DNA of 64,000 bases, taken from the sequence record OR352958.1, one strand, 5' to 3'. Each line of letters opens with the position of its first letter. Positions within the stretch are counted from its first letter, which is position 1. The position numbers were made by a program, and so were the translations under genes. The notes beneath the pieces are model-generated. The model was not told the DNA's origin, made no database searches, and saw only the letters and a program-made list of their open reading frames with translations. The stretch is from Escherichia phage AV128. Below, one piece after another: positions 1-64,000 of this stretch.

Positions 1-33
1 TGGGTGCTTTCTTATTAAAATATTGAGGTTAAC

Positions 34-282
34 ATGAATAAAAATGAATCAGTAGCATTCTTGCAATGGCTGGAAGGCGTGGTGGAGTATCGCGCGACAA
101 GCGACCGTTTCATCTTTCAAGGCAAAAGCTTCAAGCGCAAAGGACAAGCCCAGAAAGCAGCGCGTAAGTACTGGAAGGAAGTTTATTCAGAATTTTTCTC
201 TCAAATGGGAATCATCGGTGCAACCGTATCCGGCGACCCTGCGCAGTTGGTATCGATTGATGAATCCAATCGTTACAATTAA
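34..282 (+). CDS. hypothetical early protein (82 aa)
   Basis: ATG at 34 with GAGG upstream; track ORF; no motif recognised. Confidence 0.5.
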   Translation: MNKNESVAFLQWLEGVVEYRATSDRFIFQGKSFKRKGQAQKAARKYWKEVYSEFFSQMGIIGATVSGDPAQLVSIDESNRYN

Positions 283-297
283 TAAACCGATTTGAAT

Positions 298-320
298 GCC
301 GCGCTATGCGGCTTTATTAT
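298..320 (+). terminator. intrinsic terminator
   Basis: GCCGC-loop-GCGGC hairpin followed by TTTATTAT just after stop of 34..282. Confidence 0.45.
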
Positions 321-355
321 AGTTATTGTTAATCACCCTCATGAAAGGTAATGAT

Positions 356-736
356 ATGTCAAATAAGAATGATTCTATTCACAACACATATACTAAAGGC
401 AGCGGAATGGCCTTTGGTGGAAGCATCAAAATTAACGTGCCATCTTGCGATTATGATGGATTGGAAGTCGGCAACCGCGACTTAACATGGGTTTTACGTC
501 GCCAATCCGATTTAGAAGAGAAGCTGGAAAATATTGAGCGTTCTCTTGAAAGTCTTCGCGACCAGCTTTTTGGTTGTCCTGAAGATGAGTCAAAACCTGA
601 ATCACATGCAGCCAATCGCGGTTTGATTGATAATATGCTTGCTATTACCGCTCGATCAATTGGTAAAACTGTGTCCATTGAATCATTGATCAGCCAGATT
701 GCGGATGGCTTTGGTGATGCCCATAAGAGTGAATAG
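356..736 (+). CDS. hypothetical early protein (~126 aa)
   Basis: track ORF 326..736 opens at TTG; in-frame ATG at 356 has AAGG about 7 nt upstream (ATG 341 also possible). Confidence 0.45.
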   Translation: MSNKNDSIHNTYTKGSGMAFGGSIKINVPSCDYDGLEVGNRDLTWVLRRQSDLEEKLENIERSLESLRDQLFGCPEDESKPESHAANRGLIDNMLAITARSIGKTVSIESLISQIADGFGDAHKSE

Positions 737-1384
737 TGGGTGTTGCTGATTTAACCGTGAATCGTGGGTCGCTGTGGCGGCCCTTTCTTTTGCCTGCCGC
801 GCAGGAGTGTACTGCAAATTTACTGTGGGCACAAAATAGTACGGTACTGTCTAGGACTTTTTCTTTGAAAAGTTAGTGGACCAAATGTGTCGTATTTTGA
901 TTAGTGTACTGCAAATTTCATCAAGTACCAAAACGCACCAAAAGACCCATGCCCTAAAAACCACACGAACGCAATAATCAATCGCCGTTACAGTTTCCAG
1001 CGTTACAATTAGAAAGCGAATGATTCGATGCATAATAATATGAAACATAATGATTCGAAAGCGAATGATTGCGTGTAGGATAATATCGGTGGGGATTATT
1101 ATATATGTCGGTAATTTCGCATGCGTACTATTTTCGGGCGAAGGGTCGGCATATTCCTCGTTTTAGTTCGGAACGAAGGGAAAGTTTTGCGCCTTTATAA
1201 AACAACGACTTACGCGACCCGCCTTAACGGTCCGATATAGGTGTCTATATAAAACAAGGACTTGCGCGATGTTCTCCATTTAACGTAATACCTGTTATGC
1301 GAACTAAGGAGCATCTCGAAGAAGATTATGCGACGACGAAGGGAAGGATAAAGGAGTTTTCGCGTAGGAGCGCACCGAGATAGG

Positions 1385-1413
1385 GACGAAGAAAAGCCGC
1401 GACTAAGCGCGGC
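1385..1413 (-). terminator. intrinsic terminator (minus-strand RNA)
   Basis: GCCGCG-loop-CGCGGC hairpin (1396-1413) followed on minus strand by CTTTTCTTCG; 20 nt downstream of stop of 1434..1724. Confidence 0.5.
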
Positions 1414-1433
1414 CTATTAGTAACGGAAGGGTA

Positions 1434-1724
1434 TTATAAGGAGACGATTTTAAAATAAGTCACTTCGCCGCCGAGTTGCGGTACAGCGATATATTCGCCG
1501 CCGATTTCGGTAATCGTATAGACGAAGCCGTTAATCGTTACGCGGCAGGATACGATGTCCTCGTCGCGATACTTGTAAAGGTCGAGGAAGTTGATCGGCT
1601 CATAAATAGACTCGATAGTTGCGTCGACGTTAGAGAGATAAACGCTCTCTAAGGTTTCGCCAAATACGTTAGAGTTTTCGGAAGTCTCGACGCGAGCGGA
1701 ACGGATAGCGGCTAAAGTAATCAT
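1434..1724 (-). CDS. small acidic protein, paralog A (96 aa)
   Basis: ATG with AGGAG upstream; protein shares segments with ORFs 2010..2312 and 2537..2821 (e.g. SVYLSNVDATIES vs EVYAANVDQTIEA). Confidence 0.55.
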   Translation of the reverse strand: MITLAAIRSARVETSENSNVFGETLESVYLSNVDATIESIYEPINFLDLYKYRDEDIVSCRVTINGFVYTITEIGGEYIAVPQLGGEVTYFKIVSL

Positions 1725-1748
1725 AATAATCTCCTAGTTGGTCGGGCG

Positions 1749-1769
1749 GGTAGCGACCTATTCGCTACC
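1749..1769 (-). promoter_or_regulatory. 5-prime leader stem-loop of paralog A transcript
   Basis: GGTAGCG-7nt-CGCTACC inverted repeat between promoter and RBS; same position in paralog C leader carries GTTAACG-7nt-CGTTAAC (compensatory changes). Confidence 0.4.
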
Positions 1770-1791
1770 TCATCCCCTCTCGATATAAAAC

Positions 1792-1820
1792 ATTATAGTC
1801 TTAGTGTACGAAGAAGTAAA
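1792..1820 (-). promoter_or_regulatory. sigma70-like promoter for paralog A
   Basis: on minus strand TTTACT-N17-TATAAT; 19-nt block CTTTACTTCTTCGTACACT conserved upstream of paralog B. Confidence 0.45.
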
Positions 1821-1839
1821 GCACTTTTCGTTATTTTTT

Positions 1840-1992
1840 CTATTTATTTAAAGCGCGTCTCCCAAGTTCGACGACCCAAGCGGCGGCATCTTCCGCCTTA
1901 TTAAATTCGTATAGATGCTTCTTATCTTCGAAGACGTAAAATAAAATACGTCCGAACTTATTAGCCTTCGCGCTTAACTCGATAGTTTTCAT
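1840..1992 (-). CDS. micro-ORF (50 aa), hypothetical
   Basis: ATG at 1992 with AGGAG 5 nt upstream; below the track's 60-aa cutoff; lies between paralog B and the paralog A promoter. Confidence 0.3.
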   Translation of the reverse strand: MKTIELSAKANKFGRILFYVFEDKKHLYEFNKAEDAAAWVVELGRRALNK

Positions 1993-2009
1993 CTTCTACT
2001 CCTTTTTCG

Positions 2010-2312
2010 TTATTTTGCGATAAAATATTTATAAGCCTTATCGCCTTCTACGTCGATATACTCGACGATAATTAACGCTTCGCCGCGCGGCGTAACCGTC
2101 TCGATAAGGGTAACGGCTTCGTCGTCGGTCTTCGCGAAGCGGATGGCACTACGTTCGGCGTACTTAATATCGTCGAAGGAAAGGCCGACGAAAGCGACCG
2201 CGCGGACCTTAATGATGGTGGATTCTAGTTCCGCGTTAACGGCGGCGATAAGAGAACGAACGGTTAAACGGTCTTCGTCGTAAGTAATGATAGAAGAGAT
2301 TAAAGTGGTCAT
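2010..2312 (-). CDS. small acidic protein, paralog B (100 aa)
   Basis: track ORF 2010..2369 trimmed to ATG at 2312, which has GGAG upstream; paralogous to 1434..1724 and 2537..2821. Confidence 0.55.
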   Translation of the reverse strand: MTTLISSIITYDEDRLTVRSLIAAVNAELESTIIKVRAVAFVGLSFDDIKYAERSAIRFAKTDDEAVTLIETVTPRGEALIIVEYIDVEGDKAYKYFIAK

Positions 2313-2368
2313 AATAAAACTCCCGATGCTAGTAGAAGGAAGGGCCATCGCCCGTCTCGATATAAACA

Positions 2369-2396
2369 AGTATACGCGAGTGTACGAAGAAGTAAA
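2369..2396 (-). promoter_or_regulatory. sigma70-like promoter for paralog B
   Basis: on minus strand TTTACT-N16-TATACT with the conserved CTTTACTTCTTCGTACACT block. Confidence 0.4.
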
Positions 2397-2440
2397 GAAA
2401 AAAGATAAAATAATTTATCTCATTTTTATCGAAAAAGTGC

Positions 2441-2468
2441 TTTACTTTTTTCTACACTATATTATAAT
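2441..2468 (+). promoter_or_regulatory. sigma70-like promoter for paralog C
   Basis: TTTACT-N16-TATAAT; divergent from the paralog B promoter. Confidence 0.45.
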
Positions 2469-2492
2469 GTACTCATATCGGGACGGGATGAG

Positions 2493-2513
2493 TTAACGAA
2501 TAGGTCGTTAACG
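2493..2513 (+). promoter_or_regulatory. 5-prime leader stem-loop of paralog C transcript
   Basis: GTTAACG-AATAGGT-CGTTAAC immediately upstream of CAACTAGGAG RBS. Confidence 0.4.
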
Positions 2514-2536
2514 CCTCTCCCAACTAGGAGTTTAAA

Positions 2537-2821
2537 ATGGCTATTCTTAACGTTTCTTCTATTCGTAACGCTATCGTCGAGAACTACGGCGTAAAACAAA
2601 TTTTATCCGAAGTCTACGCCGCGAACGTAGACCAAACTATCGAGGCGGGTGGGGTAACGGTCGCCGAGGCGTTTAAACTTTACGCGGCGTTACCGGAATC
2701 GGACCGCGAAGCCTTCGAAGTAAACGTTAACGGATATTTCTTCGAAGCGGTCGAAATCGGTAATATCTTACTCGTTATGGGCGAAGAAGAATTTGAGACC
2801 TTCTCCCTCGTCGAAGCGTAA
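2537..2821 (+). CDS. small acidic protein, paralog C (94 aa)
   Basis: ATG 2537 with AGGAG; about 18 Asp/Glu vs 4 Lys/Arg; paralog of A and B. Confidence 0.55.
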   Translation: MAILNVSSIRNAIVENYGVKQILSEVYAANVDQTIEAGGVTVAEAFKLYAALPESDREAFEVNVNGYFFEAVEIGNILLVMGEEEFETFSLVEA

Positions 2822-2901
2822 GAGAGGATTTTTAGAGCGTCGTGCGCGGCGCTTTAATAAAATTCTTTCGCGCCTAGCGCCCTAACAAATAGGAGTTTAT
2901 T

Positions 2902-3528
2902 ATGGTTAGCTTAAATCGCTTTTCTACTAGCGGCGACGTTATCGCAACTAAGACCGCCGACCTCGTTGCATTCTATAATGCAAATTCCGGCTCAAAACCG
3001 ATTAAGAAGTTTGCGGACCGCCGGACCGCCGAGACTCGCGTAATCGCGTTAATCGAGTCCTTAAACGCGCTCGATGAGCCGTCCAACGAGTCGCCCATCC
3101 CTGACGCGAAGCCGCGCGAGGAAGTGTCCAGCGATGTAAAAACGCATAAGGCGCGTGCGGTCGTTAAAAAGGCCGAGCCGACCCAGGAAGAACTCGATGC
3201 GATGAGCGATGAAGAGTATGAAGCCTTCGTTAAGAGCGGCTTAAACGATAGTGCAAATTGCGTAGTGCAAAATGGAACTCCTTCCCATCGCCGTTCGAAT
3301 AGCGAAGGTATTGCAAAAAGTTGGGATAACAAGGAAGTGGCGCAAAAGCGTCTCACCCGTAACGGCGTTATTGTCGAGGGTGTAGGAGAGTTCAAATCGG
3401 TCCGCGTAGCGTTTGCTGCGCTGGGCTTACCAGATAGCAAGCACATTCGCTTCCGCATGAAGCTTAAAGAAGCTGGACGCTTGAACTTCGAGTTCGGCAA
3501 CAAGTCCTACACCTTCCAGATCATCTAA
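2902..3528 (+). CDS. hypothetical early protein (208 aa)
   Basis: ATG with AGGAG upstream; contains two in-frame copies of the ATAGTGCAAAT motif (3248-3275). Confidence 0.5.
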   Translation: MVSLNRFSTSGDVIATKTADLVAFYNANSGSKPIKKFADRRTAETRVIALIESLNALDEPSNESPIPDAKPREEVSSDVKTHKARAVVKKAEPTQEELDAMSDEEYEAFVKSGLNDSANCVVQNGTPSHRRSNSEGIAKSWDNKEVAQKRLTRNGVIVEGVGEFKSVRVAFAALGLPDSKHIRFRMKLKEAGRLNFEFGNKSYTFQII

Positions 3529-3534
3529 TCGAAT

Positions 3535-3560
3535 GGCGGCCCTTCGGGGTCGCTTTTCAT
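3535..3560 (+). terminator. intrinsic terminator
   Basis: GGCGGCCC-TTCG-GGGTCGC hairpin then TTTTCAT after stop of 2902..3528. Confidence 0.5.
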
Positions 3561-3578
3561 AGTGCAAATTGGTGGCTT

Positions 3579-3842
3579 ATGAACACGCTTATTCTCATCG
3601 CTACGTTGTCCATCGGAAGTGGTCGCGCCTTATCCCTTTATGACCATAGTGCAAATTGCGCTTACCCAACGCGCGTTGCGGCGATAGTTAATAGTGCAAA
3701 TCGAATGCTATTTGAGACTTGTTGGCGGGTAGATAACGAGAAAGGGCGCATCGTCTTAGGTTATAGTGCAAATCTGCTGGTGGAGTCGTTCGATTGGACG
3801 GCGGAAGGTCGTAAATTGTTACGTAAAGTGACTAAAAGATGA
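3579..3842 (+). CDS. doubtful ORF (87 aa) lying over the motif array
   Basis: ATG with GGTGG upstream, but three motif copies fall in-frame (each read as Ser-Ala-Asn); may be non-coding. Confidence 0.2.
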   Translation: MNTLILIATLSIGSGRALSLYDHSANCAYPTRVAAIVNSANRMLFETCWRVDNEKGRIVLGYSANLLVESFDWTAEGRKLLRKVTKR

Positions 3843-3901
3843 CTTATAATAATACACTTTCTAACGCGTTTATGGTTGTAGCCTTCCCCGTCGTATTACC
3901 G

Positions 3902-3944
3902 ATGGCCCTAGAAGTTGAGAAAATGTGTTCTAGGGCCATTTTAT
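3902..3944 (+). terminator. intrinsic terminator / stem-loop
   Basis: perfect 12-bp inverted repeat ATGGCCCTAGAA...TTCTAGGGCCAT with 14-nt loop followed by TTTAT. Confidence 0.45.
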
Positions 3945-3956
3945 AGTGCAAATTGG

Positions 3957-4445
3957 CTAGTGGCGGGAGAATTGCTCACCCTCTTTGGCTGCCTCTCCAA
4001 AATCCTTGTAGAAATCGTCCATGGAACGGCCCATTTTACTATTGCCATTTTCATCAATCATCGTGATGCCGTAGATGATATTCAGTTCACGGATAGCATT
4101 AAGCTTGGCTGATGCCGCGACTTCTGGATCACGCACAAGCTTCACTAAATTGTGGATGGAACTCTTTACGCTCCACAATTCCTTCAATGGCATCTCTTCC
4201 ATACGCTTTTTGTAGCGCATCTTGTAGTACGGATTGCGCTGCGTGCAGAGGATTCGCTGGCCAGTGTAGTTATCGGTCGCAACCTCCATGCCAAATACTA
4301 GTGCAAAAGCTGCGCGCATGTCATGGCCCTGAATAACAAGGTCAATGAACTCATCGAATAAAGCCTGATTGTGCTCTGCAAATCGCGGGTCTTCAAAGTC
4401 CTCAGGCATCGCTACATAATCTTGACTCATAGTGCAAAATCCCAT
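3957..4445 (-). CDS. hypothetical protein (162 aa)
   Basis: track ORF; both candidate ATGs (4445, 4430) sit inside motif copies and lack a clear RBS. Confidence 0.4.
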   Translation of the reverse strand: MGFCTMSQDYVAMPEDFEDPRFAEHNQALFDEFIDLVIQGHDMRAAFALVFGMEVATDNYTGQRILCTQRNPYYKMRYKKRMEEMPLKELWSVKSSIHNLVKLVRDPEVAASAKLNAIRELNIIYGITMIDENGNSKMGRSMDDFYKDFGEAAKEGEQFSRH

Positions 4446-4656
4446 AGTGCAAATTAATAGTGTGAATTATACAATGATTGAACATTATATTCAAGTGCAG
4501 ATTGATGTTCAAATTGGCTGTAAACGTACACAAACCATAGTGCTGAATGAATATCGGACCGTGGTGCGTGGTGTACTGTTTGATACGTATAAAAGAAATC
4601 CATCCCTTTCGCCGCTTGTTATGCAAATCAATGACTTAGCCGCTGCTGGATGGTTG

Positions 4657-4945
4657 AAGCGTATCATGAAGTATCATCCGTATTGCCGCAAGTCTTTGTT
4701 TTTACTTATATCTTACGGATGATACGTATAAATATAAGTTTAGTATAAGTATGAGGATGTAGAAAAAAATTAATTTAAATTAATTCAAAATGGAGTTAAT
4801 TGTTTTTTTTCAAAGTTGTATAAAGTATAGCGGCGACGCGTATCATCCGTATCATCCGTAAGATGTACCACTGAACCCAGTCGCGGCGCACCATAGAAGT
4901 GTGTGGAGTGAACTACGGATAGGTCCAAATCTTACGTCATTATAC
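4657..4945. repeat. iteron/AT-rich palindromic element, copy A
   Basis: tandem 9-bp units GTATCATCC in direct and inverted orientation around an AT-rich core; 46-bp block nearly identical to 57322-57367. Confidence 0.6.
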
Positions 4946-4999
4946 GCTTAAATTCTATGCGTAAGGTTAGCCAGCTAACTATATCTCCTTTTTAATTTC

Positions 5000-5225
5000 A
5001 AGCGGCAATCCCATAGACGGCGCAGCCTACAGGCCCACACACCACGGTACACGCTCCAATTCCTAGTGATTCCCTCTACAATCCCACAGCACCACAGTAC
5101 AATATTCTTCCAAATACGCACACATATTCAAGACACACAAATCACGTCACAATCCTCGTTTCACACCATCCTCTAATAGATTTACACAAATCAATCGCTT
5201 TATCCGATAATAAAGCCTCACAAAC
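5000..5225 (+). other. CA-rich, G-poor strand-asymmetric tract
   Basis: runs such as cccacacaccac, acacatattcaagacacacaaatcac; dense ACA triplets; no ORF. Confidence 0.5.
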
Positions 5226-5230
5226 AACAG

Positions 5231-5256
5231 GCAAACAAAAAGGGCCAATCGGCCCT
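5231..5256 (-). terminator. intrinsic terminator ending the minus-strand early/middle operon
   Basis: AGGGCC-GATT-GGCCCT hairpin followed on minus strand by TTTTTGTTTG, just past stop of 5274..5726. Confidence 0.55.
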
Positions 5257-5273
5257 CTTAACATTAGTCAAAA

Positions 5274-5726
5274 TTAAAATATAAAATTCTTCACTCCTAG
5301 CCTTTTAAATTCTTTCCTTAACATTATATTAAACTTCTTCAATTTAGTTTTATTCATCCTTAGCGGATTGTAGGTGAACACCTTTTCTATTACTTCCTCG
5401 CTCATTTTTGAGCGCATATTAGTTGCGTAATAGTTCTTGAACGTATAAATAAGGTAATTTGCTTCAAGCTTAAGTTCAATTACTTCCTCCGATTCATCAA
5501 GCTCAAGCAATCCTCTTTGCGTAAGAATATCTCTTAATATATCCTGACATTTCTTGCAATCACCTTTGCCTAAAAGCGAGTCGATATAATCGCCGCTGAC
5601 GCGCTCATCACCGAAATATGTTGCGCGACCGCAAAGGCTTTGCACTTCTCCTTCGTCAAAGTAATGCGCACGATGGCCCCACTTCGGTATGGCCCAACCA
5701 GCGGCGATAAGCCGTTTGCCCATCAC
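5274..5726 (-). CDS. hypothetical early/middle protein (150 aa)
   Basis: track ORF, last gene of minus-strand operon. Confidence 0.5.
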   Translation of the reverse strand: MMGKRLIAAGWAIPKWGHRAHYFDEGEVQSLCGRATYFGDERVSGDYIDSLLGKGDCKKCQDILRDILTQRGLLELDESEEVIELKLEANYLIYTFKNYYATNMRSKMSEEVIEKVFTYNPLRMNKTKLKKFNIMLRKEFKRLGVKNFIF

Positions 5727-6148
5727 CCCTCCTTAACGACCCGATAAGCAATAATGTCACTGCCTTTGAGTGCTCCTATATGACCCCAGTGAAGATGGTC
5801 AGAAAGTCTCGACAGTACTTTATCACCTCCATTGCGCAGCTTGTATTCAACAATCTCGCCAGGCACCGGATTCTTTCCACCAAGCCACACGGTCCACGCA
5901 CCATCCTTCGGCGCACTTTCCTCTTCGATTCGCGTGGCAACAACGTCGTGCAACTGCTTAACGAGCGCCGACGCATCACGGACCTGTGAGCGTAATGCAA
6001 CCAACTCGCGTTGCGCTTCACTGTATTTCGCTTCCAGCGCGGCGTAGTCCTCATATGCAACAAAACGTCCTTTGTGACTTTCTGGAACAGGAGTGATGTC
6101 GAAATCTTCTGTCGCCACATCGTATGTCAGGTCGTAACGTTGTACCAT
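5723..6148 (-). CDS. hypothetical protein (141 aa)
   Basis: track ORF, start/stop overlap with neighbours. Confidence 0.5.
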   Translation of the reverse strand: MVQRYDLTYDVATEDFDITPVPESHKGRFVAYEDYAALEAKYSEAQRELVALRSQVRDASALVKQLHDVVATRIEEESAPKDGAWTVWLGGKNPVPGEIVEYKLRNGGDKVLSRLSDHLHWGHIGALKGSDIIAYRVVKEG

Positions 6149-6151
6149 GAT

Positions 6152-6544
6152 TTAATCCTGTTTGTATTGAATAGTTAATTTGACGTAAGCCTTTCCGATT
6201 ACTTTTGCGCGTTTATATTCGATTGCGCGAAGGAGTTCGAAACGCATCCAAGTGGTGCGACAAGGTTGACCGTCGACAATCTCATAGATGATGCCGTCGC
6301 TATCATCACTTGTCGGGAATGCATAAATGCTTCCAGAAGAATTGACCATTTTGACAACGGTGTATTCTTCGCCTGCCGTTTTCATAAGGTCAATTTGCAA
6401 GTCACGATGGGCCAGTTCAGCAGCGATGTCAGACTTGCTGTAAAGTCCTTCGTGAGTCATGGCATAGATGTGGCGCGTATAATAGCCGCCCTCGTCGAGT
6501 TGCTCGATGTCACGTTGCCCGACTGCGTATTGTTTATCGGTCAT
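6152..6544 (-). CDS. hypothetical protein (130 aa)
   Basis: track ORF in same-strand operon. Confidence 0.5.
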   Translation of the reverse strand: MTDKQYAVGQRDIEQLDEGGYYTRHIYAMTHEGLYSKSDIAAELAHRDLQIDLMKTAGEEYTVVKMVNSSGSIYAFPTSDDSDGIIYEIVDGQPCRTTWMRFELLRAIEYKRAKVIGKAYVKLTIQYKQD

Positions 6545-6948
6545 AATTTCACCTTCTCATAAACGGTTGCCACTGCACCTTCGCCTTTGTTGATGTGCAG
6601 TTTAATGATCACGTGCATAACGGCGCGTAAGGGGTTGTCATGCCAGCCGCTGCGCTTGAATGATGCGATGTCCATACTGTCCAACGCGACGTAAGCCGAG
6701 TAGTCACGGTTTGGTCTCTGGTTGCCGCAGTTGCGAACGACGCTGACATCATTGGCAAGCATCACGGGCCAAGCTGCTGTGATGTCGTTGCAATAGTCTC
6801 GCGGATAAGGGAAACGGCCTTGCGGGTCGACTAGCCCGTGCACATACTCGTTGATGATTGCATCGCTTAACTTGAACAGTGAGTCATCGCCGCCGTAAAG
6901 CTCGCCGCGCACCAGTTCTTCTAAACGTTCTTTATGTTGATTCATCAT
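6541..6948 (-). CDS. hypothetical protein (135 aa)
   Basis: track ORF, 4-nt overlap with neighbour. Confidence 0.5.
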   Translation of the reverse strand: MMNQHKERLEELVRGELYGGDDSLFKLSDAIINEYVHGLVDPQGRFPYPRDYCNDITAAWPVMLANDVSVVRNCGNQRPNRDYSAYVALDSMDIASFKRSGWHDNPLRAVMHVIIKLHINKGEGAVATVYEKVKL

Positions 6949-7275
6949 TTATTCCTTGACTGGATAAAATTTAGGATTGTTCTTGTAGAATGCCTTGAGC
7001 CACGCCTTTGCTTCGGCAATGCTGCTGAACTCTTCCTTGGAGAGTCCGGTGCGGTCCTCGCCTGCGACCTTGAAATGAATGCGCACCTTGAGCCGAAGGT
7101 TGGTTGCTCTCGCGTAGTGGCCTTCATAGCCGTGATGGTCGAGGCTTACGATGGCGGCAAGCAGCTCGCAATCTTCTTTATCGGGATTACCGTTGTAACA
7201 AGTCGGCCAGCCGCGACGTTGGAATGACCTGTATTGGCCTGTTGGCTCAGGGTCCACATACCATTTCAATTTCAT
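6949..7275 (-). CDS. hypothetical protein (108 aa)
   Basis: track ORF in operon. Confidence 0.5.
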   Translation of the reverse strand: MKLKWYVDPEPTGQYRSFQRRGWPTCYNGNPDKEDCELLAAIVSLDHHGYEGHYARATNLRLKVRIHFKVAGEDRTGLSKEEFSSIAEAKAWLKAFYKNNPKFYPVKE

Positions 7276-7613
7276 TTAACCTTCTCCAATTGGAATCTTG
7301 CTTCTGGAAAGCCTGCGACAAACATGTCACGGCCATCGACATCACGCTTCACGAACCAACGCATGCCGTTGACAACCGTGAAGACAATTTGCCTTCCATC
7401 AATAATAAGTCCTTTTGCCTCATAAAGCAAATAAGTCTGACCGACTTTGAAGCTTAACATATCCTTGCTTGTGCTGGTGCACTTGAGCCGCCATTGGGTG
7501 AGATTGGATTCGCTCGCCTCAATGTCAACAACCTTACCGCGCAGCGGCGATGTGCGCTGAAGCTCTTTCATTTGCTCGTCGAACGTGAGCTCACGGCCTT
7601 CTTGCTCTTCCAT
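7272..7613 (-). CDS. hypothetical protein (113 aa)
   Basis: track ORF in operon. Confidence 0.5.
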   Translation of the reverse strand: MEEQEGRELTFDEQMKELQRTSPLRGKVVDIEASESNLTQWRLKCTSTSKDMLSFKVGQTYLLYEAKGLIIDGRQIVFTVVNGMRWFVKRDVDGRDMFVAGFPEARFQLEKVK

Positions 7614-7939
7614 TATTCAACCTTCTCCTTCAAATGCTCATGCTTCTCCCCGATGTGAGCGACAGGTTGACGGCTTCCGTAATAGAATGCCAACGCAACG
7701 TCGTAGGATGGATGGGTGTTGGATAAGCAGATGTCATCACACCAAAGCTCCATGGTGCGCGACTTAAGCGTCATCATATTAGTATACCACTCGATGGTGT
7801 AGTGGTCGTTAAGGTTGCCGACGATATAGAAGTTGCGACAAAAGTGCGCAGCATCATCCGACTTCTCGCGGCTATAGCTTCTGATTGCGCCAGCCTTTAC
7901 CGCCATTTCCAATACTGCTTCGAGTTGTTCGATTTTCAT
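7613..7939 (-). CDS. hypothetical protein (108 aa)
   Basis: track ORF in operon. Confidence 0.5.
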   Translation of the reverse strand: MKIEQLEAVLEMAVKAGAIRSYSREKSDDAAHFCRNFYIVGNLNDHYTIEWYTNMMTLKSRTMELWCDDICLSNTHPSYDVALAFYYGSRQPVAHIGEKHEHLKEKVE

Positions 7940-8172
7940 TTCTTTGCTCCGAGTTCAATTTGATAGCCGATTGACAATTCATTTTCGCCGATGTTGAATG
8001 CATCAACGGGCTGCGACATCACCGCCTTTAAATATACCTTCTTGCGCCGCTTCGCCTTGTACAAGCAACGGTTGCCGCTGCGGTTGTAAATGTTAAGCCA
8101 GGTGCGCTTACTAATCTTATATGGCACATGCGGCTTAATGAATAATAAACGGGCCTTAAGATTTGATGCCAT
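7936..8172 (-). CDS. hypothetical basic protein (~78 aa)
   Basis: track ORF 7936..8214 trimmed to internal ATG (MASNLKARL) so it does not run over the upstream gene. Confidence 0.4.
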   Translation of the reverse strand: MASNLKARLLFIKPHVPYKISKRTWLNIYNRSGNRCLYKAKRRKKVYLKAVMSQPVDAFNIGENELSIGYQIELGAKK

Positions 8173-8177
8173 AATAT

Positions 8178-8486
8178 TCACTTCCCTCCAAACGTTGCAA
8201 CACGGATTCCGCAACGTTCAAATGTCAACATAGGGTTAAGGCCGTCGGCACAAGTGATGAATAAATCATCAACAACAAGCTCATACCCTCCGACGTAAAG
8301 TATAAACTTATCATCGGTGTTATTTAACAAAAGGATTGCGGCGATGCCGCCTTGATTATTACTAAATCCTATTGCATTCTCTCCGCTGACTTGCGCCTCA
8401 TTAAACTCTTTGATAGCACCACAGTTCACGCCTTCTTGCAAAGCGTTCAAAATCTTTTTCTTCAACGCTTCGGTACTCATAATCAT
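8178..8486 (-). CDS. hypothetical protein (102 aa)
   Basis: track ORF in operon. Confidence 0.5.
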   Translation of the reverse strand: MIMSTEALKKKILNALQEGVNCGAIKEFNEAQVSGENAIGFSNNQGGIAAILLLNNTDDKFILYVGGYELVVDDLFITCADGLNPMLTFERCGIRVATFGGK

Positions 8487-8728
8487 TCCTCCTCAGAAAA
8501 TATGGCGCACAATCCATCTAATTTTTTATCCTCAGAGAGAAAGTAATAGAACAAGCCGCTTGAAGACTTCTCGATGTTCAAACAGCCAGCTCCTGGTGAT
8601 AGCGGGTCCATATAGTAATGCGAAACGCCATCATCACCCTCTACTGATTCCACTACATAGGTCTCACCAAAAGATGGCTTGAATTCAGAATTAATCTTGC
8701 TGTAAATACAAACTGTTCTAATACTCAT
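8483..8728 (-). CDS. hypothetical protein (81 aa)
   Basis: track ORF in operon. Confidence 0.45.
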   Translation of the reverse strand: MSIRTVCIYSKINSEFKPSFGETYVVESVEGDDGVSHYYMDPLSPGAGCLNIEKSSSGLFYYFLSEDKKLDGLCAIFSEEE

Positions 8729-9027
8729 AGCTCACCCTCTTTAAAAACAAAGCCGCTGATAACAGATTGATAGTAGGTCACGCCGCGCACCTCTACAGCC
8801 TTGCACCGATGAGCCTGACCCTTGTATTCTATCCACCAGACTTCCATGTCAGGCAAGTTGTTGCGACGCGCCAACCAGCCGTGAAACAGCTTGTGTGTTT
8901 CGCCGACCTTAAAAGGTTTCAGCGTACCGTAAGAATCAACCTTGAATGCGCAGACAACATCTTTGCTGTCTTTGTGTACAGCGTCATGAAATAATCCGCT
9001 TCTGCCAAACCTTTCGTCGTAACTCAT
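8725..9027 (-). CDS. hypothetical protein (~100 aa)
   Basis: track ORF 8725..9087 trimmed to ATG with AAGGAG upstream; the longer start would lie inside the terminator hairpin. Confidence 0.45.
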   Translation of the reverse strand: MSYDERFGRSGLFHDAVHKDSKDVVCAFKVDSYGTLKPFKVGETHKLFHGWLARRNNLPDMEVWWIEYKGQAHRCKAVEVRGVTYYQSVISGFVFKEGEL

Positions 9028-9073
9028 AATCATTTCTCCTTTGCTTGATGAACTAAGTATAATACAGGCAAAT

Positions 9074-9102
9074 AAAAAGGCAAGCATTTAGCTCACCTTT
9101 TT
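9074..9102 (-). terminator. intrinsic terminator, copy 1 of an identical pair
   Basis: minus-strand RNA AAAAAGGUGAGC-UAAAU-GCUUGCCUUUUU then AUUUG; needs G-U pairs so forms only in minus-strand RNA. Confidence 0.5.
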
Positions 9103-9105
9103 GAA

Positions 9106-9366
9106 TTAAATATTCTTCGCCTCTTCGTGAAGGCCGACCGACCTTAGTTTGCGCCGCAAGTAAGCTTTCTTTTCGCTCTCCCGCCCTTTCGGAGTAACGC
9201 GCCAGCGTAATGTGTTCTCCAGATTCTTGCGTCGGTTGTGCTCGTCGAGTAGCTCTACCAGTGCCTTTGCATCGTCTAGTGTTAACGCCACGGGCCGCGA
9301 CCCATTAACGGCTTGCCGAAGCTTCCGCGCGGCAACGGCTAACTTAGTCATCGGACCCTTGTTCAC
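9106..9366 (-). CDS. hypothetical basic protein (86 aa)
   Basis: track ORF in operon. Confidence 0.5.
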   Translation of the reverse strand: MNKGPMTKLAVAARKLRQAVNGSRPVALTLDDAKALVELLDEHNRRKNLENTLRWRVTPKGRESEKKAYLRRKLRSVGLHEEAKNI

Positions 9367-9746
9367 GGCAACTCCTTATTCATAGGCGTGATAGACAACA
9401 CCTTCACTTCAGTTATGTCACGGTTGTATTCGCGCTTCATTTGTAGAATCTGAGATTGGATGCGCGCAATAAAGTGCGGCGTGACTCCTTCCTTAACGTT
9501 AATCCAAGCCGCAAGCTGAATTGAGTCGATGTCGCTTCTCAATGTTGTTGGACAGTAAATCGTACTTGGTGCGCCGTAAGAACGTTGCACTTCATAAGCA
9601 GAAGCTTTGAATGACACCAAGAACATTCTTTCTTCAAGTTGGCTTTCGCTATTAGGATTCTTATCACAGTTAGTCAAGTGCTGCACAAACTCTTCGTGTG
9701 GAAGGTGCATTACATTGTGGCAGTAAGGGCAACGCTTCATTCTCAT
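9363..9746 (-). CDS. hypothetical protein with Cys/His-rich N-terminus (127 aa)
   Basis: CPYCHNVMHLPHEEFVQHLTNC suggests zinc binding. Confidence 0.5.
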   Translation of the reverse strand: MRMKRCPYCHNVMHLPHEEFVQHLTNCDKNPNSESQLEERMFLVSFKASAYEVQRSYGAPSTIYCPTTLRSDIDSIQLAAWINVKEGVTPHFIARIQSQILQMKREYNRDITEVKVLSITPMNKELP

Positions 9747-9979
9747 TTTGCATACTCCATAGCATATTGCTGCAATTTATAAGCAGCCTTTCGTAATTGT
9801 TGGTGACGTTCAAATAAAGTCTCACGCTTTTCAGCAGGGCAATCAGCGCGAAGCATCGTGATGGCAAGCTTTGACATTGCGTTCAATACAAATTGAAAGC
9901 GCGACACCATACGCAACTCGTTGCGCTTGTTAAAAGACAGCTTACCCAGCGCGGCATTCATAATTGCACCTCGACACAC
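9743..9979 (-). CDS. hypothetical protein (78 aa)
   Basis: track ORF in operon. Confidence 0.45.
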   Translation of the reverse strand: MCRGAIMNAALGKLSFNKRNELRMVSRFQFVLNAMSKLAITMLRADCPAEKRETLFERHQQLRKAAYKLQQYAMEYAK

Positions 9980-10275
9980 GATTCACTAGCCTTGAAGCTC
10001 CAACCTTCCAGACCGACTTCGCCGCAACAGCGTGCCTTTGCCCATCCAGTCATCAACCATTGGCGGTGCTTCTCGAAATACGTTGGCCTTTCTGAATAAC
10101 AATGAACAAGGCCGTTATCGTCAATGGCCACGTAACGCGTCCAAGGTGCAACGGGTACAACTACGTCGGGGTGACCCTCTGGCCAAGGCTTGATGTGTAC
10201 AGCTGTGTTCAAGTCTACGTTTAACACGCTTCCTAACCGCTCGTCTTGTTCCTTGTCGATGCCTAAGTAAATCAT
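9958..10275 (-). CDS. hypothetical protein (105 aa)
   Basis: track ORF in operon. Confidence 0.45.
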   Translation of the reverse strand: MIYLGIDKEQDERLGSVLNVDLNTAVHIKPWPEGHPDVVVPVAPWTRYVAIDDNGLVHCYSERPTYFEKHRQWLMTGWAKARCCGEVGLEGWSFKASESCVEVQL

Positions 10276-10326
10276 AATTCACCTCACTTGTTCGTCTTGA
10301 TGAAAAGAGTATAAGTATTGATAAAA

Positions 10327-10355
10327 GAAAAGGCAAGCATTTAGCTCACCTTTTT
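10327..10355 (-). terminator. intrinsic terminator, copy 2 of an identical pair
   Basis: same 28-bp sequence AAAAGGCAAGCATTTAGCTCACCTTTTT as at 9074-9102. Confidence 0.5.
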
Positions 10356-10360
10356 GATAT

Positions 10361-10693
10361 TCATTTTACATAGTGGAGTAGGTCAATCTCTATCTCGTGC
10401 CTTGTCCTTGTTATCTTTGTATCACCCGTCCTGTGGGAGAATTGATAGAAGAAAGAGTCTTTGTGAGCACCTCGTTCAAACGTCATGCTGGCAATTCTGC
10501 ACCCGCATATTGCATCAAGCTTTGCTCCGTTAGACAAAAGGTTGAATGTCAAGACGGTGTTATCCATCCTTGCGTTTTGTTTGATGCAAGACTTTAAGAA
10601 CACATAAGAGTCAGCAAATGATTTGTGCCTTTTACAAATCTCTTTCACCTTCTCACGCTCATGCGCGGCGAGTATCTGATCACGGGTCATCAC
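10361..10693 (-). CDS. hypothetical protein (110 aa)
   Basis: track ORF in operon. Confidence 0.5.
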   Translation of the reverse strand: MMTRDQILAAHEREKVKEICKRHKSFADSYVFLKSCIKQNARMDNTVLTFNLLSNGAKLDAICGCRIASMTFERGAHKDSFFYQFSHRTGDTKITRTRHEIEIDLLHYVK

Positions 10694-10929
10694 TGCACCT
10701 CTGTTATTCCGGTAATTCGAACGATGACTGTGTCATCCAAATTGAACTGCTGCCGCGCGACGCGTTTGATGTCGTCCTTAAGGTCCGCAATCAACTCCCT
10801 TGTCAACACTGTACGCTCTGAAACGTCGTATTGAACGTCAAAGGTATACTCGCCATAAAATACCGCGCCATTGGGAAGTTGCACGACATAGAATGCCATA
10901 TACATCGCGTTAATATAATCTTCCATCAT
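10690..10929 (-). CDS. hypothetical protein (~79 aa)
   Basis: track ORF 10690..11040 trimmed to ATGATG at 10929, which overlaps the stop of the upstream gene. Confidence 0.4.
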   Translation of the reverse strand: MMEDYINAMYMAFYVVQLPNGAVFYGEYTFDVQYDVSERTVLTRELIADLKDDIKRVARQQFNLDDTVIVRITGITEVQ

Positions 10930-11273
10930 GCATTCTCCACGGGTCGACGGATGAGTTTGCGTAACCCTTCGGGCCACACCTTCTTGATCACAGCTTTCGC
11001 TGGGCTGGATGAAAGCTTCTTCAGTTTCAATAGAACACACCCCTCATCATCGTTCGGTTGTACCTGGATAACGACGCGCGCTTGTCGGTCGATGACCATG
11101 ACATCGCCAATGCGAATGTCTTTTACCAACACGCCCATCTCTTTCGTGCCGGATACGCCAATCACATGGTCGCATCGAACGCGCGGCGGTAGCAGCGTGC
11201 CACCGGAAGCCATCTCACGCACGCGCTTCTTAATTTCTGCGCCATACAACACTTCGTCTTTAACATGAGCCAT
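10926..11273 (-). CDS. hypothetical protein (~115 aa)
   Basis: track ORF 10926..11351 trimmed to internal ATG (MAHVKDE). Confidence 0.4.
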   Translation of the reverse strand: MAHVKDEVLYGAEIKKRVREMASGGTLLPPRVRCDHVIGVSGTKEMGVLVKDIRIGDVMVIDRQARVVIQVQPNDDEGCVLLKLKKLSSSPAKAVIKKVWPEGLRKLIRRPVENA

Positions 11274-11751
11274 GGTCGAGTACCTTATAGAATTTAGTGG
11301 TGAATCGCTCGTCGCCATAGTAGCGATATTTGCCGCCGCCAGTGTTATCAAACCTTACCCATTGAATTAAAGTCTGATCAGCGTCGTGCGACACGTGAAT
11401 CACTCGGCCATTGACAGGAATTGCACCCTCTTCCGCGTCCTTGCTTATGATTGAGTCGCCTTTCTTTATGTCAAATATGTCAATTGGCTTAAGGCGCGGC
11501 TTTTTATCAACATAAGTTTTAATAGGAACTCTTACGCAACGTGATTGATGGCAAATGGGTCTTGTTGCACCTTTGACGTTGCGCTTCAGTAATTCATCAA
11601 TGGCATAGTCAACGTCATCACTTTCAAACTCCTTCATGATAAAGTCTCTCACCCTTACACGAAGGTTAACATCTGCCTCTGCACGTCTCAATGCGTGTAA
11701 AATTTCTTCACACTCTTCTTTGTTTAACATTAAAGGGCGATGTATGATCAT
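11260..11751 (-). CDS. hypothetical protein (163 aa)
   Basis: track ORF in operon. Confidence 0.5.
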   Translation of the reverse strand: MIIHRPLMLNKEECEEILHALRRAEADVNLRVRVRDFIMKEFESDDVDYAIDELLKRNVKGATRPICHQSRCVRVPIKTYVDKKPRLKPIDIFDIKKGDSIISKDAEEGAIPVNGRVIHVSHDADQTLIQWVRFDNTGGGKYRYYGDERFTTKFYKVLDHGSC

Positions 11752-11754
11752 AAT

Positions 11755-11909
11755 TAACCTCTGATTTGTGACACAAAACGTTTATAATGCTCTTTGGCCA
11801 GGACGCGTGCGCGCTCTTTCGTATGGCCGCTGGCTTCAAGTACGCGGCGAAGCTGCTTGATTGCGTCTGCCTTACTGATTTTGTTATCGCTAAATTGATA
11901 TTTATTCAT
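11755..11909 (-). CDS. micro-ORF (50 aa), hypothetical
   Basis: ATG overlaps stop of upstream gene (ATGA); fills an otherwise empty 150-nt gap; below track cutoff. Confidence 0.35.
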
Positions 11910-12127
11910 GCTTCACAAGCCGCCTTGATTTGACGTGGAGTTACAATGACGACTTCACCAACCAGTGATTTGTCATCTTCTTTAACTGTATCGATTCTGA
12001 CGCGGTAATGATTGCGACCGCGCGAATCAGTAAGGTATTGATCCAGCTCAAGGATGGTGCCTGCACGCATGTGCTGTCCTGACATCCAACGGATACGGTC
12101 GCCAGCCTTAAGGGTTTTCTTGCTCAT
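11906..12127 (-). CDS. hypothetical protein (~73 aa)
   Basis: track ORF 11906..12292 trimmed to internal ATG (MSKKTLKAGD). Confidence 0.4.
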   Translation of the reverse strand: MSKKTLKAGDRIRWMSGQHMRAGTILELDQYLTDSRGRNHYRVRIDTVKEDDKSLVGEVVIVTPRQIKAACEA

Positions 12128-12134
12128 CTTCAAC

Positions 12135-12413
12135 TCACTTATAATATTTAAACATTGCCGCGCAAAAGTCTTGCATGGCATTCTTAATTTGCTTCTTGAA
12201 CAACGGATCATGCATCGTCTCAACATTCGTCTTGATCCGAACGTGACCGATAACATCAAACGCAGTTGCTGGCATCGGCTCATAGATTTCATGATCGTTC
12301 AAGATTATATCTAGCCTTGACTCAGAAATCACGGGATAATTCTTTCCAGCAGTAAATTGGTCATCAATAGATGATGTGCACTTGACAAAGAACACTTTGT
12401 ATGTAGTAATCAT
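12135..12413 (-). CDS. hypothetical protein (92 aa)
   Basis: track ORF in operon. Confidence 0.5.
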   Translation of the reverse strand: MITTYKVFFVKCTSSIDDQFTAGKNYPVISESRLDIILNDHEIYEPMPATAFDVIGHVRIKTNVETMHDPLFKKQIKNAMQDFCAAMFKYYK

Positions 12414-12619
12414 AGCGAGTCCTTCGGGCCGCAGTAGCGCCCGTCCAGGTAGCGGTCATATTGGATTAAAGCGAATGTTTTTAAAGAAAGGTTACGGCGC
12501 TTAAACAGATTGCCAGTTGCTGGATTCTGCTCGTGCGCCGTTGGATAAAGGCGTGACAGGTAGTGGATGAGGACTTGTAAAGCCCTACGTTGATTTGTTA
12601 TTCTCCCCTGTGTATTCAT
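12410..12619 (-). CDS. hypothetical protein (69 aa)
   Basis: track ORF in operon. Confidence 0.4.
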   Translation of the reverse strand: MNTQGRITNQRRALQVLIHYLSRLYPTAHEQNPATGNLFKRRNLSLKTFALIQYDRYLDGRYCGPKDSL

Positions 12620-12809
12620 GGCTGAATCTACCCTCTGTCAATATCCGGTCGTGGATAACTATACCAGTGCAGCGCAGGCGGTTGGCATTGCTTCGCGCCT
12701 TTGCTGCTTGATGAGGATTGAACAAGCCAAACAAACTAGCCTTAAAAGCAAACTGGTAATATTTGATTAAGGTACTAAGTGCTAACTCAATCCTGTCTAA
12801 ATTAATCAT
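12585..12809 (-). CDS. hypothetical protein (74 aa)
   Basis: track ORF; start uncertain. Confidence 0.35.
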   Translation of the reverse strand: MINLDRIELALSTLIKYYQFAFKASLFGLFNPHQAAKARSNANRLRCTGIVIHDRILTEGRFSHEYTGENNKST

Positions 12810-12848
12810 AATATCACCTCGTCAGAAAAGCAAATATTTTGATGATAA

Positions 12849-13496
12849 TTATCCTGTGGCCTGCATATTGCGTACATACTTCTGCTCTAATGAATAGATG
12901 AAGTCGGCGACAGTCAATCCCTTCGTGTGCCATTCATACATGGTGAAGCCTGTATTCAGGAAATAGCCGCGCACCTTGTCCATCGCTTCAGCTTCCTCCA
13001 TTGAAGCCATCAGCGCGGCGACGTTGTCATAAGAAGGCACAAATCCCTTCTTGCGTAGCGCATTGCGCAAATCTTTAGTTCTGAAGCCAATCTTGCAAGG
13101 GTCATCACGACCAGTGGATGATGCAACCTTTGGAAGAGCAAGGAACTCTTTAAGGAACATTGCAATGTTCAAGTCGCCTGCGTCATCAAGCTTCTGGATT
13201 CGGTTGCGACCGCGCCCCTTGAATTCACTCGCACGAGGGTGAGCGCCAAAACAGTGCGCCCCTTCCAGTTTAGGGTCGATGATCATTACATCTTTACCAA
13301 TGCGAAGCTCTACGTAGTAAAGATAAGACTCATCGACAAGCTTTGTGCGCTTGCAAGTGATTGAGTCCTTATCATAACCAAAGCCGCGCAACACTGTTGA
13401 AATCATCCGGTTCATTTCTTCGCCGTGAACATCACTCTCTTTGTTCAGTTCACCAAGATGTTGAAAGAATTTAGCGATGTTGATTGCTTTATTCAT
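12849..13496 (-). CDS. hypothetical protein (215 aa)
   Basis: track ORF immediately downstream of the NTPase gene. Confidence 0.5.
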   Translation of the reverse strand: MNKAINIAKFFQHLGELNKESDVHGEEMNRMISTVLRGFGYDKDSITCKRTKLVDESYLYYVELRIGKDVMIIDPKLEGAHCFGAHPRASEFKGRGRNRIQKLDDAGDLNIAMFLKEFLALPKVASSTGRDDPCKIGFRTKDLRNALRKKGFVPSYDNVAALMASMEEAEAMDKVRGYFLNTGFTMYEWHTKGLTVADFIYSLEQKYVRNMQATG

Positions 13497-15166
13497 CAGA
13501 ATTCATCCTTATCTCTTCCCAAAGAACGTTTACGCTCAATAACCTTCTTCAAGAATTCAATATCTTCAGGGTCAGACTCATCGCGGATAAGATACGCTAA
13601 GATGGTCATCAAATCAGAAATGTATTCACCTGCTTCATTCTTAATCAGCGGCGTAAAGTAACCACGCTGGTTGCGATAGGTTGCAGGCTCAAATCCAAGC
13701 TTCGACATGTGCGGCGCAAGGGTACGTGAGAAAGGCGACTTGCCACACTTAGCTCTGAATCCCATAGCGATTGCACCACTGGTAATGTGCCAGCGTCCGC
13801 TGTGATGTCGGTCATAAGGCGCGGTGATGACGACTTCAACAAGGTCGTTGTCGACCATCTCATCACGGATAACGCCGCGAGCACGTTCCATTTCGTTCTT
13901 GCTGAACTCAGTAAGCATGCGAGACGTTTCACCAACAAAAGCGTTGTAACCTGCTTCGCCGTGTTTCTCCATCCACGCAGCACACTCAGCCATCAACTGC
14001 CAAACGTCTTCTTTCAAAGTGGAAAGGTCAGCTTGGAAGTCTTTAGACCAGTTCGGTTGCCCGTCCTTGTCAGCGAGTTGGCCAACAAAGATAGGGTAAA
14101 CACGACGGTTGCCCGTATCGTCACGCTGCATGCCTGCGTATTCGTTTCCGTCCATGATAGCAATCCACTGGCGTGGTTTAACCTGCGTATCTTCAAATTT
14201 GAAGTCCAGGTCATCTTCCGTCTTAGTCAGGAATGCTTTCATGTTTTCGATGTCAGCCTTTTTAAAGCCTGTCATCTCGCCAACGTTCGCGATAATTGAG
14301 CGACCAGTAATAGCTCGCAAGAACGGGTTGAAGTTCTGCGCGGCCAAGTTCAACGGAATCGGTGTTGCGTGGCGGTCGTTCATAATGGCTTCGCAAAGTA
14401 GCTTGCTAAAATAACTCTTCCCTGCGTTCTGGCCGCCGATGAGCGCAATGGAGATTGGCGCTTGACAGCCAGGGTTGGTCAGGCGGTTATAGAGCGATAG
14501 CCAAAAATACACACCGATTTGTCGGTTTAACTCTGTATCGAACGGTCGGAATAGCTCGATAAGGTATTTCTCAATGCGCGCAGTACCGTCCCATTCAGGC
14601 AGCTTCTTGTAGAAGAAGTCCATCAGGTCGTCACGCTGATAACGCATGGCCCATTCCTTATAGGACTGAGCTACCTGACGTGAGTTTGGGTTGGACAGTC
14701 CTGCTGCGTCGACAGCGGCAACTATCTCTGTGACTTCCAACGTCCGGTCGGTGAATGTTTCGCCGCGATGGTCGACTAAGCGCCCACGAAAAGTATCTTT
14801 GTGAGGGAATGGAACAACGCCGCTTCCCTTATCAAACAACGCGTCGAAAACCGCATAACGGTTCATGTCACTCGTCCGGTCCGCCTGAAGAACAAAATCA
14901 TCTTTCGTCGGTTTGTAGTGAGGGAACTTGATTACCTGAAGTGAGGCGAGCAAACGTGCTCTTTCAACCAAGTCTTCTTCACCGTAGCATTCCATGCGCT
15001 CTGCATCTTTCTCAACAGCCTTGTGCTGGAGGCTGATTTTAGCTCTGGTGCCTTGCTGCTCTGCCGCTTGCATTTCTTCTGAAACACCAGCGTCTTGAAT
15101 TTCGTCAAAGATTGCACCAAATTCATCACCTGTATCCTCTGGAAGATTGTCATGTTCAATTGACAT
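13496..15166 (-). CDS. VapE/VirE-like P-loop NTPase (primase-associated helicase-like)
   Basis: Walker A IALIGGQNAGKS; 556 aa; next to putative primase. Confidence 0.55.
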   Translation of the reverse strand: MSIEHDNLPEDTGDEFGAIFDEIQDAGVSEEMQAAEQQGTRAKISLQHKAVEKDAERMECYGEEDLVERARLLASLQVIKFPHYKPTKDDFVLQADRTSDMNRYAVFDALFDKGSGVVPFPHKDTFRGRLVDHRGETFTDRTLEVTEIVAAVDAAGLSNPNSRQVAQSYKEWAMRYQRDDLMDFFYKKLPEWDGTARIEKYLIELFRPFDTELNRQIGVYFWLSLYNRLTNPGCQAPISIALIGGQNAGKSYFSKLLCEAIMNDRHATPIPLNLAAQNFNPFLRAITGRSIIANVGEMTGFKKADIENMKAFLTKTEDDLDFKFEDTQVKPRQWIAIMDGNEYAGMQRDDTGNRRVYPIFVGQLADKDGQPNWSKDFQADLSTLKEDVWQLMAECAAWMEKHGEAGYNAFVGETSRMLTEFSKNEMERARGVIRDEMVDNDLVEVVITAPYDRHHSGRWHITSGAIAMGFRAKCGKSPFSRTLAPHMSKLGFEPATYRNQRGYFTPLIKNEAGEYISDLMTILAYLIRDESDPEDIEFLKKVIERKRSLGRDKDEF

Positions 15167-15232
15167 TTAATCCTCCTGATACGGCTTTGTTATATTGTTG
15201 CATGGATATATCCTTTCAGGGTGCGGTAAATA

Positions 15233-15252
15233 AACGCCAGAAATCTGGCGTT
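15233..15252 (-). promoter_or_regulatory. intergenic RNA stem-loop (attenuator or processing site)
   Basis: perfect 8-bp inverted repeat AACGCCAG-AAAT-CTGGCGTT between 15303-ORF and NTPase gene. Confidence 0.3.
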
Positions 15253-15302
15253 GTATATTAATATAGTAAAACTCAATTTAAAGCAATATAACTGGTGAAC
15301 TA

Positions 15303-15593
15303 TCAGCAAGGAAATTGGTTGGCGTATGCCTTTCTCAATTTGTTTACTGATTGAACAGCATGAAGGTATTGGCAATCGGTGAAGATGCGGCGCAAATGAT
15401 CCATAGAAGACAGGTCATCGTTAGTAACCACCAGAATCTCTTCCGAAGGACAGCCAGCTTCTTTGACAATCTCATTGAGATTTGCGCCACTAATTTCTTC
15501 AACACGTTTCACCTCATCGATACCGTAAACATCAACGGCAACTTCGATGTCGTCATCGCTGATATTTTCACCATAAAGAATTACAATATTCAT
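15303..15593 (-). CDS. hypothetical acidic protein (~96 aa)
   Basis: track ORF 15303..15695 trimmed to internal ATG (MNIVILYG). Confidence 0.4.
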   Translation of the reverse strand: MNIVILYGENISDDDIEVAVDVYGIDEVKRVEEISGANLNEIVKEAGCPSEEILVVTNDDLSSMDHLRRIFTDCQYLHAVQSVNKLRKAYANQFPC

Positions 15594-15713
15594 CCACTCA
15601 CCCCTGCCAAATAATATGCCATATCCAATACATATAATAGCCCCAGGATGATGACAAGGGAAATGATTAATGTGTATTTTCTTTACGGCTTTCATAAGTA
15701 TCTATACCTAAAT

Positions 15714-15977
15714 TTACTGTTGAGGATCACCAATGGAGTCTGTTGCATCCCATTCAACGCGTGCTGTGCGCTCTGCTGGTGGGCAACCTTCGCCAGCGTA
15801 AAGCTCCACAACGCCTTCATGAGAGCAGCACTGGCACTCTACAAGGTCGCCATCTTCCCAGGCACCTTCCTCCGCGTTGCGATGCTGCCGCACCTTGATA
15901 ACATCGCTCGCACAGTTAGGACAAGTCGAGAGATTGCTGGTAACGTTCCAGATGAACTCGTTACGGAAAGCGCCCAT
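15714..15977 (-). CDS. zinc-ribbon-like small protein (~87 aa)
   Basis: CPNC ... CQCC cysteine pairs; ATG with AGAGGTG upstream. Confidence 0.45.
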   Translation of the reverse strand: MGAFRNEFIWNVTSNLSTCPNCASDVIKVRQHRNAEEGAWEDGDLVECQCCSHEGVVELYAGEGCPPAERTARVEWDATDSIGDPQQ

Positions 15978-15978
15978 G

Positions 15979-16269
15979 CTACACCTCTTGATCTCTTTGC
16001 TGTTGAATCGCGGCTGAAGCTTCGTCAAAATTGACTGGCTCAACGGTGAACGTTGCACTGACTGTAAGGTCTTTAATAGTCAGCAGCGTGTTGAATCGCT
16101 CGGCCTGAAGATTCATAGCTACATGCGTGGATACGTTAAGGATTGCACCAACAACTTCCTCCACCGCGTAGCCTGCAAACAAAGGAAGAATCTGGTTGAC
16201 AAGCTTAAGCTCGTTTTCAACACGAAGCTTTTGCGCTTCTTCAACGGTCATCATTTTTGGTTCGTTCAT
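15979..16269 (-). CDS. hypothetical protein (96 aa)
   Basis: track ORF in operon. Confidence 0.5.
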   Translation of the reverse strand: MNEPKMMTVEEAQKLRVENELKLVNQILPLFAGYAVEEVVGAILNVSTHVAMNLQAERFNTLLTIKDLTVSATFTVEPVNFDEASAAIQQQRDQEV

Positions 16270-16271
16270 CT

Positions 16272-16418
16272 TTATTCCTTAACAAATTCAGAGTAGTGTT
16301 TGGCCGCAGCCGCTTGATGGTGAGCCATGACGCCTTGAAGGGTCGGAAGCTCTGCTGGTTTAGGTTCTAACGACTTTAACAGACATTCAACCTCGATGTT
16401 CAATTCTTCGCTTTGCAT
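16272..16418 (-). CDS. micro-ORF (48 aa), hypothetical
   Basis: ATG with GAGGTG upstream; stop abuts next gene's RBS; below track cutoff. Confidence 0.35.
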   Translation of the reverse strand: MQSEELNIEVECLLKSLEPKPAELPTLQGVMAHHQAAAAKHYSEFVKE

Positions 16419-16476
16419 AAATCACCTCTGCTTCAGTTCATAAAATGATTATAGTTGCTATGAAAATAAAAGCAAA

Positions 16477-17559
16477 CTATTTTATGCCACCTGCACGACG
16501 ATTTATCATGTCAAGTTGATTCTCAATATAAGGCATGACGATTGCTTCAACAAAAGCAGTCCAACCTTTCTTGCCTTCCCCTTTACGGTGACAGTCGTGG
16601 GCGCAACCGAACACAAACTCATGCTCTGCACCAGGGATAGGGCCGCGAAAGTACGCGCCATACGGGTCGCCGTTGGTGTGCTCTTCACCCCAAGGACAGA
16701 TTATGCGGCACTTGCCTGACATGTTCTCGATGACGTCGCCATCAGACCCTTCACCCATCTTGTTGCGCGCAAGAATTTGCTGGGCTATCTTATACCAAAC
16801 AGCATCGTACTTGTATTCATCGACGTCAATTTGAATCTCACGCTTTTGCGGCATTACAACGTGAAAGCCGAACGCCTGACAGATGTCTTCGATGGTGTAG
16901 CGCAAGGAGTAGTCTGCATGGACAAGTCGGCAGCGAAACGGGTCGCCGTTCTCATCGACATATTTATAGGGGCCGTCGTGAGTCACACGCTTATTGTTGA
17001 TGCACCCAGGAACACGGCCCACGCGCGTTACGTCTTTAATCGTGTTGTCGCCGCCCTTCTTGAGTACCATGTTAACGAAAGACCCAAGGAACGCTTTGAA
17101 CTGAATAAGATGGTCAATCGGTTCTTTAAAGAAGTACCACAGCTGGTGGTTGTTCGGTGATGTCTCGACGATGACAGTCGGCTTCAGTCGCTCGAAAAAG
17201 AATTCCAAATCTAAATCGCCTTTGGACCCTTTACCGTGGCCGATGTCGTCGACCATCATCGCCATACCGTGACCAAAGGCCGACTCTGTACGCCAGTATC
17301 GCATCTCACCCGTCTTTGGGTTGGGAGACTTACGCATTGAACTGATGCACGCATAGCCGTTTTGGTGCTGCATGAGCGGCTTGCCCAACTTCCAAGGCTT
17401 AGGCCAGAAGCTGCTGTTGATCTTCTTGCCGCGCTCGTCGGTCTGTACCGTTGCTTCAGGAGCAAACACCGTCATGACGCGCTCATCTTCTGGGATTCCT
17501 CTTTGGAGTTCTGTTAAAAACTCTTCAATTATTTTTGCTTCTTCTCTTAAACTAGCCAT
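16477..17559 (-). CDS. putative DNA primase / replication initiation protein
   Basis: first gene of operon; acidic MMVDDIGHG motif and C-terminal Cys/His cluster (CPWGEEH...GCAHDCH); family assignment tentative. Confidence 0.4.
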   Translation of the reverse strand: MASLREEAKIIEEFLTELQRGIPEDERVMTVFAPEATVQTDERGKKINSSFWPKPWKLGKPLMQHQNGYACISSMRKSPNPKTGEMRYWRTESAFGHGMAMMVDDIGHGKGSKGDLDLEFFFERLKPTVIVETSPNNHQLWYFFKEPIDHLIQFKAFLGSFVNMVLKKGGDNTIKDVTRVGRVPGCINNKRVTHDGPYKYVDENGDPFRCRLVHADYSLRYTIEDICQAFGFHVVMPQKREIQIDVDEYKYDAVWYKIAQQILARNKMGEGSDGDVIENMSGKCRIICPWGEEHTNGDPYGAYFRGPIPGAEHEFVFGCAHDCHRKGEGKKGWTAFVEAIVMPYIENQLDMINRRAGGIK

Positions 17560-17588
17560 CTTTCTTTCCTTCGGTGATCAATACCTGC

Positions 17589-17616
17589 AGTATAATATTG
17601 AGTGATACAAAGTCAA
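17589..17616 (-). promoter_or_regulatory. sigma70-like promoter for minus-strand operon
   Basis: on minus strand TTGACT-N16-TATACT. Confidence 0.5.
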
Positions 17617-17653
17617 CAATATTTACCATTTAGTTCACAATTTCGATTTACTT

Positions 17654-17681
17654 TGCTTTATACTATATCTGCAATTATACT
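17654..17681 (+). promoter_or_regulatory. sigma70-like promoter for plus-strand block
   Basis: TTGCTT-N16-TATACT about 40 nt before ATG 17720. Confidence 0.5.
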
Positions 17682-17719
17682 ATCAGAAAATATTTCCGCA
17701 CTAACAAAGGTCGCCTGAA

Positions 17720-18046
17720 ATGAACGAAAAAGAGACGAAGCAACGCGAACGTGCAACACACGTCGGAATCGTTGAGTCCTTCCTTAATACAAGATTGAAT
17801 TCAAGCCTAACAATCATGCGATTCCTGGGTCAACCAGACAGAATCAAATTTATTTTTGCCGCAAATCCGGTATCGCTGTACATCCCTGTTGAATCCATGG
17901 CGTACTTAGTGCGCGACGAGAAAGGATGGAAGATACCAAACACAACTGTTTTCTTCAGCCATGTTGATGGTGAGATGTTTGAACGAAAAGAAGATTGCCA
18001 TTTTATTCCAGTATATCTGGACCTTGAAAGCGTAGTGGAGTTATAA
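17720..18046 (+). CDS. hypothetical protein (108 aa)
   Basis: track ORF; stop overlaps helicase start. Confidence 0.5.
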   Translation: MNEKETKQRERATHVGIVESFLNTRLNSSLTIMRFLGQPDRIKFIFAANPVSLYIPVESMAYLVRDEKGWKIPNTTVFFSHVDGEMFERKEDCHFIPVYLDLESVVEL

Positions 18047-19230
18047 TGAACATTCCAGAATTTAATGATGAGCCAGTGATTCAGTTTAACGCGCAACAAA
18101 TCGATGCCATCGAGAAGGCCGTTGCATGGTACAAGCGATTGCAGGACGGTAAAACGACGAAGCGTGTGTTTTTCATTGCTGGCTATGCAGGGACTGGTAA
18201 AACCTCTATTGCTCGCGAGATTGTGCGCCGCTGTGTCGGTGAGTACGGCGCTATCTATATTGCGCCGACCGGAAAGGCTGCAAGCCGATTAAAGCAAAAA
18301 GGCTGTCGTGGCGCTAAGACCCTTCACCAGTTCATCTATAACGTGCGCGGCGTAAATGACGACAATGAGCCAATCTTTTCGAGAAAGTCAAAGCTGGATG
18401 AAAGGCCGCACCTTGTTGTACTCGATGAAGCGTCGATGGTTGGCGAGTGGGACACAGAGCGTCTTCTTGATCACCGCATCCCTGTGCTGGCATTAGGCGA
18501 CATTGGACAAGTCCCTCCGGTAAAAGCCGCCGCCTACTTTACTGAAGAAGCTGTTGACGTTCTGTTAACAGAAATCATGCGGCAGGGGAAAGAGTCCAAC
18601 ATCATCCGTGCCTCCTTCTTCGTGCGCCAAGGCAACCGCCTTCCTCCGCGTGAATACGATGACGTCAAAGTATTGGCAGAATCGCCGCGCGTTACTGCGT
18701 TGAAGAAATTCATGGGCGAAGATGATCAAATTATTTGCTCCTATAATAGCACCAAAGACAAATGGAATTCATTATTACGGCAAGTGAGCGGACGTATAAC
18801 GCCAATGCCAGGAATCGGCGAGAAGGTTATTTGCACCTTCAACCAACACGGCCCAGGATTCTGTAATGGCGAGCAAGGGATTGTTATTAGCTATGAGCCA
18901 GTGCCGGACTTTGAAAGGGACGAAGACGAGTCCAATGAAATCATGTATGTCAATTTGCGCTCGCTTACCGATGGCAAAGATATAAAGGTTAAGATTAATC
19001 CTCTTTCCTTCTCTACTGATCAGGAAGTGCGCAAAGAGGCCCAACGCGCTGTTGGAGGCATGGACTATGGCTATGTCATCACGGTGCACAAATCGCAAGG
19101 CAGCGAGTGGGACAATGTGTGCGTGCTGGAAGAAATCCTGCGCGGCGTTCCGTACTCCAAGATGATGTACACCGCTATCACCCGTGCTAAGAAGAATCTG
19201 ACCGTGTACCGTGATTTGAAAGCGCGTTAA
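18046..19230 (+). CDS. SF1 DNA helicase, Dda/RecD-like
   Basis: Walker A AGYAGTGKTS; C-terminal VHKSQGSEWDNV. Confidence 0.7.
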   Translation: MNIPEFNDEPVIQFNAQQIDAIEKAVAWYKRLQDGKTTKRVFFIAGYAGTGKTSIAREIVRRCVGEYGAIYIAPTGKAASRLKQKGCRGAKTLHQFIYNVRGVNDDNEPIFSRKSKLDERPHLVVLDEASMVGEWDTERLLDHRIPVLALGDIGQVPPVKAAAYFTEEAVDVLLTEIMRQGKESNIIRASFFVRQGNRLPPREYDDVKVLAESPRVTALKKFMGEDDQIICSYNSTKDKWNSLLRQVSGRITPMPGIGEKVICTFNQHGPGFCNGEQGIVISYEPVPDFERDEDESNEIMYVNLRSLTDGKDIKVKINPLSFSTDQEVRKEAQRAVGGMDYGYVITVHKSQGSEWDNVCVLEEILRGVPYSKMMYTAITRAKKNLTVYRDLKAR

Positions 19231-19389
19231 TGTTGACGTAAATTTACGAAAAATAAAACTGAAAATCAGTTTAATTAAAGTGGCATTGCCGCCATAGTTT
19301 TTAGTTGCTACTGGCGGCGACTGAAGGCATAATTAAGTTATCCCAAACGGGGAATATAAAATAAACTAATTTATTTAAGGACTGTGAAT

Positions 19390-20229
19390 ATGGCCGAAGC
19401 AATCAAAGTATTATCTAAAGAAGAAAAACAAGCAGCCGCAGCAGAACGTCGTCGCGTGGCTGAAGAAAAACGCCTGGCTAAAAAGAAAGAAGCCGAAGAA
19501 AAACGCCAGAAGCGTGAGCAGGAAAAACAAGCCAAGCGTGAAGAAGCCGCGCTGAAGCGCAAACAGGCTGCTGATGAGAAGGCTCAGAAGCGTGCTGAAG
19601 AAGCAGCTAAGAAAGCTAAAGAGCGTGCAGAAAAGGCTGCTGCTAAGAAAGCAGAGCGTGAAGCCGCTAAAGCAGCAAAAGAAATCGAAAAGGCAAAGGC
19701 CAAAGAAGAAGCCAAGCGCCTGAAAGCTGAACAAGCTGCTGCTAAGAAAGCAGAGCGTGATCAAGCCCGTGCTGCAGCAAAGGCCGAAAAAGAGAAGGCT
19801 AAAGAAGAAGCGAAAGCGAAACGCAAGGCAGAGCGTGAAGCTGCTAAGATCGCGGCGAAAGAAGCTGCAGAACAGCAAAAAGAACAGCGTAAGAAAGAAG
19901 CTGAAGAACGTCGCAAAGCCATCGCAGAGCGCAAGGCTGCCAAAAAGGCAAACGGTCAGCGCCGTGCAAAAGCTACTCACTTCATCTACACTGGCAACGG
20001 CCTGAGCCAGCCGCAGGAGCACTCCACCCGTGGGCGCGTTCTGGCGGCGATCAAAGAAGGCGAAGTTGGCGTGGCGCAGTCTATCGATGAGCTGGGCGAG
20101 AAAGTTAAAGATCAACTGTTTGGCGCTTCCGTTCGCTCCTACCTGAGCAAGCTGGAAGAGATGGGCCACATCGAGTTTGTCGATGTTGAATCCAACGACG
20201 ATGCCGAAGACGGTGATCAAGCGGAATAA
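19390..20229 (+). CDS. K/A/E-rich coiled-coil protein with globular C-terminal domain
   Basis: about 190 aa of Lys/Ala/Glu/Arg low-complexity repeats, then a ~90-aa conventional domain; track start 19384 is GTG, ATG at 19390 has TAAGGA upstream. Confidence 0.55.
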   Translation: MAEAIKVLSKEEKQAAAAERRRVAEEKRLAKKKEAEEKRQKREQEKQAKREEAALKRKQAADEKAQKRAEEAAKKAKERAEKAAAKKAEREAAKAAKEIEKAKAKEEAKRLKAEQAAAKKAERDQARAAAKAEKEKAKEEAKAKRKAEREAAKIAAKEAAEQQKEQRKKEAEERRKAIAERKAAKKANGQRRAKATHFIYTGNGLSQPQEHSTRGRVLAAIKEGEVGVAQSIDELGEKVKDQLFGASVRSYLSKLEEMGHIEFVDVESNDDAEDGDQAE

Positions 20230-20257
20230 CCTGTAGGACGGTTATATAGCGGTAATT

Positions 20258-20286
20258 GACCCACACTTGTTGTGGGTCTTTTTTCG
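20258..20286 (+). terminator. intrinsic terminator
   Basis: GACCCACA-CTTGT-TGTGGGTC followed by TTTTTTCG. Confidence 0.65.
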
Positions 20287-20310
20287 TCTGTACTAAATAG
20301 AAATGACTTG

Positions 20311-20339
20311 TTGCTGTAAAATAATTTAGCTATTATACT
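20311..20339 (+). promoter_or_regulatory. sigma70-like promoter of the enzyme unit
   Basis: TTGCTG-N17-TATACT, 25 nt before ATG 20364. Confidence 0.45.
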
Positions 20340-20363
20340 TCTCATATCACCCACAAAGGACAA

Positions 20364-21359
20364 ATGAACATGAAACAACCTGTAATGATTATCGGCGGCG
20401 GTTTGGCAGGACTTATTACCGCGTGTCACTTCCCGAACTCTATTGTGTACGAAGCAGGGGAACGAGCGCAACAGCACAAGGCGCTGCTACGCTTTCGCGG
20501 CGAAGAAGTAAGCCGTATTACCGGAATCCCTTTTAAGGCCGTGACAGTTGACAAGGCTGTGTATTTTCGCGGCAACTACTACCACGACCATTGCCCAATC
20601 AACCTTGCCAATATGTATTCCATGAAGGTCACCAATCAGTTTGGCAGCCGTTCAATCATGAAGCTTAAAACTGCAACGCGTTATATTGCGCCTGATGACT
20701 TTTATGATCAGCTTGTCGACAAACTGGGTGACCGCATATTCTTTAATACTCCGGTAGATACTCTTTGCGGCTATAGCGAGACGCCAATCATCAACACGTC
20801 GCCGCTGCCAGTCATGATGAAGCTGGCTGGGATTGATCAAAAGCTTGATTTCTCATTCGATAAAGCAAACATTCGTGTTTACCGCTTTAAGATTAAACGT
20901 AAGTGTGATTTGTATCAGACAATTTACTTCCCTGACTACTCCGTCAGAACTTATCGCGCATCAATTACTGGTGACACGCTTATCATTGAAACAATTCCTT
21001 TGGTCAGCGTGAGTGAAGCTGCAGTTGAAGCCGCTGGCGGCATCACTCGTTACCGTGACATGAAGCTGCGCGCAGAAGTCGACGAAGTGTTGACAGCCTT
21101 TGGCCTCTCATGGAGTGACATTGCTCTTGAAGAAGTTGAAAAGGTCGACCAGAAATATGGCAAGATTGTCGACATTCCGAAAGACTTGCGACACGCCCTA
21201 CTCCTGCAGCTGACTATGGATTTGAACGTGTTCAGTGTCGGTCGATTTGCTACCTGGCGCAACATTTTGCTTGATGACGTTGCCCATGACCTTGTTGAAG
21301 TTGAAAAACTCATCAAAGCAAATAACTATCAAAAATTTGCTTATATTGCTAATAAATAA
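20364..21359 (+). CDS. FAD/NAD(P)-binding Rossmann-fold oxidoreductase-like protein
   Basis: N-terminal MIIGGGLAGL dinucleotide-binding motif; family not resolved. Confidence 0.45.
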   Translation: MNMKQPVMIIGGGLAGLITACHFPNSIVYEAGERAQQHKALLRFRGEEVSRITGIPFKAVTVDKAVYFRGNYYHDHCPINLANMYSMKVTNQFGSRSIMKLKTATRYIAPDDFYDQLVDKLGDRIFFNTPVDTLCGYSETPIINTSPLPVMMKLAGIDQKLDFSFDKANIRVYRFKIKRKCDLYQTIYFPDYSVRTYRASITGDTLIIETIPLVSVSEAAVEAAGGITRYRDMKLRAEVDEVLTAFGLSWSDIALEEVEKVDQKYGKIVDIPKDLRHALLLQLTMDLNVFSVGRFATWRNILLDDVAHDLVEVEKLIKANNYQKFAYIANK

Positions 21360-21424
21360 TTTGCTTTCTGCTTCAATGGGCGTATACTTTAATCATTGAA
21401 GCAGAACTCATAGAGGAAACGAAA

Positions 21425-21871
21425 ATGAAACGAATCACTGGAATCGCGCTTGCCGCTACTGCTATTCTCGGCACCATGTATATGGAAGCGACTGAAGCTG
21501 CCATCCGCACTTCCGATTCAGTCGCTGTTTACGATTGCGAAGCGATGGACGGTAAGACCGCAGCAACGACTGGTGCGAAGATTACCACTTACATCGGTGT
21601 GAATGAGCAAGAAGGTCTGAATATTCAGATTCAGGGATTCACAGGGAAAGGTGCCAACCGTACTCCGTGGATGCAACGTTTCACTTTCGTCCAGCCTCGT
21701 TCAACTGGCGGCTTTATCAATCTGATTGGTGAAAACCGTTCTGGTGCAGAAATCTTTACATCAATGAGTTCTAATAATGAACCAAAGAAAAGTTTTCAGT
21801 TGCTTTATAACGCACAATTCGTTTATCATTGCACCTTCTCTGGTGATCAGCAACTAGTGAATTACCGTTAA
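21425..21871 (+). CDS. secreted/periplasmic protein (148 aa)
   Basis: N-terminal signal-peptide-like hydrophobic stretch ITGIALAATAILG; two Cys. Confidence 0.5.
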   Translation: MKRITGIALAATAILGTMYMEATEAAIRTSDSVAVYDCEAMDGKTAATTGAKITTYIGVNEQEGLNIQIQGFTGKGANRTPWMQRFTFVQPRSTGGFINLIGENRSGAEIFTSMSSNNEPKKSFQLLYNAQFVYHCTFSGDQQLVNYR

Positions 21872-21884
21872 TAGGACAATTAAA

Positions 21885-22688
21885 ATGAAAGTTGAATTAA
21901 TTCGATACACCCAAGATGCACTTGACCTTTTGCTGGAAACAAAGAACACGCGCATGACTGGTAAGCCTGTCTCTGAGATGACGGAATCAGAGAAGCAAGA
22001 GCATTGGCGCTACATGCTTGATACAATCAAGTCTCCTTTTGACTTTGTGGACTATATCTTTGATATCACAGCTGTATCAAAGAACATGACCCATCAGATG
22101 GTACGCACACGCACAGGCGCATATCAAGAACGCACCAGCCGCGCTCAGGAGTCGTCTGCATTTGATGCGATTCGTCCTGCTAAATTCACTTACCCAGAGG
22201 ATGATCCAAAGGGATGGACTCGCCATGACGAGAAGGCCGCTGAACTGGCAGAGAAGTGGGATGATGCGATGGCGACTATCGATGCTTTGTATCAAGAGCT
22301 TCGCGCGGCTGGCGCAGAGATTCAAGATGCACGTGCCGTATTGCCTTCTAATATGCAAACGCATATCATGGCAAAGTTCAACTTGCGCACGCTGCAGCAG
22401 ATGGCGTCAAACCGCTTGTGCACGCGCACGCAAGGAGAGTATCAAGAAGTATTCCGCGCAATGGTTGCGGAAGTCCTCAAGGTGCACCCTTGGGCGAATC
22501 CATTACTGCAGCCGCAATGCATTGGTATGGGTAAGTGCGCATTTCCTCGTCACGGTAAAGCCCATTGCCCTTGGTATCGTGATTGGATGGATACCACGGC
22601 ACAGCAAGAAGAGTTGCGCATCCAGTTTTGGAGTGCGATGCCAATCACCAACAATCCAGTTGCTAAAGATGGAGTATCAAAAGGATGA
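21885..22688 (+). CDS. thyX: ThyX-like flavin-dependent thymidylate-synthase-family protein (divergent)
   Basis: THQMVRTRTGAYQERTSR resembles the ThyX HQxVRHR...S region but reads RTR; ARAVLPSNMQT...NxR matches the ThyX C-terminal block; extra Cys-rich tail. Confidence 0.5.
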   Translation: MKVELIRYTQDALDLLLETKNTRMTGKPVSEMTESEKQEHWRYMLDTIKSPFDFVDYIFDITAVSKNMTHQMVRTRTGAYQERTSRAQESSAFDAIRPAKFTYPEDDPKGWTRHDEKAAELAEKWDDAMATIDALYQELRAAGAEIQDARAVLPSNMQTHIMAKFNLRTLQQMASNRLCTRTQGEYQEVFRAMVAEVLKVHPWANPLLQPQCIGMGKCAFPRHGKAHCPWYRDWMDTTAQQEELRIQFWSAMPITNNPVAKDGVSKG

Positions 22689-23557
22689 GCATTAAAAACA
22701 GCGAAATCTTAAACGTATTCGACCTTGACGGAACGCTGTTTGATGACCGTTGGCGCTTAGACCGCATCAAGGTGGCAGGTCCGTTGTCAGACTATGATGA
22801 TTATCACAGCGGTATTGGTTATGATCAGTTCTATCCTCACATTGCATCAGCAGTAGAGTCGGCATCTCTTCGCGGTGAGGCGGTTGAATATTGGACTGCA
22901 AGGCCAGAAAAATACAGACAAGTGACTTTTGAACGTCTGGACAATGTTTTTCCTTTTGATGAATTTACAATCAAGATGAGAGACTATGGCGACAAACGTC
23001 CATCAACTATTATGAAATCTGCATGGCTATCGCACGCATTGCGGCACGGCGATTATCGAATCATCAATGTATTCGACGACCGACAAGACGTACTCGCGCG
23101 GATGCAAGATGAAGCATTGTATTATAATTCCGTTGCTCAAAATAAAATCTCTTTTACATTTAATCTTTGCAAGGCAGGTGAAGTGGTGCAACAATTAGCA
23201 ATTGATCCAAGCGCAACAGGGCAAGAAGAGACTAAGGCTGTGGAAGTTGAACAATCTCCGGCAACTGCCGCCGATATTCTTGATGCAATGGCAGCAACCT
23301 TCCGTGAGCGCAACGCTGTCTATGGCGATAACGCTGTGATGGTAGGTCAGGTTATGCAAGTGCTTTTCCCTAATGGCGTGACGTTGAAAACGCCGGAAGA
23401 CTACCACATGTGGCATCTGTTCGAACTTAAGATTGTCAAGCTTACACGCTTCGCAATCAGCGGCCTGAAGCACGAAGACTCTATACACGATGATGGTGTT
23501 TACAGCGCCATGTGTGAACGTCTTGTTAACACCCATAATATTAATTTCAATAAATAG
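22685..23557 (+). CDS. HAD-superfamily phosphatase fused to an uncharacterised C-terminal domain
   Basis: FDLDGTLFD motif I near N-terminus; NVFDDRQD later; C-terminal ~100 aa unassigned. Confidence 0.45.
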   Translation: MSIKNSEILNVFDLDGTLFDDRWRLDRIKVAGPLSDYDDYHSGIGYDQFYPHIASAVESASLRGEAVEYWTARPEKYRQVTFERLDNVFPFDEFTIKMRDYGDKRPSTIMKSAWLSHALRHGDYRIINVFDDRQDVLARMQDEALYYNSVAQNKISFTFNLCKAGEVVQQLAIDPSATGQEETKAVEVEQSPATAADILDAMAATFRERNAVYGDNAVMVGQVMQVLFPNGVTLKTPEDYHMWHLFELKIVKLTRFAISGLKHEDSIHDDGVYSAMCERLVNTHNINFNK

Positions 23558-23622
23558 TTTACTTGTGCGTTTCGATGAGTTATATTTATCTCATCGAAAC
23601 GAAGTCCAAAAAGGATAAATAA

Positions 23623-24306
23623 ATGAAAAAAGTAATTGTTGTAACTGGCTGCAATTCCGGTCTTGGTAAATCCATTTTTGACACCCTTGGCGCTTACGGT
23701 CATGAAGTTGTCGGTATTGATTTGGAGAACGGCTATGACATCCGTAACGCGAAACAGATGAAAGAGCTTCTCTCTCAATACGACGTAGAAGGCTTGATCA
23801 ACTGCGCTGGCGTCAACTCCAACAACTGGTTCGAAGATGTTAACTACGAAGAGTTCAATCGCGTTATGCACACCAACGCCTTCTCTTTCGTCAACACGAC
23901 TCAGGCCGCGCTGAAAAGTCTTATTGACAACAAAGGTTTTGTGATCAACATCGTTTCCAACGCTGCGCATATTCCTATGACGTCCAGCTTGTGTTATAAT
24001 GCTTCCAAGGCTGCTGCGCTCATGATTAGCAAGCAGATGGCTCACGAGCTTACGCCTAAATACGGGATCACGGTATTCTCTATTAGTCCTAACAAGCTAC
24101 GTGGTACTGGCATGTCCAAACAGATTGAAGATGCTGTTTGCGCGACTCGCGGCTGGACTCCTGAGTATGCTGCTGAATACCAGAAAAAGGCGTTGATGAA
24201 TGGATTGGAGACTGAGCCGCAAGTAATTGCTGACTTCATTCGACATATCTTAATTACGGGCGCATGGCGCTTTATGTCTGGCACTGATATTCCATTTGGT
24301 AAATAA
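23623..24306 (+). CDS. short-chain dehydrogenase/reductase (SDR)
   Basis: VTGCNSGLGK cofactor-binding motif and YNASK catalytic motif. Confidence 0.65.
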   Translation: MKKVIVVTGCNSGLGKSIFDTLGAYGHEVVGIDLENGYDIRNAKQMKELLSQYDVEGLINCAGVNSNNWFEDVNYEEFNRVMHTNAFSFVNTTQAALKSLIDNKGFVINIVSNAAHIPMTSSLCYNASKAAALMISKQMAHELTPKYGITVFSISPNKLRGTGMSKQIEDAVCATRGWTPEYAAEYQKKALMNGLETEPQVIADFIRHILITGAWRFMSGTDIPFGK

Positions 24307-24402
24307 ATCACGAACACTTGAAGTTATCACACCCGCTCCTGAAAAGAAACAGGACGAAGACAACACAGTAATCAATCAATAATATTTAATTAAGGAAACA
24401 AA

Positions 24403-24954
24403 ATGCCACATTTTAAAATTGAACAAATCGCCCTGTCAATTCCAGATGCTCAGCGCGCACAGGATTTCTTGGCTAAAATTGGTCTGACAGAGTGGTTCCA
24501 TGATCACGTTGTTGCTACTGGTCGCGTATTTGAAGCTGATGAATTCAAAGGTCAGCGTGGATATTGCACCAATGAAGCTGACTTGCGCTTCAATTATCAA
24601 GCTGGAAACGGAACTGATGGCGGCGCTGGTAAGCCTCTTGAGCTTGAAATCCTTGACTACACAAAGGGGTGTAACTGGATCAGCGAAAACATTGAAATGC
24701 TCGATGCGCACGACAATCAGGTTAGCCATCTTGGTATGCACGTGACTGCCGCTGAACTTGCTGAATGGCGCAAGTTCTTTAAAGAAGAAGGCATTCAGGT
24801 TGCGCAGGAAGTTGTGACCGGCTCTCACACCAACCCAAACATTGCTGGTCAGCGTCGTTACAACTATGTGATCTTTGATACGCGTGAAATCATTGGTGTT
24901 GACCTTAAGTTCATCGTGCGGTTGAATCAAGACGGTACTCCGTACACTGTATAA
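24403..24954 (+). CDS. putative VOC/glyoxalase-fold protein
   Basis: weak by-eye resemblance only (SHLGMHV, GVDLKFIV). Confidence 0.3.
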   Translation: MPHFKIEQIALSIPDAQRAQDFLAKIGLTEWFHDHVVATGRVFEADEFKGQRGYCTNEADLRFNYQAGNGTDGGAGKPLELEILDYTKGCNWISENIEMLDAHDNQVSHLGMHVTAAELAEWRKFFKEEGIQVAQEVVTGSHTNPNIAGQRRYNYVIFDTREIIGVDLKFIVRLNQDGTPYTV

Positions 24955-24970
24955 CGAATCGTGAATCTGT

Positions 24971-24996
24971 GGCCGTCCTAATGGGCGGCCTTTTTG
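24971..24996 (+). terminator. intrinsic terminator
   Basis: GGCCGTCC-TAAT-GGGCGGCC then TTTTT. Confidence 0.6.
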
Positions 24997-25008
24997 TAGG
25001 AGGCCAAT

Positions 25009-25551
25009 GTGTTATTTCTCCCTTATGACTTCGAAACAACCGGATTAACCGTGCACCCGAAAGCGCCGCTTGGGATGCAGCCGCGCCCTATTGAATTTGC
25101 AGGCCTGTTGACGGACGGCAAAGAGATTCTTGAAACGTTCGAGTTCATAATTAATCCTGAAATTGTGATTGAAGAAATCATCACAAAGATTACCGGATTA
25201 ACAAATGAAGACCTTGAGTGCAATCCACCATTCATCCATTTCGTTCCGCAACTAAAAGAAATATTCAAGAAGACGGATGCAACTATAGCGCACAACCATG
25301 CGTTTGATAAAAACATTCTTGACTATGCATTACAGCGCGAAGGTCTTACACTTGGTGATGTTAATTTTCCAGAAATAAACATTTGTACAGTAGAGCAAAC
25401 CTTGCCTATTTTTGGCCGAAGAGTTAAGCTTCAAGAGCTGTATGAATTATATTTCGGAAAATATGAACAGAAACACCGTGCATTAGACGACGTAATATTG
25501 CTGCACAAAGTTTGCCAACAAATTGGCGTATATGACATCTGGAGCAAATAA
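25009..25551 (+). CDS. DnaQ-like 3-prime to 5-prime exonuclease
   Basis: Exo motifs DFETTG, AHNHAFD, HRALDD; GTG start with GGAGG upstream. Confidence 0.6.
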   Translation: MLFLPYDFETTGLTVHPKAPLGMQPRPIEFAGLLTDGKEILETFEFIINPEIVIEEIITKITGLTNEDLECNPPFIHFVPQLKEIFKKTDATIAHNHAFDKNILDYALQREGLTLGDVNFPEINICTVEQTLPIFGRRVKLQELYELYFGKYEQKHRALDDVILLHKVCQQIGVYDIWSK

Positions 25552-25552
25552 T

Positions 25553-25705
25553 ATGTGGATTCTATTAATATTGGCAATCGGTGGCACAACCATTTCGCCA
25601 CATCCAATTGAGTTCAAATCACAAAATGCTTGTGAAATTGCAAAGGAAAAGGTTGAACGTAATTCTTCAAGCTATACAAATGTAATTTGCGTATCAAAGG
25701 AATAA
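25553..25705 (+). CDS. small membrane protein (50 aa)
   Basis: ATG with GGAG upstream; N-terminal hydrophobic WILLILAIGG; track ORF 25523..25705 trimmed. Confidence 0.4.
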   Translation: MWILLILAIGGTTISPHPIEFKSQNACEIAKEKVERNSSSYTNVICVSKE

Positions 25706-25708
25706 CAT

Positions 25709-28606
25709 ATGTTTCCACAATTGAGAGTTCGCAGCGGTTACACGTTCAAAGAAGTATATGGACGGCATCCTGAAATTATAGCACGGCTCAAAGAGTTGGG
25801 CTGCGAAGTCGCGGCATTAGTTGATAACAATACATGGGGTCACGTCCGATGGGAAAAGGAATGTCAGAAGAATGATATCAAGCCTGTGTTCGGCATGGAG
25901 ATTCCAATCATCGACCCTGATGCAGACCCGAAAAAGGGATTCAAACCGAAGGCTTGGATATTGGCTCTTGACCTGAAATCCTTTTACAATGCGACCACGC
26001 TTGCAACACAACGCGGCGGACTGACCCGTGCAGAGTTCGGGGCGCTCGATGGAGTCATTAAATTCTGTGGCGGTGCCGTGGAGTTGCTGCGACCAGAGGA
26101 CTACGATTATATAGACGTCAACCCATCATCGTTCCTTTTGGCCAAGCGCCAGGTATTGGCTCACCGCAGCAACGGAAGGCCGCTTGTTTTAACCGGATAC
26201 AACCACATGCCTTCACCTGCGCACGTTGACTTTGCTTATGCTTGGGAAGTTCGCGACACGGTTAAGCCGCACTGCATCGTTGACGCGGAAGACTTGCGCA
26301 AACAGCTTAAAGGAATCCTGACCGAAGATGAGTTGAATCAAGCAACGGCCAATGCGGTTGACATTGCAAACGGAATCGTGGGACTTGACCTGAAGCTGCG
26401 CAAGGCACCGATTATCCACCTTGCTGGTGACATGGTAAAACTTGCTCGCGAGGGGATGGAGTACCGCCTTAAGGCAGGTCACATCAAAGAATGGACTCAG
26501 GAATATGAGGACCGATTCAACGAAGAGATTCACCAGATTCAGCTGAAAGATTTCGACTCATACTTTCTGGTGGTAGCGGACCTTGTTCGATTCGCAAAAA
26601 CAAAAATGCTCGTCGGACCCGCTCGCGGCTCATCGGCTGGTTCACTGGTTTGTTATTGCCTCGGCATCACGGAAGTCGACCCAATCCCGTATAAGCTGCT
26701 ATTTGCCCGATTCATCGACGTAAGCCGCGCCGACCTTCCTGATATTGATATTGACTTTGAGGATACCAAACGCTATATGGTGTTTGATTACCTTAAAGAA
26801 AAATACGGCGAAATGAACGTTGCAAAGCTTGGCAACATCAACACGCTTAAGGCCAACTCAGTAATGGCTCAGGTTGGTAAGAAGTTCAACATTGGCTATC
26901 ACGAAACGGCCAACATTAAAAACGCATTGCTTGAATACTCATCCGGTGACGCCCGTTATGGTCACGGCCTGGAGGATACCTTTGCAACAACGACCACGGG
27001 TCAAGAGTTCGTGGCGAAATATCCTGATGCCGCGCGTTGCATGGGCGACCTTGAGATTCACCCGTCCCACACAGGGGTGCACGCAGCGGGAATCATTGTG
27101 TGTAATGACCCAATCTCTGATTACTGTACTGTAACTGCAGAAGGGATTGCGCAAATCGATAAGCCTGACAGCGAATACCTTAACCTTTTGAAGCTTGATG
27201 CACTGGGCCTTCGTACTCTCGGCATTATTTCTGATACAGGCGTTATTGATGCTGAAACGCTTTACGGAATCAAGCTTGATGATCAAAGCGTACTTGACAT
27301 TCTTAACGAAAACAAGATGTCAGGCATCTTCCAGTTTGAAGGTGACGCTGTACGCTCAGTAACAAACTTTGTGCACGTCGACAACTTTAACAAAATCGAC
27401 AACCTGACAGCTTTGGGTCGACCTGGCCCGTTGTCATCCGGTATGGCCCAGAAATACATTGAACGCGCGGCAGGGCGTGCGCCGATTGAATACGACGTGC
27501 CGCAGCTTGAGCCGTACTTAAAAGAGACTTACGGAGTGTTTCTTTACCAAGAGCAAATCATGGCCGTGGTTAAAGAGATTGGTTCATTTGACTGGGCGAA
27601 AACGTCCGCTGTACGTAAGGCAATGTCAGGCCGTAAGGGTGAGGAATACTTCAACAAGCTTGGCGAGGACTTCGTTGCAGGCGCAATAAATAACGGCGTA
27701 CCGGAAGCGGATGCAAGAAAGCTTTGGCAAGCAATGGCTACGTTCGGGTCATGGGGCTTTAACAAGTCGCACTCCGTGTCATACGCGGTCGTGACCTACT
27801 GGACATTGTGGCTTAAGCGACACTACCCGTTGGAATTTGCCGCTGCCTGCTTACGCGCTGCTAAGGACGAAGACCAGACGATTGCGATATTACGTGAACT
27901 TGCGAAGGAAGGCGTGGATTACGTTCCAATCGACCCTGATCACTCTTCAATGAACTGGACAATCGCGAACGGAAAGCTAATCGGCGGCATTATGAACGCG
28001 AAAGGGTACGGAATGGTGAAGGCGATGAAGTACATCGAAGCGCGTGAAGCCGGAACCTTAACGCAGAAGCAAAAGGACGCATTGGCCAATGCTGAAGTAA
28101 AATATGGCGACCTTACAGAGATGCACACAAAGTTCGGCTGGGCGTATAATGACCCGTATCTGATTGGTGTGACGTCCGGCGCTTCAATACGCCAGATGAA
28201 GGAAGTCGGTGATGACGAGCGCGCAATAGTAATCGGCAAGTTGACAAAGAAAGTGCTTGCGGACGAGAACGAAGCAACACGCATCCGTAAACGACTTGAG
28301 CGCGGCATCTATACAAAGCACGGCAAGCTTAAAAAGGGTCTTCAAGCTGATGGCCGCTACGCAGAGTTTGACCAGTACGGGAACAAGCTTGAGACTCAGT
28401 TCATCGACCTTATGTGCAAAGACGACTCGACCGACTCGCCAATGCGCTTCAGGATTCGTCCAGAGAAGTTCCAGAAGTACGGGAAGTACATCGCTGAAAA
28501 CGTCGGGAACGGCGCATTCTTCCTGATGAAAGGTCGTAAGCTTGAAGGCATTGACATGTTCATCGTTGACGTGATCAAACAGGTGTATCCAGATGGCAAC
28601 AAATAA
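25709..28606 (+). CDS. DNA polymerase III alpha-like (DnaE-family) replicative polymerase
   Basis: GPARGSSAGSLVCYCLGITEVDP and DIDIDFED palm-domain blocks as in DnaE; 965 aa. Confidence 0.7.
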   Translation: MFPQLRVRSGYTFKEVYGRHPEIIARLKELGCEVAALVDNNTWGHVRWEKECQKNDIKPVFGMEIPIIDPDADPKKGFKPKAWILALDLKSFYNATTLATQRGGLTRAEFGALDGVIKFCGGAVELLRPEDYDYIDVNPSSFLLAKRQVLAHRSNGRPLVLTGYNHMPSPAHVDFAYAWEVRDTVKPHCIVDAEDLRKQLKGILTEDELNQATANAVDIANGIVGLDLKLRKAPIIHLAGDMVKLAREGMEYRLKAGHIKEWTQEYEDRFNEEIHQIQLKDFDSYFLVVADLVRFAKTKMLVGPARGSSAGSLVCYCLGITEVDPIPYKLLFARFIDVSRADLPDIDIDFEDTKRYMVFDYLKEKYGEMNVAKLGNINTLKANSVMAQVGKKFNIGYHETANIKNALLEYSSGDARYGHGLEDTFATTTTGQEFVAKYPDAARCMGDLEIHPSHTGVHAAGIIVCNDPISDYCTVTAEGIAQIDKPDSEYLNLLKLDALGLRTLGIISDTGVIDAETLYGIKLDDQSVLDILNENKMSGIFQFEGDAVRSVTNFVHVDNFNKIDNLTALGRPGPLSSGMAQKYIERAAGRAPIEYDVPQLEPYLKETYGVFLYQEQIMAVVKEIGSFDWAKTSAVRKAMSGRKGEEYFNKLGEDFVAGAINNGVPEADARKLWQAMATFGSWGFNKSHSVSYAVVTYWTLWLKRHYPLEFAAACLRAAKDEDQTIAILRELAKEGVDYVPIDPDHSSMNWTIANGKLIGGIMNAKGYGMVKAMKYIEAREAGTLTQKQKDALANAEVKYGDLTEMHTKFGWAYNDPYLIGVTSGASIRQMKEVGDDERAIVIGKLTKKVLADENEATRIRKRLERGIYTKHGKLKKGLQADGRYAEFDQYGNKLETQFIDLMCKDDSTDSPMRFRIRPEKFQKYGKYIAENVGNGAFFLMKGRKLEGIDMFIVDVIKQVYPDGNK

Positions 28607-29015
28607 CCGTGAGCAGAAATACATATTCGTGCCTTTGAAGAAGCATTCAGAATCGGTATTGAAGCTTCAACGAATCGAGTCGATGACTGGTGATGGCGTG
28701 CCGGACGTAATCGGCACCAACCGGAAAGGGCGCGGCTTTTGGCTTGAAATGAAGTTCTTTGAATCGTGGCCTGCAAGGGCCACCACTGCACCTTTCAGAA
28801 ATGCATTTGAGAAAGGTCAATGCAGCTTTCTTTCTTCTTGGAATGATTGGAGATACCCATCATTCGTTTTGCTTAAGGTTGATTCTGAGAAGATGTTTTA
28901 TTTAGTCCACCCTTCGATTGAATTAAAGCGTTATAATACTGCAGACGTTCAACGTGAGATAATCGTGAAGGGAACTATTCATCACATCATCAAGTATTTA
29001 GAGGAATTGTCATGA
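28593..29015 (+). CDS. VRR-NUC / PD-(D/E)xK nuclease
   Basis: GVPDV ... WLEMKF motif; directly upstream of SNF2 helicase. Confidence 0.45.
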   Translation: MATNNREQKYIFVPLKKHSESVLKLQRIESMTGDGVPDVIGTNRKGRGFWLEMKFFESWPARATTAPFRNAFEKGQCSFLSSWNDWRYPSFVLLKVDSEKMFYLVHPSIELKRYNTADVQREIIVKGTIHHIIKYLEELS

Positions 29016-30535
29016 AAACACAAGGGATGCGCCACCAATTATTGGCGCTTGATAAAGCAGGCCGCAGAAAATACTTTGCTTATTTTATGGAGCAGGGCCT
29101 TGGCAAAACCTGGACTGCTTTGGCAGAGTTTGAAAAGCACTTCACCGCTGGCGCGTTTGATGCCATGGTTGTTATCGCTCCAAACGGTGTACACTCAAAC
29201 TGGATTCGTCGTGAAGCGCCAGAGCACCTTTCCATCAAGTGGATTGGGCATTACTGGCGCGGCAATGACAAGATGAAGACTAAAAAGGGCAAGGCGCTTT
29301 GGGAGAAGATGTTTGCTGATCACTACCCTGAAGGCGAAGTGCCTGCGCGCATCTTCTCATTCAACATTGACACCGTCAACACACCAGTCGGTTATCAACA
29401 CATTGAGTCGGTCTTGAAGAAATACCGCTGTTTGATGATCATTGATGAATCGACGCGTATCAAAAATAACACAGCCAAACGCTCCATCAAGGTTGTAGAA
29501 TTGGGACGGCTGGCAAAGGCCCGTCGAATCCTTTCTGGTACGCCGCTGCCACGCTCGCCTGCTGATATTTACATGCAATATCACTTCCTTGAGGCCGGCT
29601 TGCTTGGCACCAAATCGTTCCGTGCATTCAACTCTGAATTCACAGTGCTACTTGAAGCGCACGACCCAGAGATGCAGGCCATTCTCAAGAAAATCGGCGG
29701 CAACGGTTATGGCATTCCGCAAGTGCCGCGCAAAGACCAGTTTGGCCGACCGATGTACAAAAACCTTGACAAGCTTATCCGGCTGATGGAGCCGCACTAT
29801 TTCCGCGCGACAAAAGCGGAATACCTGCCGGACCTTCCAGAGAAGGTGTACAAGTTTATCGACTTCGAGTTGTCGCCTAAGCAGCGCGATGTCTATGATG
29901 AACTCAAGAATGAGTACAACTATCTGATGGAGTATAAAGGAGAAGAAGAAAACGTTAAGTTTGAGATGATCGCATCTCGCACTAAGATGAAGCAGGTGAC
30001 ATCAGGCTTTGTTAAGGTGTATGATGAGATGGTCTACATGGAAGATAACCCACGATTCACGGCCTTTAAGGATTATGTGGAAGGGGTGTTGGAAGATGAC
30101 CCAGAGCGCAAATTCATTGTGTGGGCCATCTTTAAGGAAGAGATGAACCAGATTAAGGATTGGCTTGAGTCTGAAGGCGTGGTCACTGGTGTATATAACG
30201 GTGAAACATCAAAAGAGCAGCGCGAGTTCTTGATTGATGACTTCCAGAAGAACACAGTTGAGAACGGTGGAACGCAAGTCTTAGTTTGTCACGCTGCAGC
30301 GGCAGGCATCGGAATCACGCTTACCGCCGCCGACTTGGCAATCTATTATTCTTGCAACTATGACAACGAGCTGCGCAAGCAATCCGAAGACCGAAATCAC
30401 CGCATCGGCACCAAATCAAGTGTGTTGTATGTTGATTTTATTGGTGTTGATACCATCGATGAAGAAATTCAGCGATCACTAAGCATGAAATCTATGCTTG
30501 CTGATCACATCCTCGACGGCAAAAAGATGAATTAA
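29012..30535 (+). CDS. SNF2-family helicase/ATPase
   Basis: GLGKT Walker A, DESTRIKN box, LSGTPLP. Confidence 0.7.
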   Translation: MKTQGMRHQLLALDKAGRRKYFAYFMEQGLGKTWTALAEFEKHFTAGAFDAMVVIAPNGVHSNWIRREAPEHLSIKWIGHYWRGNDKMKTKKGKALWEKMFADHYPEGEVPARIFSFNIDTVNTPVGYQHIESVLKKYRCLMIIDESTRIKNNTAKRSIKVVELGRLAKARRILSGTPLPRSPADIYMQYHFLEAGLLGTKSFRAFNSEFTVLLEAHDPEMQAILKKIGGNGYGIPQVPRKDQFGRPMYKNLDKLIRLMEPHYFRATKAEYLPDLPEKVYKFIDFELSPKQRDVYDELKNEYNYLMEYKGEEENVKFEMIASRTKMKQVTSGFVKVYDEMVYMEDNPRFTAFKDYVEGVLEDDPERKFIVWAIFKEEMNQIKDWLESEGVVTGVYNGETSKEQREFLIDDFQKNTVENGGTQVLVCHAAAAGIGITLTAADLAIYYSCNYDNELRKQSEDRNHRIGTKSSVLYVDFIGVDTIDEEIQRSLSMKSMLADHILDGKKMN

Positions 30536-30609
30536 TATCAAAAATAATTTGACTTGTCATGGAAGATGAGTCATAATTACTTCATCGAAACGAAACAGAG
30601 GAATACAAA

Positions 30610-30834
30610 ATGGTACGCATCCTTGAACGTTACAAAAATGAAGCTACTGGCGCAATCGCTTTCAAACGTCTTTTGGTCAAAGAAATTGACGGAATGTTTC
30701 GCGTTGTTAAAGAGTTTGATTATGGCAACGGTGCTGGGGTGAATACCGTCATCATGCCTGGAATCAAGGCATATAAAACCTTAAAAGGCGCTGAGAAGGC
30801 TTTGGCGGCTTGGAACCTGAACGTTATCAAATGA
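30610..30834 (+). CDS. hypothetical protein (74 aa)
   Basis: ATG with GAGGA upstream. Confidence 0.5.
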   Translation: MVRILERYKNEATGAIAFKRLLVKEIDGMFRVVKEFDYGNGAGVNTVIMPGIKAYKTLKGAEKALAAWNLNVIK

Positions 30835-30868
30835 CCCGTGTTGAAGGGCTAATGCAAGAAGGTAAAAT

Positions 30869-31426
30869 ATGAGCAATATTAATTGGGAAGATGATTTGCC
30901 GCAGGTTGCTCCTGAGAGCATTCAAGAGCGCCTTGCGCGCTTAGTATCTGAACTGGCAGAACGCCAAGAAGCTTTGACAGAGCTTGAAGATGAAGCTGAT
31001 ATGCAAAAGCAGCGTATCAGTGAAATCAAAACTGTTTTGCTTCCTGGCGTTATGGATGAGCTTGGCGTGTCCGAAATCAAGCTTGAGGACAAGACCAAAA
31101 TCAAGGTCGAGTCCAAGGTGAATGCTTCAATCAAGAAAGAAAACGAATTAAAAGTTTTCGATTGGCTTGTAAACAACGGTTACGGCGGCCTGATCAAGTC
31201 CAGCGTCACGGCTGAGTTTGGTCGCGAAGAAATCGAACAGGCGCAAGAGATTGTTGCCGCGCTGCGTGAAGATGGTGTTGAAGCCACATTGAAACAAGGC
31301 GTTCATTCTGCTACACTGAAGTCATTTGTAAAAGAACAGCTGGAAGCAGGCAATCCAGTTAGTGAAGATATTAGCGTTTTTGAATACAAAGAAGCTAAAA
31401 TAACCTTGCCTAAAAGCAAAAAGTAA
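30869..31426 (+). CDS. hypothetical coiled-coil protein (185 aa)
   Basis: track ORF with RBS; sits beside SSB, possibly recombination-associated. Confidence 0.45.
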   Translation: MSNINWEDDLPQVAPESIQERLARLVSELAERQEALTELEDEADMQKQRISEIKTVLLPGVMDELGVSEIKLEDKTKIKVESKVNASIKKENELKVFDWLVNNGYGGLIKSSVTAEFGREEIEQAQEIVAALREDGVEATLKQGVHSATLKSFVKEQLEAGNPVSEDISVFEYKEAKITLPKSKK

Positions 31427-31485
31427 TTTAACCTTTATCTTGAAATCAGGTTGCCACGAAACTTGATACTATAGGAAAATATCAA

Positions 31486-32346
31486 ATGTCTAAGAAAGAA
31501 ACTACCGAAGTTGCAGCGAAAAACACCCAGATGTCCGCTATGGCTGATTTTGTCGACATGACCGATTTTGGCGCTGGTTTTGAAGGTGCCGATGCCGATG
31601 CGTATGCCATTCCTTTTATCGTCGTCCTGCAGAAGATGTCTCCTATGGTCGACGAAGATGATCCAAAACACGTTCCTGGTGCAAAAGCTGGCATGCTTTA
31701 CAACACCGTAACGGGTGAGTTGTACGACGGAAAGAAAGGCGTTCAGATCATTCCTTGCGCATTCAAACGCACCTTCATCCTTTGGGGCGGTCGCGAATCC
31801 GATGATAAAGGCTTCAAAGGTGAATTTACTAAAGAGCATGTTGACGCAGAAGTCGCGGCAGGCCGCGCTGTTGAAATCAACGGTAAGGTCTTTGTGCCGG
31901 ACGAAAATGGCAAGGTGCACGAGAAGAAATCACCTTACTACGCTGATACGCGCAACCACTTTGTGATCCTTTTGAACGAAGAAACAGGCGAATTTGGCAG
32001 CGCCATGCTTTCCCTGACTTCTTCAATGATCAAGCCGTCTCGCATGCTGATGACCGCGCTTCAGCAGAAGAAAGTTCAGACTCCACAAGGTCTGAAAACG
32101 CCGCCGACCTTTATGAACATTGTTCGCATGGGCACTGCATCTCAGTCCAAAGACGGCAACACCTGGTCAGTTCTTAAGTTTGAGCTGGAAGGTCTGGTGC
32201 AGGATAAAGGTCTGTACGAAGTCGCTAAAGCATTCCACAACGACGTAGTTGGCGGCAACGTTAACATTGACCGCAGCAAGCAGGAAGAAGCAAGCGGTGC
32301 CGCTGGTCCTGTCAATGAAACTCCTACCGACGCAGAAGAGTTTTAA
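31486..32346 (+). CDS. putative single-stranded DNA-binding protein, T7 gp2.5-like
   Basis: acidic C-terminal tail ending in Phe (TDAEEF), as in gp2.5-type SSBs; by-eye only. Confidence 0.4.
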   Translation: MSKKETTEVAAKNTQMSAMADFVDMTDFGAGFEGADADAYAIPFIVVLQKMSPMVDEDDPKHVPGAKAGMLYNTVTGELYDGKKGVQIIPCAFKRTFILWGGRESDDKGFKGEFTKEHVDAEVAAGRAVEINGKVFVPDENGKVHEKKSPYYADTRNHFVILLNEETGEFGSAMLSLTSSMIKPSRMLMTALQQKKVQTPQGLKTPPTFMNIVRMGTASQSKDGNTWSVLKFELEGLVQDKGLYEVAKAFHNDVVGGNVNIDRSKQEEASGAAGPVNETPTDAEEF

Positions 32347-32363
32347 TCGACAATCAAATCAAC

Positions 32364-32391
32364 AAGGCTGCCGATTGGCAGCCTTTTATTT
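32364..32391 (+). terminator. intrinsic terminator
   Basis: AAGGCTGCC-GATT-GGCAGCCTT then TTTATTT. Confidence 0.65.
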
Positions 32392-32403
32392 ATCTGGTGC
32401 ATC

Positions 32404-32922
32404 ATGATAGAAAGAATTGTACCGCTCTTGAAGATTCTGGCCCTTGTTGGCGCGTTTGCCGCTGGATCATACGTTGAAGACCTGCAGCAAACCAACGCAT
32501 CACTGGCCAAGGATAATCAATATCTGACATCGCTTAATGAGCGTAAGGACAAGATAAATGCACTCGAAGAGCAAATTGCATCTTTACAGGTTGAATCGGC
32601 ATCGGCATATGAGAAAGGTCGCCAGGAAGCGCAACAGGTTGCTGATGACACTATTGCTCGTTACAAGTCTGGGAATATCAAGTTGCGCGCGCAACTCAGC
32701 TGCTCCCGTGAGTTACTCAGGAGTATGCCCGACTCTGCGACCACTGGACGCCTCTCTATCCCAGAAGGAAACTGTGGACTATCAGAAGAGGATGTCAGAT
32801 TTCTTGTTCAGTTCGCCGCAGAAACAAATCGATTAAAAGAGAAAGTTAATAGCTTGATTGATACTTATAATCAGGCTAAAATAAAAATCGATCAATTCAA
32901 TGCATCAAAGGAAAATAAATGA
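32404..32922 (+). CDS. Rz: i-spanin (Rz-like)
   Basis: N-terminal transmembrane segment then coiled coil; a lipoprotein ORF is embedded in another frame. Confidence 0.5.
   Translation: MIERIVPLLKILALVGAFAAGSYVEDLQQTNASLAKDNQYLTSLNERKDKINALEEQIASLQVESASAYEKGRQEAQQVADDTIARYKSGNIKLRAQLSCSRELLRSMPDSATTGRLSIPEGNCGLSEEDVRFLVQFAAETNRLKEKVNSLIDTYNQAKIKIDQFNASKENK
32609..32836 (+). CDS. Rz1: o-spanin (Rz1-like lipoprotein) embedded in Rz
   Basis: MRKVARKRNRLLMTLLLVTSLGISSC: basic n-region, hydrophobic core, lipobox-like ISSC; wholly inside 32404..32922 in a different frame. Confidence 0.45.
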   Translation: MRKVARKRNRLLMTLLLVTSLGISSCARNSAAPVSYSGVCPTLRPLDASLSQKETVDYQKRMSDFLFSSPQKQID

Positions 32923-33542
32923 AACAGATTTATGCAAACATTCGCCAGTGGGCTTCTGACCGTAACATCATCCAAGGTTGCGACCTTAAGGACCAATACC
33001 CGAAGCTTATCAGCGAGTTCGGGGAGTTAACCGACCACGTTGATCAACTCCATGACCTTGTGTTCTTCGACCCTGAAATTGGATATACAGAGCAAGCCAT
33101 CTGTGACTTGCAGGCAGCAATTAAGGACGACATCGGCGATTGCCTTGTTGTGTTGACCATCCTGGCAGCGCAAAACGGTACTGAAATCGAAAACATTAAT
33201 GGCGGCGGTTGCGCTGATAAAGGTGCTCACCCTCATTCATTTATCCTTCGCCTGGCAAAGACCCTTGGACGACTTGGTGATGCAATCGCTAAGAATCAGA
33301 CCATGGATATTGACGTGACCATCATGGCCGCAGTCGATTACCTTTCCGGCGTAGCGCATGATTATGGCCTTCGCTTATCCGACTGTGCGCAAGCGGCCTA
33401 CGAAGACATCAAGGACCGCAAAGGTGTCATGTACAACGGAACGTTCATCAAATCTACTGATCCAGCTTATGAGCACTCCTGCAAAATGGTAAAGAAGCTG
33501 GAACTTGAAGACCGTGTGATCAGAGAAGTTACAGGACAATAA
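32919..33542 (+). CDS. mazG: MazG-like nucleoside triphosphate pyrophosphohydrolase
   Basis: EFGELTDH and DDIGDCLVVL acidic motifs. Confidence 0.5.
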   Translation: MKQIYANIRQWASDRNIIQGCDLKDQYPKLISEFGELTDHVDQLHDLVFFDPEIGYTEQAICDLQAAIKDDIGDCLVVLTILAAQNGTEIENINGGGCADKGAHPHSFILRLAKTLGRLGDAIAKNQTMDIDVTIMAAVDYLSGVAHDYGLRLSDCAQAAYEDIKDRKGVMYNGTFIKSTDPAYEHSCKMVKKLELEDRVIREVTGQ

Positions 33543-33544
33543 TT

Positions 33545-34507
33545 ATGACAGCATTAAAACCAATGAAGGGTTGCCAACGTAAGCAGATTATCGAGCGCGG
33601 CGAGGACGTGCCGCTGCCTTGCGGACTGTCATTCAAGGTCGATGGCATACGTGCAATGGCGTATGACAAATTGCCAATGGGCACTTCCGGCATGCCGTTG
33701 CGCAATGTTCAAATCAAAAAAGAGTTCCTCTTCTTGGGTGAATTAATTCACGGACTTGATGGAGAGCTAATCGACGGCAATCCGAATGACAAGAACGTCA
33801 TGCAACAGGCCTATACTGCATGCATGAATACTGATGCAATCACTAACTTTACATGGTGGGTGTTTGATGACTTCAGCGACCCTGATTTGCCTTTTGAAAA
33901 GCGTTATGCAAACTATCGAGCTAGAGTTGCTGAGGTCAATCAGCATCTCATCAACCATGGTCGACGCCCATTCCTTCGCGCTCTCGAATATCGAAACATC
34001 GAAAATATGGAACAGTACGCGGCGATGCAAATCGAAGCAGACCAGCTTGGATATGAAGGCTTGTATGGCAAGTCTTGGACGGGCAAATACAAGCATGGCC
34101 GCGCAACGCCAAAGTCACGTGATGTATGGAAGGACAAGCCGTGGACGGATGAAGAAGGATTGATCATAGACTTCGTTGAGATGATGGAGAACAACAACGA
34201 AGCATTCATTGACGAATTGGGTCGCACCAAGCGTTCAAAAGAGGCTGAAGGTTTAGTTGCGAAAGGATACCTTGGCTCATTCGTAGTCGTCAATCCAAAA
34301 TATGTGGATGAGAAAGGTGAAATGATTCCTTTCCGCGTCTCCGCTGGTTCGATGCCTATGGCAGAGAGAAAAATGCTTTGGGAGAATCGCGAGAACTATC
34401 GCGATAAATACCTGACATACAAATTCTTTAACTTTGGCATCGTTGACGTGCCGCGCTCTGCTTTGTATAAATGCTTCCGTGATATTACCGATATGGAGTA
34501 TTTTTAA
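33545..34507 (+). CDS. ATP-dependent DNA ligase
   Basis: adenylation motif I KVDGIR. Confidence 0.6.
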   Translation: MTALKPMKGCQRKQIIERGEDVPLPCGLSFKVDGIRAMAYDKLPMGTSGMPLRNVQIKKEFLFLGELIHGLDGELIDGNPNDKNVMQQAYTACMNTDAITNFTWWVFDDFSDPDLPFEKRYANYRARVAEVNQHLINHGRRPFLRALEYRNIENMEQYAAMQIEADQLGYEGLYGKSWTGKYKHGRATPKSRDVWKDKPWTDEEGLIIDFVEMMENNNEAFIDELGRTKRSKEAEGLVAKGYLGSFVVVNPKYVDEKGEMIPFRVSAGSMPMAERKMLWENRENYRDKYLTYKFFNFGIVDVPRSALYKCFRDITDMEYF

Positions 34508-34580
34508 GACACTAGATAAATAATTGGTGCGGATAATCTATCGCGTTGTTTTATAGAATTTAATATACAGTGTATACATA

Positions 34581-34612
34581 AAGCCGGAAATCTCCGGCTT
34601 TTCTTTTATTTA
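34581..34612 (+). terminator. intrinsic terminator
   Basis: AGCCGGA-AATC-TCCGGCT then TTTTCTTTTATTT. Confidence 0.65.
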
Positions 34613-34624
34613 CCTTTCGCCTTA

Positions 34625-34652
34625 TTTACTTTCAAAACCTTCGGCCTATACT
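34625..34652 (+). promoter_or_regulatory. sigma70-like promoter
   Basis: TTTACT-N16-TATACT about 30 nt before ATG 34684. Confidence 0.4.
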
Positions 34653-34683
34653 ATTAATATTCGTAATCAAAAGGTGAATTATA

Positions 34684-35226
34684 ATGAAATCGAAAACTTT
34701 AAAGATTGTTTTGATCACCATCATGGCTATGCTGACAGTCTTGTTCTTCACCAAAAGTGCAGCGGCTGAAAGTATGTTTACGCCGCCAAATAGTAATGCC
34801 AAAGTGTTAACGAGATATTTTAACAACGGCCAATCGTTCGAATTTTGCTGGAACAAATATGATGTGATAAAGGAAAGGTTTGATAAGGAAAAGATGTGCG
34901 TAATGAATGATCGCGGTCGCCAAGTCGTTTCGTTTGTGTTCGGAATGTCAATTGCAAAAGTTGATGCCGCTGAAATCGTTGTCAGGTATAATACATTGGA
35001 CAGCGGCCTTGTCGACAAGACATACCCTGTTGCAGTAGACAGCAGGACAGGCGGCGCACTCATACTCACTCCAGAAGATAAATCAGATGTCGTTAACATG
35101 CTCATCAACAGCAAAGACGTAATCGTGTTTTATCATGTTGAAGGCGTATCAGACTACCAAATGGCCTACTATCCACTGCCCTTAAGAGATGCTTCAGGTA
35201 ATGTTAAGACACAGGATGTGCGTTGA
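34684..35226 (+). CDS. secreted/periplasmic protein (180 aa)
   Basis: signal-peptide-like N-terminus IVLITIMAMLTVLFFTKSAAA; several Cys. Confidence 0.5.
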   Translation: MKSKTLKIVLITIMAMLTVLFFTKSAAAESMFTPPNSNAKVLTRYFNNGQSFEFCWNKYDVIKERFDKEKMCVMNDRGRQVVSFVFGMSIAKVDAAEIVVRYNTLDSGLVDKTYPVAVDSRTGGALILTPEDKSDVVNMLINSKDVIVFYHVEGVSDYQMAYYPLPLRDASGNVKTQDVR

Positions 35227-35240
35227 CATGGGTGGTAGTT

Positions 35241-35453
35241 ATGCAGAAAGATTTGGAAGAAAACAAAAGGCTGAAAAAGGCTTTGACGTCTCAAATCTTG
35301 TCCCTGTTGGTAAAGCTTATTGGGGAGTCAATCAGCAACAAGGTGGCACGGGCCGCGATTGTTGGCGTGATTGGCATGGCGGGGTATTACTTCGACTTGC
35401 CAGACATTGATACAAGTTCCGCGCCGCCCGTCCAGGTTGAAGCCGTAAAATAA
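35241..35453 (+). CDS. small membrane-anchored protein (70 aa), holin candidate
   Basis: ATG with GGTGG upstream (track start 35223 is TTG); hydrophobic ARAAIVGVIGMAGYYF near C-terminus. Confidence 0.35.
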   Translation: MQKDLEENKRLKKALTSQILSLLVKLIGESISNKVARAAIVGVIGMAGYYFDLPDIDTSSAPPVQVEAVK

Positions 35454-35454
35454 A

Positions 35455-35478
35455 CAAAGGCCCATATGGGCCTTTTTC
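35455..35478. terminator. bidirectional intrinsic terminator
   Basis: AAA-AGGCCCA-TA-TGGGCCT-TTTTT palindrome between convergent operons. Confidence 0.65.
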
Positions 35479-36123
35479 TTACATAACTGCTAGTGCATCC
35501 TTGTAACGCTTCCGTCGCAAATCTCCATGGTTAGCCGTATTCGGCGCGGCCCCGTTAATCCGCTTCACAGTCGAATCAAATGCGCCAGCATCAGCAATTG
35601 GAATGCAACCGCTGTTCTTGAAGAACCATGCCGCGCTGTCAGCGATGTATTTCGGCTCAGTCAAAATGTCAGGGTTATTCAGTGCATCATACCCTGATTG
35701 CTTTGAATACTCTGCATAGTTAGCCTTTCCAGTCAGCTGAATGGCACCACGGCCACGGTACTTCCAACCGTCTCCCGATGCTACCGAACCGTTGCCCATG
35801 CGGTTTGCATATGTATTATTGGCGATTTCCATTGGTTTACGGGCAATCGACAATGCCAAGGAGTTGGGTGCACCGCCGAAACGACCGCTGGCGCTGTAAC
35901 GGCTAGGCCATGTATTAGCAAGACCTTGAGCGGAATAATTCAAGTTTTCCACAAATGTCTTCAGACTGCCTGTTTCCACTCCTACGTTTGCAAGCAGCGC
36001 CGCGATGGCATTCTTGCTTTTGATTCCGTAGTGCTCACAAGCCTGCTTGAAAGGGTCCAACCACTTCTCTGCGACATCCATGCTGCATCCGGTCCCTTTA
36101 GATATTACGTTTGCATTAATCAT
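35479..36123 (-). CDS. endolysin, glycoside hydrolase family 19-like
   Basis: GRGAIQLTGKANY block typical of GH19 phage endolysins; no signal anchor. Confidence 0.65.
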   Translation of the reverse strand: MINANVISKGTGCSMDVAEKWLDPFKQACEHYGIKSKNAIAALLANVGVETGSLKTFVENLNYSAQGLANTWPSRYSASGRFGGAPNSLALSIARKPMEIANNTYANRMGNGSVASGDGWKYRGRGAIQLTGKANYAEYSKQSGYDALNNPDILTEPKYIADSAAWFFKNSGCIPIADAGAFDSTVKRINGAAPNTANHGDLRRKRYKDALAVM

Positions 36124-36131
36124 AAATCACC

Positions 36132-37976
36132 TTATGCGCTTCTGTACCAGCCGTTCAAGACGACATATCGCGGCAGAGTTGAAACAGCCGTTGGAACGGA
36201 CTGTCCTGCATTGCCAGTGTTACCGACCACATCGTGAGTGTGAGCGGGTAGGGTATAGCCATGGCTGTGATTGCCAGCATAATTTATATTCAACCCATGA
36301 GTGTGTGACCCAGAGGATTGAATATTGTGGACGTGGTTGCCGTTAGTCGAGGTGTTGTATTTGTAGTTGTCCCAGTCGCCGCCCTTTCGACTACCGAAGT
36401 TGTTGTGCGTCCCATCATAAACGCCGTACCGCGCATCGCTAGTATTGGCTTCACCCCAGCTGCTGTCATGGTGATGGTTGCCTGCCGTATCCATTCCATG
36501 CACGTGAGCACCGTTTTGGCTTGTATCACCTGTGTGGTTATGGTTGCCTGCGTCTCCAGTTGTATTGGACCATGGACCACTTTGTCGCGTGGTAATGTTC
36601 ACGCTGTGATTGTGGAGAGGAAGCATTGCAGCGGTGAGAGTAACAGAGTCCGCGCCGCCAGTGGCAAGACCGTTTCGCGCCGCTCCAGATGTTCTGATAA
36701 CCATGTTATCAGGCAGTCGTGTCCATACCTGACCGTAAGCGCCCAGTTTAGTATTTGGGTCTGTGCCGTTGGTCAGGAATCGAGTCTCACCTACTTCGAA
36801 TACGTCACCCATAGTGATCAACTTCGCAGCCAAAGCATCGAGTTGGCGCTTTGTAACAAACTGTTGCGGCTCAGTAGCGTCAACGCCGATTTGCGCCGCG
36901 CCAAACGCCTGAAGGAGACGCCAAACAGTGCCGTCATAAATGATGGTGAATGGCAACAAGCCTACGATAGCGCCAGCTGGTAACTCGCCGCCGTCGAATC
37001 CAAGAACGGCAACTTTGTTTACACCAATGGTCACGGTGACAGGTCCGGTAGTAGTCACGTCATTGACGATGGTCAAACGACTACCCGCAGAAGGTGGCCA
37101 TGAATACCCTGCTGGAACGGTGAGGATTATATCTTGCGCGCCTTTACCAGATGCAAGGTTTGGAGTTCCGATTTGCACGTCTTGAACAGTGGCATTTTGA
37201 ATCCAAGCACTCCAAGCACCAGAAGTGTAAGAGCGAGTAAACAAATAGCCATTCATTGATGTATATTGCTGCAGCGCAAACGTTTGTGCATCGACCTGCC
37301 AAGCGCAAACCTGAAGGCGACCTGCAACCTTCGTCGCGCCAACCGCATTCGGAATATTAGAGCACAAAGCGGCAACGGCATCGGATTGAATGACGATAGT
37401 TGTGGAAGTCGTAATATTATCGAAGTCCACAAAACTTGAAATCAATCCGCGAACGAAGTACGGGTTTTGCGCATCGCCGCCGGCAGGCATCGGAATGTAT
37501 TTTCGCGCTTCGCTGGGCAGCGTTAATTCCTGCCAAGATTCCGTTTCTCCGTTAGCTGGTACGGCGCTTGTGTTGCCGTCGACCACGCTTTGAAAGATGC
37601 GCCACTCAGGCGCTGAAGGTGTTCCAGAGTTGCTGACAACAATGGCGTTTTTCGGGTATCCATCCGGCTTCAAGTCAGAAGAGAAATACTGTTGAGCGCC
37701 ATGATCTTGAATAAACATAAGGTTGTCTGTAATCAAATTCAGCAACCAGTTCATCGATTCGCGCTCAACAGCCTTCGCGGCGACGTTTCCGGCCTCCAGC
37801 GCAAGCGCATAGTCAGGGGTGTAGCCGCGCTGGAAGTTCACATAACCGCTTGGGCTTGCATCCGGCACCACGGATACATCACCGCTTTGCGCGAAAGGTC
37901 TGTTAATAAGTGTTGGCATTGCCGTTCCTCTACACGATGTATTTAATTTTTGATAAAAGGGTTGATGCCCAATCAC
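36132..37976 (-). CDS. tail fiber protein with His-box C-terminal domain
   Basis: C-terminal repeated HxH boxes (NHNHTG, AHVHG, NHHHD, NHVHN, SHTHG, NHSHG, AHTHD); Gly/Thr-rich shaft. Confidence 0.6.
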   Translation of the reverse strand: MIGHQPFYQKLNTSCRGTAMPTLINRPFAQSGDVSVVPDASPSGYVNFQRGYTPDYALALEAGNVAAKAVERESMNWLLNLITDNLMFIQDHGAQQYFSSDLKPDGYPKNAIVVSNSGTPSAPEWRIFQSVVDGNTSAVPANGETESWQELTLPSEARKYIPMPAGGDAQNPYFVRGLISSFVDFDNITTSTTIVIQSDAVAALCSNIPNAVGATKVAGRLQVCAWQVDAQTFALQQYTSMNGYLFTRSYTSGAWSAWIQNATVQDVQIGTPNLASGKGAQDIILTVPAGYSWPPSAGSRLTIVNDVTTTGPVTVTIGVNKVAVLGFDGGELPAGAIVGLLPFTIIYDGTVWRLLQAFGAAQIGVDATEPQQFVTKRQLDALAAKLITMGDVFEVGETRFLTNGTDPNTKLGAYGQVWTRLPDNMVIRTSGAARNGLATGGADSVTLTAAMLPLHNHSVNITTRQSGPWSNTTGDAGNHNHTGDTSQNGAHVHGMDTAGNHHHDSSWGEANTSDARYGVYDGTHNNFGSRKGGDWDNYKYNTSTNGNHVHNIQSSGSHTHGLNINYAGNHSHGYTLPAHTHDVVGNTGNAGQSVPTAVSTLPRYVVLNGWYRSA

Positions 37977-40668
37977 CAGTTAAGTCAGTTATATTCATGC
38001 TTGAAACATAACCACCAGCAGCACTTCTTGGAAAGTTTACTGTCGCTACAACATCCCCATTCGAAGCTATCAATTGAACTCCAGTCGCCAGCGACCCTGG
38101 GTTTTTGATGTATATAGAAGTTGCAGTTTTCTTTGCAAAGTCTTCGCTTGTTGAAATCGCAAGCGCATTCATCGTATTACCAGAAACAAGCATCAAGCTT
38201 AAAATATCAAGTTCAAGAGTCGTACCAACTTCGGTCGGCAAGTCTTTCCCTGATATCAAGCCAATGCTTATTCCACCTGTCGAACCATCCCAAGTCGTTC
38301 CTGCAACAATCTCAGCGGCAAGGTCAACTTCGATACGTTGCAAATCACCTGCGCCTATGCTGTAGAATTTAGGGATATAGCCGCCCATACCATCCGGTAC
38401 GGTTACGAAAAGTTTTTGACCGTTTACCGTGTTGTTTTTAACTATTGCGATAAATGACAAAGGACCAGTCAGGCTGCCAGTGTATTTAGTAGCAAGTACA
38501 GCGCGTGCATAACCGGACGCTGGCACAGTTCCTATTGTAGCGGAAAGCTTGAATGATGGGAACTGGTTGGGCACACCGCTGATTGGCGTCACCGTTACCG
38601 TGTTAGCTCCGTCCTTGACGATATTGCCAAAAGATGTACCGTCATTGGGCTGTGTGTATCGCCAGTAGTTAGTGATCGCAGCACGTGGGATTTCGCGACC
38701 AAAATCATCTCTTGAAGCTTTTGAGATTGAATAGTCGTTGACAAGCGCGCCATCGATAACTTGGTTAACACCTTTCAAAGCCTCAAGTTGTCTTATGACA
38801 CCGTTAAAGTTGTTCAACGGCCACTCGTTAATGCCGCCAACTCTGATGATCCCGTCAGTGTTAATCCATGCAACACCTTCCGTTTCGAATCCTACTCGCG
38901 TGTCTGTTATGTTGCTGACAGTCAAATCAATATCAGATAAGTCTGCGACTTCTTGGTAAAGCTGCCAACGTATTCCGGCATTTGCTGGCAAGAATCCTTC
39001 ATTCCTGTCGCCAACTAGCGTCTTAAAGTTGTCGGATAAGTTGTTGGCGAAATAAGGCCCGATGACATATTCCATGTAATAGTCAGCGGTCGGCGGCGGC
39101 GGTACGCCGTCCAATCGGCTAACGTTCCATGAGCGTCTGATGCCGTCAGTCTCTGCAATCAATGTTGCGTTTCCTGGGTACGGGTAGCCGCCGATTGAAC
39201 CAGAGTACGCAAGTGATGACCCAGGCTGCATAAATGACTCGCCCACCACGCCATTTCTTGTCGTCAACGGACCGTTTGCGCAAGAAATGTTGTTGAGCGT
39301 TCCTGCCGTAACAGACAAAATTGCTGTGCCATCTGCAGGCGGATTTTGAGTCCCATAGAAATAAGGCTCAGGCCCATTAGGATTCTGAACAGGGTCGCAA
39401 ACACAAATTGAGTATCCAAAAAGAAGCGCATCAGACCCTTCAGGCAATTCGCGAGTCTGAGTTGATCCAGCGGCAGTTGCTTTCAACTCAATTGAAAAGC
39501 TTGTGTTTACCCCAGCTGTCGCGTTCGCAGTTTGTTCTACAATCCAGATTCTGTACCAATCGCCGCCGATTGCCTTGATGCCACCACGGTTTGATTCCCT
39601 TCTCACACCGTCGAACTTGCCTGTGATGAAATAACTCAAAGAAGAGTCAAGGTTGAACTGTCCAGTCACTGGGTCGAAAAGTTTTCCATTACTCGATGCA
39701 TCACTGTTCTCTGTTACGGAAACAGAAGCCACGTTTTCAGAAAGCACTTTTATGTAGAAGCTATAGCAAACGTTGACACCAGCCTGAGAAGGAAGCGCAA
39801 TAGATTGGGCGCTTGGATTACTGGCCAAAGAATACACAGGCTCGCCGCTGGAAGCGGTCTTGATGACCCGTACTGCGTTGGCGAAATTCTCTATGGCTTC
39901 TCCTGGGTAATCACCACACAGTTGGCCGTAATAGTCAGGGCCGCCATATTGGCGTGTATCACCGCCGACAATACCAGTGCCGGACCCGTTACCCCATGAA
40001 TACCAGTCTGGGTGCGCCATTCGCGAAACGGTCCCTGCCACCCCACTTATGGTAAGTCCTGCGTTGTTGCCGTGACTCAAAAGAATTTGTTTATAATCGT
40101 GTTGAATCTCAGTTGACCCCTGCCAGTCGTACAGAAGGAATGAACCGTTTGTTGATTCAGAAGAAGACACCGCGCCTTGAGTATTGTCTGTCACGTATGC
40201 ATAGCGCGATGAAGAGTAATCCCAATCTTCTCCACGGTTAAAAATCCACTTAAGCATACGGTTGATGCTTTCGATGCGGCCATCACTTGTAAGCGTCAGA
40301 TAACGAAGCTTTAGAAGGATGCGCGCTTCTTCAATGTTTTTCACAACCTTTCCGCCAGCACCAAAGAAGTTGCCGCCGATATTGTCCGTCCCTTCAAAGT
40401 TGTCGCGTGTTGGCCCGAATGCCCAGTTGTGCTCATAGTTACTTAAGTCAACAAAATCCCTTGGTATGCATAGGATGTCGCACCAAATATAGATGCCCAT
40501 TGCATCGCAAGTATCAATGTTGAATATGTTTTTGTACCAGTCAATCCAAAACTGATCTTGATATCGCTCATACCAGTCACTCTTCTTCTGAACTAAAGAT
40601 GTGATGTTTGGCGCGTTGTTTTGCATCCACTTAAGGTTTTGCAACAGGTTTGTGTCAAACTTTTGCAT
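37930..40668 (-). CDS. large tail fiber / baseplate-associated structural protein (912 aa)
   Basis: 912-aa Gly/Ser/Thr/Asn-rich protein between baseplate gene and tail fiber. Confidence 0.45.
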   Translation of the reverse strand: MQKFDTNLLQNLKWMQNNAPNITSLVQKKSDWYERYQDQFWIDWYKNIFNIDTCDAMGIYIWCDILCIPRDFVDLSNYEHNWAFGPTRDNFEGTDNIGGNFFGAGGKVVKNIEEARILLKLRYLTLTSDGRIESINRMLKWIFNRGEDWDYSSSRYAYVTDNTQGAVSSSESTNGSFLLYDWQGSTEIQHDYKQILLSHGNNAGLTISGVAGTVSRMAHPDWYSWGNGSGTGIVGGDTRQYGGPDYYGQLCGDYPGEAIENFANAVRVIKTASSGEPVYSLASNPSAQSIALPSQAGVNVCYSFYIKVLSENVASVSVTENSDASSNGKLFDPVTGQFNLDSSLSYFITGKFDGVRRESNRGGIKAIGGDWYRIWIVEQTANATAGVNTSFSIELKATAAGSTQTRELPEGSDALLFGYSICVCDPVQNPNGPEPYFYGTQNPPADGTAILSVTAGTLNNISCANGPLTTRNGVVGESFMQPGSSLAYSGSIGGYPYPGNATLIAETDGIRRSWNVSRLDGVPPPPTADYYMEYVIGPYFANNLSDNFKTLVGDRNEGFLPANAGIRWQLYQEVADLSDIDLTVSNITDTRVGFETEGVAWINTDGIIRVGGINEWPLNNFNGVIRQLEALKGVNQVIDGALVNDYSISKASRDDFGREIPRAAITNYWRYTQPNDGTSFGNIVKDGANTVTVTPISGVPNQFPSFKLSATIGTVPASGYARAVLATKYTGSLTGPLSFIAIVKNNTVNGQKLFVTVPDGMGGYIPKFYSIGAGDLQRIEVDLAAEIVAGTTWDGSTGGISIGLISGKDLPTEVGTTLELDILSLMLVSGNTMNALAISTSEDFAKKTATSIYIKNPGSLATGVQLIASNGDVVATVNFPRSAAGGYVSSMNITDLTGDWASTLLSKIKYIV

Positions 40669-40674
40669 AGTTCC

Positions 40675-41946
40675 TCACACAAATTTAACGTTTATGAAGC
40701 CGCGCATAGTGTTGGCCTTATCCCAAGGATTGGCAATCCACTCGCTGCCATAATCGGAAGGATAAGTTGGCGCTGCCTGTCCGCTTTTAACTGCTGCAAT
40801 TTTGCAATCTTTGATATAAAGTCCTGGATATTCGCAGGATACTGCTGAAGCAATTTCAAAAGAAGATTGAGATTGGCCTACTGTATATCCCTGCTCACCG
40901 TTAAAATTGCCATTTCCGTAATTTAGTACAGCAGCAATAATAGACTCTGCATCAGCGGTCGCCGTTCCTCTTGAAACGGTTATGTCAACATACAAATCAT
41001 ATATCACTGCAGTGTTAAATTTGACGAAATAAGACAACTGTGATTCTGCATCGACCACTTCGATTCCATCAGGCGAGTTTACCGGATTTCCTTGATTAGC
41101 AGCGCCAAAGTCCCAAGGTTGACCGCCCATCTTCGCCTTGAATATCGTCTCCGCAAACACCTGCTTGTCAAATGTTCCGCTTGCGCATACCCAAACACCG
41201 TTAGGCGTTGAGAACGTAATGCCGCGCACCGTTCCAGGCGCTCCTGTGTCATTCTCCACGACCATCACAGACTCTACACCGTCGACCGACATGGCGCGAG
41301 CGCGGATGGCACCAAGCGATGCAATGCCCTGCTGGTAAAGACGCTTAACGCGAGCGGCCTTTAATGCTCCGTCGCCCATGTATTGCGTGCCTGGCACGGT
41401 CGTCGTTGCTGATGTTGAATACGTTCTTGACCATCCGATGACGTCATAACCTTGCACCACTGTAAACTCTTCATCAGGCGCAACGGTAAATGAGCCATAA
41501 TCTTTTGACGCAAGAGTCATGTTGCTTGTCTTGCCAGTCGAAGTGATTTGAACGTCTTCCAGCACATACCAGTATGTACCATTTGAATCAGTAAGAAGAC
41601 TTCCAGCAGGAATTTCCAGCAGCGGCGTTCCCTCTGCAGTAACACCTTTCAACATTGTGCTTACATTCTTTGTGCGCTCGATGCCAAGAAGCGCCGCGAT
41701 TGCATCAAGGTATACTCCATATGAGTAGTTAGGGTTGATGAGACTTCCCAATTCGGCATTATTCTTCATCACTGAAGTTCTTGCCAACGTCTCTGTTGCG
41801 ATTAGCGTGCCTTGCGGCGTCGAAGCATCAACATCAAGCCCGACCCCTAAAGACTCAATCCATTCACCTTGAACATCAGCCAATAAATCTGCCGTGTCAA
41901 TGGTGATCACACCAGTGCTTACTATGTAAGAATATTGTGCACTCAT
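40675..41946 (-). CDS. baseplate protein (J-like), putative
   Basis: 423 aa, position in baseplate cluster. Confidence 0.4.
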   Translation of the reverse strand: MSAQYSYIVSTGVITIDTADLLADVQGEWIESLGVGLDVDASTPQGTLIATETLARTSVMKNNAELGSLINPNYSYGVYLDAIAALLGIERTKNVSTMLKGVTAEGTPLLEIPAGSLLTDSNGTYWYVLEDVQITSTGKTSNMTLASKDYGSFTVAPDEEFTVVQGYDVIGWSRTYSTSATTTVPGTQYMGDGALKAARVKRLYQQGIASLGAIRARAMSVDGVESVMVVENDTGAPGTVRGITFSTPNGVWVCASGTFDKQVFAETIFKAKMGGQPWDFGAANQGNPVNSPDGIEVVDAESQLSYFVKFNTAVIYDLYVDITVSRGTATADAESIIAAVLNYGNGNFNGEQGYTVGQSQSSFEIASAVSCEYPGLYIKDCKIAAVKSGQAAPTYPSDYGSEWIANPWDKANTMRGFINVKFV

Positions 41947-42671
41947 TCTATCATATTCCCAGTTCTGTTTCCAGGCCCGTTACCGATATGCCCGTGAGTG
42001 GATACATCAATGCCGCCGACCGTTGTGCCAGTCGGAAGCGTTGCCGTCGTTCCTTCTTTGCCTTCTATCCCACCATTGAATGTTGCCTTTCCATTTACTA
42101 TCAATTGTTGATCGATAGTGGTTATCGGGGTCTTGACGTTTACTCCAGCAGACGCAGTTATGTTTATTGAGTCATCGCTTAGTGCAATTCTCACAGCGCC
42201 GCTGAGGGATTGAATTACCATTGACCCTGCATCCTCTCCGCTTATGGTGTATTTTCGGAATACATCCGGTATGAACAGTCCATCAGCGAAAGTTTTTGCA
42301 CGGCCATTGGTAGGCGCTGTCGGCTTCAATTCTTCAAGGAATGTCGACAACTCGCGGTCGCCAGCGAATATCCAGCCCAAGTCGCCTTCCTTCAAAGGGA
42401 AGTTGATCACGAATCCGCCGCCGCCGATTGCCAGTACCGGAATTGACACCAAAGGTTGACGCTCCACTGGCTTATCATCAAGACTTACGAAATGAATAAC
42501 AGGTTTTATGACTGCTAAATTTTTCTTGCGGTCATAAGATATTACTTGCGCAGGAATCATGCCATCAGTGGTATACTTGCCACGGTCCAGCATTCCCTGA
42601 AGCGCGGCAAACATACTTGATTTGTCAGTTTGGTTGGGGCTTGTAAGTTGGGTTAACTTTTCTGCCATCAT
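41943..42671 (-). CDS. baseplate component (~242 aa)
   Basis: track ORF 41943..42695 trimmed to MMAEK; Gly-rich. Confidence 0.35.
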   Translation of the reverse strand: MMAEKLTQLTSPNQTDKSSMFAALQGMLDRGKYTTDGMIPAQVISYDRKKNLAVIKPVIHFVSLDDKPVERQPLVSIPVLAIGGGGFVINFPLKEGDLGWIFAGDRELSTFLEELKPTAPTNGRAKTFADGLFIPDVFRKYTISGEDAGSMVIQSLSGAVRIALSDDSINITASAGVNVKTPITTIDQQLIVNGKATFNGGIEGKEGTTATLPTGTTVGGIDVSTHGHIGNGPGNRTGNMIE

Positions 42672-42728
42672 AGACTCCTTATATCTGATTAACAAATTAT
42701 AATCTATAAGGAGTCTATAAGCAATATT

Positions 42729-43250
42729 TTAGCGATTTGACTTTGATTCTTTAATGGCAGCTTCGTTTGAGTAGGCTTCATTAAGTGATTTTGCTATTAG
42801 TCCATCAAACATAGCGAATGCATCACGCAATGAATAATATTCTTCCAATTCTTTTAACGAAGCAAGACCATTGTTTATTAGGCTTGCAACCATCGGCTCA
42901 AGATAATTAGGCTCTACGGTCGGGACGTCAGCCAAGAATCTATTTGGAATCTTAGTGCCTTTCCAATCACTGAGGAATCCAAAATTGTGCTTCTTTACCG
43001 CTTCCATTAGAACTTTCAATACAAGGTTGGGCGGCAAGTGATTTGGCACACTTTTCACTTCTTCACTGATGGCCTTCTCAGAGTTTAATCTGACTTTAGT
43101 TCCGTCATATTTAATAACGTGACATTCACTTAATAATTCAAGTGGAGTTAATATGCTTATCGCATCAACCATTTCAAACGCGTCTATTGCGCTGAATTGA
43201 TGAATTTCATAAGTTACGCCAAACAAGTCGATTATTTTGTTCTTTCTCAT
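42729..43250 (-). CDS. baseplate/tail protein (~173 aa)
   Basis: track ORF trimmed to internal ATG. Confidence 0.35.
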   Translation of the reverse strand: MRKNKIIDLFGVTYEIHQFSAIDAFEMVDAISILTPLELLSECHVIKYDGTKVRLNSEKAISEEVKSVPNHLPPNLVLKVLMEAVKKHNFGFLSDWKGTKIPNRFLADVPTVEPNYLEPMVASLINNGLASLKELEEYYSLRDAFAMFDGLIAKSLNEAYSNEAAIKESKSNR

Positions 43251-43251
43251 A

Positions 43252-44124
43252 TTATGCCGATGGTGCAACGCCGCCCGTCACCGTAAATATATCATCACGA
43301 CTCGCTAAATCATATTCAAGTTGCATGATGACAAATGTGGTGTCGTTCAAGCTTGGGTTTAAGACTGATTTGAATTTAACACCTTGTGCAAGCTTCAAAT
43401 CTGCGTTATACATACAAGTGAAGTCTGCACCCCACTCATTCCACATCGGTATTCCGACAAATTCCTCAATGACCGTTATCTGGTCTGGATTTAGAATTTT
43501 GTCTTTGTCCTTAACAATTAACGTATCGTCATCAATGTATGCCGCGATTGAGTTGCGTTGATAGTTCTGGATCTCAAGCAGCAGCGCAGCAGCAACATAT
43601 GTCGTTCTTCCTGGATTCACAAGGCGCTGATTGTTAATCGACGTGTCGCAAATAACAGTATCAATGTCCATTTGCTTTGCAGACCATTCCACAAACTCTT
43701 TGAAAGTCGGGTTGGATGGTGCGGCTTGAGTTATGAACTTCGTTCTGTTTATTTGGTTGGTGTAACAAGTGATTCTGATAACAATATTCGGCGGCGGCGC
43801 GGTGATCTCAACTGTCGTCACCTGTCCCTTGTATACCAAGTTGCTGCTGATTACGCTCCCTTCTCTGTATCCAGCTTCAATAGTCACATTAACGTAGTTC
43901 GCCGCCAACTGGCCTTGATCACGCAGACGTTTGTTGAATGCCGTGAAGTTGGAAAGCAGGTACTCTCTCAAGTACCCTGTTAATCCTGCGACTTCAATCG
44001 TGGCCTTATTCTGAACGGAAAGTGCTGCCTTTTTGATTCGGCATCTGAGCATCAATCCTTCATCAAGAACTTGGCTTGTGCCATCCGGCATAGATAAGGT
44101 GACCTTAAGGATTCTCTTTTTCAA
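43252..44124 (-). CDS. baseplate hub/tail protein (290 aa)
   Basis: immediately downstream of tape measure gene. Confidence 0.4.
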   Translation of the reverse strand: MKKRILKVTLSMPDGTSQVLDEGLMLRCRIKKAALSVQNKATIEVAGLTGYLREYLLSNFTAFNKRLRDQGQLAANYVNVTIEAGYREGSVISSNLVYKGQVTTVEITAPPPNIVIRITCYTNQINRTKFITQAAPSNPTFKEFVEWSAKQMDIDTVICDTSINNQRLVNPGRTTYVAAALLLEIQNYQRNSIAAYIDDDTLIVKDKDKILNPDQITVIEEFVGIPMWNEWGADFTCMYNADLKLAQGVKFKSVLNPSLNDTTFVIMQLEYDLASRDDIFTVTGGVAPSA

Positions 44125-44128
44125 ATTA

Positions 44129-46309
44129 TCACCACTTCAAAGGTGTAGCAGTAAGGTTGTTTATGTCGTTGATATCATCTTGTTCAAGCACACGCTTAGT
44201 CTCAATCGCCGTGCTTCTTGGGTCTTGAGCGCCGTTGACGTTGATGACAACGTTTTTCTGACCCATAGTAATATCACGCCCACCAGGTCGACTATTCGCG
44301 GAAAGGTCGCCGCCGTATTTCTGGAATGCTTCAAGCTGGAATGCCGCAAGACGAGCATTCTTCATGGCTTCGGCCTGAATGTTCGGCCTTACACCTGGAG
44401 TTGAAGCCAGCTGCATGTTTTTAATATAATCCCTTTGCGTTCCAAGTTTAAGGTAAGTTTGAGCAAAGTCAATATCACCTTTGTTGACTTGTCCTTGCAT
44501 CAGCTGCTCAACTGGCACGTTGAGGTATCCTGCAATAGCTTCTTGCAGCTGTCTGTATTGCACCGTTTGGCGGGATTGGCCCTGTACTGGAGCGTAGCTG
44601 CCTTTTGGCGCTTCTACTCCGCTACCGCTAAGCACTGGAGTAACTGGTGCACCTTGCGGCGCTCCCGTGGCGTATTCTCCATTTGCCTGTCGTTCGAGAG
44701 CGGCCATCACCTTGCCAGGGTATGCGCGGGTGTTCTTTCCCCATCCGCTGCGGTCATATCCGCCGTGATACATAGTCAGCGCAAGATTCCAATCGCCATT
44801 GGCAGCAGTTAAATATTCCTTGAGAAGTTGAGCGCCGCCCATAATGTTTTGTCTTGGGTCGTTACCGTCTGTGATGCCAAGTCCCTTGAAGTTGGAAGGC
44901 ATTATTTGCATCAATCCGGTCGCGCCTGCTCCGCTTACGGCATTAGGGTTGAATCCAGATTCGACTTCTGTGACGGCCTTCATCATCGCAACAGGGATTC
45001 CATAACGCTTGGAGGCTTCCTCATAGATTGAGTCATATGCAGTCGGATTTCCTGACCCCAAGTTGTTACCTACGGTCGCACCAGTGCTTAGTGCTGGCGT
45101 GCCAGGCATTGCGGATTGGCCTGCGCTTCGTCCTATCTCACCAGCCCATGCAGCCCACGCTTGTCGCTCATCAATAACACCAGCAAAGGTTGAAACGGCG
45201 CTTGAAAACAGGTTTATATCGCGAGTGAAAAGTGCTTGCGCAGAACGTTGTTCAGCCGCGTTTTGCTCCTGGTTCCTCTGGCGTTTCACATCGCCGTCGG
45301 CCATCTGAGTGATCCATCTATCAACGGCACGCTCGTGACGCTCGTTAACAGCCGCCTGTTTATCGAACGGGTGTTTCAAATCAGCGATGAAATTGTCGAC
45401 AAATTCAGACCATCCATCAGACATCCTTTGGAACATCATCTGGAATCCTTCGACTGTATCGGCAGTCTTGCTGACAAGCGTCGAGAATGCAGGCATCACG
45501 TTCTCACCGATTACCAGTTCAATGCGTCGCCAGTCTTCTTGAATTTGGCCCATGCTGTTTCGTATCGTTTCAAGCGCAGCCTGCTGTCTTTGCAGCTTCG
45601 CCGTTTCTTCGTCGCTTATACGGGTGCTTTCTTTGACTGATTGATTTCGCTCACGAAGCGCACGGACTTCATCGGCGGTAAAACCTGCCAGAGCACCAAT
45701 AGCACGAGCGGTTTGCTCATTCACACTTCTCAGCTTTGTGCCAATTTCATCAAGCAGCTGGTTTGTGTCTTTGATGCCGCCGTTACTGTTGAAAGGACTG
45801 GTCCCCATCTTGTTCAGCAGCAAGTTATCCTTGTTCATCACATCGGGGTTGGTGTATGCGTTGAATGCGAGATTAGAAGCCTTGCTGATTAAATCCCTTG
45901 ACCCTTGCGCACCAAGAACTCCGCCTGAACTTTCATTCAATTGTCGCTGTAATTGCTCTACGCCAATTGGTGAAAGACCTGCTTCAAATCCAAGCTTCCT
46001 TTGCGCTTCGTATTCTTTTCGAACATCAACGATAGATTTGACTACGACAGCCAATCCTGCGACAACAGGGACGAGCGCGGCAAAGCGATAAGTAAGCCGC
46101 GCAAGGATTCCGTCAATAGACCCCAGTTCAGCTGTGAGAGGCTTCAACTCACCAAACACATCCTTGAATGCTCCAGTGAAGTCTTTGCCAGCGGACTTTG
46201 CCTTTTTGTTTGTCTGATCAACCTTATCTTGCAATTGCTCAAGACGATTGATGGACTCTTTCAAGTCCACCGTGTATTGAAGAACAAATTTTTCTAATGA
46301 GTCAGACAC
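44129..46309 (-). CDS. tape measure protein with lytic transglycosylase (SLT) domain
   Basis: N-terminal coiled coil; C-terminal GAGATGLMQIMPSNF SLT motif; 726 aa. Confidence 0.6.
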   Translation of the reverse strand: MSDSLEKFVLQYTVDLKESINRLEQLQDKVDQTNKKAKSAGKDFTGAFKDVFGELKPLTAELGSIDGILARLTYRFAALVPVVAGLAVVVKSIVDVRKEYEAQRKLGFEAGLSPIGVEQLQRQLNESSGGVLGAQGSRDLISKASNLAFNAYTNPDVMNKDNLLLNKMGTSPFNSNGGIKDTNQLLDEIGTKLRSVNEQTARAIGALAGFTADEVRALRERNQSVKESTRISDEETAKLQRQQAALETIRNSMGQIQEDWRRIELVIGENVMPAFSTLVSKTADTVEGFQMMFQRMSDGWSEFVDNFIADLKHPFDKQAAVNERHERAVDRWITQMADGDVKRQRNQEQNAAEQRSAQALFTRDINLFSSAVSTFAGVIDERQAWAAWAGEIGRSAGQSAMPGTPALSTGATVGNNLGSGNPTAYDSIYEEASKRYGIPVAMMKAVTEVESGFNPNAVSGAGATGLMQIMPSNFKGLGITDGNDPRQNIMGGAQLLKEYLTAANGDWNLALTMYHGGYDRSGWGKNTRAYPGKVMAALERQANGEYATGAPQGAPVTPVLSGSGVEAPKGSYAPVQGQSRQTVQYRQLQEAIAGYLNVPVEQLMQGQVNKGDIDFAQTYLKLGTQRDYIKNMQLASTPGVRPNIQAEAMKNARLAAFQLEAFQKYGGDLSANSRPGGRDITMGQKNVVINVNGAQDPRSTAIETKRVLEQDDINDINNLTATPLKW

Positions 46310-46312
46310 AGT

Positions 46313-46729
46313 TTACCCCTTGTTTGGAGTCTCGCCGCTGAGGAATGGCGCGATTAATCGCATCGATTCGCCAATAAATGCTGCAGCCATTTCGCCGCCA
46401 GCCTGTTCCCAGTATCCTTCACGTTCAGCGTGAGTCTCTGGGTTTATTCCGTTTTCCATCAACACCGCTTCGAAAACCAATTTCAAGTTTTCCCAGTCGC
46501 CAAGATGGTTGTCAATCAGTGCGCCAGTGCTCAGAGGAATTTCTTGCCCTACATCAAGTTCAACCTTTGCAAAGCTTAATACTTCCATTGTATATTCTGA
46601 ACGAAATGCAGGGTCCTTTGACATTGCAAATTCGATGAATCGGCGCTGTATGTTCCAACCTTCCATCGCAGTCATTTTGCTGATTTTAATTTCTACTTTG
46701 CGACCAGTTTGTTTATTGGTGATCTTCAT
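46313..46729 (-). CDS. tail assembly protein (chaperone candidate)
   Basis: 138-aa ORF directly upstream of tape measure. Confidence 0.35.
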   Translation of the reverse strand: MKITNKQTGRKVEIKISKMTAMEGWNIQRRFIEFAMSKDPAFRSEYTMEVLSFAKVELDVGQEIPLSTGALIDNHLGDWENLKLVFEAVLMENGINPETHAEREGYWEQAGGEMAAAFIGESMRLIAPFLSGETPNKG

Positions 46730-46730
46730 T

Positions 46731-47291
46731 TTATATTCCTACTGTTGATTTTATTTTATTATATAACGAACTCACAGTTGTAGTCAAACTGACTGGCTCT
46801 TTAATAGCCACGCCATTTGACGATTCATCTGCGGACTGTTTAGGGTCAAAGCTTCCCTGAATACTAAATGACGTCTGTTCAAATGTTATTACAATTGAGA
46901 CTCCATTCAGGTTTTCTTCTGACTGAGTTATTTCGACATCAGACATCGACATTTTGCTTGCAATTATGCTTCGAGAAGTTATTGAAAATGTAACTTCATC
47001 ATTGTCGAATGTATTAATTATGTTTTCAATAGTCGATTGGTCATTGCAAATTACGTTTAGCGCCATGTGCGCTGGCATTATTACTTTTGCCGCCTGTAAA
47101 TTGCTTACTGAGGATGTGCTTGATACTTCCACCACCTGCATCGCCGTTCCAGCAAGTGGAAATTGAGTAGTTTCTGCTGGTGATGTTATTTCTGCAGACA
47201 CTGGAGAAAGCTTTGTCCATACAGGAATCCCTGTTGACTCATTCGTTATGGTCAGAGATTGACCAGAGAGCAGAATCGAAACAAAGTCCAT
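46731..47291 (-). CDS. tail assembly/structural protein (186 aa)
   Basis: track ORF in tail cluster. Confidence 0.35.
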   Translation of the reverse strand: MDFVSILLSGQSLTITNESTGIPVWTKLSPVSAEITSPAETTQFPLAGTAMQVVEVSSTSSVSNLQAAKVIMPAHMALNVICNDQSTIENIINTFDNDEVTFSITSRSIIASKMSMSDVEITQSEENLNGVSIVITFEQTSFSIQGSFDPKQSADESSNGVAIKEPVSLTTTVSSLYNKIKSTVGI

Positions 47292-47824
47292 CAGAACATC
47301 CCCTTGATGCCATTCATCACCTTTGTTGCAACGCCAGTGACGCTGGCAGTAGTCTCTTTTATATAAGCGATGCCGCGCTCAATGACAGTGGAGTCGGCTG
47401 CTTGCGCTGTTTGAATAGACACATCCTGCTGTGTTAATATCTCATGGAAGACCAGTTGTATGGGTTGTGAGGTTATATTGTCAGCATCTTGGCTGAAATT
47501 GTTATTTTGCAGCACCATACGTTCAAAGATTAGCCCACGAGAATTTATTGTGTATATAGTGGACCTGTTCTGCAACATCTTTGCGATTGCGTCGGACGCG
47601 CTTTTTGTCTGCGCTATTACAGTCACAGTCAATATTCTAGGCATTTTGACTCTGCCATCGACAATATAGCTTCCATCTTCCCTTTGGTTCTTGAATATCT
47701 TTGCTTGGAGTCTTATTTTAACGTTAACAATCGCCCAACCAAGCGTTGACACTTCCCCAAGGTTGAAGCTTCTTATTGTGAAGCTTCTGTTGGAAAGACT
47801 ATATGACAATAAATCGATAGCCAT
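47291..47824 (-). CDS. tail structural protein (177 aa)
   Basis: track ORF in tail cluster. Confidence 0.4.
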   Translation of the reverse strand: MAIDLLSYSLSNRSFTIRSFNLGEVSTLGWAIVNVKIRLQAKIFKNQREDGSYIVDGRVKMPRILTVTVIAQTKSASDAIAKMLQNRSTIYTINSRGLIFERMVLQNNNFSQDADNITSQPIQLVFHEILTQQDVSIQTAQAADSTVIERGIAYIKETTASVTGVATKVMNGIKGMF

Positions 47825-48321
47825 TAAATTGACCCCAATATGCTCTGCACCACGCCTTTTGCAATTTGCGATGTGCTCTGTGCGCCGCCGTAGCTGGCAA
47901 ACACGAATGTGTATCTGTTTGTCTTACGACGACCGGACTGCTCAATGGAGTCGCCAAGCGGACCGCTGATGATGGTCCCGTTCGAAAATGCTACTCTGCC
48001 GCCATCAGGATATGTAATAAGCATTGATGTGACATCCTGTATAGGAAGCCACTTGAATCCGCCTTTACGAGCGGAAAGCAAAAGCTTTAGGTTTATGTCA
48101 TCTTCAGTGTTTGGGATCACCGCAATGGATACGCGAACGACGGCGGCCTTGTCATAAATACAAATGCCGCCGTCGTAAGTAAGTTGATAGCCTACTGATT
48201 CAACTTCCTCAATAATTAGCGAATCCTGGTCATCAGACAAAGAACTGATATTCAGCCCAACAGGGAAAGATTGGAGAGCGACAATTCTAATGCTTGTGCC
48301 AAATCCACTAATATTGACCAT
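47824..48321 (-). CDS. tail tube-like protein, paralog 2
   Basis: paralog of 49272..49739 (MVNISGFGTSIRIVA vs MINVSGFGASIRLVA and downstream blocks). Confidence 0.45.
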   Translation of the reverse strand: MVNISGFGTSIRIVALQSFPVGLNISSLSDDQDSLIIEEVESVGYQLTYDGGICIYDKAAVVRVSIAVIPNTEDDINLKLLLSARKGGFKWLPIQDVTSMLITYPDGGRVAFSNGTIISGPLGDSIEQSGRRKTNRYTFVFASYGGAQSTSQIAKGVVQSILGSI

Positions 48322-48323
48322 GT

Positions 48324-48590
48324 TTACTCCGCAGATGCAGATTTAACTGCCGCAAGAATTTCATCCTTATAAGAAAGACCTTTAATGTCAATCTCATGTT
48401 CCTTTGCATAAGCCTTCAATTCAGAGACGCTCATTGAATCAAAATCAACTTTTGACTCTACTGTCTTCTCTTCTACCTGTTCTTTCTTCTCCGCAACAGG
48501 GTTTGAAGTCTTTTTGAATAATTCCGATGCGTCTTCAAATTTTTCGCCAAATTTCATGACGCCATTAGCAAAATGAATTACTTGTGCCAT
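48324..48590 (-). CDS. hypothetical virion-module protein (88 aa)
   Basis: C-terminal SVSELKAYAKEHEIDIKGL resembles a SAP/HeH helix-hairpin motif. Confidence 0.4.
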   Translation of the reverse strand: MAQVIHFANGVMKFGEKFEDASELFKKTSNPVAEKKEQVEEKTVESKVDFDSMSVSELKAYAKEHEIDIKGLSYKDEILAAVKSASAE

Positions 48591-48946
48591 TATTGATTAC
48601 TCACCTTTATACGTTCGCCATAAATAGTCACCACTTCAGCGGTGAATCCAAGAATACCGTTTTGGATGGTGACAGTCAATGAGTCGATTCCGGCAACGTC
48701 TGCTTTCTTCAGAATAGCATCTGCAATCGACTTTCTCGCACCGTCTTCATCAACGGGCGATTTGAAAACAGTGCCCAAATAATCGACTCCGTTTTCAACA
48801 TCGTACAAGTCTTCACCAAGTCGCATTTGATGCGCCGCCTTGATAACTTGTACCATGGCCTTTTCTCCTGACAGAATATTCAAATTTCTTCCATCAGGCA
48901 GAAACAGGTCATTGTTATCATTAACTTCAATCGTTAGAGTTGTCAA
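48590..48946 (-). CDS. hypothetical tail-module protein (118 aa)
   Basis: track ORF. Confidence 0.4.
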   Translation of the reverse strand: MTTLTIEVNDNNDLFLPDGRNLNILSGEKAMVQVIKAAHQMRLGEDLYDVENGVDYLGTVFKSPVDEDGARKSIADAILKKADVAGIDSLTVTIQNGILGFTAEVVTIYGERIKVSNQ

Positions 48947-49272
48947 ATTGCAAACTCCGCTTCAGCAGTTTTCTGGAATTCAGCCAACTCAGATTCTGAC
49001 ATGTAATATAAATTACAGCCGCCAGAGTTAAAATGCTCATAATCGGGTACGCTGTCAAAAATAAAGTTGCCGTACCCAATCATGAGATATTTATAAGGCA
49101 CCATTGGTATACCACCAAAACAACGTACCCCCTGAATCAACAATTCGCCATTGCGGTAAACATCTGCGCACATGTGCTCAATTGCGGCGAATATGTGCAG
49201 CTGCCAATAAGCACCGTCAACGTTAAAGCTGATATTCTGGTTAGGTACGCTGTCAAGTGGTATTTGATACAT
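48943..49272 (-). CDS. hypothetical tail-module protein (109 aa)
   Basis: track ORF. Confidence 0.4.
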   Translation of the reverse strand: MYQIPLDSVPNQNISFNVDGAYWQLHIFAAIEHMCADVYRNGELLIQGVRCFGGIPMVPYKYLMIGYGNFIFDSVPDYEHFNSGGCNLYYMSESELAEFQKTAEAEFAI

Positions 49273-49739
49273 TATAAAATCTCTTGGTTGCTCACGCCAG
49301 TTTTGACTACGTTCTCAAACTTAAAGCGATATTGACGTGTTTTTACACGACCCTGAGACTGGATGCCAGGAATCACTGAACCAGTCGTCAAAGTTCCCTT
49401 GTTCAGTGTGATTACCATGCCAGAAGGGTAGGTCAGAATAAGGGTGATCACGTCTTTCGCAGAGTTCTTGCGCTTGCCTACACGGTTAGCCGCTGCCAGA
49501 ACATCTAAGTTTACATCGCTTTCAGAAGTAGGGATGATGTTGACGCCTACTTCAAGAGGGTTGGCACGGTTCCAGACTACCAAGTCACCGTTCAATCCCA
49601 TTGCCGCTTCAGAGATTTGAAGATCAGGCGCGTCAATCGGATCAGCATCATCTGCGAAATCAGAAAGAGTTACACCATTTGGAAAAGTGTTTGATGCCAC
49701 TAAACGAATCGAAGCGCCAAAACCGGAAACGTTAATCAT
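49272..49739 (-). CDS. tail tube protein
   Basis: 155 aa, immediately downstream of sheath gene; paralog of 47824..48321. Confidence 0.5.
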   Translation of the reverse strand: MINVSGFGASIRLVASNTFPNGVTLSDFADDADPIDAPDLQISEAAMGLNGDLVVWNRANPLEVGVNIIPTSESDVNLDVLAAANRVGKRKNSAKDVITLILTYPSGMVITLNKGTLTTGSVIPGIQSQGRVKTRQYRFKFENVVKTGVSNQEIL

Positions 49740-49762
49740 TACAGATTCCTCTCAGAGAGATG

Positions 49763-49780
49763 GCCGCCAGTTACGGCGGC
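49763..49780 (-). promoter_or_regulatory. sheath-tube intergenic RNA stem-loop
   Basis: GCCGCC-6nt-GGCGGC between sheath stop and tube RBS. Confidence 0.3.
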
Positions 49781-49786
49781 AATTAT

Positions 49787-51325
49787 TTAGATAAGAACGT
49801 CACGACCTTCAACGCGACGCACAGCATCATCTTTAGAGTAGATTAGCGTGTATGTTGCATAGTATTCGGTGCGCCCATCGGAAGTGGTTTCAGTATCAAA
49901 ATCTACAGTCAGCCAGTAACCGATAGTTTCAACCTGCCGCCAAGCAGTGTTGTCACCGGAAGTTTGCGTGATGTATTGTTTCTGAATCTCAGTCAGCGCC
50001 TTGCCAACAGAGATGGTGCCGTTAACCTTCGCATTGTCAACAGCAACTTGAATCATGGCTTGTACAGTCGCTTTACCTTCTTCGTTTGCAGGCACGCGAC
50101 CAAGATTCAAGAACATGCTGAACAGCTGAGAAGTGATAGCAGATTTAAGCCACATCTCATTGGCATAAGTATTCATGTCAACTGCTGCGGTAGACCCGCC
50201 CATCAATACGCCGCGCTGGAAGAATGCCAAGGTTTGTCCGGCCTGCTGAGTTGCACCGATGTAGTTAGCACGGTTTTGATCAGCAGTATCTGCGCGAGAG
50301 TCAGTTGAAACAGTCACGTTGCGAGTATCAAACTGATAATACATGTAGTTTTGAGTCGCATTCACAGTATTATAGTTCGTCGCCGCGAGGATTTCAGCAG
50401 GTGCTTGGTCGATGTAATCGTTTGCAAGGTTAGTGGCGCGAATCATCATGCCAACGCCTGAGTACCCTTTCAGAGCGGTGTAGTATGACCCGATATTAGC
50501 GAACGAAGTCGAGAATAAATACATGTACATATTATTCTGCGAATGATTCCACGCTGCCACAGCGGTAATTTCTTCCAGAGTTCGGTCAGCCCCAGCAAAA
50601 AGGAATGAGCCGAAGTTGTTGGAGATTTCCACAGATGCTGCGATTGCTTCTACCGGACTTGAAACGCCCTGGCCTGCAACGGTTACGGTGCCAGTGGTGG
50701 TCCAACCCAATGCTTGAGACGGGTCGGTCGGTTGGCCTGTGACGTTGATAGACAGGTTGCCTGCGCCAGCGGTCGACGGCGCTGCTTCCAGCGTGAACTG
50801 CTGAGTATTAGCGTTCCAATACACTTCTGCATCAGCAAGTGCAGGCACCGACGTGCCACCTTCTGCTGCAAATTTAGTATTGATTGCCGTTTCCAGAAGT
50901 TCAGCCACATTCGCCAGACTTGTTGCCGCTGAAAGGTTAATTGCGTCAGTCAGGTAGTCTGTGCCATCATAAGTGATGCTTAAAATAGCGCCAGTGAATG
51001 ATTGAAATGTAGCAAGCACTTTAGGCTCAGTATCACCGATGACCATTGCTGGAATCGCAGTTGAAACAATACGCGAGAAGCTGATTGAATCAGGCGAGTT
51101 TATTTGCTTGCTGATGAATCCAAAATATAATGCTGCGCGCTTATATTCTTCGGAAGAATAACCGAAATATGATCCAACAGCATCAGCCGTTGAAAATTCT
51201 GCTACAATGCCCGGCGGCAGAACTGTATTAGAAGTCATGACGCGAAGCGACAGTTTGCGAACTGCAACAGCCGCGCCTGCTCCGACCCCTGATACAATTT
51301 TAATATAACGAGATTGACTGATCAC
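49787..51325 (-). CDS. tail sheath protein
   Basis: 512 aa; position upstream of tube; C-terminal YTLIYSKDDAVRRVEGRDVLI-type tail. Confidence 0.6.
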   Translation of the reverse strand: MISQSRYIKIVSGVGAGAAVAVRKLSLRVMTSNTVLPPGIVAEFSTADAVGSYFGYSSEEYKRAALYFGFISKQINSPDSISFSRIVSTAIPAMVIGDTEPKVLATFQSFTGAILSITYDGTDYLTDAINLSAATSLANVAELLETAINTKFAAEGGTSVPALADAEVYWNANTQQFTLEAAPSTAGAGNLSINVTGQPTDPSQALGWTTTGTVTVAGQGVSSPVEAIAASVEISNNFGSFLFAGADRTLEEITAVAAWNHSQNNMYMYLFSTSFANIGSYYTALKGYSGVGMMIRATNLANDYIDQAPAEILAATNYNTVNATQNYMYYQFDTRNVTVSTDSRADTADQNRANYIGATQQAGQTLAFFQRGVLMGGSTAAVDMNTYANEMWLKSAITSQLFSMFLNLGRVPANEEGKATVQAMIQVAVDNAKVNGTISVGKALTEIQKQYITQTSGDNTAWRQVETIGYWLTVDFDTETTSDGRTEYYATYTLIYSKDDAVRRVEGRDVLI

Positions 51326-51337
51326 GTCGGTGTCCTC

Positions 51338-51823
51338 TTATTTAATGACTTGGCTGCTGACAGATTGCCACATGAGGCTAGTGTGAATCAAAGGCTTGTC
51401 GAATCCCTTCACACGTACAGTATATCTGGCATTTGGTTGCCACGGTCCGTTTTTAATTGATTCGACAATCTTTGCTTCCATCGCAAGCCCAATTTGACCT
51501 AATGCCTGTCTAGCGTCTATTTTACCGGAAAAAATCTTTTTAGCAATTTTATTCTCTATTTCACTGCGCTCACTAACGAATAATTCATAGGCATATCTCA
51601 TGAATGGTCTGGGTGGAACTTCTACCCTGACTGGCCCTTGTCCAAAGTTCAAAACGGCTATGTGACCAAATTCATTAAGCCGCGCGACTTCTGACACCAA
51701 CATTCCTTCTCCACCAGTTTCTGAAGGGTATCTGGTTGAATCAAACCATCCTGCCTCAACAGTAAGACCCTTCATAGATTGAAGTGCCTTAATCTGTTTT
51801 TCTATCATTTTTGATTTTGTCAT
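51338..51823 (-). CDS. neck/tail completion protein (hypothetical)
   Basis: track ORF trimmed to internal ATG to avoid overlap with upstream gene. Confidence 0.35.
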   Translation of the reverse strand: MTKSKMIEKQIKALQSMKGLTVEAGWFDSTRYPSETGGEGMLVSEVARLNEFGHIAVLNFGQGPVRVEVPPRPFMRYAYELFVSERSEIENKIAKKIFSGKIDARQALGQIGLAMEAKIVESIKNGPWQPNARYTVRVKGFDKPLIHTSLMWQSVSSQVIK

Positions 51824-51824
51824 A

Positions 51825-52406
51825 TTACACCGGAACGTCACCCAAGTCATTATTAACAGCTCTTGCAACTGCAGGAGTATCAATTGAAATTGCGTTTCTG
51901 TGAAGTATTACTAAATCAAAAGAAGGGAATGATTCAAATTGCGACATGTCATCATAAAACTTTTCATTATTATTCATGTCGATTCGATACACTGAAGCTT
52001 GGTGCTTTTTGAACCAATCTCTCAGATTAGCCTTATGAGTTATGAATCTTGCCAAATAAGTCAACACGTCATTAGCAGTAGGCTTTTCTGGATTGCCAGG
52101 AACTTCTGGAAATAAGCCGCTGATTTGAAAACGTGTAGCGTATATTTGATCTTCAATATCTTTGAATTTTCCGTTTACAAATTGAGACTCATCATTGACA
52201 AATTCACTTTTCCTCATGGACCATCCAAACGGAACTGAGAATAAAAGGTTAAACCAAATTTGGTCACCAGTCGGAATACCCTGTTGAGTCGGTTGATACT
52301 TTTTCTGGACCGGAACAGCAGAAAGGTCTGCACGACTATACGCCGCCAGACCTTCTTCAATTCGCGTTGCCAGCATGTCAATCAGGTCGACATCTGTCAT
52401 ATACAC
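51825..52406 (-). CDS. head-tail joining protein (hypothetical)
   Basis: track ORF between capsid and sheath modules. Confidence 0.4.
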   Translation of the reverse strand: MYMTDVDLIDMLATRIEEGLAAYSRADLSAVPVQKKYQPTQQGIPTGDQIWFNLLFSVPFGWSMRKSEFVNDESQFVNGKFKDIEDQIYATRFQISGLFPEVPGNPEKPTANDVLTYLARFITHKANLRDWFKKHQASVYRIDMNNNEKFYDDMSQFESFPSFDLVILHRNAISIDTPAVARAVNNDLGDVPV

Positions 52407-52407
52407 C

Positions 52408-52794
52408 TCAAGTAGACACTGGAAAGCTTTGTTTTACTTCCACGGCAAGGCAAGTCGTCCAACCATCTTGGTCAAACCATGTCGTTTCATCTTCCATTTT
52501 ATACGTTTTCCCACCAAACACAAAATAGTCGCCGGAAGCGTCGCGGTCAAGGTCAACAATGTCTTTGTCTACCCAGATTTTGACATAGTTCTTTTGAAGC
52601 TCTAACCCAAGCTCGACGTATTGATTTCGAAGTACAGCCTGCACCGAAGCAAGCAGGGTGATTGGTTCTTCATAAGTGGTAACATAGTTGCGCATCTTAT
52701 CAAGAGTACGCCCCTTGTACATGTAATATTGAATCGGTTGGCGACCGATGACCTTTGTCGCAACTCGATATAAGTTTACGCCAGGAATCCTCAC
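52408..52794 (-). CDS. head-tail joining protein (hypothetical)
   Basis: track ORF. Confidence 0.4.
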   Translation of the reverse strand: MRIPGVNLYRVATKVIGRQPIQYYMYKGRTLDKMRNYVTTYEEPITLLASVQAVLRNQYVELGLELQKNYVKIWVDKDIVDLDRDASGDYFVFGGKTYKMEDETTWFDQDGWTTCLAVEVKQSFPVST

Positions 52795-53255
52795 CAGAAC
52801 ACCCCGCCAATTTTACGAAATCCTTCGCGCTCTGGAAGCCCACCGAATGACAAGCCGCCAACGGCCAGTGCTTGAAGAAGCGCCCACAACGCCATGCCAT
52901 AAGGAGTGCTTGAAAGCCAGTATTCCCAACCATCACTCGCAGGCGGCGCTACCTTATTCACGGTGATGTCACCGATTGTTGCACCAGTCACGAAGCCGCC
53001 TTGTTCAACTCCGTCACCAGAAGACACAGACACCTGTTGGTCTGCGGCTATGCATAAAAGATGAGCCGTCATATATTCCAATGCCAGCTCCAATTTACTG
53101 CCATTTAAAACACGACAAGGACTGTCTTGTGATTCAATAAATTCACATGCCATGTCATAGAATACTTGAAGCGTTGCGTCAGGGAATTTTACCTGATCAG
53201 CAAACTGTGGAAATTTTATTCTGAACTTTTCGTAATCTAATGACATGGCATTCAC
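52791..53255 (-). CDS. head completion protein (hypothetical)
   Basis: track ORF. Confidence 0.4.
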   Translation of the reverse strand: MNAMSLDYEKFRIKFPQFADQVKFPDATLQVFYDMACEFIESQDSPCRVLNGSKLELALEYMTAHLLCIAADQQVSVSSGDGVEQGGFVTGATIGDITVNKVAPPASDGWEYWLSSTPYGMALWALLQALAVGGLSFGGLPEREGFRKIGGVFW

Positions 53256-53260
53256 CTTAT

Positions 53261-53725
53261 TTAAACGCGGAACAAATCATCTTCTTGTTCGCCGCTCAAT
53301 TTAACCTTGATGCGCTTGTCAGCCGTCTCACGCGTCATAGGTGCGAACGGGTCATCTGACATGCCGCGCACTTCTTTAGCGACAGCTTTGTGATTGCCAA
53401 CGATGTCGTGGTTAACCACTTTAACCAGACCTTTTTCAAGGTGCTGCTTGAATACGTGATGATCTTTTAAATGTTCAAAATCAGCATCGCTTACAACGGT
53501 GACGATTCCTTCAGGAGTCCACAAAGGTGCACCATCAGCGCCTTTTGCCATTTCACCAAAGCCGGAAGTTGCCGAAGTAAGACCAGCACCGCCCTTGATC
53601 AGAATCTGTTTGCGAATATTTGGAAGAGCGCCTGAACCAGCTTTTGCATTCGGGTTTTCTTTCACTTCCGTATAGAAAGTGTAGTTGACTGACATAGACA
53701 TAGTTGAAACGATGTATTTTGGCAT
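53261..53725 (-). CDS. virion protein (154 aa), hypothetical
   Basis: track ORF immediately downstream of capsid gene. Confidence 0.4.
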   Translation of the reverse strand: MPKYIVSTMSMSVNYTFYTEVKENPNAKAGSGALPNIRKQILIKGGAGLTSATSGFGEMAKGADGAPLWTPEGIVTVVSDADFEHLKDHHVFKQHLEKGLVKVVNHDIVGNHKAVAKEVRGMSDDPFAPMTRETADKRIKVKLSGEQEDDLFRV

Positions 53726-53787
53726 TTTGTAGTCCTATTTATATAAGCCTCAGATAAGCCCCTACAGCCCTTGAGGTCTATTGATAT

Positions 53788-53813
53788 GGGGCGAAGCCTT
53801 TCGACCACGCCCC
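53788..53813 (-). promoter_or_regulatory. RNA stem-loop downstream of capsid gene
   Basis: GGGGCG...CGCCCC inverted repeat in the 115-nt gap after the capsid stop. Confidence 0.3.
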
Positions 53814-53840
53814 ATGTGTTTTACTGTGTAATCACAGCAA

Positions 53841-54980
53841 TTAGATACCAGTCATACGGACGACTGCGAAAGGACGCTTGAGCAGAACGCCTGCTGTTGC
53901 GTTTGCGTAGTCTTCAACGTAGCTCTTAGCACGTTTCTCAACGCCCAGAGTCATGAACTTAGTCTGAACCAGCTGGCTGAATACGGAACCATCGTCGCTT
54001 GAGCCATCAATTGAGGAATCGATGTGATCAGCGTACAGATATGCCACGTTCAGGAAAGTCGGGTCACTGCCAAGTGCGCCGTTGAGTTCCGGTGCAGATT
54101 TGATCTTCATCTTCGGATAAGTCTGGGTGATCCAGTCACGTACAGAAATACCGAAGTCAGTGGTGTTTGACAGCCAATCAATAGAGTTGGTCGGCAGCGC
54201 CAGAGTCATATCAACCTTCTCTGGATCAATCTGGTCCTGAGAGTTGACACGGATTTGACGAACCATCAAACGGATGTCTGCAGTCACCTGTTGGAAGGTC
54301 GCAGTGGCCCAGCCGGAAGTGGTGTTTGAAGTCATCGCTGCTGGCAGGTTTGGATCATTCAGGAAGCCGAACGTGCGGTTGTTCCCGTTGTACCAGCCAT
54401 AGAAGCCGATTGCGTTACGCATGATTTCCAGAGATACAGCAGCCTGCTGGCGCTTGGTCTCTGCGGAGTTCAGACGCATCGCAGACGCGCGACCTTCTTC
54501 CAGCATACCGACTGCCATGCCCATTTCACCGCGAACGATGGAACGTCGCTCAAAGTTTACGTTCCAGCTTGCCAGAGGAATAGAGGTGAAATCACCATAT
54601 TCAACTGCGGTGCCAGCTGGTTCAACGATGCCCTGAACGATTTCCGCATCTTCCCACTGACCAACGGTGTCAATGCCAACCAGCTCGTCGATTTTACGAG
54701 CAGCGGTCATGATTTTGACGAAGCCAGGCAGCCACTGTTGCAGGAACTGCAGCGGGGTCGGGATTGATGGCGTGGTCTGCGGCGCAGTAAACGCGGCGTC
54801 ACCTACGCGGAAAGCGCCTGCACGGTTTAAGTGCTCAATCTGATCACGCACAATCGCGGAATCAAACACAATACCGATACGAGCAAGCTGGGAAACAGCC
54901 GCGTCGGTGACGGATTGCATATCAAAAGGGCGCACCTTGCTCGCTGGGAGGCGAGAGTGTGTTTGGCTAATGCGAGTCAT
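53841..54980 (-). CDS. major capsid protein
   Basis: 379 aa, follows protease/scaffold and a small structural gene; typical size and order. Confidence 0.55.
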
Positions 54981-54994
54981 TATTCACCTGCCTA

Positions 54995-55612
54995 TTAACG
55001 AGTCAATTGTACAATGGTATAAGTGGAAGACTGGACGCTTGGGCCGGAAAGGGCAATAGTCGTCGGGTCAATCACAATACCGCCTGGGATGGCAACCATG
55101 CCAGTTGGCAATGAGCCAGTATAGGCGATAATTGCACCAATAGGCAAGTTGTTCGGGTTGTTACCGCTGGAAATGCCTTTAGGTACATAAGCAAGCAGGT
55201 CGCCATAGTTAAGCGTCTGCGGACTGGTGCTTGGGTTGAATACTTCAACTACGAGGCCCGTGCACATATCGTAGAACTCGCCTTCGCTATATTGAGGCAG
55301 AACCATGCTGGCACCCAAAGGACCAGTAGAGTTGCCATACAGCGCGTAACGCTTGCTATTGCCGAGGATGCCGTAGTAGTTAGTGCCGCCCAGCTCAACT
55401 TCAAAGTCCTGCGCGCCCAAAGTTTTGGTTTGACCAGTACCCATTAAGGATACGTCAGTCTTAAAACCGAACACACGGCTGATGGCGTTTACGTTTGCGC
55501 CTTCGTTAGCGTTGGCAATTCGGCCTGGCTTCCCACGCTGTGGGCCGTCGCGAACGATGTCGCCAGGAAAGCCAGTTGTATATTGACGGCCTACACTAGT
55601 TTGGAAAGTCAT
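54995..55612 (-). CDS. capsid-associated structural protein (decoration or scaffold-like)
   Basis: Gly-rich ~205 aa between protease/scaffold and capsid genes; start trimmed to MTFQTSVG. Confidence 0.4.
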   Translation of the reverse strand: MTFQTSVGRQYTTGFPGDIVRDGPQRGKPGRIANANEGANVNAISRVFGFKTDVSLMGTGQTKTLGAQDFEVELGGTNYYGILGNSKRYALYGNSTGPLGASMVLPQYSEGEFYDMCTGLVVEVFNPSTSPQTLNYGDLLAYVPKGISSGNNPNNLPIGAIIAYTGSLPTGMVAIPGGIVIDPTTIALSGPSVQSSTYTIVQLTR

Positions 55613-55614
55613 GT

Positions 55615-57033
55615 TTATTCCCCTTTCAACCAAGCTTCAAATGCTTCGTCAGTTGCTGCAGAATCCGCAGCAGCCTTTTGTTTTGCGACTACACGCTGTT
55701 TTTGACCGTGTTCAACGCCGCGCAGATAATTATCCACCACGTCAAACTCAGCACCATCAACGCACTTCAAGCCTAACTTTTTAGCGCCATATTTCGCTAC
55801 GGACTTGGAGTCCATAGTTGCATGATCAAAGGCACCAACAACTTTAGACAGGCGCTGGTAGAGGCTATTCTTACGAGCAGAATCAGCGTAGAAAGCAGCA
55901 ACTGCTGAATCAGATGCCATTGAGTGTTCCCCTTTTGCTGGACCTGGCGACGCTTTCGCCGCTTTTGTCGGTTTGTCATCTTTTTCGACCGAAGCCCCCT
56001 TTACGTTGCTGTTTTGCAGGCCGCTAACCACATCTTCAGCTTTGTCGCAAGGTGATACATCTTCAGCCTTGACTTCAACTTCTTCGTCTTTGACTTCGGC
56101 TTCAACTTCTTCTTCATCACCTACCGCGCCACCTTTCAGTTTTGCAATAAGTGCTTCGATTTGGCTGATCAGTTGCGGAAGCTCGCCGTCAGCGTGAGAT
56201 TCAGTTTCAACTTCAAACTTCTCTTCACCTTCTGGAGTCTCTTCAGCTTCTGCTTTAACTTCTGGATCAACCATCACTTCTTCATGTTCTTCGGTTGAAT
56301 CCTTCTCTTCTGCTTTCACTTCGACTTCGTCCTGATGAGCAGCTTCGGTGCTCTCTTCATTCAGAAATTGTTCGAGCGCAGGGATCAGTGATTTCAGCTG
56401 TTCAACAGCATTATCACGCGCTTTACCTTTTAACGGTTTTGGCATGTCTAAATCCTCGTTGGATGGTGTTACAGTCGTCAAACAAAGATGGTCAAAGCAA
56501 CGACCATCCAGCACCCGTGCACCTGGTACTCGACCAACGTCCACGAGAGCAATGTGGTTGCCGCGAAGAGTTGTCTGTACCACTTCATACGGCTGCCCGT
56601 CAAACTCTCCAGACTGTATGATGAATTCACAGTCATAGCCCAAAGACAAGTCAACCTTTCCAGAATCGATGGCCTTCTTCAGACGGCGGCTAAAAACTTT
56701 GAGGTCGCCGCGCATCCATGGCTTGTCATAATAAACATTGCCAGTTAGAACGCCATCAACACCATACTCTTCGGGTGCTGTGTTATCCTCATCACCTTCG
56801 AATCCAGAAAGCATTTCGTGATTGTCGATGAAAGGGATATTTTTGAATGAATCTATCGCTTCGGGGTCTTTCACCGCTGACTCTGGGCGATAAACTTTTA
56901 CGATGCGATTCGGATCACCATCAAGTCCAACCTGACCTGCAGAATAGTCAAAAATGCCAAATGACGAAATGGGACAACCCACAATCGTCAAGAATCCATT
57001 TTTGTCAATTTCGCGTGCCGTTTGCATTCGCAT
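55615..57033 (-). CDS. prohead protease / scaffold fusion-like protein
   Basis: N-terminal globular domain then long Glu/Lys/Val-rich acidic coiled coil; ATG with GAGGGTGG upstream. Confidence 0.45.
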   Translation of the reverse strand: MRMQTAREIDKNGFLTIVGCPISSFGIFDYSAGQVGLDGDPNRIVKVYRPESAVKDPEAIDSFKNIPFIDNHEMLSGFEGDEDNTAPEEYGVDGVLTGNVYYDKPWMRGDLKVFSRRLKKAIDSGKVDLSLGYDCEFIIQSGEFDGQPYEVVQTTLRGNHIALVDVGRVPGARVLDGRCFDHLCLTTVTPSNEDLDMPKPLKGKARDNAVEQLKSLIPALEQFLNEESTEAAHQDEVEVKAEEKDSTEEHEEVMVDPEVKAEAEETPEGEEKFEVETESHADGELPQLISQIEALIAKLKGGAVGDEEEVEAEVKDEEVEVKAEDVSPCDKAEDVVSGLQNSNVKGASVEKDDKPTKAAKASPGPAKGEHSMASDSAVAAFYADSARKNSLYQRLSKVVGAFDHATMDSKSVAKYGAKKLGLKCVDGAEFDVVDNYLRGVEHGQKQRVVAKQKAAADSAATDEAFEAWLKGE

Positions 57034-57143
57034 CCACCCTCAAATAAGTATTGTGTATTATATCTAATGAAAAAAACTTAGGCAAACAATAATTATGGTT
57101 TGAATATGTATAACAACCGATATAGCCGCGCCTTAATTAGTGT

Positions 57144-57425
57144 GATACGGATGATACGGATAAAATGAGGCGTATTTTTATCCGTATCGGTGTATAAGCC
57201 GCGCTATCACTGGTGTGCTACGGATGATACGGATGATACGGATACTTTTCATATATAAGAGTTTATAAAAAAAATAAAATTAAATTAGATATATAATTTT
57301 AAATTAATTTATTTGAATTCCTATAAAGTATCGCGGCAACGCGTATCATCCGTATCATCCGTAAGATTCTTTTGAAAACAACTACTTACTTGATACGGAT
57401 GATACGTCATTATACGCGTAAAACC
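57144..57425. repeat. iteron/AT-rich palindromic element, copy B
   Basis: GATACGGAT units at 57144-57162, 57218-57245, 57392-57406 and rc GTATCATCC at 57343-57365 around an AT-rich core; homologous to 4657-4945. Confidence 0.6.
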
Positions 57426-57450
57426 CTGCGGCAATCCATTGCCAGGCGAT

Positions 57451-57588
57451 TCAGTGAATATTAAAAAGCACTCCAGCAACTAAAACGCCAATCAGCATCG
57501 AGTCGTAAACAGCCCATTTCCAAGAAAGCAAAGAGTTGCAATTAATATTTCGCACTTTAACGTAACGTGACTGAATAATCTTTTGCAT
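57451..57588 (-). CDS. micro-ORF, small membrane protein (45 aa)
   Basis: ATG with AGAGGAAG upstream; hydrophobic MLIGVLVAGVLF; below track cutoff. Confidence 0.35.
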   Translation of the reverse strand: MQKIIQSRYVKVRNINCNSLLSWKWAVYDSMLIGVLVAGVLFNIH

Positions 57589-57598
57589 AACTTCCTCT

Positions 57599-58519
57599 TT
57601 AGTTCAACTTAATTGCGGTGATCTGTCCGTAAACGGTAGATGTCAATGCGTCTGTGCATTGATAGTTTAGATACACATTGCCAGGCGCGGCAAGAGTAAT
57701 TATCTTTGTTGGAATATTGCCGCCGAAACGACCTGCAGCCCGAATGCCAGCAGACATCGTGAATGCATCATCCGTAATATCTGAATTACTTGTTGACAAT
57801 TTTACTGTAATTCCGGTATTCGCTTGAACTCCTTCTGTTGCGACAGTCAACTGACTTGCTGTCACAAGCCATTTCCCTGCAGGCAGGTTTAATGTTGCCA
57901 GATTCACCAGAGTTGTCGGAGGATTGCTTACACTATTGCTTGTGTTTTGCACATTGCTTGCAGCAGCGTTAAGAACTCCAGAACCATCAATTGATAGTGT
58001 CGTTCCTACTTTTACGCCACCCAAGGTTGATGCTGATGCAATCGGTAATGAGTATTGAGTAACACTAATTGTACCGTCACCTGCAACACTTATGCCACTT
58101 CCTATCTTGACGCCGCCGAGAACAGAAGCCGTTGCCGCTGGTAACGTGTATTGGTTGCCGCTGGATTTGACTACCTTAACGGCGACAGCATTCTTGGACC
58201 CTCCAGACTCCATGCCTATAATCACTGCTTCTCCAAAAGCGATGGTGATTGTAGATGCAGTTAAACCAGTCTGCACGTCTGTTATGTCCATTTTGGGAAC
58301 TGAAAGTGTCAGATTCGGCTTGCTGGTAGAATCGCCATCATTACCGATCATAAAGAATTGGCCGACTGAATTGTATCCAGATGCCAATGGCGGACTCAAT
58401 GGAACAATCAAATTTTTATCGGATGTAAATTCTGAAACAATCGCCAAGCCGTTAGCATATACAGCAGGCAATACTGGCGTCTGTCCAGATAGAGGAAACG
58501 TGCTGATTGGTATCGTCAT
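57599..58519 (-). CDS. fiber-like repeat protein (~306 aa)
   Basis: repeats ATASVLGGVKIGSGISVAGDGTISV / ASASTLGGVKVGTTLSIDGSGVLN; start trimmed to ATG with GAGGT upstream (track start 58588 is GTG). Confidence 0.45.
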   Translation of the reverse strand: MTIPISTFPLSGQTPVLPAVYANGLAIVSEFTSDKNLIVPLSPPLASGYNSVGQFFMIGNDGDSTSKPNLTLSVPKMDITDVQTGLTASTITIAFGEAVIIGMESGGSKNAVAVKVVKSSGNQYTLPAATASVLGGVKIGSGISVAGDGTISVTQYSLPIASASTLGGVKVGTTLSIDGSGVLNAAASNVQNTSNSVSNPPTTLVNLATLNLPAGKWLVTASQLTVATEGVQANTGITVKLSTSNSDITDDAFTMSAGIRAAGRFGGNIPTKIITLAAPGNVYLNYQCTDALTSTVYGQITAIKLN

Positions 58520-58526
58520 AATGACC

Positions 58527-59378
58527 TCAAATGATTGGTATTTTTCTGCACTTGCAGTGTATCGCCCATCCAGGAGGACCGATGTCACCCTTTTTGAACT
58601 TCAACTCTCCGCCCACTTCCCATAGACGCTTGTCATCAAGTTTGAATCTCATTCCGTCGACATGTTCATGAGAGATTCGCGGCTCCTTTCCTGCTCCTGA
58701 GTGCGCCCATTCAAATTCTTCAACTCCATTCTGGCGCATCCTTTCATCGCTTAGAACGCAATACAATTTGCTTGTCTGGTCTTTAGCGATTAAGTCGACT
58801 CTCTTTGCAGAGAAGTGTTTTACGTTTCGCAGCGCCGCCTGAATGCCTGACGTGCCTTGCTGGGCTGGGTCGGGCGAAGTCAGCGAAAGCATTACTGCTT
58901 CGTACACTCTGTTGTGAATGTCCTCGCCAACCTTAGTCACTAGAGTCGTGTTAAACGTCTCGCTTGTTCTAAGAGTGTTCTCAACGAATTTGTTATATGT
59001 GGCCTTTGGCGCTTCTATGCCTGCGGACTTAAGGCTTGCGAATGTAGCAGAAGTGGCACCCTTTTCGACCGATTTGATAAAATCAGCGGCAATCTTCGAC
59101 CCAACACGTGCAAACGCCCTTGCCCATTTCAGCTGCAGACGTTTCATAAGAGTCTGGAATGTTGAATCAGCAGAGTCTTGCGCAAAGAACTTCTGCACCT
59201 GCTTCTTTTCAAGCCACTCTGAAATTCCTGCCTGATAGTCATCAATCATCGCATAGCAAAGACCTTTCATCTCACGACGGTAGGCCATCGCAATAGCGTT
59301 TGATGGGATTATCGGACTGCCGCGCCCGATTCTATCGGGTGAGCGGCGTTCACGTTTTTTCGAAGCTTTAAAAGCCAT
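58527..59378 (-). CDS. head morphogenesis protein (MuF/SPP1 gp7-like), putative
   Basis: position between portal and head genes; basic N-terminus; start trimmed to MAFKASKK. Confidence 0.45.
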   Translation of the reverse strand: MAFKASKKRERRSPDRIGRGSPIIPSNAIAMAYRREMKGLCYAMIDDYQAGISEWLEKKQVQKFFAQDSADSTFQTLMKRLQLKWARAFARVGSKIAADFIKSVEKGATSATFASLKSAGIEAPKATYNKFVENTLRTSETFNTTLVTKVGEDIHNRVYEAVMLSLTSPDPAQQGTSGIQAALRNVKHFSAKRVDLIAKDQTSKLYCVLSDERMRQNGVEEFEWAHSGAGKEPRISHEHVDGMRFKLDDKRLWEVGGELKFKKGDIGPPGWAIHCKCRKIPII

Positions 59379-59379
59379 A

Positions 59380-61755
59380 TCAACCTTGCTTCGGTGAATT
59401 AGTAGGATTATTGAGTGCTCCGTATGCTTGAGAGCAATCACCCTTCAACCACTCCTTGAATGAGTTCACATCTAATTCGTGGATTGAGTCGAATCCGTTC
59501 CAACCGTTACCAAATGATGCTTGATAAGCTTCTTTCGCTTCTTCTGCTGAATCGAATCCAAGCATACACTTGTGTTCATCAAACTCGCCAGAGTAGTTAT
59601 CGTTTTGGTTCACGATAAAGACTTTCGGCGACTTCAGATTTGGACCCACAAAGCAGTCGACTTCATCACCGTCTGCGCCCTTGGTGCCCTTGATGAATCC
59701 GTAGTGGTGCGGCATCTTCACGGCCCATTCACCGTCAAGGCTGTTTCCTCTACGAATGCTGTTTCGCGGATTCTCAATGCCAAGAATCATTCCGTGCAAC
59801 TTCATCTTAGGTAATGATGCTGCGTCCATTTTACCCACGTTGTGGCGTAAGTTGACGACGTGTCCTTTAACGCTTGGAAGGGTAGACGGTTGCACCGACC
59901 GTGAATCTTTTTGAGGGTCAAAATCCACATCCTGACCTTCTTTCAGGTAGTAATCCGCAATACCCTCCAGACCTTCTTTCAACTGCGTTAGGACATCAAC
60001 CTGATGGCTTGATTCATCATCGGTATCGTCCATGTTGATTTCGACAGGCGCTTTGTCAGGGTTTTCCGCCAACTCACCACGCGCGGCACCCTCTGGCATA
60101 ATACCTGTTTCACTATAGAACTGGCCGCCCATCTTAACGACATCAGCTTTCGCCTGTTCAATATCGGCCTTACCTTGCAGGACTTCACCAGCAGACTTGC
60201 CAAGCAATGCCATATTCTCTGGAGACATCCCTGGGGTTTCTTCTGCTGCGTCTTCCGGCAGACGGTTGTAGCCGCTGTTTTTGTCGTCTTTGATGCGGTC
60301 GCGCTCTTCATCAGGAGAAATGACGCCAGCATCAATAAGAGTTTTGCCAGTGTTGGCTCGCTTATCATTGATTTCTGCAAGTTGAGTAGCAGTAAGTGAG
60401 CCAACTGGTTCCCATGCAACCTTAACATCGACGTCCACCCCTTCTGATTTGAGAAGGATTTTGTAATGGCGGTCGAGAATTTTTGTCAGGTCATGCTGCT
60501 GGCACGTTTCCAACTCTTCGTGATAGCTGACCATCTCGAATTCACCAGTGGCGTTAAAGCCTTTTGGCGAAGTCCCAAGCAGTTTGGTCGACGGAACTTT
60601 TGCGATTGCGGCCACTAGCTGGTACTGGTTCATGATGATGCTGTCGAAGTCTGACAAGTTGATGTCAAACTGGTCCATCTCTTCTTTTTGTCCAAGCACT
60701 TTGACTGCATAGTTGTCGCGGTACTTGATCCACATCATCAGACGTTCTGCAAAAGACCGCTCATTGGCAATCGCCTTGTCAACGTCGGTCCGCAGCGTGG
60801 TTGTACGCTTGGACATCGCCAGCAATGGCGCTTCGTTAGCGGTACGTTCAGCGGCATAGATGCGTTCATAAATCTGCTGAGTCAGAGGAATGCCGCCGTA
60901 AATATAAGTTGGCTTGAGAATATCAGCTGGCTCATCATTGCGCAAGATGATGAGGTGACTTCGATGATAACGTTGTCCGCTGATCACCCAGTATTCTGGA
61001 TCATAGAAGTGCTGTGATGCAGGGTCTGCGGTATTTTCAGACGTCAAAAATGGCATCATCCAATAAGGGTCAACCTGAATGATTCCCTTATAAGACCCCT
61101 TTGTCACACCATCAATGTTAAAAGGCTTGCTGTAATATTCTGGGTCATCGCTACGCACATCAAATATGATGACGCGGATACCAAAAATATTTTTGAATCG
61201 TTCGGCTTCAACTAAGTGCTCTTTGATATTAAATTCTTTATCAATTTGCTTTAGGCGTTCGCTTGCCTGCACAGACAATTCTGATTCAGAGCTTGATTTT
61301 ACTTCCCAACCTTTACGCACTGCATCACGGCCTACCATAGAGCAAGCCTTGTTTACCAGCCAGTGTTGCGCGATAATTGCGCAAGCTTGATAGCCGATAA
61401 ATGATTGCGACAAGTACCAGTTTTGCAACTGAATAGGTACTGTATATGGATTCACCTGCCCTTCTGAACTGATGTTCTTTAAGGCATTATCCATAACCTT
61501 TTTGGATACGGTTGCTGAATCTACTGAGCGACCTTTGATGATTGCAACACCGTCCCCGTTGATATCAGGCTCATACAAAGGAAAGTCATCAACGGTTTTA
61601 AAGGTCGGGCGGTTGCTTTCGGTCTTATCCCAGCGTTGACCGCTGCCGCGCCTTTCCAGGCGTTCGAACGGTGCCAATGGGTCGCCTGGCGGCATCTCCG
61701 CTGGTTCGGCTTCTGGTTGCGTCTTCTCCCAGAGTTTTATGCCAAGAATTTTCAT
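59380..61755 (-). CDS. portal protein with C-terminal extension
   Basis: about 790 aa between terminase and head morphogenesis gene; start trimmed to MKILGIK (AGGTGG upstream); C-terminal ~150 aa carry a pyrophosphatase-like DGDEVDC signature. Confidence 0.5.
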   Translation of the reverse strand: MKILGIKLWEKTQPEAEPAEMPPGDPLAPFERLERRGSGQRWDKTESNRPTFKTVDDFPLYEPDINGDGVAIIKGRSVDSATVSKKVMDNALKNISSEGQVNPYTVPIQLQNWYLSQSFIGYQACAIIAQHWLVNKACSMVGRDAVRKGWEVKSSSESELSVQASERLKQIDKEFNIKEHLVEAERFKNIFGIRVIIFDVRSDDPEYYSKPFNIDGVTKGSYKGIIQVDPYWMMPFLTSENTADPASQHFYDPEYWVISGQRYHRSHLIILRNDEPADILKPTYIYGGIPLTQQIYERIYAAERTANEAPLLAMSKRTTTLRTDVDKAIANERSFAERLMMWIKYRDNYAVKVLGQKEEMDQFDINLSDFDSIIMNQYQLVAAIAKVPSTKLLGTSPKGFNATGEFEMVSYHEELETCQQHDLTKILDRHYKILLKSEGVDVDVKVAWEPVGSLTATQLAEINDKRANTGKTLIDAGVISPDEERDRIKDDKNSGYNRLPEDAAEETPGMSPENMALLGKSAGEVLQGKADIEQAKADVVKMGGQFYSETGIMPEGAARGELAENPDKAPVEINMDDTDDESSHQVDVLTQLKEGLEGIADYYLKEGQDVDFDPQKDSRSVQPSTLPSVKGHVVNLRHNVGKMDAASLPKMKLHGMILGIENPRNSIRRGNSLDGEWAVKMPHHYGFIKGTKGADGDEVDCFVGPNLKSPKVFIVNQNDNYSGEFDEHKCMLGFDSAEEAKEAYQASFGNGWNGFDSIHELDVNSFKEWLKGDCSQAYGALNNPTNSPKQG

Positions 61756-61861
61756 TGTTAACGCCACCTGACAGTGAAAGGGAATCAATCTATATTATAA
61801 ATATTCATGTGTTTGTAAGCAAATGATATGTATAGTAATCATAAATAGTTCATAAAATATT

Positions 61862-61889
61862 TTGCTTTTGTATCATTTTGAGTTATATT
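61862..61889 (+). promoter_or_regulatory. sigma70-like promoter
   Basis: TTGCTT-N16-TATATT about 30 nt before ATG 61918. Confidence 0.4.
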
Positions 61890-61917
61890 TTAGTTAACCA
61901 AACGAAAGGAGATTGAA

Positions 61918-62334
61918 ATGAGCACAACAATTGTATTTGTCGTCCTTCATCAAGGCGAAGTAGTAAACGTATGCGAATATGAAGAGTCGGCAAAAGCCAC
62001 TGCTGCGCGATATGAAGGTGCCACAGTCGACCCTTGGATTTTAGATGCGCGCAACGTCTTGCAGGCGACTTTGGATGAGTGGTTGTTGGGTCGCAAGGTC
62101 TATCCAGTAGACAACATCGACTCCATTCAAGGTGAAACAGTATACTTTGAAGATGAATGCGTTCGCGGAATCGGCAAATTTATGGGATTGTGCCCATCTT
62201 CATCCAAAAATAAATTTTATCGTATTCAAGTTGAAGAAAACGATATGTTTGACAAAGTTACGCGCTCGATTGTTCCTGGCGGCGCCACTCCAATCTTCAT
62301 GGCAGAATCAGACATCAAGGGGATTATTAAATGA
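61918..62334 (+). CDS. hypothetical protein (138 aa)
   Basis: ATG with AAGGAG upstream; opposite strand to the surrounding late genes. Confidence 0.5.
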   Translation: MSTTIVFVVLHQGEVVNVCEYEESAKATAARYEGATVDPWILDARNVLQATLDEWLLGRKVYPVDNIDSIQGETVYFEDECVRGIGKFMGLCPSSSKNKFYRIQVEENDMFDKVTRSIVPGGATPIFMAESDIKGIIK

Positions 62335-62570
62335 GAACGTTAACCGAACTCGATGTTTTGAAAGATGTTGCAGCCGCGCTCGGCGTTGAAGTCTCCGATA
62401 AGTCGACACTGGGTGCACTGCGTCGCGATTTACTTGAAGCCGTCGACCGCAACGATTTTGACCGTAAGTGTTTGCAAAAGAAGATTCGACAGGCAGTAAG
62501 AGCGGGTAAGCGATTCCGTGCCAGGTCGTTTGCCGCAAGAAAACTCGACCTTCAGCACGGAATGCTTTAG
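62331..62570 (+). CDS. hypothetical basic protein (79 aa)
   Basis: track ORF overlapping stop of 61918..62334. Confidence 0.45.
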   Translation: MRTLTELDVLKDVAAALGVEVSDKSTLGALRRDLLEAVDRNDFDRKCLQKKIRQAVRAGKRFRARSFAARKLDLQHGML

Positions 62571-62573
62571 TTG

Positions 62574-63992
62574 TTATAGGTTAGAGAAGAAGCCGGATGC
62601 TGCAACAATTGGTTTCATCAATGCCATGATTGCTGCGTCCGCTTTGTTAGGAGATTTGACTCCACGCTTTGCCATATCCTTTTTCGATTCAACTTTGAAC
62701 TTGCCAAGTACAGACGTGTCTTTGCGCGGCGCTGACATTTCAAAAAGAAACGTCTCAATCTCTTCCGCAGTCCAAGCAGGAATCCCAAGTTCTGGAATGC
62801 CGTCTGTGTCGATGGAAATCAACTCATCGGTCGGATATACAGCCTGCCCTGTCGCATACTCGTATGTCTTCCTGAATCGTTCGGCAATCTCAGTCCATTT
62901 TTGCGCTTTTATGTTTGCGAAATGGTCTTTATTGAGTATTTCAACGTGTGGTAACTCAAGGAAGACGTCATCAGGATCATCAACAGCACCTTGCGCGTTG
63001 AATGCATTAAATTCGATTCTTGGGAATGTTGGATTTTCATGGATTGCATACTCATTAAGCTCATCAAATTTTGAACCAGCAAATGCACCAACACCGATGG
63101 CGTCATAGGTGATTGATGCGCCGAATGTCAATGCGTCTTTCCAGACTCCGCTTGCGGACTTAAGCAATTCATCTTCCAGACCTTCCCATGTCTTGATGCC
63201 ACGTAATACGTTGCCTGTGACAAATGCTGTGGCGTTTAAGTCGTCGCCGTCGTCCGCCACGTCGAAGCCTATACGGTTAGACCCTGACAAGCTCCACCCC
63301 AGCGTAGGGTGTTTGTGGAGGTTTAGCGCGGCTTTGACGAATGCACGGTTGATGACCGACTTATCGCCGCCTGTCTTCGGCACTCCGCCATAAACGTGTT
63401 CTGCCTTTTTCGGGTCGCGCTCATACATGCCAGCGATAACATCCAGCATTGTTTGCGACAAGAATGGATTGTCCTGCCAGTTAATCTTCTTAACGATGGC
63501 ATTTTTCGGCGGTCGCATGACAAAGTTCTGGTAGACGAAATCAGCCTCTTCATCAGGGTTAAATATGATCCATATTTCGGACCCTTCCTTACGAATTGTC
63601 GGCTCAATAATGTCCCATTGCTCTTCAGTCAGTGCATGCGCTTCTTCAAGCCAAAGAACATCAACACCTTCTGTTGATTTGATTTCGTCAACGTTGCGTG
63701 CGATACCGTAAAATAAAAATTCAGATTTTGTTCTTTTGTGTTCGATAGAGTTCTTTAATAAGTTGAACTCGTCTTTAAAATCAGAAATCTCTATTTTATC
63801 TTTTAATAGCGTATATACTGATTCAGAAATCTTGTTCTGGAATTGTCGAACGCAAAGGAATTTTAATTTGAAGTTTGCCGCCAAATAAATAGCAAAACCA
63901 GCGGCATCGTGCGATTTGGAAGATGCACGACCGCCGTATATGACTTTGTATCGCGCTTTCGTCTTCCAGACTTCTCTTAAAGCAGGATTCAA
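62574..63992 (-). CDS. terL: terminase large subunit
   Basis: N-terminal Walker A YGGRASSKS; 472 aa; adjacent to portal. Confidence 0.65.
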   Translation of the reverse strand: MNPALREVWKTKARYKVIYGGRASSKSHDAAGFAIYLAANFKLKFLCVRQFQNKISESVYTLLKDKIEISDFKDEFNLLKNSIEHKRTKSEFLFYGIARNVDEIKSTEGVDVLWLEEAHALTEEQWDIIEPTIRKEGSEIWIIFNPDEEADFVYQNFVMRPPKNAIVKKINWQDNPFLSQTMLDVIAGMYERDPKKAEHVYGGVPKTGGDKSVINRAFVKAALNLHKHPTLGWSLSGSNRIGFDVADDGDDLNATAFVTGNVLRGIKTWEGLEDELLKSASGVWKDALTFGASITYDAIGVGAFAGSKFDELNEYAIHENPTFPRIEFNAFNAQGAVDDPDDVFLELPHVEILNKDHFANIKAQKWTEIAERFRKTYEYATGQAVYPTDELISIDTDGIPELGIPAWTAEEIETFLFEMSAPRKDTSVLGKFKVESKKDMAKRGVKSPNKADAAIMALMKPIVAASGFFSNL

Positions 63993-64000
63993 CTGGTACA

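Follow-up and report, generated by a model that had tools for sequence, protein, structure and literature searches.

A long charged helix joined to a winged helix in PB1-like phages: a candidate DNA-associated protein encoded beside a Dda-like helicase

The gene and its neighbourhood

An open reading frame on the + strand at 19390-20229 had been flagged in the window, that is, in the whole stretch of 64,000 nucleotides that was analysed. It corresponds to the CDS Bas98_0054 of PQ850608.1 (Escherichia phage HermannAdler, Wifcevirus). The genes and signals at the locus are as follows, with the basis of each given in brackets.

18046..19230, + strand: gene for a Dda/RecD-like SF1B helicase, the invariant upstream neighbour (Pfam AAA_30, UvrD_C_2 and PIF1; annotated as a Dda-like helicase)
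19280..19295, + strand: terminator-like hairpin 3' of the helicase gene (consensus scan; a pattern match only)
19305..19333, + strand: sigma-70-like promoter candidate, TTGCTA, 17-nt spacer, CATAAT (consensus scan, 9 of 12 matches; pattern only)
19377..19381, + strand: Shine-Dalgarno sequence AAGGA, 8 nt 5' of the ATG (reading of the sequence)
19390..20229, + strand: CDS Bas98_0054, 279 amino acids (ORF list, GenBank annotation, PHROG 4765, codon-position-3 variation)
19411..20220, - strand: antisense open reading frame of 269 amino acids, an artefact of codon composition (ORF list; substitution pattern in relatives)
20258..20288, + strand: intrinsic terminator, an 8-bp stem with 5 G-C pairs followed by a T run (scan)

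The frame opens with an ATG at 19390 and closes with a stop ending at 20229, and comparison with relatives bears out the original prediction that it is a coding gene. The PHROG 4765 profile covers residues 1-279 of the product (E = 2.4e-84). Among the wifcevirus relatives, 69 of the 78 variable sites of the + frame fall at codon position 3; in the low-complexity part, seven wifceviruses show 16-23 synonymous versus 0-1 non-synonymous differences and no indels. Bas98_0054 is under strong purifying selection. The long frame on the opposite strand had been regarded as an artefact, and rightly so: read in that frame, the differences are 20-41 non-synonymous versus 2-5 synonymous, and the frame contains a stop in phage Mansfield. 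Mostly non-synonymous change, together with this stop, rules it out as a true gene.

Bas98_0054 is a monocistronic gene with its own promoter-like site, ribosome-binding site and strong terminator. The record of Mansfield annotates a ribosome-binding site at the position equivalent to the AAGGA of 19377..19381, and a terminator matching that at 20258..20288 is annotated in WFC, WFH and Mansfield.

Judged by homology searches, the family is a hallmark of the PB1-like myoviruses (Wifcevirus, Pbunavirus and relatives), apparently found only there. A word-indexed homology search returned four proteins when queried with the C-terminal domain and eight when queried with the full-length protein. Since an exhaustive HMMER search yields just 26 clusters at 50% identity, we consider the family narrow. 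The motif RS[FY]LSKLEE was sought in 185,579 genomes of bacteria and archaea and no relative turned up; at that sensitivity, therefore, the family has no homologue in cells or prophages. A Dda-like helicase gene stands directly upstream of the homologue in all 29 viral loci that include upstream sequence, and the same gene order recurs in Pbuna-, Bcepfuna- and Carpasinavirus and in an Aeromonas phage.

The orthologues include E217 gp68, 14-1 ORF66, KPP12 ORF65, vB_Eco4M-7_83 and ECML-117 gp81, the last of these named 'TolA protein'. Members of PHROG 4765 share the full-length architecture, a conserved C-terminal domain and the place after the Dda helicase gene; the sequence and length of their helix diverge by genus, and some carry an extra His-rich N-terminus, but none is different in kind. 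We also considered whether the homologue might be the END-nuclease inhibitor of pbunaviruses; this is excluded, because that inhibitor is 14-1 gp88.

The long helix and its internal duplication

The N-terminal two thirds of the gene contain a long helix-coding segment and, within it, an internal duplication.

19417..19953, + strand: one long alpha-helix of about 27 nm, spanning residues 10-188, whose 11-residue repeats carry a stripe of Lys/Arg (AlphaFold2 and periodicity)
19627..19715, + strand: duplication copy 1, with the exact 26-mer at 19636-19661 (repeat search, shuffles)
19726..19814, + strand: duplication copy 2, with the exact 26-mer at 19735-19760 (repeat search, shuffles)

The protein had been described as a helical region of some 190 residues rich in Lys, Ala, Glu and Arg, followed by a globular C-terminal part of about 90 amino acids, and both composition and predicted structure agree with this division. 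Residues 1-190 comprise 30% Ala, 24% Lys, 20.5% Glu and 10.5% Arg, with a net charge of +25, and in the AlphaFold2 model residues 10-188 form an unbroken helix at pLDDT above 90. The same description used the term coiled coil, which we abandon. The heptad (3.5) period is absent from the helix (z = -0.8 for A/I/L/V/M and 0.1 for K/R), and Ile, Leu, Val and Met together make up about 6% of it, in no consistent phase; the AlphaFold2 model, moreover, is a single helix. The missing 3.5 periodicity of hydrophobic residues rules out a heptad coiled coil.

The period that does appear is one of charge. Basic residues recur every 3.67 residues (11/3), with z = 15-16 depending on the width of the segment, and Asp and Glu are likewise periodic (z = 8.5). 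The best K/R period lies at 3.63-3.71 in 20 of 22 database homologues, with z up to 32, and at 3.67-3.70 in 25 of 28 viral loci. On the predicted helix, the 11/3 period gives a straight stripe of Lys and Arg that is conserved across the family. The acidic residues point on average some 180 degrees away from this stripe, i.e. they occupy the opposite face; across 15 family members the angle between the mean directions of the two classes is 169-221 degrees. Pairs of Lys to Glu at i,i+4 are more frequent than expected (23 observed versus 14.2), whereas pairs of Glu to Lys at that spacing are not enriched. Depending on the genus, the helix is about 35 to about 270 residues long. Outside Bas98 its net charge is only +2 to +10, with acidic residues at 18-28%; true histone-H1 tails are not of this kind, which counts against the DNA-coating role proposed below.

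An 11-residue (3-11 helix) period is the hallmark of membrane- or lipid-binding amphipathic helices of the apolipoprotein, alpha-synuclein, perilipin and group-3 LEA type, and it is very strong here; group-3 LEA repeats also have a K/A/E-rich composition resembling that of the phage helix. We nevertheless regard a lipid-binding protein of this type as very improbable. The helix has no hydrophobic face, given its small content of aliphatic residues and a weak Ala phase in Bas98 (R = 0.03); the Pfam LEA_4 and apolipoprotein families are unmatched even at E ≤ 10; and the hydropathy of the protein, taken over 19 residues, peaks at 0.61.

At the DNA level, as the original prediction stated, the 26-mer GCTGCTGCTAAGAAAGCAGAGCGTGA has exactly two copies in the window, the second in frame with the first at a distance of 99 bp. 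This spacing equals 33 codons, or three 11-residue units, and the similarity between the copies extends beyond the exact 26-mer to 89 nt at 74% identity. The longest exact repeat had a mean of 12.8 nt and a maximum of 22 in 2000 codon shuffles, and a mean of 13.9 nt and a maximum of 25 in 2000 synonymous shuffles that preserve the protein. Since no shuffle of either kind reached 26 nt, the repeat is more than chance, and we conclude that it is what remains of an internal duplication of 33 codons (3 x 11).

This repeat had further been thought to allow expansion or contraction. In its strongest form, the idea would make the gene a contingency locus, in which in-frame DNA repeats drive frequent changes in repeat number and so tune the length of the helix between isolates. 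The non-random 26-mer is compatible with such a locus, as are the differences in helix length between genera and the 33-bp tandem array of 4.3-4.7 copies in phage 14-1. Among wifceviruses, however, length does not vary: all seven extracted CDSs are 840 nt long, and with a 1201-nt query, flanks included, the match extends over 1199-1202 nt in 28 records. In TH35 and WFC the exact identity of the 26-mer has been lost through synonymous changes only, at constant length, so that the repeat decays without any change in size. Changes by 33-bp units are seen only between genera, and the window itself holds two copies 99 bp apart rather than a tandem array. Expansion or contraction between isolates thus finds no place in our account, and we think a contingency locus extremely unlikely.

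The C-terminal domain and the name TolA

Three features follow the helix.

19960..19977, + strand: conserved basic linker RRAKAT (alignments A1 and A2)
19978..20181, + strand: winged-helix domain, residues 197-264, in the order strand, H1, strand, H2, H3, strand
20182..20226, + strand: acidic disordered C-terminal tail, VDVESNDDAEDGDQAE (charge profile, pLDDT below 50)

The last 89 residues have an ordinary composition, a net charge of -8 and an acidic end; the homologues likewise bear acidic tails, of 10-60 residues. In the linker, R192 is invariant and R191 and T196 are nearly so. The domain that follows has the winged-helix topology, H1-strand-H2-H3-strand (wing), and by its predicted structure is a winged helix of a previously unclassified subfamily, without a close structural relative. 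Assignment to a known structural family, which had been named as an outcome that would count against the original prediction, thus holds at the level of the fold and goes no closer.

Pfam searches with the full protein and with the C-terminal domain gave nothing meaningful, and the 26 family members, each searched individually, produced sub-threshold matches only. Sequence searches of the PDB, with the single sequence and with a profile, found no significant match, the top profile match being the nucleoid-associated protein YejK at a sub-threshold E = 0.17. Foldseek returned nothing below E = 0.5 from the PDB and only the protein's own family from BFVD. The structural neighbours include the protein-binding winged helices of RPA32C, ScpB, Scc1 and Stn1.

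The pattern of conservation nonetheless bears on function. Two residues, R249 and K254, never vary in the alignment of 26 sequences, S250 and S253 are invariant in an alignment of 11, and helix 3 carries all four on the same face; basic residues occupy four of the seven invariant positions (R192, R214, R249 and K254). The invariant residues of helix 3 are suggestive of nucleic acid binding through helix 3 and the wing, which we treat as a candidate activity only, the slightly acidic core of the winged helix and the net charge of -8 of the C-terminal part counting against it.

The original prediction likened the protein to TolA, and several GenBank records name it 'TolA protein'. In composition the likeness stands, as domain II of TolA is also a long helical region rich in Ala, Lys and Glu; in homology, membrane anchor, C-terminal domain and charge periodicity it does not. 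BLASTP with composition adjustment against E. coli TolA gives E = 0.17, and PF06519, which E. coli TolA matches at 2e-38, is not matched by the phage protein even at E ≤ 10. The phage protein has neither a transmembrane segment nor a signal peptide, its maximum 19-residue Kyte-Doolittle hydropathy standing at the value given above, whereas E. coli TolA reaches 2.45 at its residues 14-32. Domain II of E. coli TolA lacks the 3.67 periodicity (z = 0.1) that is so marked in the phage helix, the phage C-terminal domain is a winged helix rather than the fold of TolA domain III, and the phage gene lies outside any tolQRA context. The database label is thus an artefact of low complexity. Homology being already refuted, we give practically no credence to a TolA homologue or an envelope-acting mimic of the sort that the name implies.

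A candidate role and its closest analogues

The codon usage of the gene bears on how much of the protein is made. Bas98_0054 ranks first among the 61 open reading frames of the window in bias towards host-preferred codons (0.71, versus 0.69 for the major head protein): all 25 of its Arg codons are CGY, and nine of its ten Leu codons are CTG. By this measure its expression looks as high as that of the major capsid gene, although the figure comes from a protein with few types of residue, which counts against reading it as abundance.

The orthologue in vB_Eco4M-7, vB_Eco4M-7_83, was detected by mass spectrometry in CsCl-purified phage with 7 peptides and a score of 1198, comparable to the portal protein, and CsCl-purified virions of ECML-117 gave 2 peptides (PMC7048862). 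The protein might accordingly be a DNA-bound component of the virion interior, packaged with the genome and entering the cell, where it could, for example, protect or organise the incoming DNA. Records from several Pbunavirus, Carpasinavirus and Erwinia phages do label the homologue 'putative structural protein'. DNA-free ghosts of the pbunavirus SCUT-S1, prepared with LiCl and DNase, lack its presumed orthologue, which we take from gene order to be ORF69; this fits a protein lost together with the DNA, but equally fits one that is not in the virion (PMC6521218). Against packaging, other proteins of the replication module, namely a helicase, a reductase, a member of the glyoxalase family and a protein of 31.2 kDa, were also present in the preparations of vB_Eco4M-7 and ECML-117 (PMC7048862), so that carry-over of abundant proteins is likely. 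The gene, moreover, belongs to the replication block, away from the structural one. The label 'structural' has no traceable origin: the original 14-1 record reads 'hypothetical protein', and in the KPP12 paper N-terminal sequencing identified only ORF22, 23 and 30. Taking these points together, we consider a virion-internal protein unlikely.

A second alternative gives the protein no direct role on DNA. The helix of about 27 nm would act as a rigid spacer, either a single-alpha-helix ruler or a charge zipper, while the winged helix and tail attach to another protein, for instance the Dda helicase, components of the replisome or the neighbouring thymidine-hypermodification enzymes. The invariant synteny with the helicase gene agrees with such an adaptor, although conserved gene order by itself does not show interaction, and the structural neighbours of the winged helix named above bind proteins. 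The excess of Lys-to-Glu pairs and the absence of a hydrophobic seam are as found in ER/K single alpha-helices, and the opposed basic and acidic faces could zip helices side by side. A pure spacer, however, needs neither a phase-locked basic stripe conserved across genera nor the near-zero non-synonymous change of the low-complexity part, and the wide range of helix lengths between genera is odd for a ruler. This too we rate as a doubtful alternative.

The charged helix of 11-residue repeats, the winged helix and the acidic tail, taken together, suggest that the protein is probably DNA-coating. Our preferred reading, held tentatively and at somewhat less than an even chance, is that Bas98_0054 is an abundant DNA-associated architectural protein. 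It would be made in large amounts during infection and would bind phage DNA, with the winged helix serving as an anchor and the basic stripe offering an extended, sequence-independent surface for polyanions. The result would be an architectural coat on the DNA, for which linker histones and the nucleoid-associated proteins of bacteria are loose analogues. The protein would act together with the Dda helicase encoded next to it and with the module for DNA metabolism or modification. Its acidic tail might fold back on the basic surface, or might recruit partners, as in SSB, gp32 and HMGB1.

A bolder version, which is possible but on the whole improbable, is that PB1-like phages encode a linker-histone-like chromatin protein. 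Its winged helix would anchor the pre-formed 27-nm helix so that the straight Lys/Arg stripe runs along phage DNA. Since sugar-type hypermodified thymidines have recently been shown in Pbunavirus DNA, the DNA that is bound may itself be hypermodified. The protein would coat or bridge this DNA, either to organise very fast replication and packaging or to shield it from host nucleases; it might perhaps be packaged with the genome. If this is right, viruses would have a class of DNA-architectural protein that had not been described before, with an 11-residue charge repeat as its basis. More generally, if phage DNA is organised or protected by such a protein, it would represent a new type of viral nucleoid protein, with relevance to phage engineering and to resistance against host nucleases. 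Among the phages of Pseudomonas, pbunaviruses belong to those most often used in therapy, and wifceviruses reportedly replicate unusually fast; the homologue of Bas98_0054 is a conserved core gene of both groups, often mislabelled 'TolA protein' or 'structural protein'. The present analysis removes the false link to TolA and yields a testable model of a DNA-coating protein whose gene is linked to that of the Dda helicase and to a module probably concerned with DNA hypermodification.

It remains to place the protein among known systems. The best profile matches, still sub-threshold, are to NA37/YejK, and they fall on the H1-strand-H2 portion of the domain: Pfam NA37 (PF04245) weakly matches three of the 26 family members, with a best E of 0.005, and hhalign against YejK gives a probability of 34%. 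Weak as they are, these matches lean towards the DNA-associated reading.

KfrA of IncP plasmids consists of a winged helix-turn-helix and a long Ala-rich helical tail, which is heptad-based and dimeric. Like the phage protein, it joins a winged helix of DNA-binding type to a very long helix of Ala and charged residues, and its gene is carried by a mobile element, close to functions in replication or partition. The order of the domains is reversed in the phage protein, however, which also has no Pfam KfrA_N match and no heptad signal.

The ER/K single-alpha-helix domains of myosin VI, myosin X and caldesmon, which are monomeric in solution, resemble the phage helix in being long, seamless and rich in Glu, Lys and Arg, with an excess of oppositely charged i,i+4 pairs that in the phage helix is confined to those running from Lys to Glu. 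The phage helix differs in being 30% Ala and net positive, and in carrying its charges in opposite 11/3 stripes rather than interleaved.

A last comparison is with linker histones H1 and H5 and with the Lys/Ala-rich H1-like proteins of bacteria, AlgP, Hc1 and the tail of PhaF. Foldseek comparison with H1 globular domains gives weak matches only (E about 2-6), and Pfam Linker_histone is unmatched at E ≤ 10. The basic segment of the phage protein is N-terminal and predicted to be a pre-formed helix, without Pro and with an 11-residue charge pattern, and it contains 22% Asp and Glu, whereas the Lys-rich tail of H1 is almost acid-free. What the phage protein has in common with these proteins is the combination of a winged-helix globular domain with a long Lys/Ala-rich segment of net positive charge.

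The gene and its expression

The window amounts essentially to the genome of the Wifcevirus Escherichia phage HermannAdler_Bas98 (PQ850608.1), in which the ORF studied here is annotated as CDS Bas98_0054, 'hypothetical protein'. The 1.2-kb region around it matches PQ850608.1 at 99.9% and 27 other wifcevirus records at 95.5-97.8%; orthologues in other records are named 'TolA protein' or 'putative TolA protein'. The protein family is PHROG 4765, uncharacterised, and our literature searches turned up no study of its function. Two overlapping frames must be distinguished:

19390-20229, +, Bas98_0054 CDS, from ORF and annotation, as originally described
19411-20220, -, antisense ORF, an artefact by substitution pattern and a stop in phage Mansfield

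In all seven wifcevirus orthologues extracted for comparison the CDS is exactly 840 nt long, and 69 of the 78 variable sites fall at codon position 3. Relative to Bas98, the low-complexity part shows 16-23 synonymous and 0-1 non-synonymous differences; when the substitutions are reread in the antisense frame, 20-41 are non-synonymous versus 2-5 synonymous, and in Mansfield a stop interrupts that frame. Thus, the plus-strand ORF is the gene and the antisense ORF is rejected, in agreement with the original prediction, and within the genus even the 'low-complexity' sequence evolves under strong purifying selection. Mass spectrometry has detected the orthologues vB_Eco4M-7_83 (7 peptides, 25.8% coverage, score 1198) and ECML-117 gp81 (2 peptides; PMC7048862). 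Bas98_0054 is a real and constrained gene.

When the window's non-overlapping ORFs of 120 codons or more (61 in total) are compared, Bas98_0054 ranks first by its fraction of E. coli-preferred codons (0.71), with the major head protein gene just below (0.69) and the tail sheath gene well below (0.62). All 25 of its arginine codons are CGT or CGC, and 9 of its 10 leucine codons are CTG. This codon bias points to very high expression, with the caveat that it is measured on a protein of few residue types.

By host-preferred codons, the third-ranking of the 61 ORFs encodes a 286-aa protein (31486-32346, +; PHROG 2402, Pfam Pam3_Gp34-like). This protein, perhaps the 31.2-kDa 'unknown protein' seen by mass spectrometry in vB_Eco4M-7 and ECML-117 (PMC7048862), could be another abundant non-structural one.

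The charged helix and its 11-residue units

Residues 1-190 consist of 30% Ala, 24% Lys, 20.5% Glu and 10.5% Arg, with a net charge of +25, which bears out the Lys/Ala/Glu-rich composition first described for some 190 residues. AlphaFold2, run without an alignment, models residues 10-188 as one unbroken helix (pLDDT >90), about 27 nm long at 0.15 nm per residue. The label 'coiled coil' does not hold for it: Fourier analysis gives no heptad signal at period 3.5 (z = -0.8 for A/I/L/V/M, 0.1 for K/R), and since Ile, Leu, Val and Met total about 6%, without consistent phase, the helix has no hydrophobic seam. Lys and Arg recur every 11/3 = 3.67 residues (z = 16; 15 on a slightly wider segment), and therefore form a nearly straight basic stripe along the helix. 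Asp and Glu share the period (z = 8.5), and in 15 members their mean direction lies 169-221 degrees from the basic stripe, the acidic side being more diffuse. Despite sequence divergence, 20 of 22 database homologues have their best period at 3.63-3.71 (z up to 32), and the same period recurs in 25 of 28 IMG/VR loci. This conserved stripe has apparently not been described previously for PHROG 4765. The helix might also be read as a lipid-binding 11-mer helix, but such a helix requires a hydrophobic face, which is absent here.

Many homologues, including the metagenomic P0008-P0010, P0012, P0015, P0024 and P0025, carry before the charged helix a His-rich N-terminus (e.g. MSHGHHHHTQDAGHTHG), which is absent from the Bas98 protein and may serve as an extension for metal binding or pH sensing.

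The suggested resemblance to the helical domain of TolA is refuted as homology. E. coli TolA matches the Bas98 protein at E = 0.17; TolA contains PF06519 (2e-38) and a transmembrane segment (hydropathy 2.45), whereas the Bas98 protein has neither (maximum hydropathy 0.61), and TolA domain II lacks the 3.67-residue periodicity. Judged from these comparisons, the database name 'TolA protein' is a low-complexity artefact.

The 26-mer first described does occur exactly twice in the window, in frame, at 19636-19661 and 19735-19760, with similarity around the copies reaching 89 nt at 74% identity. Over 2000 codon shuffles the mean length of the longest exact repeat was 12.8 nt, and over 2000 synonymous shuffles with the protein fixed it was 13.9 nt (maximum 25). 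Because neither set ever reached 26 nt, the 26-mer is no by-product of low complexity. Tandem Repeats Finder showed no real tandem array in the window gene. The copies lie 99 bp apart, that is, 33 codons or three 11-residue units. In the Pbunavirus 14-1 orthologue, ORF66, a 33-bp (11-codon) unit is repeated in tandem 4.3-4.7 times (positions 3683-3839 of the locus L003), so the family helix grows by 11-residue units; its length ranges from about 35 to about 270 residues across genera. From the spacing, the array and these lengths, we conclude that duplication of 11-codon units drives family evolution over long time scales, and that the 26-mer is a relic of one such event.

The repeat had also been thought to allow expansion or contraction, as in a contingency locus whose repeats drive length change between isolates. 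Comparison of related isolates does not support this reading. The seven CDSs are constant in length, the 28 matching records cover 1199-1202 nt of a 1201-nt query that takes in flanking intergenic sequence, and in TH35 and WFC synonymous changes have broken the exact identity of the second copy at unchanged length; hence, within the genus, nothing indicates expansion or contraction.

The C-terminal domain

The last 89 residues are ordinary in composition (net charge -8, terminating in VDVESNDDAEDGDQAE), as expected of the conventional C-terminal part of about 90 residues. The model from an 11-sequence alignment (pLDDT about 90) runs strand, H1, strand, H2, H3, strand, a predicted winged helix. 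Foldseek found no PDB relative at E <0.5, and its BFVD search returned the family alone; thus, the domain has no close solved relative. Assignment to a known structural family, which would have counted against the original prediction, therefore extends to the fold and stops there. The best PDB profile match, nucleoid-associated protein YejK (E = 0.17), an hhalign comparison with YejK (34% probability) and contact with Pfam NA37 by 3 of 26 family members are all below threshold, weak hints in line with the DNA-associated role proposed below.

R192, Q209, S212, R214, G227, R249 and K254 are invariant in the 26-sequence alignment, as are S250 and S253 in the 11-sequence alignment. Their i, i+1, i+4, i+5 spacing would place R249, S250, S253 and K254 on one face of helix 3, the usual recognition helix of a winged helix. 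An acidic low-complexity tail ends all homologues.

Distribution, neighbourhood and possible function

By tblastn the C-terminal domain occurs in 356 phage records: 293 Pseudomonas phages (mostly Pbunavirus), 28 wifcevirus records, and phages of Serratia, Burkholderia, Xanthomonas, Pantoea, Erwinia and Aeromonas. When 1.8 billion representatives were searched exhaustively with HMMER, only 26 clusters emerged, and no member turned up among 185,579 scanned genomes of bacteria and archaea. Complete IMG/VR contigs containing the gene measure 64-73 kb. The gene is tied to a Dda/RecD-like SF1B helicase gene, which lies upstream in all 29 loci with upstream sequence (a gap of about 116-176 nt in most) and also in E217, 14-1, BcepF1, XcP1 and Gekk3-15. 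Downstream there usually follow genes for a UDP-galactopyranose-mutase-like FAD protein, a ThyX-family protein, a PNKP-phosphatase-like protein and a short-chain reductase. In the window, Bas98_0054 is served by a promoter-like site of its own, a good RBS and a strong intrinsic terminator, and directly 3' of the gene lies

20364-24306, +, four-gene block: FAD protein, ThyX-family, PNKP-phosphatase-like, short-chain (FabG-like) reductase

whose FAD protein is linked to UDP-galactopyranose mutase by HHpred, according to the Mansfield annotation. Pbunavirus DNA contains sugar-type hypermodified thymidines in TG motifs, with genes yet unassigned (2025 preprint PMC12191111), and wifceviruses are reported to resist restriction (BASEL paper PMC11990801). 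The block is a plausible candidate for a thymidine-modification pathway. Inside the nucleotide-metabolism block, a 148-aa ORF (21425-21871, +) has a signal-peptide-like N-terminus, MKRITGIALAATAILGTMYMEA, and no PHROG match at E <= 1e-5.

In the Bas98 protein a long helix with a basic stripe is joined to a winged helix and an acidic tail. Binding to a polyanion would best explain why the Lys/Arg stripe is straight and conserved and why the invariant residues of the winged helix are mostly basic; in a replication/DNA-metabolism block, that polyanion would most simply be DNA. For this reason we tentatively favour an abundant DNA-associated architectural protein, a reading we hold at somewhat under even odds. 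The protein could alternatively be DNA-bound inside the virion, as its detection in CsCl-purified virions (PMC7048862) and the 'structural protein' labels on orthologues would suggest, but other replication-module proteins co-purified in the same samples (PMC7048862). The presumed orthologue, its ORF assignment being inferred, is missing from DNA-free ghosts of Pbunavirus SCUT-S1 (PMC6521218), which fits a virion-internal location or its opposite. Alternatively, the helix could serve as a rigid spacer or adaptor, in which case the winged helix would bind a protein.

As a core gene of therapeutically used phages, the PHROG 4765 gene offers a solid lead open to testing. The proposed DNA-associated architectural role bears a loose likeness to that of a linker histone or nucleoid-associated protein; the elements themselves, a winged helix and a charged helix, are known, and are here combined in a new way.

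Follow-up and report, generated by a model that had tools for sequence, protein, structure and literature searches.

A phage-only cassette built around a divergent ThyX-like enzyme is a candidate route to hypermodified thymidine

Introduction

In the phages M6, ViI, PaMx11, PhiW-14 and SP10, some thymidines carry a bulky group on C5 and the DNA is protected from nucleases (Lee et al. 2018, 2021). In these pathways a dUMP hydroxymethylase of the ThyA family acts first; after it come a 5-hmdU DNA kinase and, as a transferase working on DNA, aGPT-Pplase. A flavoenzyme, gp47, participates in PaMx11, and the ThyX family is used by none of them. C-C-linked bases of the 5-(dihydroxypentyl)uracil type exist in SP-15, YerA41 and Carin-5, where a polyhydroxyalkyl chain is attached to C5 of uracil.

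Canonical ThyX uses NADPH to reduce its flavin itself and has no need of DHFR-type recycling. To our knowledge, free dUMP is the sole form of substrate used by enzymes of this family. In the ThyX literature (T. maritima numbering), Tyr91 and Ser88 are described as strictly conserved, mutation of Tyr91 slows flavin oxidation about 1000-fold, His53 stacks on the folate, and formaldehyde can be used directly via an adduct at flavin N5.

Sugar-like hypermodified thymidine was detected by LC-MS in the DNA of the Pbunavirus phages F8 and 14-1, in forms of 362 and 390 Da that replace about one quarter of T; the preprint assigns no genes to the modification (Yee et al. 2025, bioRxiv 10.1101/2025.03.31.646159). 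TG-motif specificity has been reported for it, and F8 DNA is cut by EcoRI. Wifcevirus resisted a restriction-modification panel in vivo, including systems such as EcoRV, whose site contains no TG. In the BASEL panel it reportedly also resists EcoRI, whose site lacks TG as well.

Results

The window, a stretch of 64,000 nucleotides from Escherichia phage AV128 (OR352958.1), is a Wifcevirus sequence with 98% identity to vB_EcoM_WFH. Six ORFs lie on the + strand at 20364-24954, flanked by two intrinsic terminators. The features of the region are as follows.

20258..20284, + strand: intrinsic terminator of the upstream gene (GC-rich 8-bp stem, 5-nt loop, T6)
20298..20339, + strand: putative promoter region with weak sigma-70-like matches (TAGAAA-16-AATAAT)
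20364..21359, + strand: FAD-binding flavoprotein, 331 aa, MIIGGGLAGL (phrog_4828)
21366..21406, + strand: intergenic hairpin, 14-bp stem without a T-run (dG -19.1 kcal/mol, z -3.48)
21425..21871, + strand: ORF of 148 aa whose N-terminus resembles a Sec-type signal peptide (MKR, then a hydrophobic stretch)
21885..22688, + strand: ThyX-family flavoenzyme of a distinct subfamily, 267 aa (Pfam Thy1)
22685..23557, + strand: fusion of a HAD phosphatase with a DUF6378-like domain, 290 aa, FDLDGTLFD (Pfam HAD_PNKP, 5.4e-08)
23568..23601, + strand: intergenic hairpin, 12+2 bp stem without a T-run (dG -22.1 kcal/mol, z -5.99, 0/200 shuffles)
23623..24306, + strand: classical SDR, 227 aa, VTGCNSGLGK and YNASK (Pfam adh_short, 1e-31)
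24403..24954, + strand: divergent VOC-like protein of the glyoxalase/dioxygenase fold, 183 aa (Glyoxalase_4, sub-threshold)
24971..24995, + strand: downstream intrinsic terminator (stem of 8 bp, 7 of them GC, then T5)
25009..25551, + strand: DnaQ-like 3'-5' exonuclease, directly 3' of the cassette and its invariable neighbour
25709..28606, + strand: PolIII-alpha-type polymerase, invariable downstream neighbour of the cassette

All six ORFs of the initial annotation are present at their places on the + strand, with every motif quoted for them. The bounding of the unit by a terminator with a promoter upstream and a terminator downstream held for the terminators. The upstream hairpin (20258-20278, followed by T6) has a dG of -15.8 kcal/mol and a z of -4.35, matched by none of 200 shuffles; the downstream one (24971-24990, followed by T5) has a dG of -17.4 kcal/mol and a z of -2.69. 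Terminators were annotated independently at matching positions in the phages Mansfield and WFH, both of them in Mansfield. The promoter, however, is a weak consensus match: the best candidate at 20298-20339 agrees at 9 of 12 positions, and a regional scan gave 17 such sites against 10.9 by chance, which is no enrichment. The description of the unit as self-contained fits its terminators, but two strong hairpins lie inside it and replicase genes always follow directly 3' in relatives.

The cassette was compared across 67 loci with a complete interval, from several phage lineages. Gene order was collinear in all 67: flavoprotein, ThyX-like protein, HAD-DUF6378 fusion, SDR and VOC protein where present, DnaQ-type exonuclease and PolIII alpha. 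The DUF6378-like C-terminal domain was found in 66 of these loci and the HAD domain in 57; SDR and VOC protein, which are paired, optional members, occurred together in 39. In a reciprocal search from the ThyX-like protein, the flavoprotein gene lay upstream in 7/7 loci with enough upstream DNA. The 148-aa ORF had no family match in profile searches and was seen only in the Wifcevirus loci (L009-L011 among the cassette loci compared); it is a Wifcevirus-specific insertion outside the conserved cassette. What had been read as a six-gene unit does contain six ORFs, but functionally it is a three-gene core with an optional SDR/VOC pair and one Wifcevirus-only ORF. The cassette is phage-only and is not specific to one lineage. 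The cassette loci, 1.39 Mb in total, yielded no ThyA and no second ThyX, so the ThyX-like protein could still be the only dTMP source of the phage. An ATP-dependent ligase is encoded in the replication module of the window, 9 kb away and outside the conserved cassette.

The ThyX-like protein matches Pfam Thy1 at 2.9e-30 (105.9 bits) and scores 81.8 against the NCBI equivalog TIGR02170 (thyX), below the cutoff of 87.9. It has in common with canonical ThyX (T. maritima TM0449; phage ThyX of P23-45, Bxz1-like phages and cyanophages) the Thy1 domain and the dUMP and flavin contacts Q75, R78, R80, R90, R147, N163, R165, R174 and E182. In 73 distinct cassette copies Q75, R78, R80, R90, R147 and R174 are conserved, and all dUMP-binding arginines are kept. 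In contrast, His53, His79 and Tyr91 are replaced in the window by Ile, Thr and Ala. Ile occupies position 53 in 73/73 copies; position 79 is Thr, Ser or Asn in all 73, turning the RHR signature into R-T/S/N-R; and position 91 is Ala or Val in 71 of the 73 and Tyr in none. His178 and His59 have likewise become Arg and Phe in essentially all copies. H53, H79, S88 and Y91 are retained in 8/8 unrelated control phage ThyX. Since the replacements are themselves conserved, selection for an altered active site is a better explanation of them than decay. The window protein has four conserved Cys towards its C-terminus; in one clade, four such Cys lie in a C-terminal extension. Unlike canonical ThyX, the cassette enzyme invariably comes with a second flavoprotein; no such partner requirement was seen in >2000 phage records with ordinary ThyX. 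These results bear out the initial annotation in calling the protein divergent and the gene set something other than the standard one for dTMP supply. Its suggestion of a flavin/folate-recycling module gained nothing, as ThyX is without a DHFR-type need and the folate-stacking histidine is lost in this subfamily.

For the first gene, described earlier as a FAD/NAD(P) Rossmann protein, FAD binding and the MIIGGGLAGL motif stand, but the fold is that of the UDP-galactopyranose mutase (UGM)/protoporphyrinogen-oxidase/amine-oxidase class and not a generic Rossmann fold. Identity to this class is just 11-17%, the protein falls some 100 residues short of the length of most enzymes in it, and the profile match to E. 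coli Glf covers no more than 21 Rossmann residues. No Pfam model, including GLF and amine oxidase, matched the flavoprotein. The family was found in none of the 185,579 species genomes searched and is phage-only. Many Arg and Lys are invariant in it, which suggests a phosphorylated substrate. In UGM, the reduced flavin bonds covalently to sugar C1.

The start codon of the HAD fusion overlaps the stop codon of the ThyX-like gene (ATGA). The reading of this protein as a HAD phosphatase joined to an unknown domain was confirmed by HAD_PNKP and FDLDGTLFD, and the unknown part, residues 195-280, forms a four-helix bundle resembling DUF6378, which is highly conserved, better than the HAD domain. The latter (residues 1-173) is capless and of the T4 Pnkp 3'-phosphatase/AphA-like type. 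Its likeness to T4 Pnkp extends from the fold to the DxDxT, T, K and DD motifs; D13, D15, T71, K111, D131 and D132 are invariant and the catalytic motifs are intact. The best Foldseek match is T4 Pnkp (5uj0, E 1.9e-5), and the folds nearest to the domain are those of the T4 Pnkp 3'-phosphatase and of the Pnkp1/Rnl/Hen1 complex. T4 Pnkp has a kinase domain, whereas the fusion has the DUF6378-like bundle instead; the public annotation 'polynucleotide kinase/phosphorylase' is therefore misleading. The SDR is of a generic carbonyl-reductase/FabG type and falls below every specific NCBIfam cutoff. The VOC protein of the window is sub-threshold against Glyoxalase_4 (E 0.0042), a model matched by 9 of 14 members of its family (best E 9.3e-6).

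The ThyA-family dUMP hydroxymethylase, 5-hmdU DNA kinase and aGPT-Pplase of the M6-type pathways were not detectable by Pfam in the window ORFs. Known hypermodification enzymes gave no Pfam match among the 30 other window ORFs, and the genus annotation has none. The bases of the SP-15, YerA41 and Carin-5 type exceed dT by 88 and 104 Da and that of F8 by 120 Da, increments that fit the series C4H8O2, C4H8O3, C4H8O4. By analogy, the F8 base may likewise have a C-C-linked chain on uracil C5. SP-15, YerA41 and Carin-5 have a family-A polymerase as well as glycosyltransferase clusters, unlike the cassette phages; Bacillus, Yersinia and Cobetia phages were absent among the 10 commonest host names in the flavoprotein search, which had 9 further records without a name.

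In F8 and 14-1 the genes for the flavoprotein, the ThyX-like protein and the HAD-DUF6378 fusion stand in like order with a like replicase adjoining, and their products have 40%, 48.5% and 29-47.5% identity to the window proteins, respectively. The SDR, VOC protein and signal-peptide ORF of the window are missing from Pbunavirus. The modified base was measured by LC-MS in Pbunavirus; for Wifcevirus the comparison covers the genes. The F8 and 14-1 cassettes (ThyX 93.8%, flavoprotein 97.3% identical) differ only outside conserved motifs, so the difference between 362 and 390 Da is not explained by the cassette. The reported TG specificity implies a sequence-reading enzyme at the DNA level; no recognisable DNA-binding module was found among the cassette proteins. 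Wifcevirus resists enzymes with TG-less sites, whereas EcoRI cuts F8 DNA, so the modification pattern cannot be exactly the same in both genera. The link between cassette and Pbunavirus modification is circumstantial, one of guilt by association, and the restriction resistance of Wifcevirus could stem from one of its many small early proteins.

Discussion

The DNA-base modification option of the initial annotation is now the best-supported reading, given the active-site changes, the conserved phage-only cassette and the published phenotypes of carriers. On this circumstantial evidence, we give slightly better than even chances to the cassette being a new ThyX-based route to hypermodified thymidine. 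Its product would most likely be a non-canonical C5-substituted deoxyuridine with a sugar-derived group for phage DNA, rather than dTMP. The ThyX-like enzyme would still activate C5 of dUMP on its flavin but would have lost the standard folate-dependent reductive methylation; the exocyclic-methylene intermediate may be trapped by an oxygen nucleophile, or a carbon unit other than the folate-derived methylene may be taken. The partner flavoprotein, whose fold class includes UGM, may carry out a redox or carbon-unit-handling step. The capless HAD domain would dephosphorylate an intermediate linked to a nucleotide or to DNA, and the SDR and VOC protein, where present, may elaborate the side chain. 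As in the M6-type phages, one would expect a bulky C5 group on some thymidines and virion DNA refractory to restriction enzymes, possibly again with a flavoenzyme taking part.

Ordinary dTMP supply is an unlikely explanation. Here an unusual but working ThyX beside the replicase would have the flavoprotein as its NAD(P)H:flavin reductase or oxidase, with HAD-DUF6378 tuning nucleotide pools, SDR and VOC as passengers, and the Pbunavirus and Wifcevirus phenotypes caused by other genes. The clear Thy1 score, the intact dUMP-binding residues, the lack of another thymidylate synthase in the cassette loci and the polymerase-adjoining position all fit such a role, as does the near-identity of the F8 and 14-1 cassettes despite their differing bases. 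Against it, all 73 copies lack Tyr91, as well as the His53 and His79 that every control enzyme keeps; the conserved replacements point to a selected, different active site, and the equivalog cutoff is missed. Moreover, canonical ThyX reduces its flavin unaided, and the >2000 phage records with ordinary ThyX show no need of such a partner.

Still less probable is a role in end healing or pool sanitising, in which the HAD protein would act as a T4 Pnkp-like 3'-phosphatase with the phage ligase on nicked DNA or on tRNA damaged by host defence, the ThyX-like protein would be a nucleotide-binding pseudoenzyme or regulator, and flavoprotein, SDR and VOC protein would serve detoxification or redox balance in a very fast infection cycle. 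The nearest folds of the HAD domain, its public name and the ligase within the same replication module speak for this, but the fusion has a helical bundle and no P-loop kinase domain, the ligase is distant from the cassette, and a pseudoenzyme is hard to square with strict co-linearity with the flavoprotein and conservation of all catalytic arginines. We regard as very improbable an auxiliary sugar or lipid pathway in which the UGM-like flavoprotein, 'FabG-like' SDR, VOC and signal-peptide proteins alter glycans or lipids of the host envelope (O-antigen, for instance, in superinfection exclusion) and the thymidylate synthase adjoins by chance. In its favour, an HHpred-based annotation names the first gene of Mansfield UDP-galactopyranose mutase, the SDR falls under the PHROGs category 'moron, auxiliary metabolic gene', and Wifcevirus needs the O16 O-antigen, whose galactofuranose is made by host Glf.

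If the cassette does direct thymidine hypermodification, it would explain both why Wifcevirus resists restriction and how Pbunavirus comes to have its modified thymidines of 362 and 390 Da. It is the best available candidate pathway for the sugar-decorated thymidine of related Pseudomonas therapy phages.

Organization and boundaries of the unit

The six plus-strand ORFs of the initial annotation lie at their reported positions (20364-24954) and all of the motifs quoted for them are present. They encode a flavoprotein (20364-21359), a 148-aa signal-peptide protein, a ThyX-like protein, a HAD fusion (22685-23557), an SDR and a VOC-like protein. About 28 Wifcevirus phages of Escherichia and Shigella share 93-98% identity with the 4.7-kb stretch, the closest being vB_EcoM_WFH (98.0%). 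Wifcevirus comprises myoviruses of 66-72 kb that are distant kin of the Pseudomonas genus Pbunavirus (PB1-like phages). The downstream terminator, a hairpin at 24971-24990 followed by T5 (dG -17.4, z -2.69), is convincing. Of the terminator and promoter placed together at 20258-20339, the intrinsic terminator is equally convincing, but the promoter consists of 9/12 consensus matches that occur no more often than by chance. The terminators were marked at identical places by other annotators in the Wifcevirus relatives Mansfield and WFH. The remaining RNA structures of the unit are listed together with the upstream terminator.

20258-20278 followed by T6, plus strand: upstream intrinsic terminator, dG -15.8 kcal/mol, z -4.35
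21366-21406: internal hairpin without a T-run, dG -19.1 kcal/mol, z -3.5
23568-23601: internal hairpin without a T-run, dG -22.1 kcal/mol, z -6.0

The two internal hairpins could serve RNA processing, RNA stability or attenuation instead of termination. At 22685-22688 (ATGA) the stop codon of the ThyX-like ORF overlaps the start of the HAD fusion, which suggests translational coupling. The SDR and VOC genes are separated in the window by a 97-nt spacer only (24306-24403), while Mansfield carries an additional 71-aa ORF between them (10011-10226 of locus L001). Since megablast breaks the cassette region into two or three pieces in several Wifcevirus genomes, the spacers of the cassette are indel hot spots.

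Just upstream of the cassette, 19384-20229 encodes a 281-aa protein. Near-pure Lys/Ala/Glu repeats fill its first ~200 residues and precede a conserved C-terminal domain (phrog_4765). The homologue in Pbunavirus, ORF66 of phage F8, shows 53% identity over the C-terminal part and carries a structural annotation in phiKTN6. The 281-aa protein may be a virion protein that is histone-like or associates with DNA.

The ThyX-like protein keeps the dUMP site and has lost the catalytic signature

The ThyX-like protein matched Pfam Thy1 (PF02511) over profile positions 2-191 of 191, with 105.9 bits against a cutoff of 24.8 (E 2.9e-30), and fell below the trusted cutoff of the thyX equivalog NCBIfam TIGR02170 (81.8 vs 87.9 bits). 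It aligns to Thermotoga maritima ThyX without gaps across the signature region, where the RHR(X)7S motif (His79, Ser88) is replaced by RTRTGAYQERT. Residues were counted in 73 distinct cassette copies with mutual identity down to about 30% (T. maritima numbering). The dUMP-binding residues Q75, R78, R80 and R90 are present in all 73, and R147 and R174 in 72, the exception being an alignment gap. R165, E182 and N163 are conserved as well (N163 in 70/73). At the other positions the substitutions are equally regular: His53 to Ile, His59 to Phe and Thr55 to Ser in every copy, His178 to Arg in 72/73, and His79 to Thr, Ser or Asn in 73/73. At the Ser88 position 54 copies carry Thr, 16 retain Ser and 3 have Ala. 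Tyr91 is replaced by Ala, Val, Thr or Ile (Ala or Val in 71/73) and occurs in none.

As a control, ThyX proteins were taken from unrelated phages of Thermus, Ruegeria, Mycobacterium, Bacillus, Synechococcus, Campylobacter and Vibrio and from E. coli phage ST32; all eight keep His53, His79, Ser88 and Tyr91, with the RHR...S signature intact. Tyr91 and Ser88 of ThyX have been termed strictly conserved, and mutation of Y91 slows flavin oxidation about 1000-fold; the conserved His53 stacks on the folate pterin and the reduced flavin and hydrogen-bonds to Tyr91 and Asn85 (PMC8316439, PMC11940539). The description of the protein as a divergent ThyX is thus borne out: the Thy1 profile is matched, yet His53, His79 and Tyr91 are replaced and the TIGR02170 cutoff is missed. 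Judged by residue conservation, purifying selection maintains the half of the active site predicted to hold the nucleotide, and the putative folate-handling and methylene-transfer half is rebuilt in a fixed, different manner.

Four cysteines (C179, C212, C218 and C228; 22419-22568; pattern RLC...C-x5-C...C-P) are found in 6 of 14 aligned ThyX-like sequences, namely those grouping with Wifcevirus and Pbunavirus. The other subclade lacks them and has a different C-terminus. They could be ligands of an Fe-S cluster or of zinc, neither of which is present in canonical ThyX. A second thymidylate synthase close to the cassette would have pointed to neofunctionalisation; neither ThyA nor a second ThyX was found in 97 loci (1.39 Mb), a neutral result.

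The flavoprotein and the accessory enzymes

The first protein gave no Pfam match at E <= 0.1, GLF included, and no NCBIfam match; in PHROGs it belongs to the function-unknown family phrog_4828. The Mansfield record cites an HHpred probability of 100% to 1I8T for this gene. This was not reproduced by hhalign against E. coli Glf, which aligned 21 Rossmann columns at a probability of 4.5%. On sequence grounds, membership of the UDP-galactopyranose mutase (UGM) family was rejected: PDB sequences, whether searched with the protein itself or with a profile, matched the GxGxxG motif alone, and the hhalign comparison with Glf was likewise limited to the Rossmann motif. A fold search of BFVD returned only uncharacterised family members. 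The second ORF, encoding the 148-aa signal-peptide protein, has no Pfam family.

The HAD phosphatase fused to a further domain was confirmed. Its structural model (pLDDT 89.7) divides into a HAD domain of the capless kind at residues 1-173 and a four-helix bundle at residues 195-280. HAD motifs I-IV (DxDxT, T/S, K, DD) are intact, with D13, D15, T71, K111, D131 and D132 invariant in 44 sequences. The protein scored 33.5 with Pfam HAD_PNKP (cutoff 27.6, E 5.4e-08). The top Foldseek match of the HAD domain was 5uj0; structurally it lies closest to the 3'-phosphatase of T4 Pnkp and to class B acid phosphatases. In PHROGs the protein is placed in phrog_4889, 'polynucleotide kinase/phosphorylase'. 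No P-loop kinase domain was detected with Pfam or NCBIfam, the four-helix bundle being the only other domain; the database name 'polynucleotide kinase' is therefore wrong. Within the protein, conservation is highest in the helical C-terminal domain. Nine of 16 members of its family gave a weak match to DUF6378 (PF19905; best E 1.7e-4), and the domain of the window protein, searched alone, gave none. A MazG-type NTP pyrophosphatase assignment for this domain was rejected, as hhalign against the phage's own 'MazG-like' ORF gave a probability of 1.7%, a profile search of PDB sequences was empty and the weak DUF6378 match was all that remained. A bifunctional enzyme that clears dTTP therefore has no support. 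That 'MazG-like pyrophosphatase' itself (32919-33542; Bas101_0036 in related records) has no Pfam or NCBIfam match, and its annotation is unconfirmed.

The SDR carries the cofactor (TGxxxGxG) and catalytic (YxxxK) motifs reported for it (VTGCNSGLGK and YNASK) and matches the adh_short profile (110.4 bits, E 1e-31). It is below every specific subfamily cutoff and is of the generic classical carbonyl-reductase type. For the last, 183-aa protein, Glyoxalase_4 was matched by nine of the 14 relatives scanned (best E 9.3e-6), but the window protein itself is sub-threshold (17.8 bits vs a cutoff of 27, E 0.0042) and has no match among PDB sequences, so that its assignment to the VOC (glyoxalase/bleomycin-resistance/dioxygenase) superfamily is plausible but weak.

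Distribution of the cassette in phage genomes

By tblastn the flavoprotein was found in 361 phage records and the HAD fusion in 387. Outside Wifcevirus the matches include about 290 Pbunavirus genomes, phages of Serratia, Xanthomonas, Pantoea and Salmonella, and clearly different lineages such as a 42-kb Cronobacter podophage, a 40-kb Ralstonia phage and Rhizobium phages of 190-206 kb. A large protein collection contains 1954 flavoprotein relatives; no precomputed Pfam domain was recorded for the 120 of them that were listed.

Eighty IMG/VR loci were fetched via the flavoprotein and searched with all window proteins, and 67 of them have the complete interval. The order flavoprotein, ThyX-like protein, HAD/C-terminal domain, SDR, VOC and DnaQ exonuclease, followed by PolIII alpha, is collinear in 67/67. 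Of these loci, 66 have the C-terminal domain of the HAD fusion and 57 a detectable HAD domain. SDR and VOC occur together in 39/67, are both missing from 24 and occur singly in three. A flavoprotein without a ThyX-like neighbour was seen only where the contig ends less than 1.9 kb away. The backbone of the PB1 and Wifcevirus group, with its Dda helicase and Lys/Ala/Glu-rich protein, is missing from 42/67 loci; the linkage of the genes is therefore not merely the shared ancestry of one genus.

The reciprocal search with the ThyX-like subfamily gave nine contigs among 185,579 species genomes, all from MAGs. Those of sufficient length carry phage replicase genes, and the flavoprotein gene lies upstream in 7/7 with enough upstream DNA. 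The flavoprotein family had no match in the 185,579 genomes. Cellular homologues thus offered no clue to function, with the flavoprotein absent and the ThyX-like subfamily confined to phage-like MAG contigs. The 148-aa signal-peptide ORF is confined to Wifcevirus. The ORFs of the six-gene unit proposed initially are real, but the loci survey and the reciprocal search redraw its extent: the actual unit is a three-gene core (flavoprotein, ThyX-like protein, HAD fusion), to which an optional SDR and VOC pair and a lineage-specific insertion are added, and it always lies directly next to the replicase.

Search for known modification routes, and phenotypes of cassette-bearing phages

Pfam searches of 39 window ORFs detected no ThyA-type dUMP hydroxymethylase, 5-hmdU DNA kinase or aGPT-Pplase transferase, the features of 5-HMUDK/aGPT-Pplase hypermodification systems (PMC8989533), and none is annotated in the Wifcevirus genome. 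Nor was there a Pfam match to a TET/JBP dioxygenase of the phage 5mYOX route (PMC13229309), with or without a ParB partner, among the scanned window ORFs. Thirty further ORFs, considered as other modification genes, matched only Pam3 gp33/gp34-like proteins, primase, helicase and ligase; none of these 30 matched the kinases, transferases, dioxygenases, radical-SAM or PLP enzymes of known hypermodification routes. As these scans recovered no enzyme of a known route, the cassette is what Wifcevirus and Pbunavirus share in the way of recognisable metabolic-enzyme folds outside replication and structure. Within the replication module, adjacent ORFs at 30869-32346 match DUF7307/gp33-like (2.6e-37) and Pam3_Gp34 (4e-86), families named after cyanophage Pam3 and conserved far beyond enterobacterial phages.

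The sugar-like hypermodified thymidine of Pbunavirus is sensed by host END nucleases. DNA of the Pbunavirus phages F8 and 14-1 resists enzymes with TG in their sites and contains new nucleosides of 362 and 390 Da, with about one quarter of the thymidines replaced; no genes were named in that study, and the family was noted to lack the known hypermodification genes (Yee et al., bioRxiv 10.1101/2025.03.31.646159). The literature searched, later papers included, contained no assignment of genes to the Pbunavirus modification, and for Wifcevirus DNA no restriction digests in vitro and no nucleoside analyses. The three-gene core is present in both F8 and 14-1, in unchanged order. The window contains 13 EcoRI, 6 EcoRV and 6 EcoKI sites; site avoidance therefore does not explain restriction resistance.

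Other site counts in the window are skewed. XbaI TCTAGA (0 observed vs 17.8 expected), GATC (105 vs 247) and BsaI (4 vs 26.5) are depleted, and HindIII AAGCTT (56 vs 17.8) and CAGCAG (67 vs 26.5) are overrepresented. The TA dinucleotide odds ratio is 0.69. T followed by G makes up 26.5% of all T, near the ~1/4 of thymidines modified in Pbunavirus.

The cassette sequences of F8 and 14-1 did not account for the 362 vs 390 Da difference, as they differ in linkers and insertions and not in conserved motifs. The most divergent neighbour, ORF70 (F8, locus L007 3031-4227; 14-1, locus L008 13997-15301), is 56% identical between the two phages, against 91-99% for its neighbours. With DnaJ-like CxxCxGxG zinc-finger motifs and long coiled coils, it resembles a zinc-finger/coiled-coil protein more than an enzyme. 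Divergence above that of the flanking genes is also seen in the HAD fusion (80% identity) and in several small ORFs (78-82%). ORF69-71 have no homologue in the Wifcevirus window.

A candidate pathway and its alternatives

We consider it somewhat more probable than otherwise that the cassette is a modified-nucleotide pathway, leading to a deoxyuridine substituted at C5. That the dUMP site and the HAD catalytic residues are conserved is a direct observation; the roles of the individual steps are proposed. A more specific version, which we regard as quite unlikely, has the ThyX-like protein and its partner, which resembles UGM and protoporphyrinogen oxidase (PPO) in putative fold, alkylating C5 of dUMP through flavin, the carbon coming from the aldehyde group of a sugar or sugar phosphate and not from a folate methylene. 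Such a reaction would join the flavin-N5 carbon relay of ThyX to the flavin-N5-to-sugar-C1 iminium of UGM and would yield a C-C-linked 5-(polyhydroxyalkyl)-deoxyuridine. The F8 nucleoside (362.13 Da) would then be 5-(tetrahydroxypentyl)-dU (dU + pentose + 2H - H2O), a fully hydroxylated relative of the 5-(4,5-dihydroxypentyl)uracil of SP-15, and that of 14-1 (390.13 Da) a ring-closed hexose C-glycoside (dU + hexose - H2O). In this version the HAD domain would strip a terminal sugar phosphate, SDR and VOC would carry out chain deoxygenation or epimerisation in Wifcevirus and similar phages, and the dedicated PolIII-alpha replicase would incorporate the modified triphosphate. The C-C variant has precedents in the flavin-N5 adduct of ThyX with free formaldehyde, in the flavin-N5-to-sugar-C1 adduct of UGM, and in the C-C-linked 5-(dihydroxypentyl)uracil of SP-15-type phages, where the bases are +88 and +104 Da over dT, against +120 Da for F8. 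The masses are equally matched by an ether or O-glycoside on 5-hmdU, calculated as 362.13 with tetritol and 390.13 with pentose.

Several observations weigh against the modification pathway. The TG specificity reported for F8 speaks against a purely pool-level route such as sugar alkylation of dUMP; it needs a sequence-reading step at the DNA level, and no cassette protein obviously provides one. The F8 and 14-1 cassettes share the same conserved motifs, yet the two phages have different modified bases. EcoRI cuts F8 DNA, whereas Wifcevirus resisted an in-vivo RM panel, and the five-gene and three-gene versions therefore cannot protect identically. No second thymidylate synthase lies nearby, and the unit could instead be an unusual but ordinary dTMP supply. 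The active-site pattern of the ThyX-like protein argues against an ordinary thymidylate synthase, and we hold this explanation to be unlikely. Repair or pool sanitation and envelope-directed auxiliary metabolism jointly take up the probability that is left. The best explanation so far is a ThyX-based route to hypermodified thymidine in phage DNA.

Significance

Pbunavirus phages are among the most-used therapeutic phages against Pseudomonas aeruginosa. Hypermodification of thymidine in phages is already known as a kind of system. If the modification pathway is true, the cassette would be the first to modify DNA bases by way of the ThyX family and not of ThyA-type hydroxymethylases, combining a flavoprotein of putative PPO/UGM fold with a rebuilt ThyX and dispensing with the ThyA-type hydroxymethylase, the 5-hmdU kinase and aGPT-Pplase. 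It would represent new flavoenzyme chemistry toward C5-functionalised nucleotides and would supply a sequence marker by which hypermodified genomes could be recognised among the many uncultured phage contigs with the cassette (1954 flavoprotein relatives), relevant to the choice of therapy phages, to sequencing artefacts and to predicted sensitivity to modification-dependent defences.

Independently of any link to DNA modification, what stands from the sequence comparisons is a large, phage-only ThyX subfamily that lacks Tyr91, His53 and the RHR histidine, is always paired with a second flavoprotein and, as a pair, adjoins PolIII-alpha replicases. No description of this subfamily, of the pairing or of the replicase adjacency was found in the literature searched. 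Naming the cassette links two puzzles, the modified thymidine of Pbunavirus and the restriction resistance of Wifcevirus that has no known mechanism.

Follow-up and report, generated by a model that had tools for sequence, protein, structure and literature searches.

Within its late structural genes, Escherichia phage AV128 carries a non-coding element, copy B, which we propose to be a second origin-type site bound by a putative Rep initiator; on the present evidence we hold this proposal to be evenly balanced. AV128 is a Wifcevirus, i.e. a virulent E. coli myovirus with a 68-kb genome, and its nearest relative is FEC19. Exceptionally short infection cycles have been reported for Wifceviruses, and the related element described below also occurs in Pbunaviruses, which belong to the most widely used therapeutic Pseudomonas phages. 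We know of no mapped origin in either genus, and the packaging site of Pbunavirus has, to our knowledge, only been called 'putative'. What emerges is a pair of precisely located DNA sites, a single candidate initiator and a packaging cut that is exact to the base and common to three genera. For genome engineering and rebooting, the non-coding stretches of copy B and of its paralogue, copy A, should not be treated as free insertion sites. All coordinates refer to the 64,000-nt stretch of AV128 that was analysed (sequence record OR352958.1; hereafter the window), the minus strand of which is the genome sense.

Organization of copy B

The ORF map delimits copy B to a gap of 417 bp. The initial annotation had described a 560-bp gap, and while the flanking genes named there stand, a size of this order (~565 bp) is reached only if the 45-aa micro-ORF is ignored. 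All repeat blocks that it had listed for copy B were recovered where it had placed them, and two further features that it had overlooked were added, namely the unit at 57178-57186 and the palindrome spanning 57146-57186 (Table 1).

Allowing at most one mismatch to TACGGATGA, copy B contains eight iterons (plus one degenerate unit) as compared to four in copy A. These repeats are confined to the two elements: the exact 9-mer GATACGGAT occurs eight times in 64 kb (0.18 expected) and an 18-mer with up to three mismatches nine times (0.03 expected), with every match falling into A or B. Both edges of the B core are abutted by iterons, two direct ones (plus one degenerate) on one side and three inverted ones on the other. 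With its units arranged as two opposite-facing sets around the core, copy B is thus nearly dyad-symmetric; the A-B alignment scored 151 in the direct and 145 in the reverse orientation. The core itself is the AT-richest 80 bp of the window, with the core of copy A ranking second. Mirrored pentameric boxes also flank the core. The polarity of GCCGC to the left and GCGGC to the right was observed at 34 of 35 sites (A and B copies, three genera), the pentamers being only 2-3 times denser than the genome background.

Table 1 Features of copy B, copy A and associated loci in the AV128 window
Feature	Position	Strand	Description
Copy B in full	57034-57450	-	Non-coding gap from the 45-aa ORF to the prohead protease gene
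Upstream iteron set	57337-57363	-	TACGGATGA, TACGGATGA, degenerate TACGCGTTG; 'direct' orientation; abuts core
A+T-rich core of B	57246-57329	.	84 bp, 90.5% A+T; candidate DNA-unwinding element
Downstream iteron set	57219-57245	-	Three tandem inverted units: GTATCCGTA, TCATCCGTA, TCATCCGTA (genome strand)
Distal palindromic iterons	57146-57186	-	TACGGATAA, spacer, then TTATCCGTA + TCATCCGTA
Outlying inverted iteron	57394-57402	-	TCATCCGTA on genome strand
GCCGC box, left of B core (genome strand)	57428-57432	-	Second box at 57333-57337
Mirrored GCGGC boxes, right of B core	57198-57202 and 57125-57129		
Near-consensus sigma-70-type promoter	57057-57085	-	TTGCCT-17-TATAAT; protease/capsid operon; scan 10/12; invariant in nine genomes
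Copy A, paralogous element	4560-4960	-	Upstream of small-terminase gene; four iterons, 83% A+T core
A-specific cut motif	4787-4801	-	AATTAACTCC/ATTTT (slash, cut); holds physical left genome end
Region matching the direct terminal repeat of close relatives	941-4791	.	~3.7 kb in the relatives
Small terminase (TerS)	3957-4445	-	345 bp inside left end; so annotated in Mansfield
Rep1-like self-loading initiator helicase (candidate)	13496-15166	-	556 aa; VapE-like SF3 ATPase + winged-helix-like C-terminal domain

Several more familiar signals were sought in and around the element. Since the 9-mer fits TTATCCACA at six of nine positions, the iterons were considered as DnaA boxes, but inspection of the MTx and PB1 iterons, which are unrelated, led us to reject this. 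No IHF consensus sites were seen by eye in the cores, and cumulative GC and AT skew followed gene orientation alone, giving no origin signal. An Rfam scan of 56900-57700 returned only matches far below the gathering scores (eukaryotic miRNA and Listeria sRNA models), and copy B was rejected as a known RNA on these sub-threshold matches.

Copy A and the genome end

Copy A has the same orientation as copy B and lies 52,503 bp away, in line with the ~52.5 kb given initially. The 46-bp block that had been described as near-identical between the copies agrees at 44 of 46 positions; it forms the end of a longer shared block (4796-4864 in A, 57299-57367 in B; 83% identity over 69 nt) and encompasses the upstream iteron set of B.

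The left genome end maps to a cut between window positions 4792 and 4791, where the direct terminal repeat also has its left boundary. The end determined by PhageTerm for phage Mansfield and the start of the terminal repeat in WFH fall on the identical base. Records that include the terminal repeat end at window position 941, and the repeat itself is annotated as repeat_region 1-3673 in Mansfield and measures 3701 bp in WFH. The cut motif was invariant in eight A copies and retained in a 72.5-kb relative. It has a single exact match in the 64-kb window and none in copy B, even when up to three mismatches were permitted. Copy A is further set apart by strand-skewed flanks, G/T-rich upstream and C/A-rich downstream. 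The small terminase encoded inside the left end is homologous to the TerS decamer of phage E217 (PDB 7UXE, E = 7e-33).

The A copies of Myosmarvirus MTx and of Pbunavirus are cut at the same place as that of Wifcevirus, i.e. inside the A core and between the iteron sets, in all three genera. For Pbunavirus, records BrSP1 and Pa193 both open with the base assigned as the putative pac site in JG024 (59,376), and record PA8P1 begins two bases after it. Any model of the A/B pair must account for a genome end within copy A. A metagenome contig that terminates in B iterons was also considered as a physical end; its two ends overlap by 20 nt, however, identifying the end inside B as an assembly closure point, and it was discarded.

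Conservation of the A/B pair in relatives

Across 28 Wifcevirus records, the copy B gap was always intact, with 94.6-99.8% identity, and its conservation equaled or exceeded that of the flanking 10 kb including the genes. In an alignment of nine genomes it was almost invariant, the core differing solely in the length of one T-run and in one base. Among 299 Pbunavirus records, about 295 had copy B at the corresponding site, and in neither genus was it ever split by a record end. Myosmarvirus, Pbunavirus and two uncultured relatives each have an A/B pair at these two positions as well. Overall, the two-site layout is retained in at least five lineages, with an iteron that is specific to each lineage and common to its own A and B. 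Together with a conservation of B that is at least on a par with the flanking genes, this upholds the original view of a functional element rather than a chance repeat, and marks the element as selected.

Within a genome, the copies align well beyond dinucleotide shuffles (z = 21 for Wifcevirus, with 34 for MTx, 28 for PB1, and 33 and 10.8 for the two uncultured relatives); B copies of different genera are unalignable (z < 2). The architecture persists despite complete sequence turnover, and A and B evolve in concert. In PB1, for instance, seven of the 11 copies of its 10-mer iteron in 65.8 kb are located in B, three in A and one elsewhere. For a 67.8-kb relative, the A-type iteron ATCCGCAAG was predicted to be present in its B, and was indeed found there. 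Of the two elements, B is both the richer in iterons and the better conserved, with 96-99.8% identity genus-wide.

Copy B was absent from Carpasinavirus and from a 40-kb metagenomic relative, and its lack in the former shows that phages of this kind can do without a second site. The segments over which A and B resemble each other vary among Wifcevirus subgroups: the FEC19/WFH/Mansfield subgroup has the 46-bp near-identical block, and in Bas99, TH32 and Eco4M-7 it is another segment of A that is similar to B. Such patchy identity shows that conversion between A and B does occur.

A Rep1-like helicase as candidate initiator

The window encodes a helicase with a Pfam VapE-like domain (1.6e-28) and homology to SaPI1 Rep1 (PDB 7PDS; phmmer, 4e-11). 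In its AF2 model (pLDDT 85.7), residues 436-504 are predicted to fold as helix-strand-helix-helix-strand-strand. Foldseek returned six 7PDS chains as the top hits of this model (E about 5e-16), with alignments of ~480 columns against a 451-residue target, i.e. over almost the whole of it. Conservation is lowest in the C-terminal domain, at 23% identity as against 58% in the ATPase. On the strength of this sequence and fold similarity, we consider the helicase a candidate iteron-binding protein. A rep-like gene is located immediately 5' of A in PB1, MTx, Carpasina and the 67.8-kb uncultured relative.

The origins recognized by SaPI Reps consist of 6-12 short iterons and an AT-rich centre, with at least two opposed iterons per side; they lie immediately downstream of rep, and one hexamer has been proposed to load on each side (PMC9371898). 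Copy B resembles them in iteron number, in its AT-rich centre and in the opposed flanking sets. It likewise shares lineage-specific iterons, those of SaPIs being read by the variable winged-helix C-terminal domain, and the AV128 genome encodes a Rep homologue by both sequence and fold. There are differences, too. SaPI iterons comprise 5-6 nt, with a single origin per island; here, the main units are longer (9-mers in AV128, 10-mers in PB1, 9-12-mers in a relative), with the mirrored GCCGC/GCGGC pentamers present alongside, and the element comes in two copies. In AV128, about 8.5 kb separate the rep-like gene from A and about 42 kb separate it from B, so that a position immediately 3' of rep applies neither to copy B nor to the A copy of Wifcevirus, and the genome is that of a virulent myovirus rather than of a satellite.

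Based on these parallels, iteron recognition would fall to the variable winged-helix C-terminal domain of the helicase, which would be loaded to either side of the A+T core and melt it in the way SaPI Reps act at their origins. Copy A would be the counterpart of B, located where an origin is usually found and alone in also bearing the terminase cut. Copy B, given that it has no cut motif, is proposed to be bound yet uncut. As it sits at the place that oriR presumably has in phage SPP1, it could fire as an internal origin; alternatively, forks might be stalled by an initiator at B and replication thereby switched to concatemers, which is the role suggested for oriR. The strong sigma-70-type promoter of Table 1 lies downstream as a feature of its own, from which the head operon would be driven. 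Among the functions offered initially (paired origins, a late-promoter/activator site or partition-like sites), paired origins is the best supported, by the SaPI-type anatomy, the Rep1-like helicase and the SPP1 precedent; helicase binding, core melting and replication initiation at B are what we infer from these. The partition alternative found no backing, as no par genes are annotated in relatives such as the fully annotated Bas99.

Alternative explanations for copy B

The suggestion of a late promoter in the AT-rich core found no support in a sigma-70 scan, which passed none there. The best match within 57144-57425 reached 9/12 (ATGAAA-17-TATCAT), and the sole near-consensus site, reading from 57085 to 57057, lies outside this interval, about 160 bp downstream of the core and distinct from the iterons. 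Its equivalent in PB1 is TTTACC-17-TATAAT at 13071-13099, and copy A is followed by a near-consensus sigma-70-type promoter at 4494-4466 that reads into terS. Both elements are located 100-250 bp upstream of such promoters into late genes. In addition, earlier Pbunavirus papers predicted a sigma-70 promoter in the B core and regarded intergenic motifs as sites that a phage sigma factor might recognize (PMC3008698). Copy B might accordingly serve purely transcriptional control, with iterons as operators for a regulator that times the promoters of terS (A) and of the protease-capsid-tail genes (B), and with an unrelated A-specific sequence setting the genome end. We deem this quite improbable, as other late promoters, e.g. 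those of portal and terL, are devoid of iterons, and as the iterons do not resemble promoter-proximal operators, since they precede the -35 hexamers by 60-300 bp and form a dyad whose centre is a 90% A+T core. No strong promoter was detected in the B core by the scan, and Pfam, PHROGs and NCBIfam revealed no DNA-binding regulator among the neighbouring small proteins; ECML-117 gp19, a 'transcriptional regulator', was considered and rejected, as some members of the genus do not conserve it. Nor would a role in transcription alone explain why the packaging cut falls on the dyad centre in three genera.

That very cut is what one would expect if the flanking repeats were bound by TerS, as at the pac sites of SPP1 or P1, and it speaks against a pure origin, for which the overlap of origin and packaging site must be treated as either coupling or coincidence. 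Copy B could then be a small-terminase platform, i.e. an uncut paralogue of the packaging site with a decameric TerS ring on its iterons. At A, TerS would position the large terminase on the core; at B, it would bind without cleavage, rendering B either a pairing partner of A, akin to the T4 'twin-ring pac synapsis', or a sink or regulator by which the expression of head genes is tied to the supply of terminase. The location of terS directly downstream of A fits such a role, as do the properties of the E217 homologue, which is a decamer, may stack rings through its C-terminal helix and lowers infectivity when over-expressed (PMC9611059). However, the same E217 protein showed no appreciable DNA binding in vitro, the DNA being unspecified (PMC9611059), and the cut motif and skewed flanks exclusive to A suffice for terminase specificity without recourse to shared iterons. 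It would also be odd for a secondary TerS site to exceed the real packaging site in iterons and conservation, and the A-like element of Carpasina borders directly on the helicase gene, with terS 2.7 kb further on. Taken together, we regard the terminase platform as possible but unlikely. The conversion between copies that is evident from their patchy identity might, finally, point to a functionless duplicate kept similar solely by this process, or else B might be a mobile (MITE-like) insertion. Either would be at odds with a conservation matching or exceeding that of the surrounding coding DNA in 28 of 28 records, with the constant site in Pbunavirus and with an architecture that outlasts its sequence between genera. 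Furthermore, neither target-site duplications nor more than two copies per genome were seen, and both copies are syntenic. In IMG/VR, the exact double 9-mer was confined to Wifcevirus genomes, and matches in bacterial genomes (GTDB) proved to be (Thr-Asp-Asp)n coding repeats or plain microsatellite; hence, the unit is not a common mobile element of unrelated genomes, which the initial annotation had named as grounds for dismissing it. We therefore consider a duplicate or mobile element highly improbable.

A further scheme would merge the origin with the packaging site into one module. Here, the terminase would cut the melted core of an initiator-occupied origin A, with B as its partner that either fires as the internal origin or stalls forks so that concatemer synthesis begins, and the pair would time the hand-over from replication to packaging. 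We rate this scheme as distinctly unlikely; if true, it would constitute an origin-packaging coupling device of a kind not described for any tailed phage. Should the overlap of origin and packaging site in copy A prove functional, the means by which a virulent phage links replication with encapsidation would come to light, and the SaPI Rep type of origin would extend from satellites to large lytic myoviruses.

Comparison with other two-site systems

Returning to copy B as a putative second origin, a close precedent for its position is phage SPP1, which has two distant origins composed of repeats and an AT-rich stretch, served by one initiator and one of them located with the initiator gene (PMC6316719). 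The second, oriR, resides in a non-coding segment within a stretch (oriR and genes 8-10) that interrupts the late gene order, and the initiator has been proposed to stall forks there and thereby switch replication to concatemers (PMC6316719). AV128 likewise has two distant copies with the same organization of repeats and AT-rich core. Judging from the gene numbering, oriR presumably lies between portal/gp7 and the scaffold/capsid genes, and copy B is found between the portal/MuF/head-fibre genes (plus the 45-aa ORF) and the protease/scaffold/capsid genes. The two systems differ in that gp38 of SPP1 works with a separate loader and a DnaB-type helicase, whereas the AV128 candidate is a single SF3 self-loading helicase. 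As this candidate is Rep1-like rather than of the gp38 type, copy B may work like oriR without being a member of its family. Moreover, SPP1 repeats are direct, in contrast to the two opposite-facing sets of AV128, and the SPP1 pac site is apart from both origins, whereas the AV128 packaging cut is inside copy A.

Compared to packaging sites proper, copy A is similar to SPP1/P1-type pac and to lambda cosB as a defined, repeat-flanked terminase cut beside terS. Copy B differs from these in that it coincides with no known genome end, is without the cut motif and is not adjacent to terS. Phage T4 offers a parallel for the pair, as its packaging-site sequence has a homologous second copy a few kb away in late structural genes (gene 16/gene 19). 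Bridging of this pac-like pair by TerS rings has been proposed (twin-ring synapsis), a model that remains T4-specific, and the T4 copies are 24-bp coding segments without iteron arrays or an AT-rich core. In the satellite plasmid-phage P4, ori and crr form two clusters, apart from each other, in which short iterons occur in both orientations; an SF3 primase-helicase binds both, and both are needed in cis, crr being without an AT-rich unwinding core of its own.

Copy B is a conserved iteron element in the late structural operon

AV128 is a Wifcevirus, i.e. an E. coli/Shigella myovirus of ~68 kb, and the region around copy B, the iteron/AT-rich element upstream of its prohead protease gene, is 94.6-99.8% identical to that of 28 deposited genomes, with FEC19 being the closest (100% identity at the protease). 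The flanking genes are encoded on the minus strand, the gene order in genome orientation being portal, MuF-like head protein, head-fibre protein, 45-aa ORF, the gap with copy B, prohead protease, cement/scaffold-like protein and major capsid protein. All blocks listed for copy B in the initial annotation were recovered from the sequence, and the proposed near-identical block shared with copy A, the paralogous element upstream of the small-terminase gene, matched at 44 of 46 positions, in the same orientation and at a spacing of 52,503 bp. The exact 9-mer GATACGGAT occurs eight times in 64 kb (0.18 expected) and is confined to the two copies, as are all nine matches to an 18-mer with up to three mismatches (0.03 expected); local alignment of the Wifcevirus copies yielded z = 21. 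The core of copy B represents the top AT-rich 80 bp of the entire window, with that of copy A ranking second.

Features of copies A and B and their surroundings (layout of copy B in genome orientation)
Feature	Position	Strand	Detail
Head-fibre protein gene	57599-58588	-	
45-aa ORF	57451-57588	-	
Gap with copy B	57034-57450	-	417 bp
Copy B, part 1			GCCGC box, then one inverted unit
Copy B, part 2			two and a half direct units (TACGGATGA), then second GCCGC box
Copy B, part 3			84-bp core, 90.5% A+T
Copy B, part 4			three inverted units, then GCGGC box
Copy B, part 5			palindrome (one direct and two inverted units), then second GCGGC box
Near-consensus sigma-70-type promoter	57085-57057		TTGCCT-17-TATAAT; beyond the iterons, outside the initially annotated 57144-57425
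Prohead protease gene	55615-57033	-	
Small terminase (TerS) gene	3957-4445		begins 345 bp inside the left end; homologue of the E217 TerS decamer
Strand-skewed tract, window	5000-5250	-	
Strand-skewed tracts, PB1	58600-58780, 59200-59500		
Strand-skewed tracts, MTx	record end, 120-300		
Strand-skewed tract, Carpasina	54570-54700		

Across nine aligned Wifcevirus genomes copy B is near-invariant, including the exact sequence of its core, and in every genome compared its identity equals or exceeds that of the surrounding 10 kb. The ends of one metagenome-assembled Wifcevirus contig (IMG/VR UViG_3300045988_152943; 68,520 bp) overlap by 20 nt (ATCTTACGGATGATACGGAT) exactly where copy B has its left iteron set; closure of the assembly at the repeat is the most likely cause, with iteron copy-number variation within the population as a possible alternative. 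A plain intergenic microsatellite of Ignatzschineria sp. F8392 (3170-3245), (TACGGATGA)x8, has the unit of the Wifcevirus iteron but neither AT-rich core nor opposed sets, a resemblance that is apparently coincidental; the remaining bacterial matches are (Thr-Asp-Asp)n coding repeats.

Copy A spans the left end of virion DNA

The left end of virion DNA was assigned independently by two groups to one and the same base, between window positions 4792 and 4791 in the A+T core of copy A (...CAATTAACTCC/ATTTTGAATT..., slash marking the cut), namely by PhageTerm on phage Mansfield and in the WFH record, deposited including a 3.7-kb direct terminal repeat; these ends come from relatives 95-99% identical in that region, not from AV128 itself. 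The 15-mer AATTAACTCC/ATTTT does not vary among A copies, and nothing in B corresponds to it. Within the terminal repeat copy A is conserved; upstream of the cut it has diverged between subgroups but kept the double 9-mer. The terminal repeat of close relatives (~3.7 kb, direct) corresponds to window ~941-4791, a stretch with terS and a number of small genes in either orientation.

Strongly strand-skewed non-coding tracts, rich in G/T and poor in C on the upstream side and rich in C/A on the downstream side, flank copy A, not B, and are kept in four genera, making them candidate packaging-specific determinants. In Carpasina (Carpasinavirus), the downstream tract consists of the tandem repeats CCAGCACCAACC and CCCCAGAACAA, three of each. 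The right boundary of the terminal repeat (...GGGCATGGGTCTTT/TGGTGCG, at ~941) is free of iterons and bears no resemblance to the left one. Just outside it GTACTGCAAATTT occurs twice (~811-823 and 907-919), and just within it lies a 34-nt direct repeat (1008-1041 and 1053-1086; 79% identity), both short repeat families (window 800-1090) being possible signals for the right-end cut.

The two copies change together in each lineage

Serratia phage MTx (Myosmarvirus) carries a ~290-bp element across its PhageTerm left end that is found again in the 356-bp gap preceding the protease gene (69% identity, z = 34; iteron CGAAAAG). In Pseudomonas phage PB1 (Pbunavirus), a collinear element (z = 28) is common to the 551-bp protease-upstream gap and the 900-bp gap preceding the terS homologue, and its iteron GG(T/A)A(A/T)(A/T)T(T/A)GG is found 11 times in the genome: seven times in B, three times in A and once elsewhere. 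Both PB1 elements are present in ~299 Pbunavirus records, B again being the better conserved. In Pbunavirus JG024, position 59,376, the putative pac site, falls within the core of copy A; exactly this base is where the BrSP1 and Pa193 records start, with PA8P1 starting two bases later. The A copy of an uncultured 67.8-kb relative has the iteron ATCCGCAAG; that its B copy would share this iteron was predicted before the protease-upstream gap was examined, and the gap contains ATCCGCAAG five times (A-B z = 33). The pair also occurs in a 72.5-kb uncultured relative (z = 10.8), where the cut motif AAATTAACTCC/ATTTTG is kept in A and missing from B, and Carpasinavirus has an A-like element and no B copy.

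B copies of different genera do not align to one another (z < 2). The two copies thus change together per lineage, and gene conversion between them is evident from patchy A-B identity that differs from one Wifcevirus subgroup to another. At 34 of 35 sites (A and B of Wifcevirus, PB1 and MTx, and the A-like element of Carpasina), GCCGC lies solely to the left and GCGGC solely to the right of the A+T core, a polarity held although each genus has entirely different main iterons; these pentamers may constitute a second recognition motif, conserved more deeply than the main iterons. The protease-upstream gap of Carpasina (7208-7579) contains an ORF of 43 codons that is not annotated, together with a promoter and a terminator hairpin, and its A-like element (within 54039-55000) directly follows the helicase gene, with terS 2.7 kb further downstream.

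A Rep1-like helicase is a candidate reader of the iterons

The 556-aa protein encoded at window 13496-15166 (minus strand) has a VapE-like SF3 ATPase domain and matches SaPI1 Rep1 (PDB 7PDS) in sequence (E = 4e-11). Its AlphaFold model (pLDDT 85.7) has a winged-helix-like C-terminal topology, and Foldseek returned the six 7PDS chains on top (E ~5e-16), with nearly the entire target aligned. Variability within the protein is highest in its C-terminal domain, as would be expected if this domain confers specificity and follows changing iterons. SaPI Reps combine the roles of initiator and self-loading helicase, and their origins are defined by 6-12 short iterons directly after rep, an AT-rich centre and, on each side of it, two or more iterons of opposed orientation (PMC9371898). 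In broad anatomy this description fits copies A and B. Copy A directly follows the 3' end of the rep-like gene in PB1, MTx, Carpasina and the 67.8-kb relative, but in the window it is ~8.5 kb from that gene, and copy B ~42 kb. A RepB-type primase (Pfam RepB_primase; window 16477-17559, minus strand) is encoded near the helicase; this domain is also found in IncQ plasmid primases acting on hairpin initiation sites, and the palindromes in A and B are possible priming sites.

The most likely reading, to which we give about an even chance, is that copy B is a second origin-type site, at which the Rep1-like helicase would bind, melt the DNA and initiate. Phage SPP1 has two origins of like organisation, each with repeats and an AT-rich unwinding element, and a single initiator binds both. 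One of them, oriL, is situated within the initiator gene; the other, the non-coding oriR, breaks up the late gene order within a segment that also holds genes 8-10, and initiator bound there is proposed to stall forks, leading to a switch to concatemer synthesis (PMC6316719). The SPP1 pair is a positional precedent for copy B, which might either fire as an internal origin or serve as an oriR-like fork barrier, with copy A as a matching site carrying the terminase cut in addition. Judging by SPP1 gene numbering, oriR presumably occupies the counterpart of the copy B position.

Alternatively, copy B might be an uncut terminase platform whose iterons are read by TerS, which is encoded beside A; the iteron-flanked cut of copy A is arranged as in pac sites of the SPP1 and P1 types. 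We consider this unlikely, given that copy B has more iterons and is better conserved than the real packaging site, that the E217 homologue did not bind DNA appreciably in vitro, and that terminase specificity could rest on A's own features, i.e. the cut motif and, in four genera, the strand-skewed flanks. The Pbunavirus literature mentions 'AT-rich boxes', unexplained intergenic motifs and a promoter predicted in the B core; that copy B is a purely transcriptional control region strikes us as improbable. Least credible is a neutral or mobile duplicate, which is contradicted by the conservation of copy B and by its lack in unrelated genomes. In the literature we found neither the A/B pair nor its connection with the genome end described, nor any origin for this group of phages; under the origin reading, the novelty would lie in a duplicated Rep-type iteron origin in a virulent myovirus, with the packaging cut overlapping one copy.

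Other repeats in the window

Three intergenic gaps ahead of plus-strand genes each carry the 30-nt motif GATGAGTTATATTTATCTCATCGAAACGAA (23574-23603, 30565-30594 and 61877-61906), which includes a short inverted repeat and is a candidate promoter/operator of the replication-gene and other leftward operons. Amid small early genes, a 35-nt intergenic repeat is present at 9070-9104 and 10323-10357 (94% identity). An imperfect 99-nt tandem duplication (19627-19814) within ORF 19384-20229 encodes a Lys/Ala/Glu-rich repeat.
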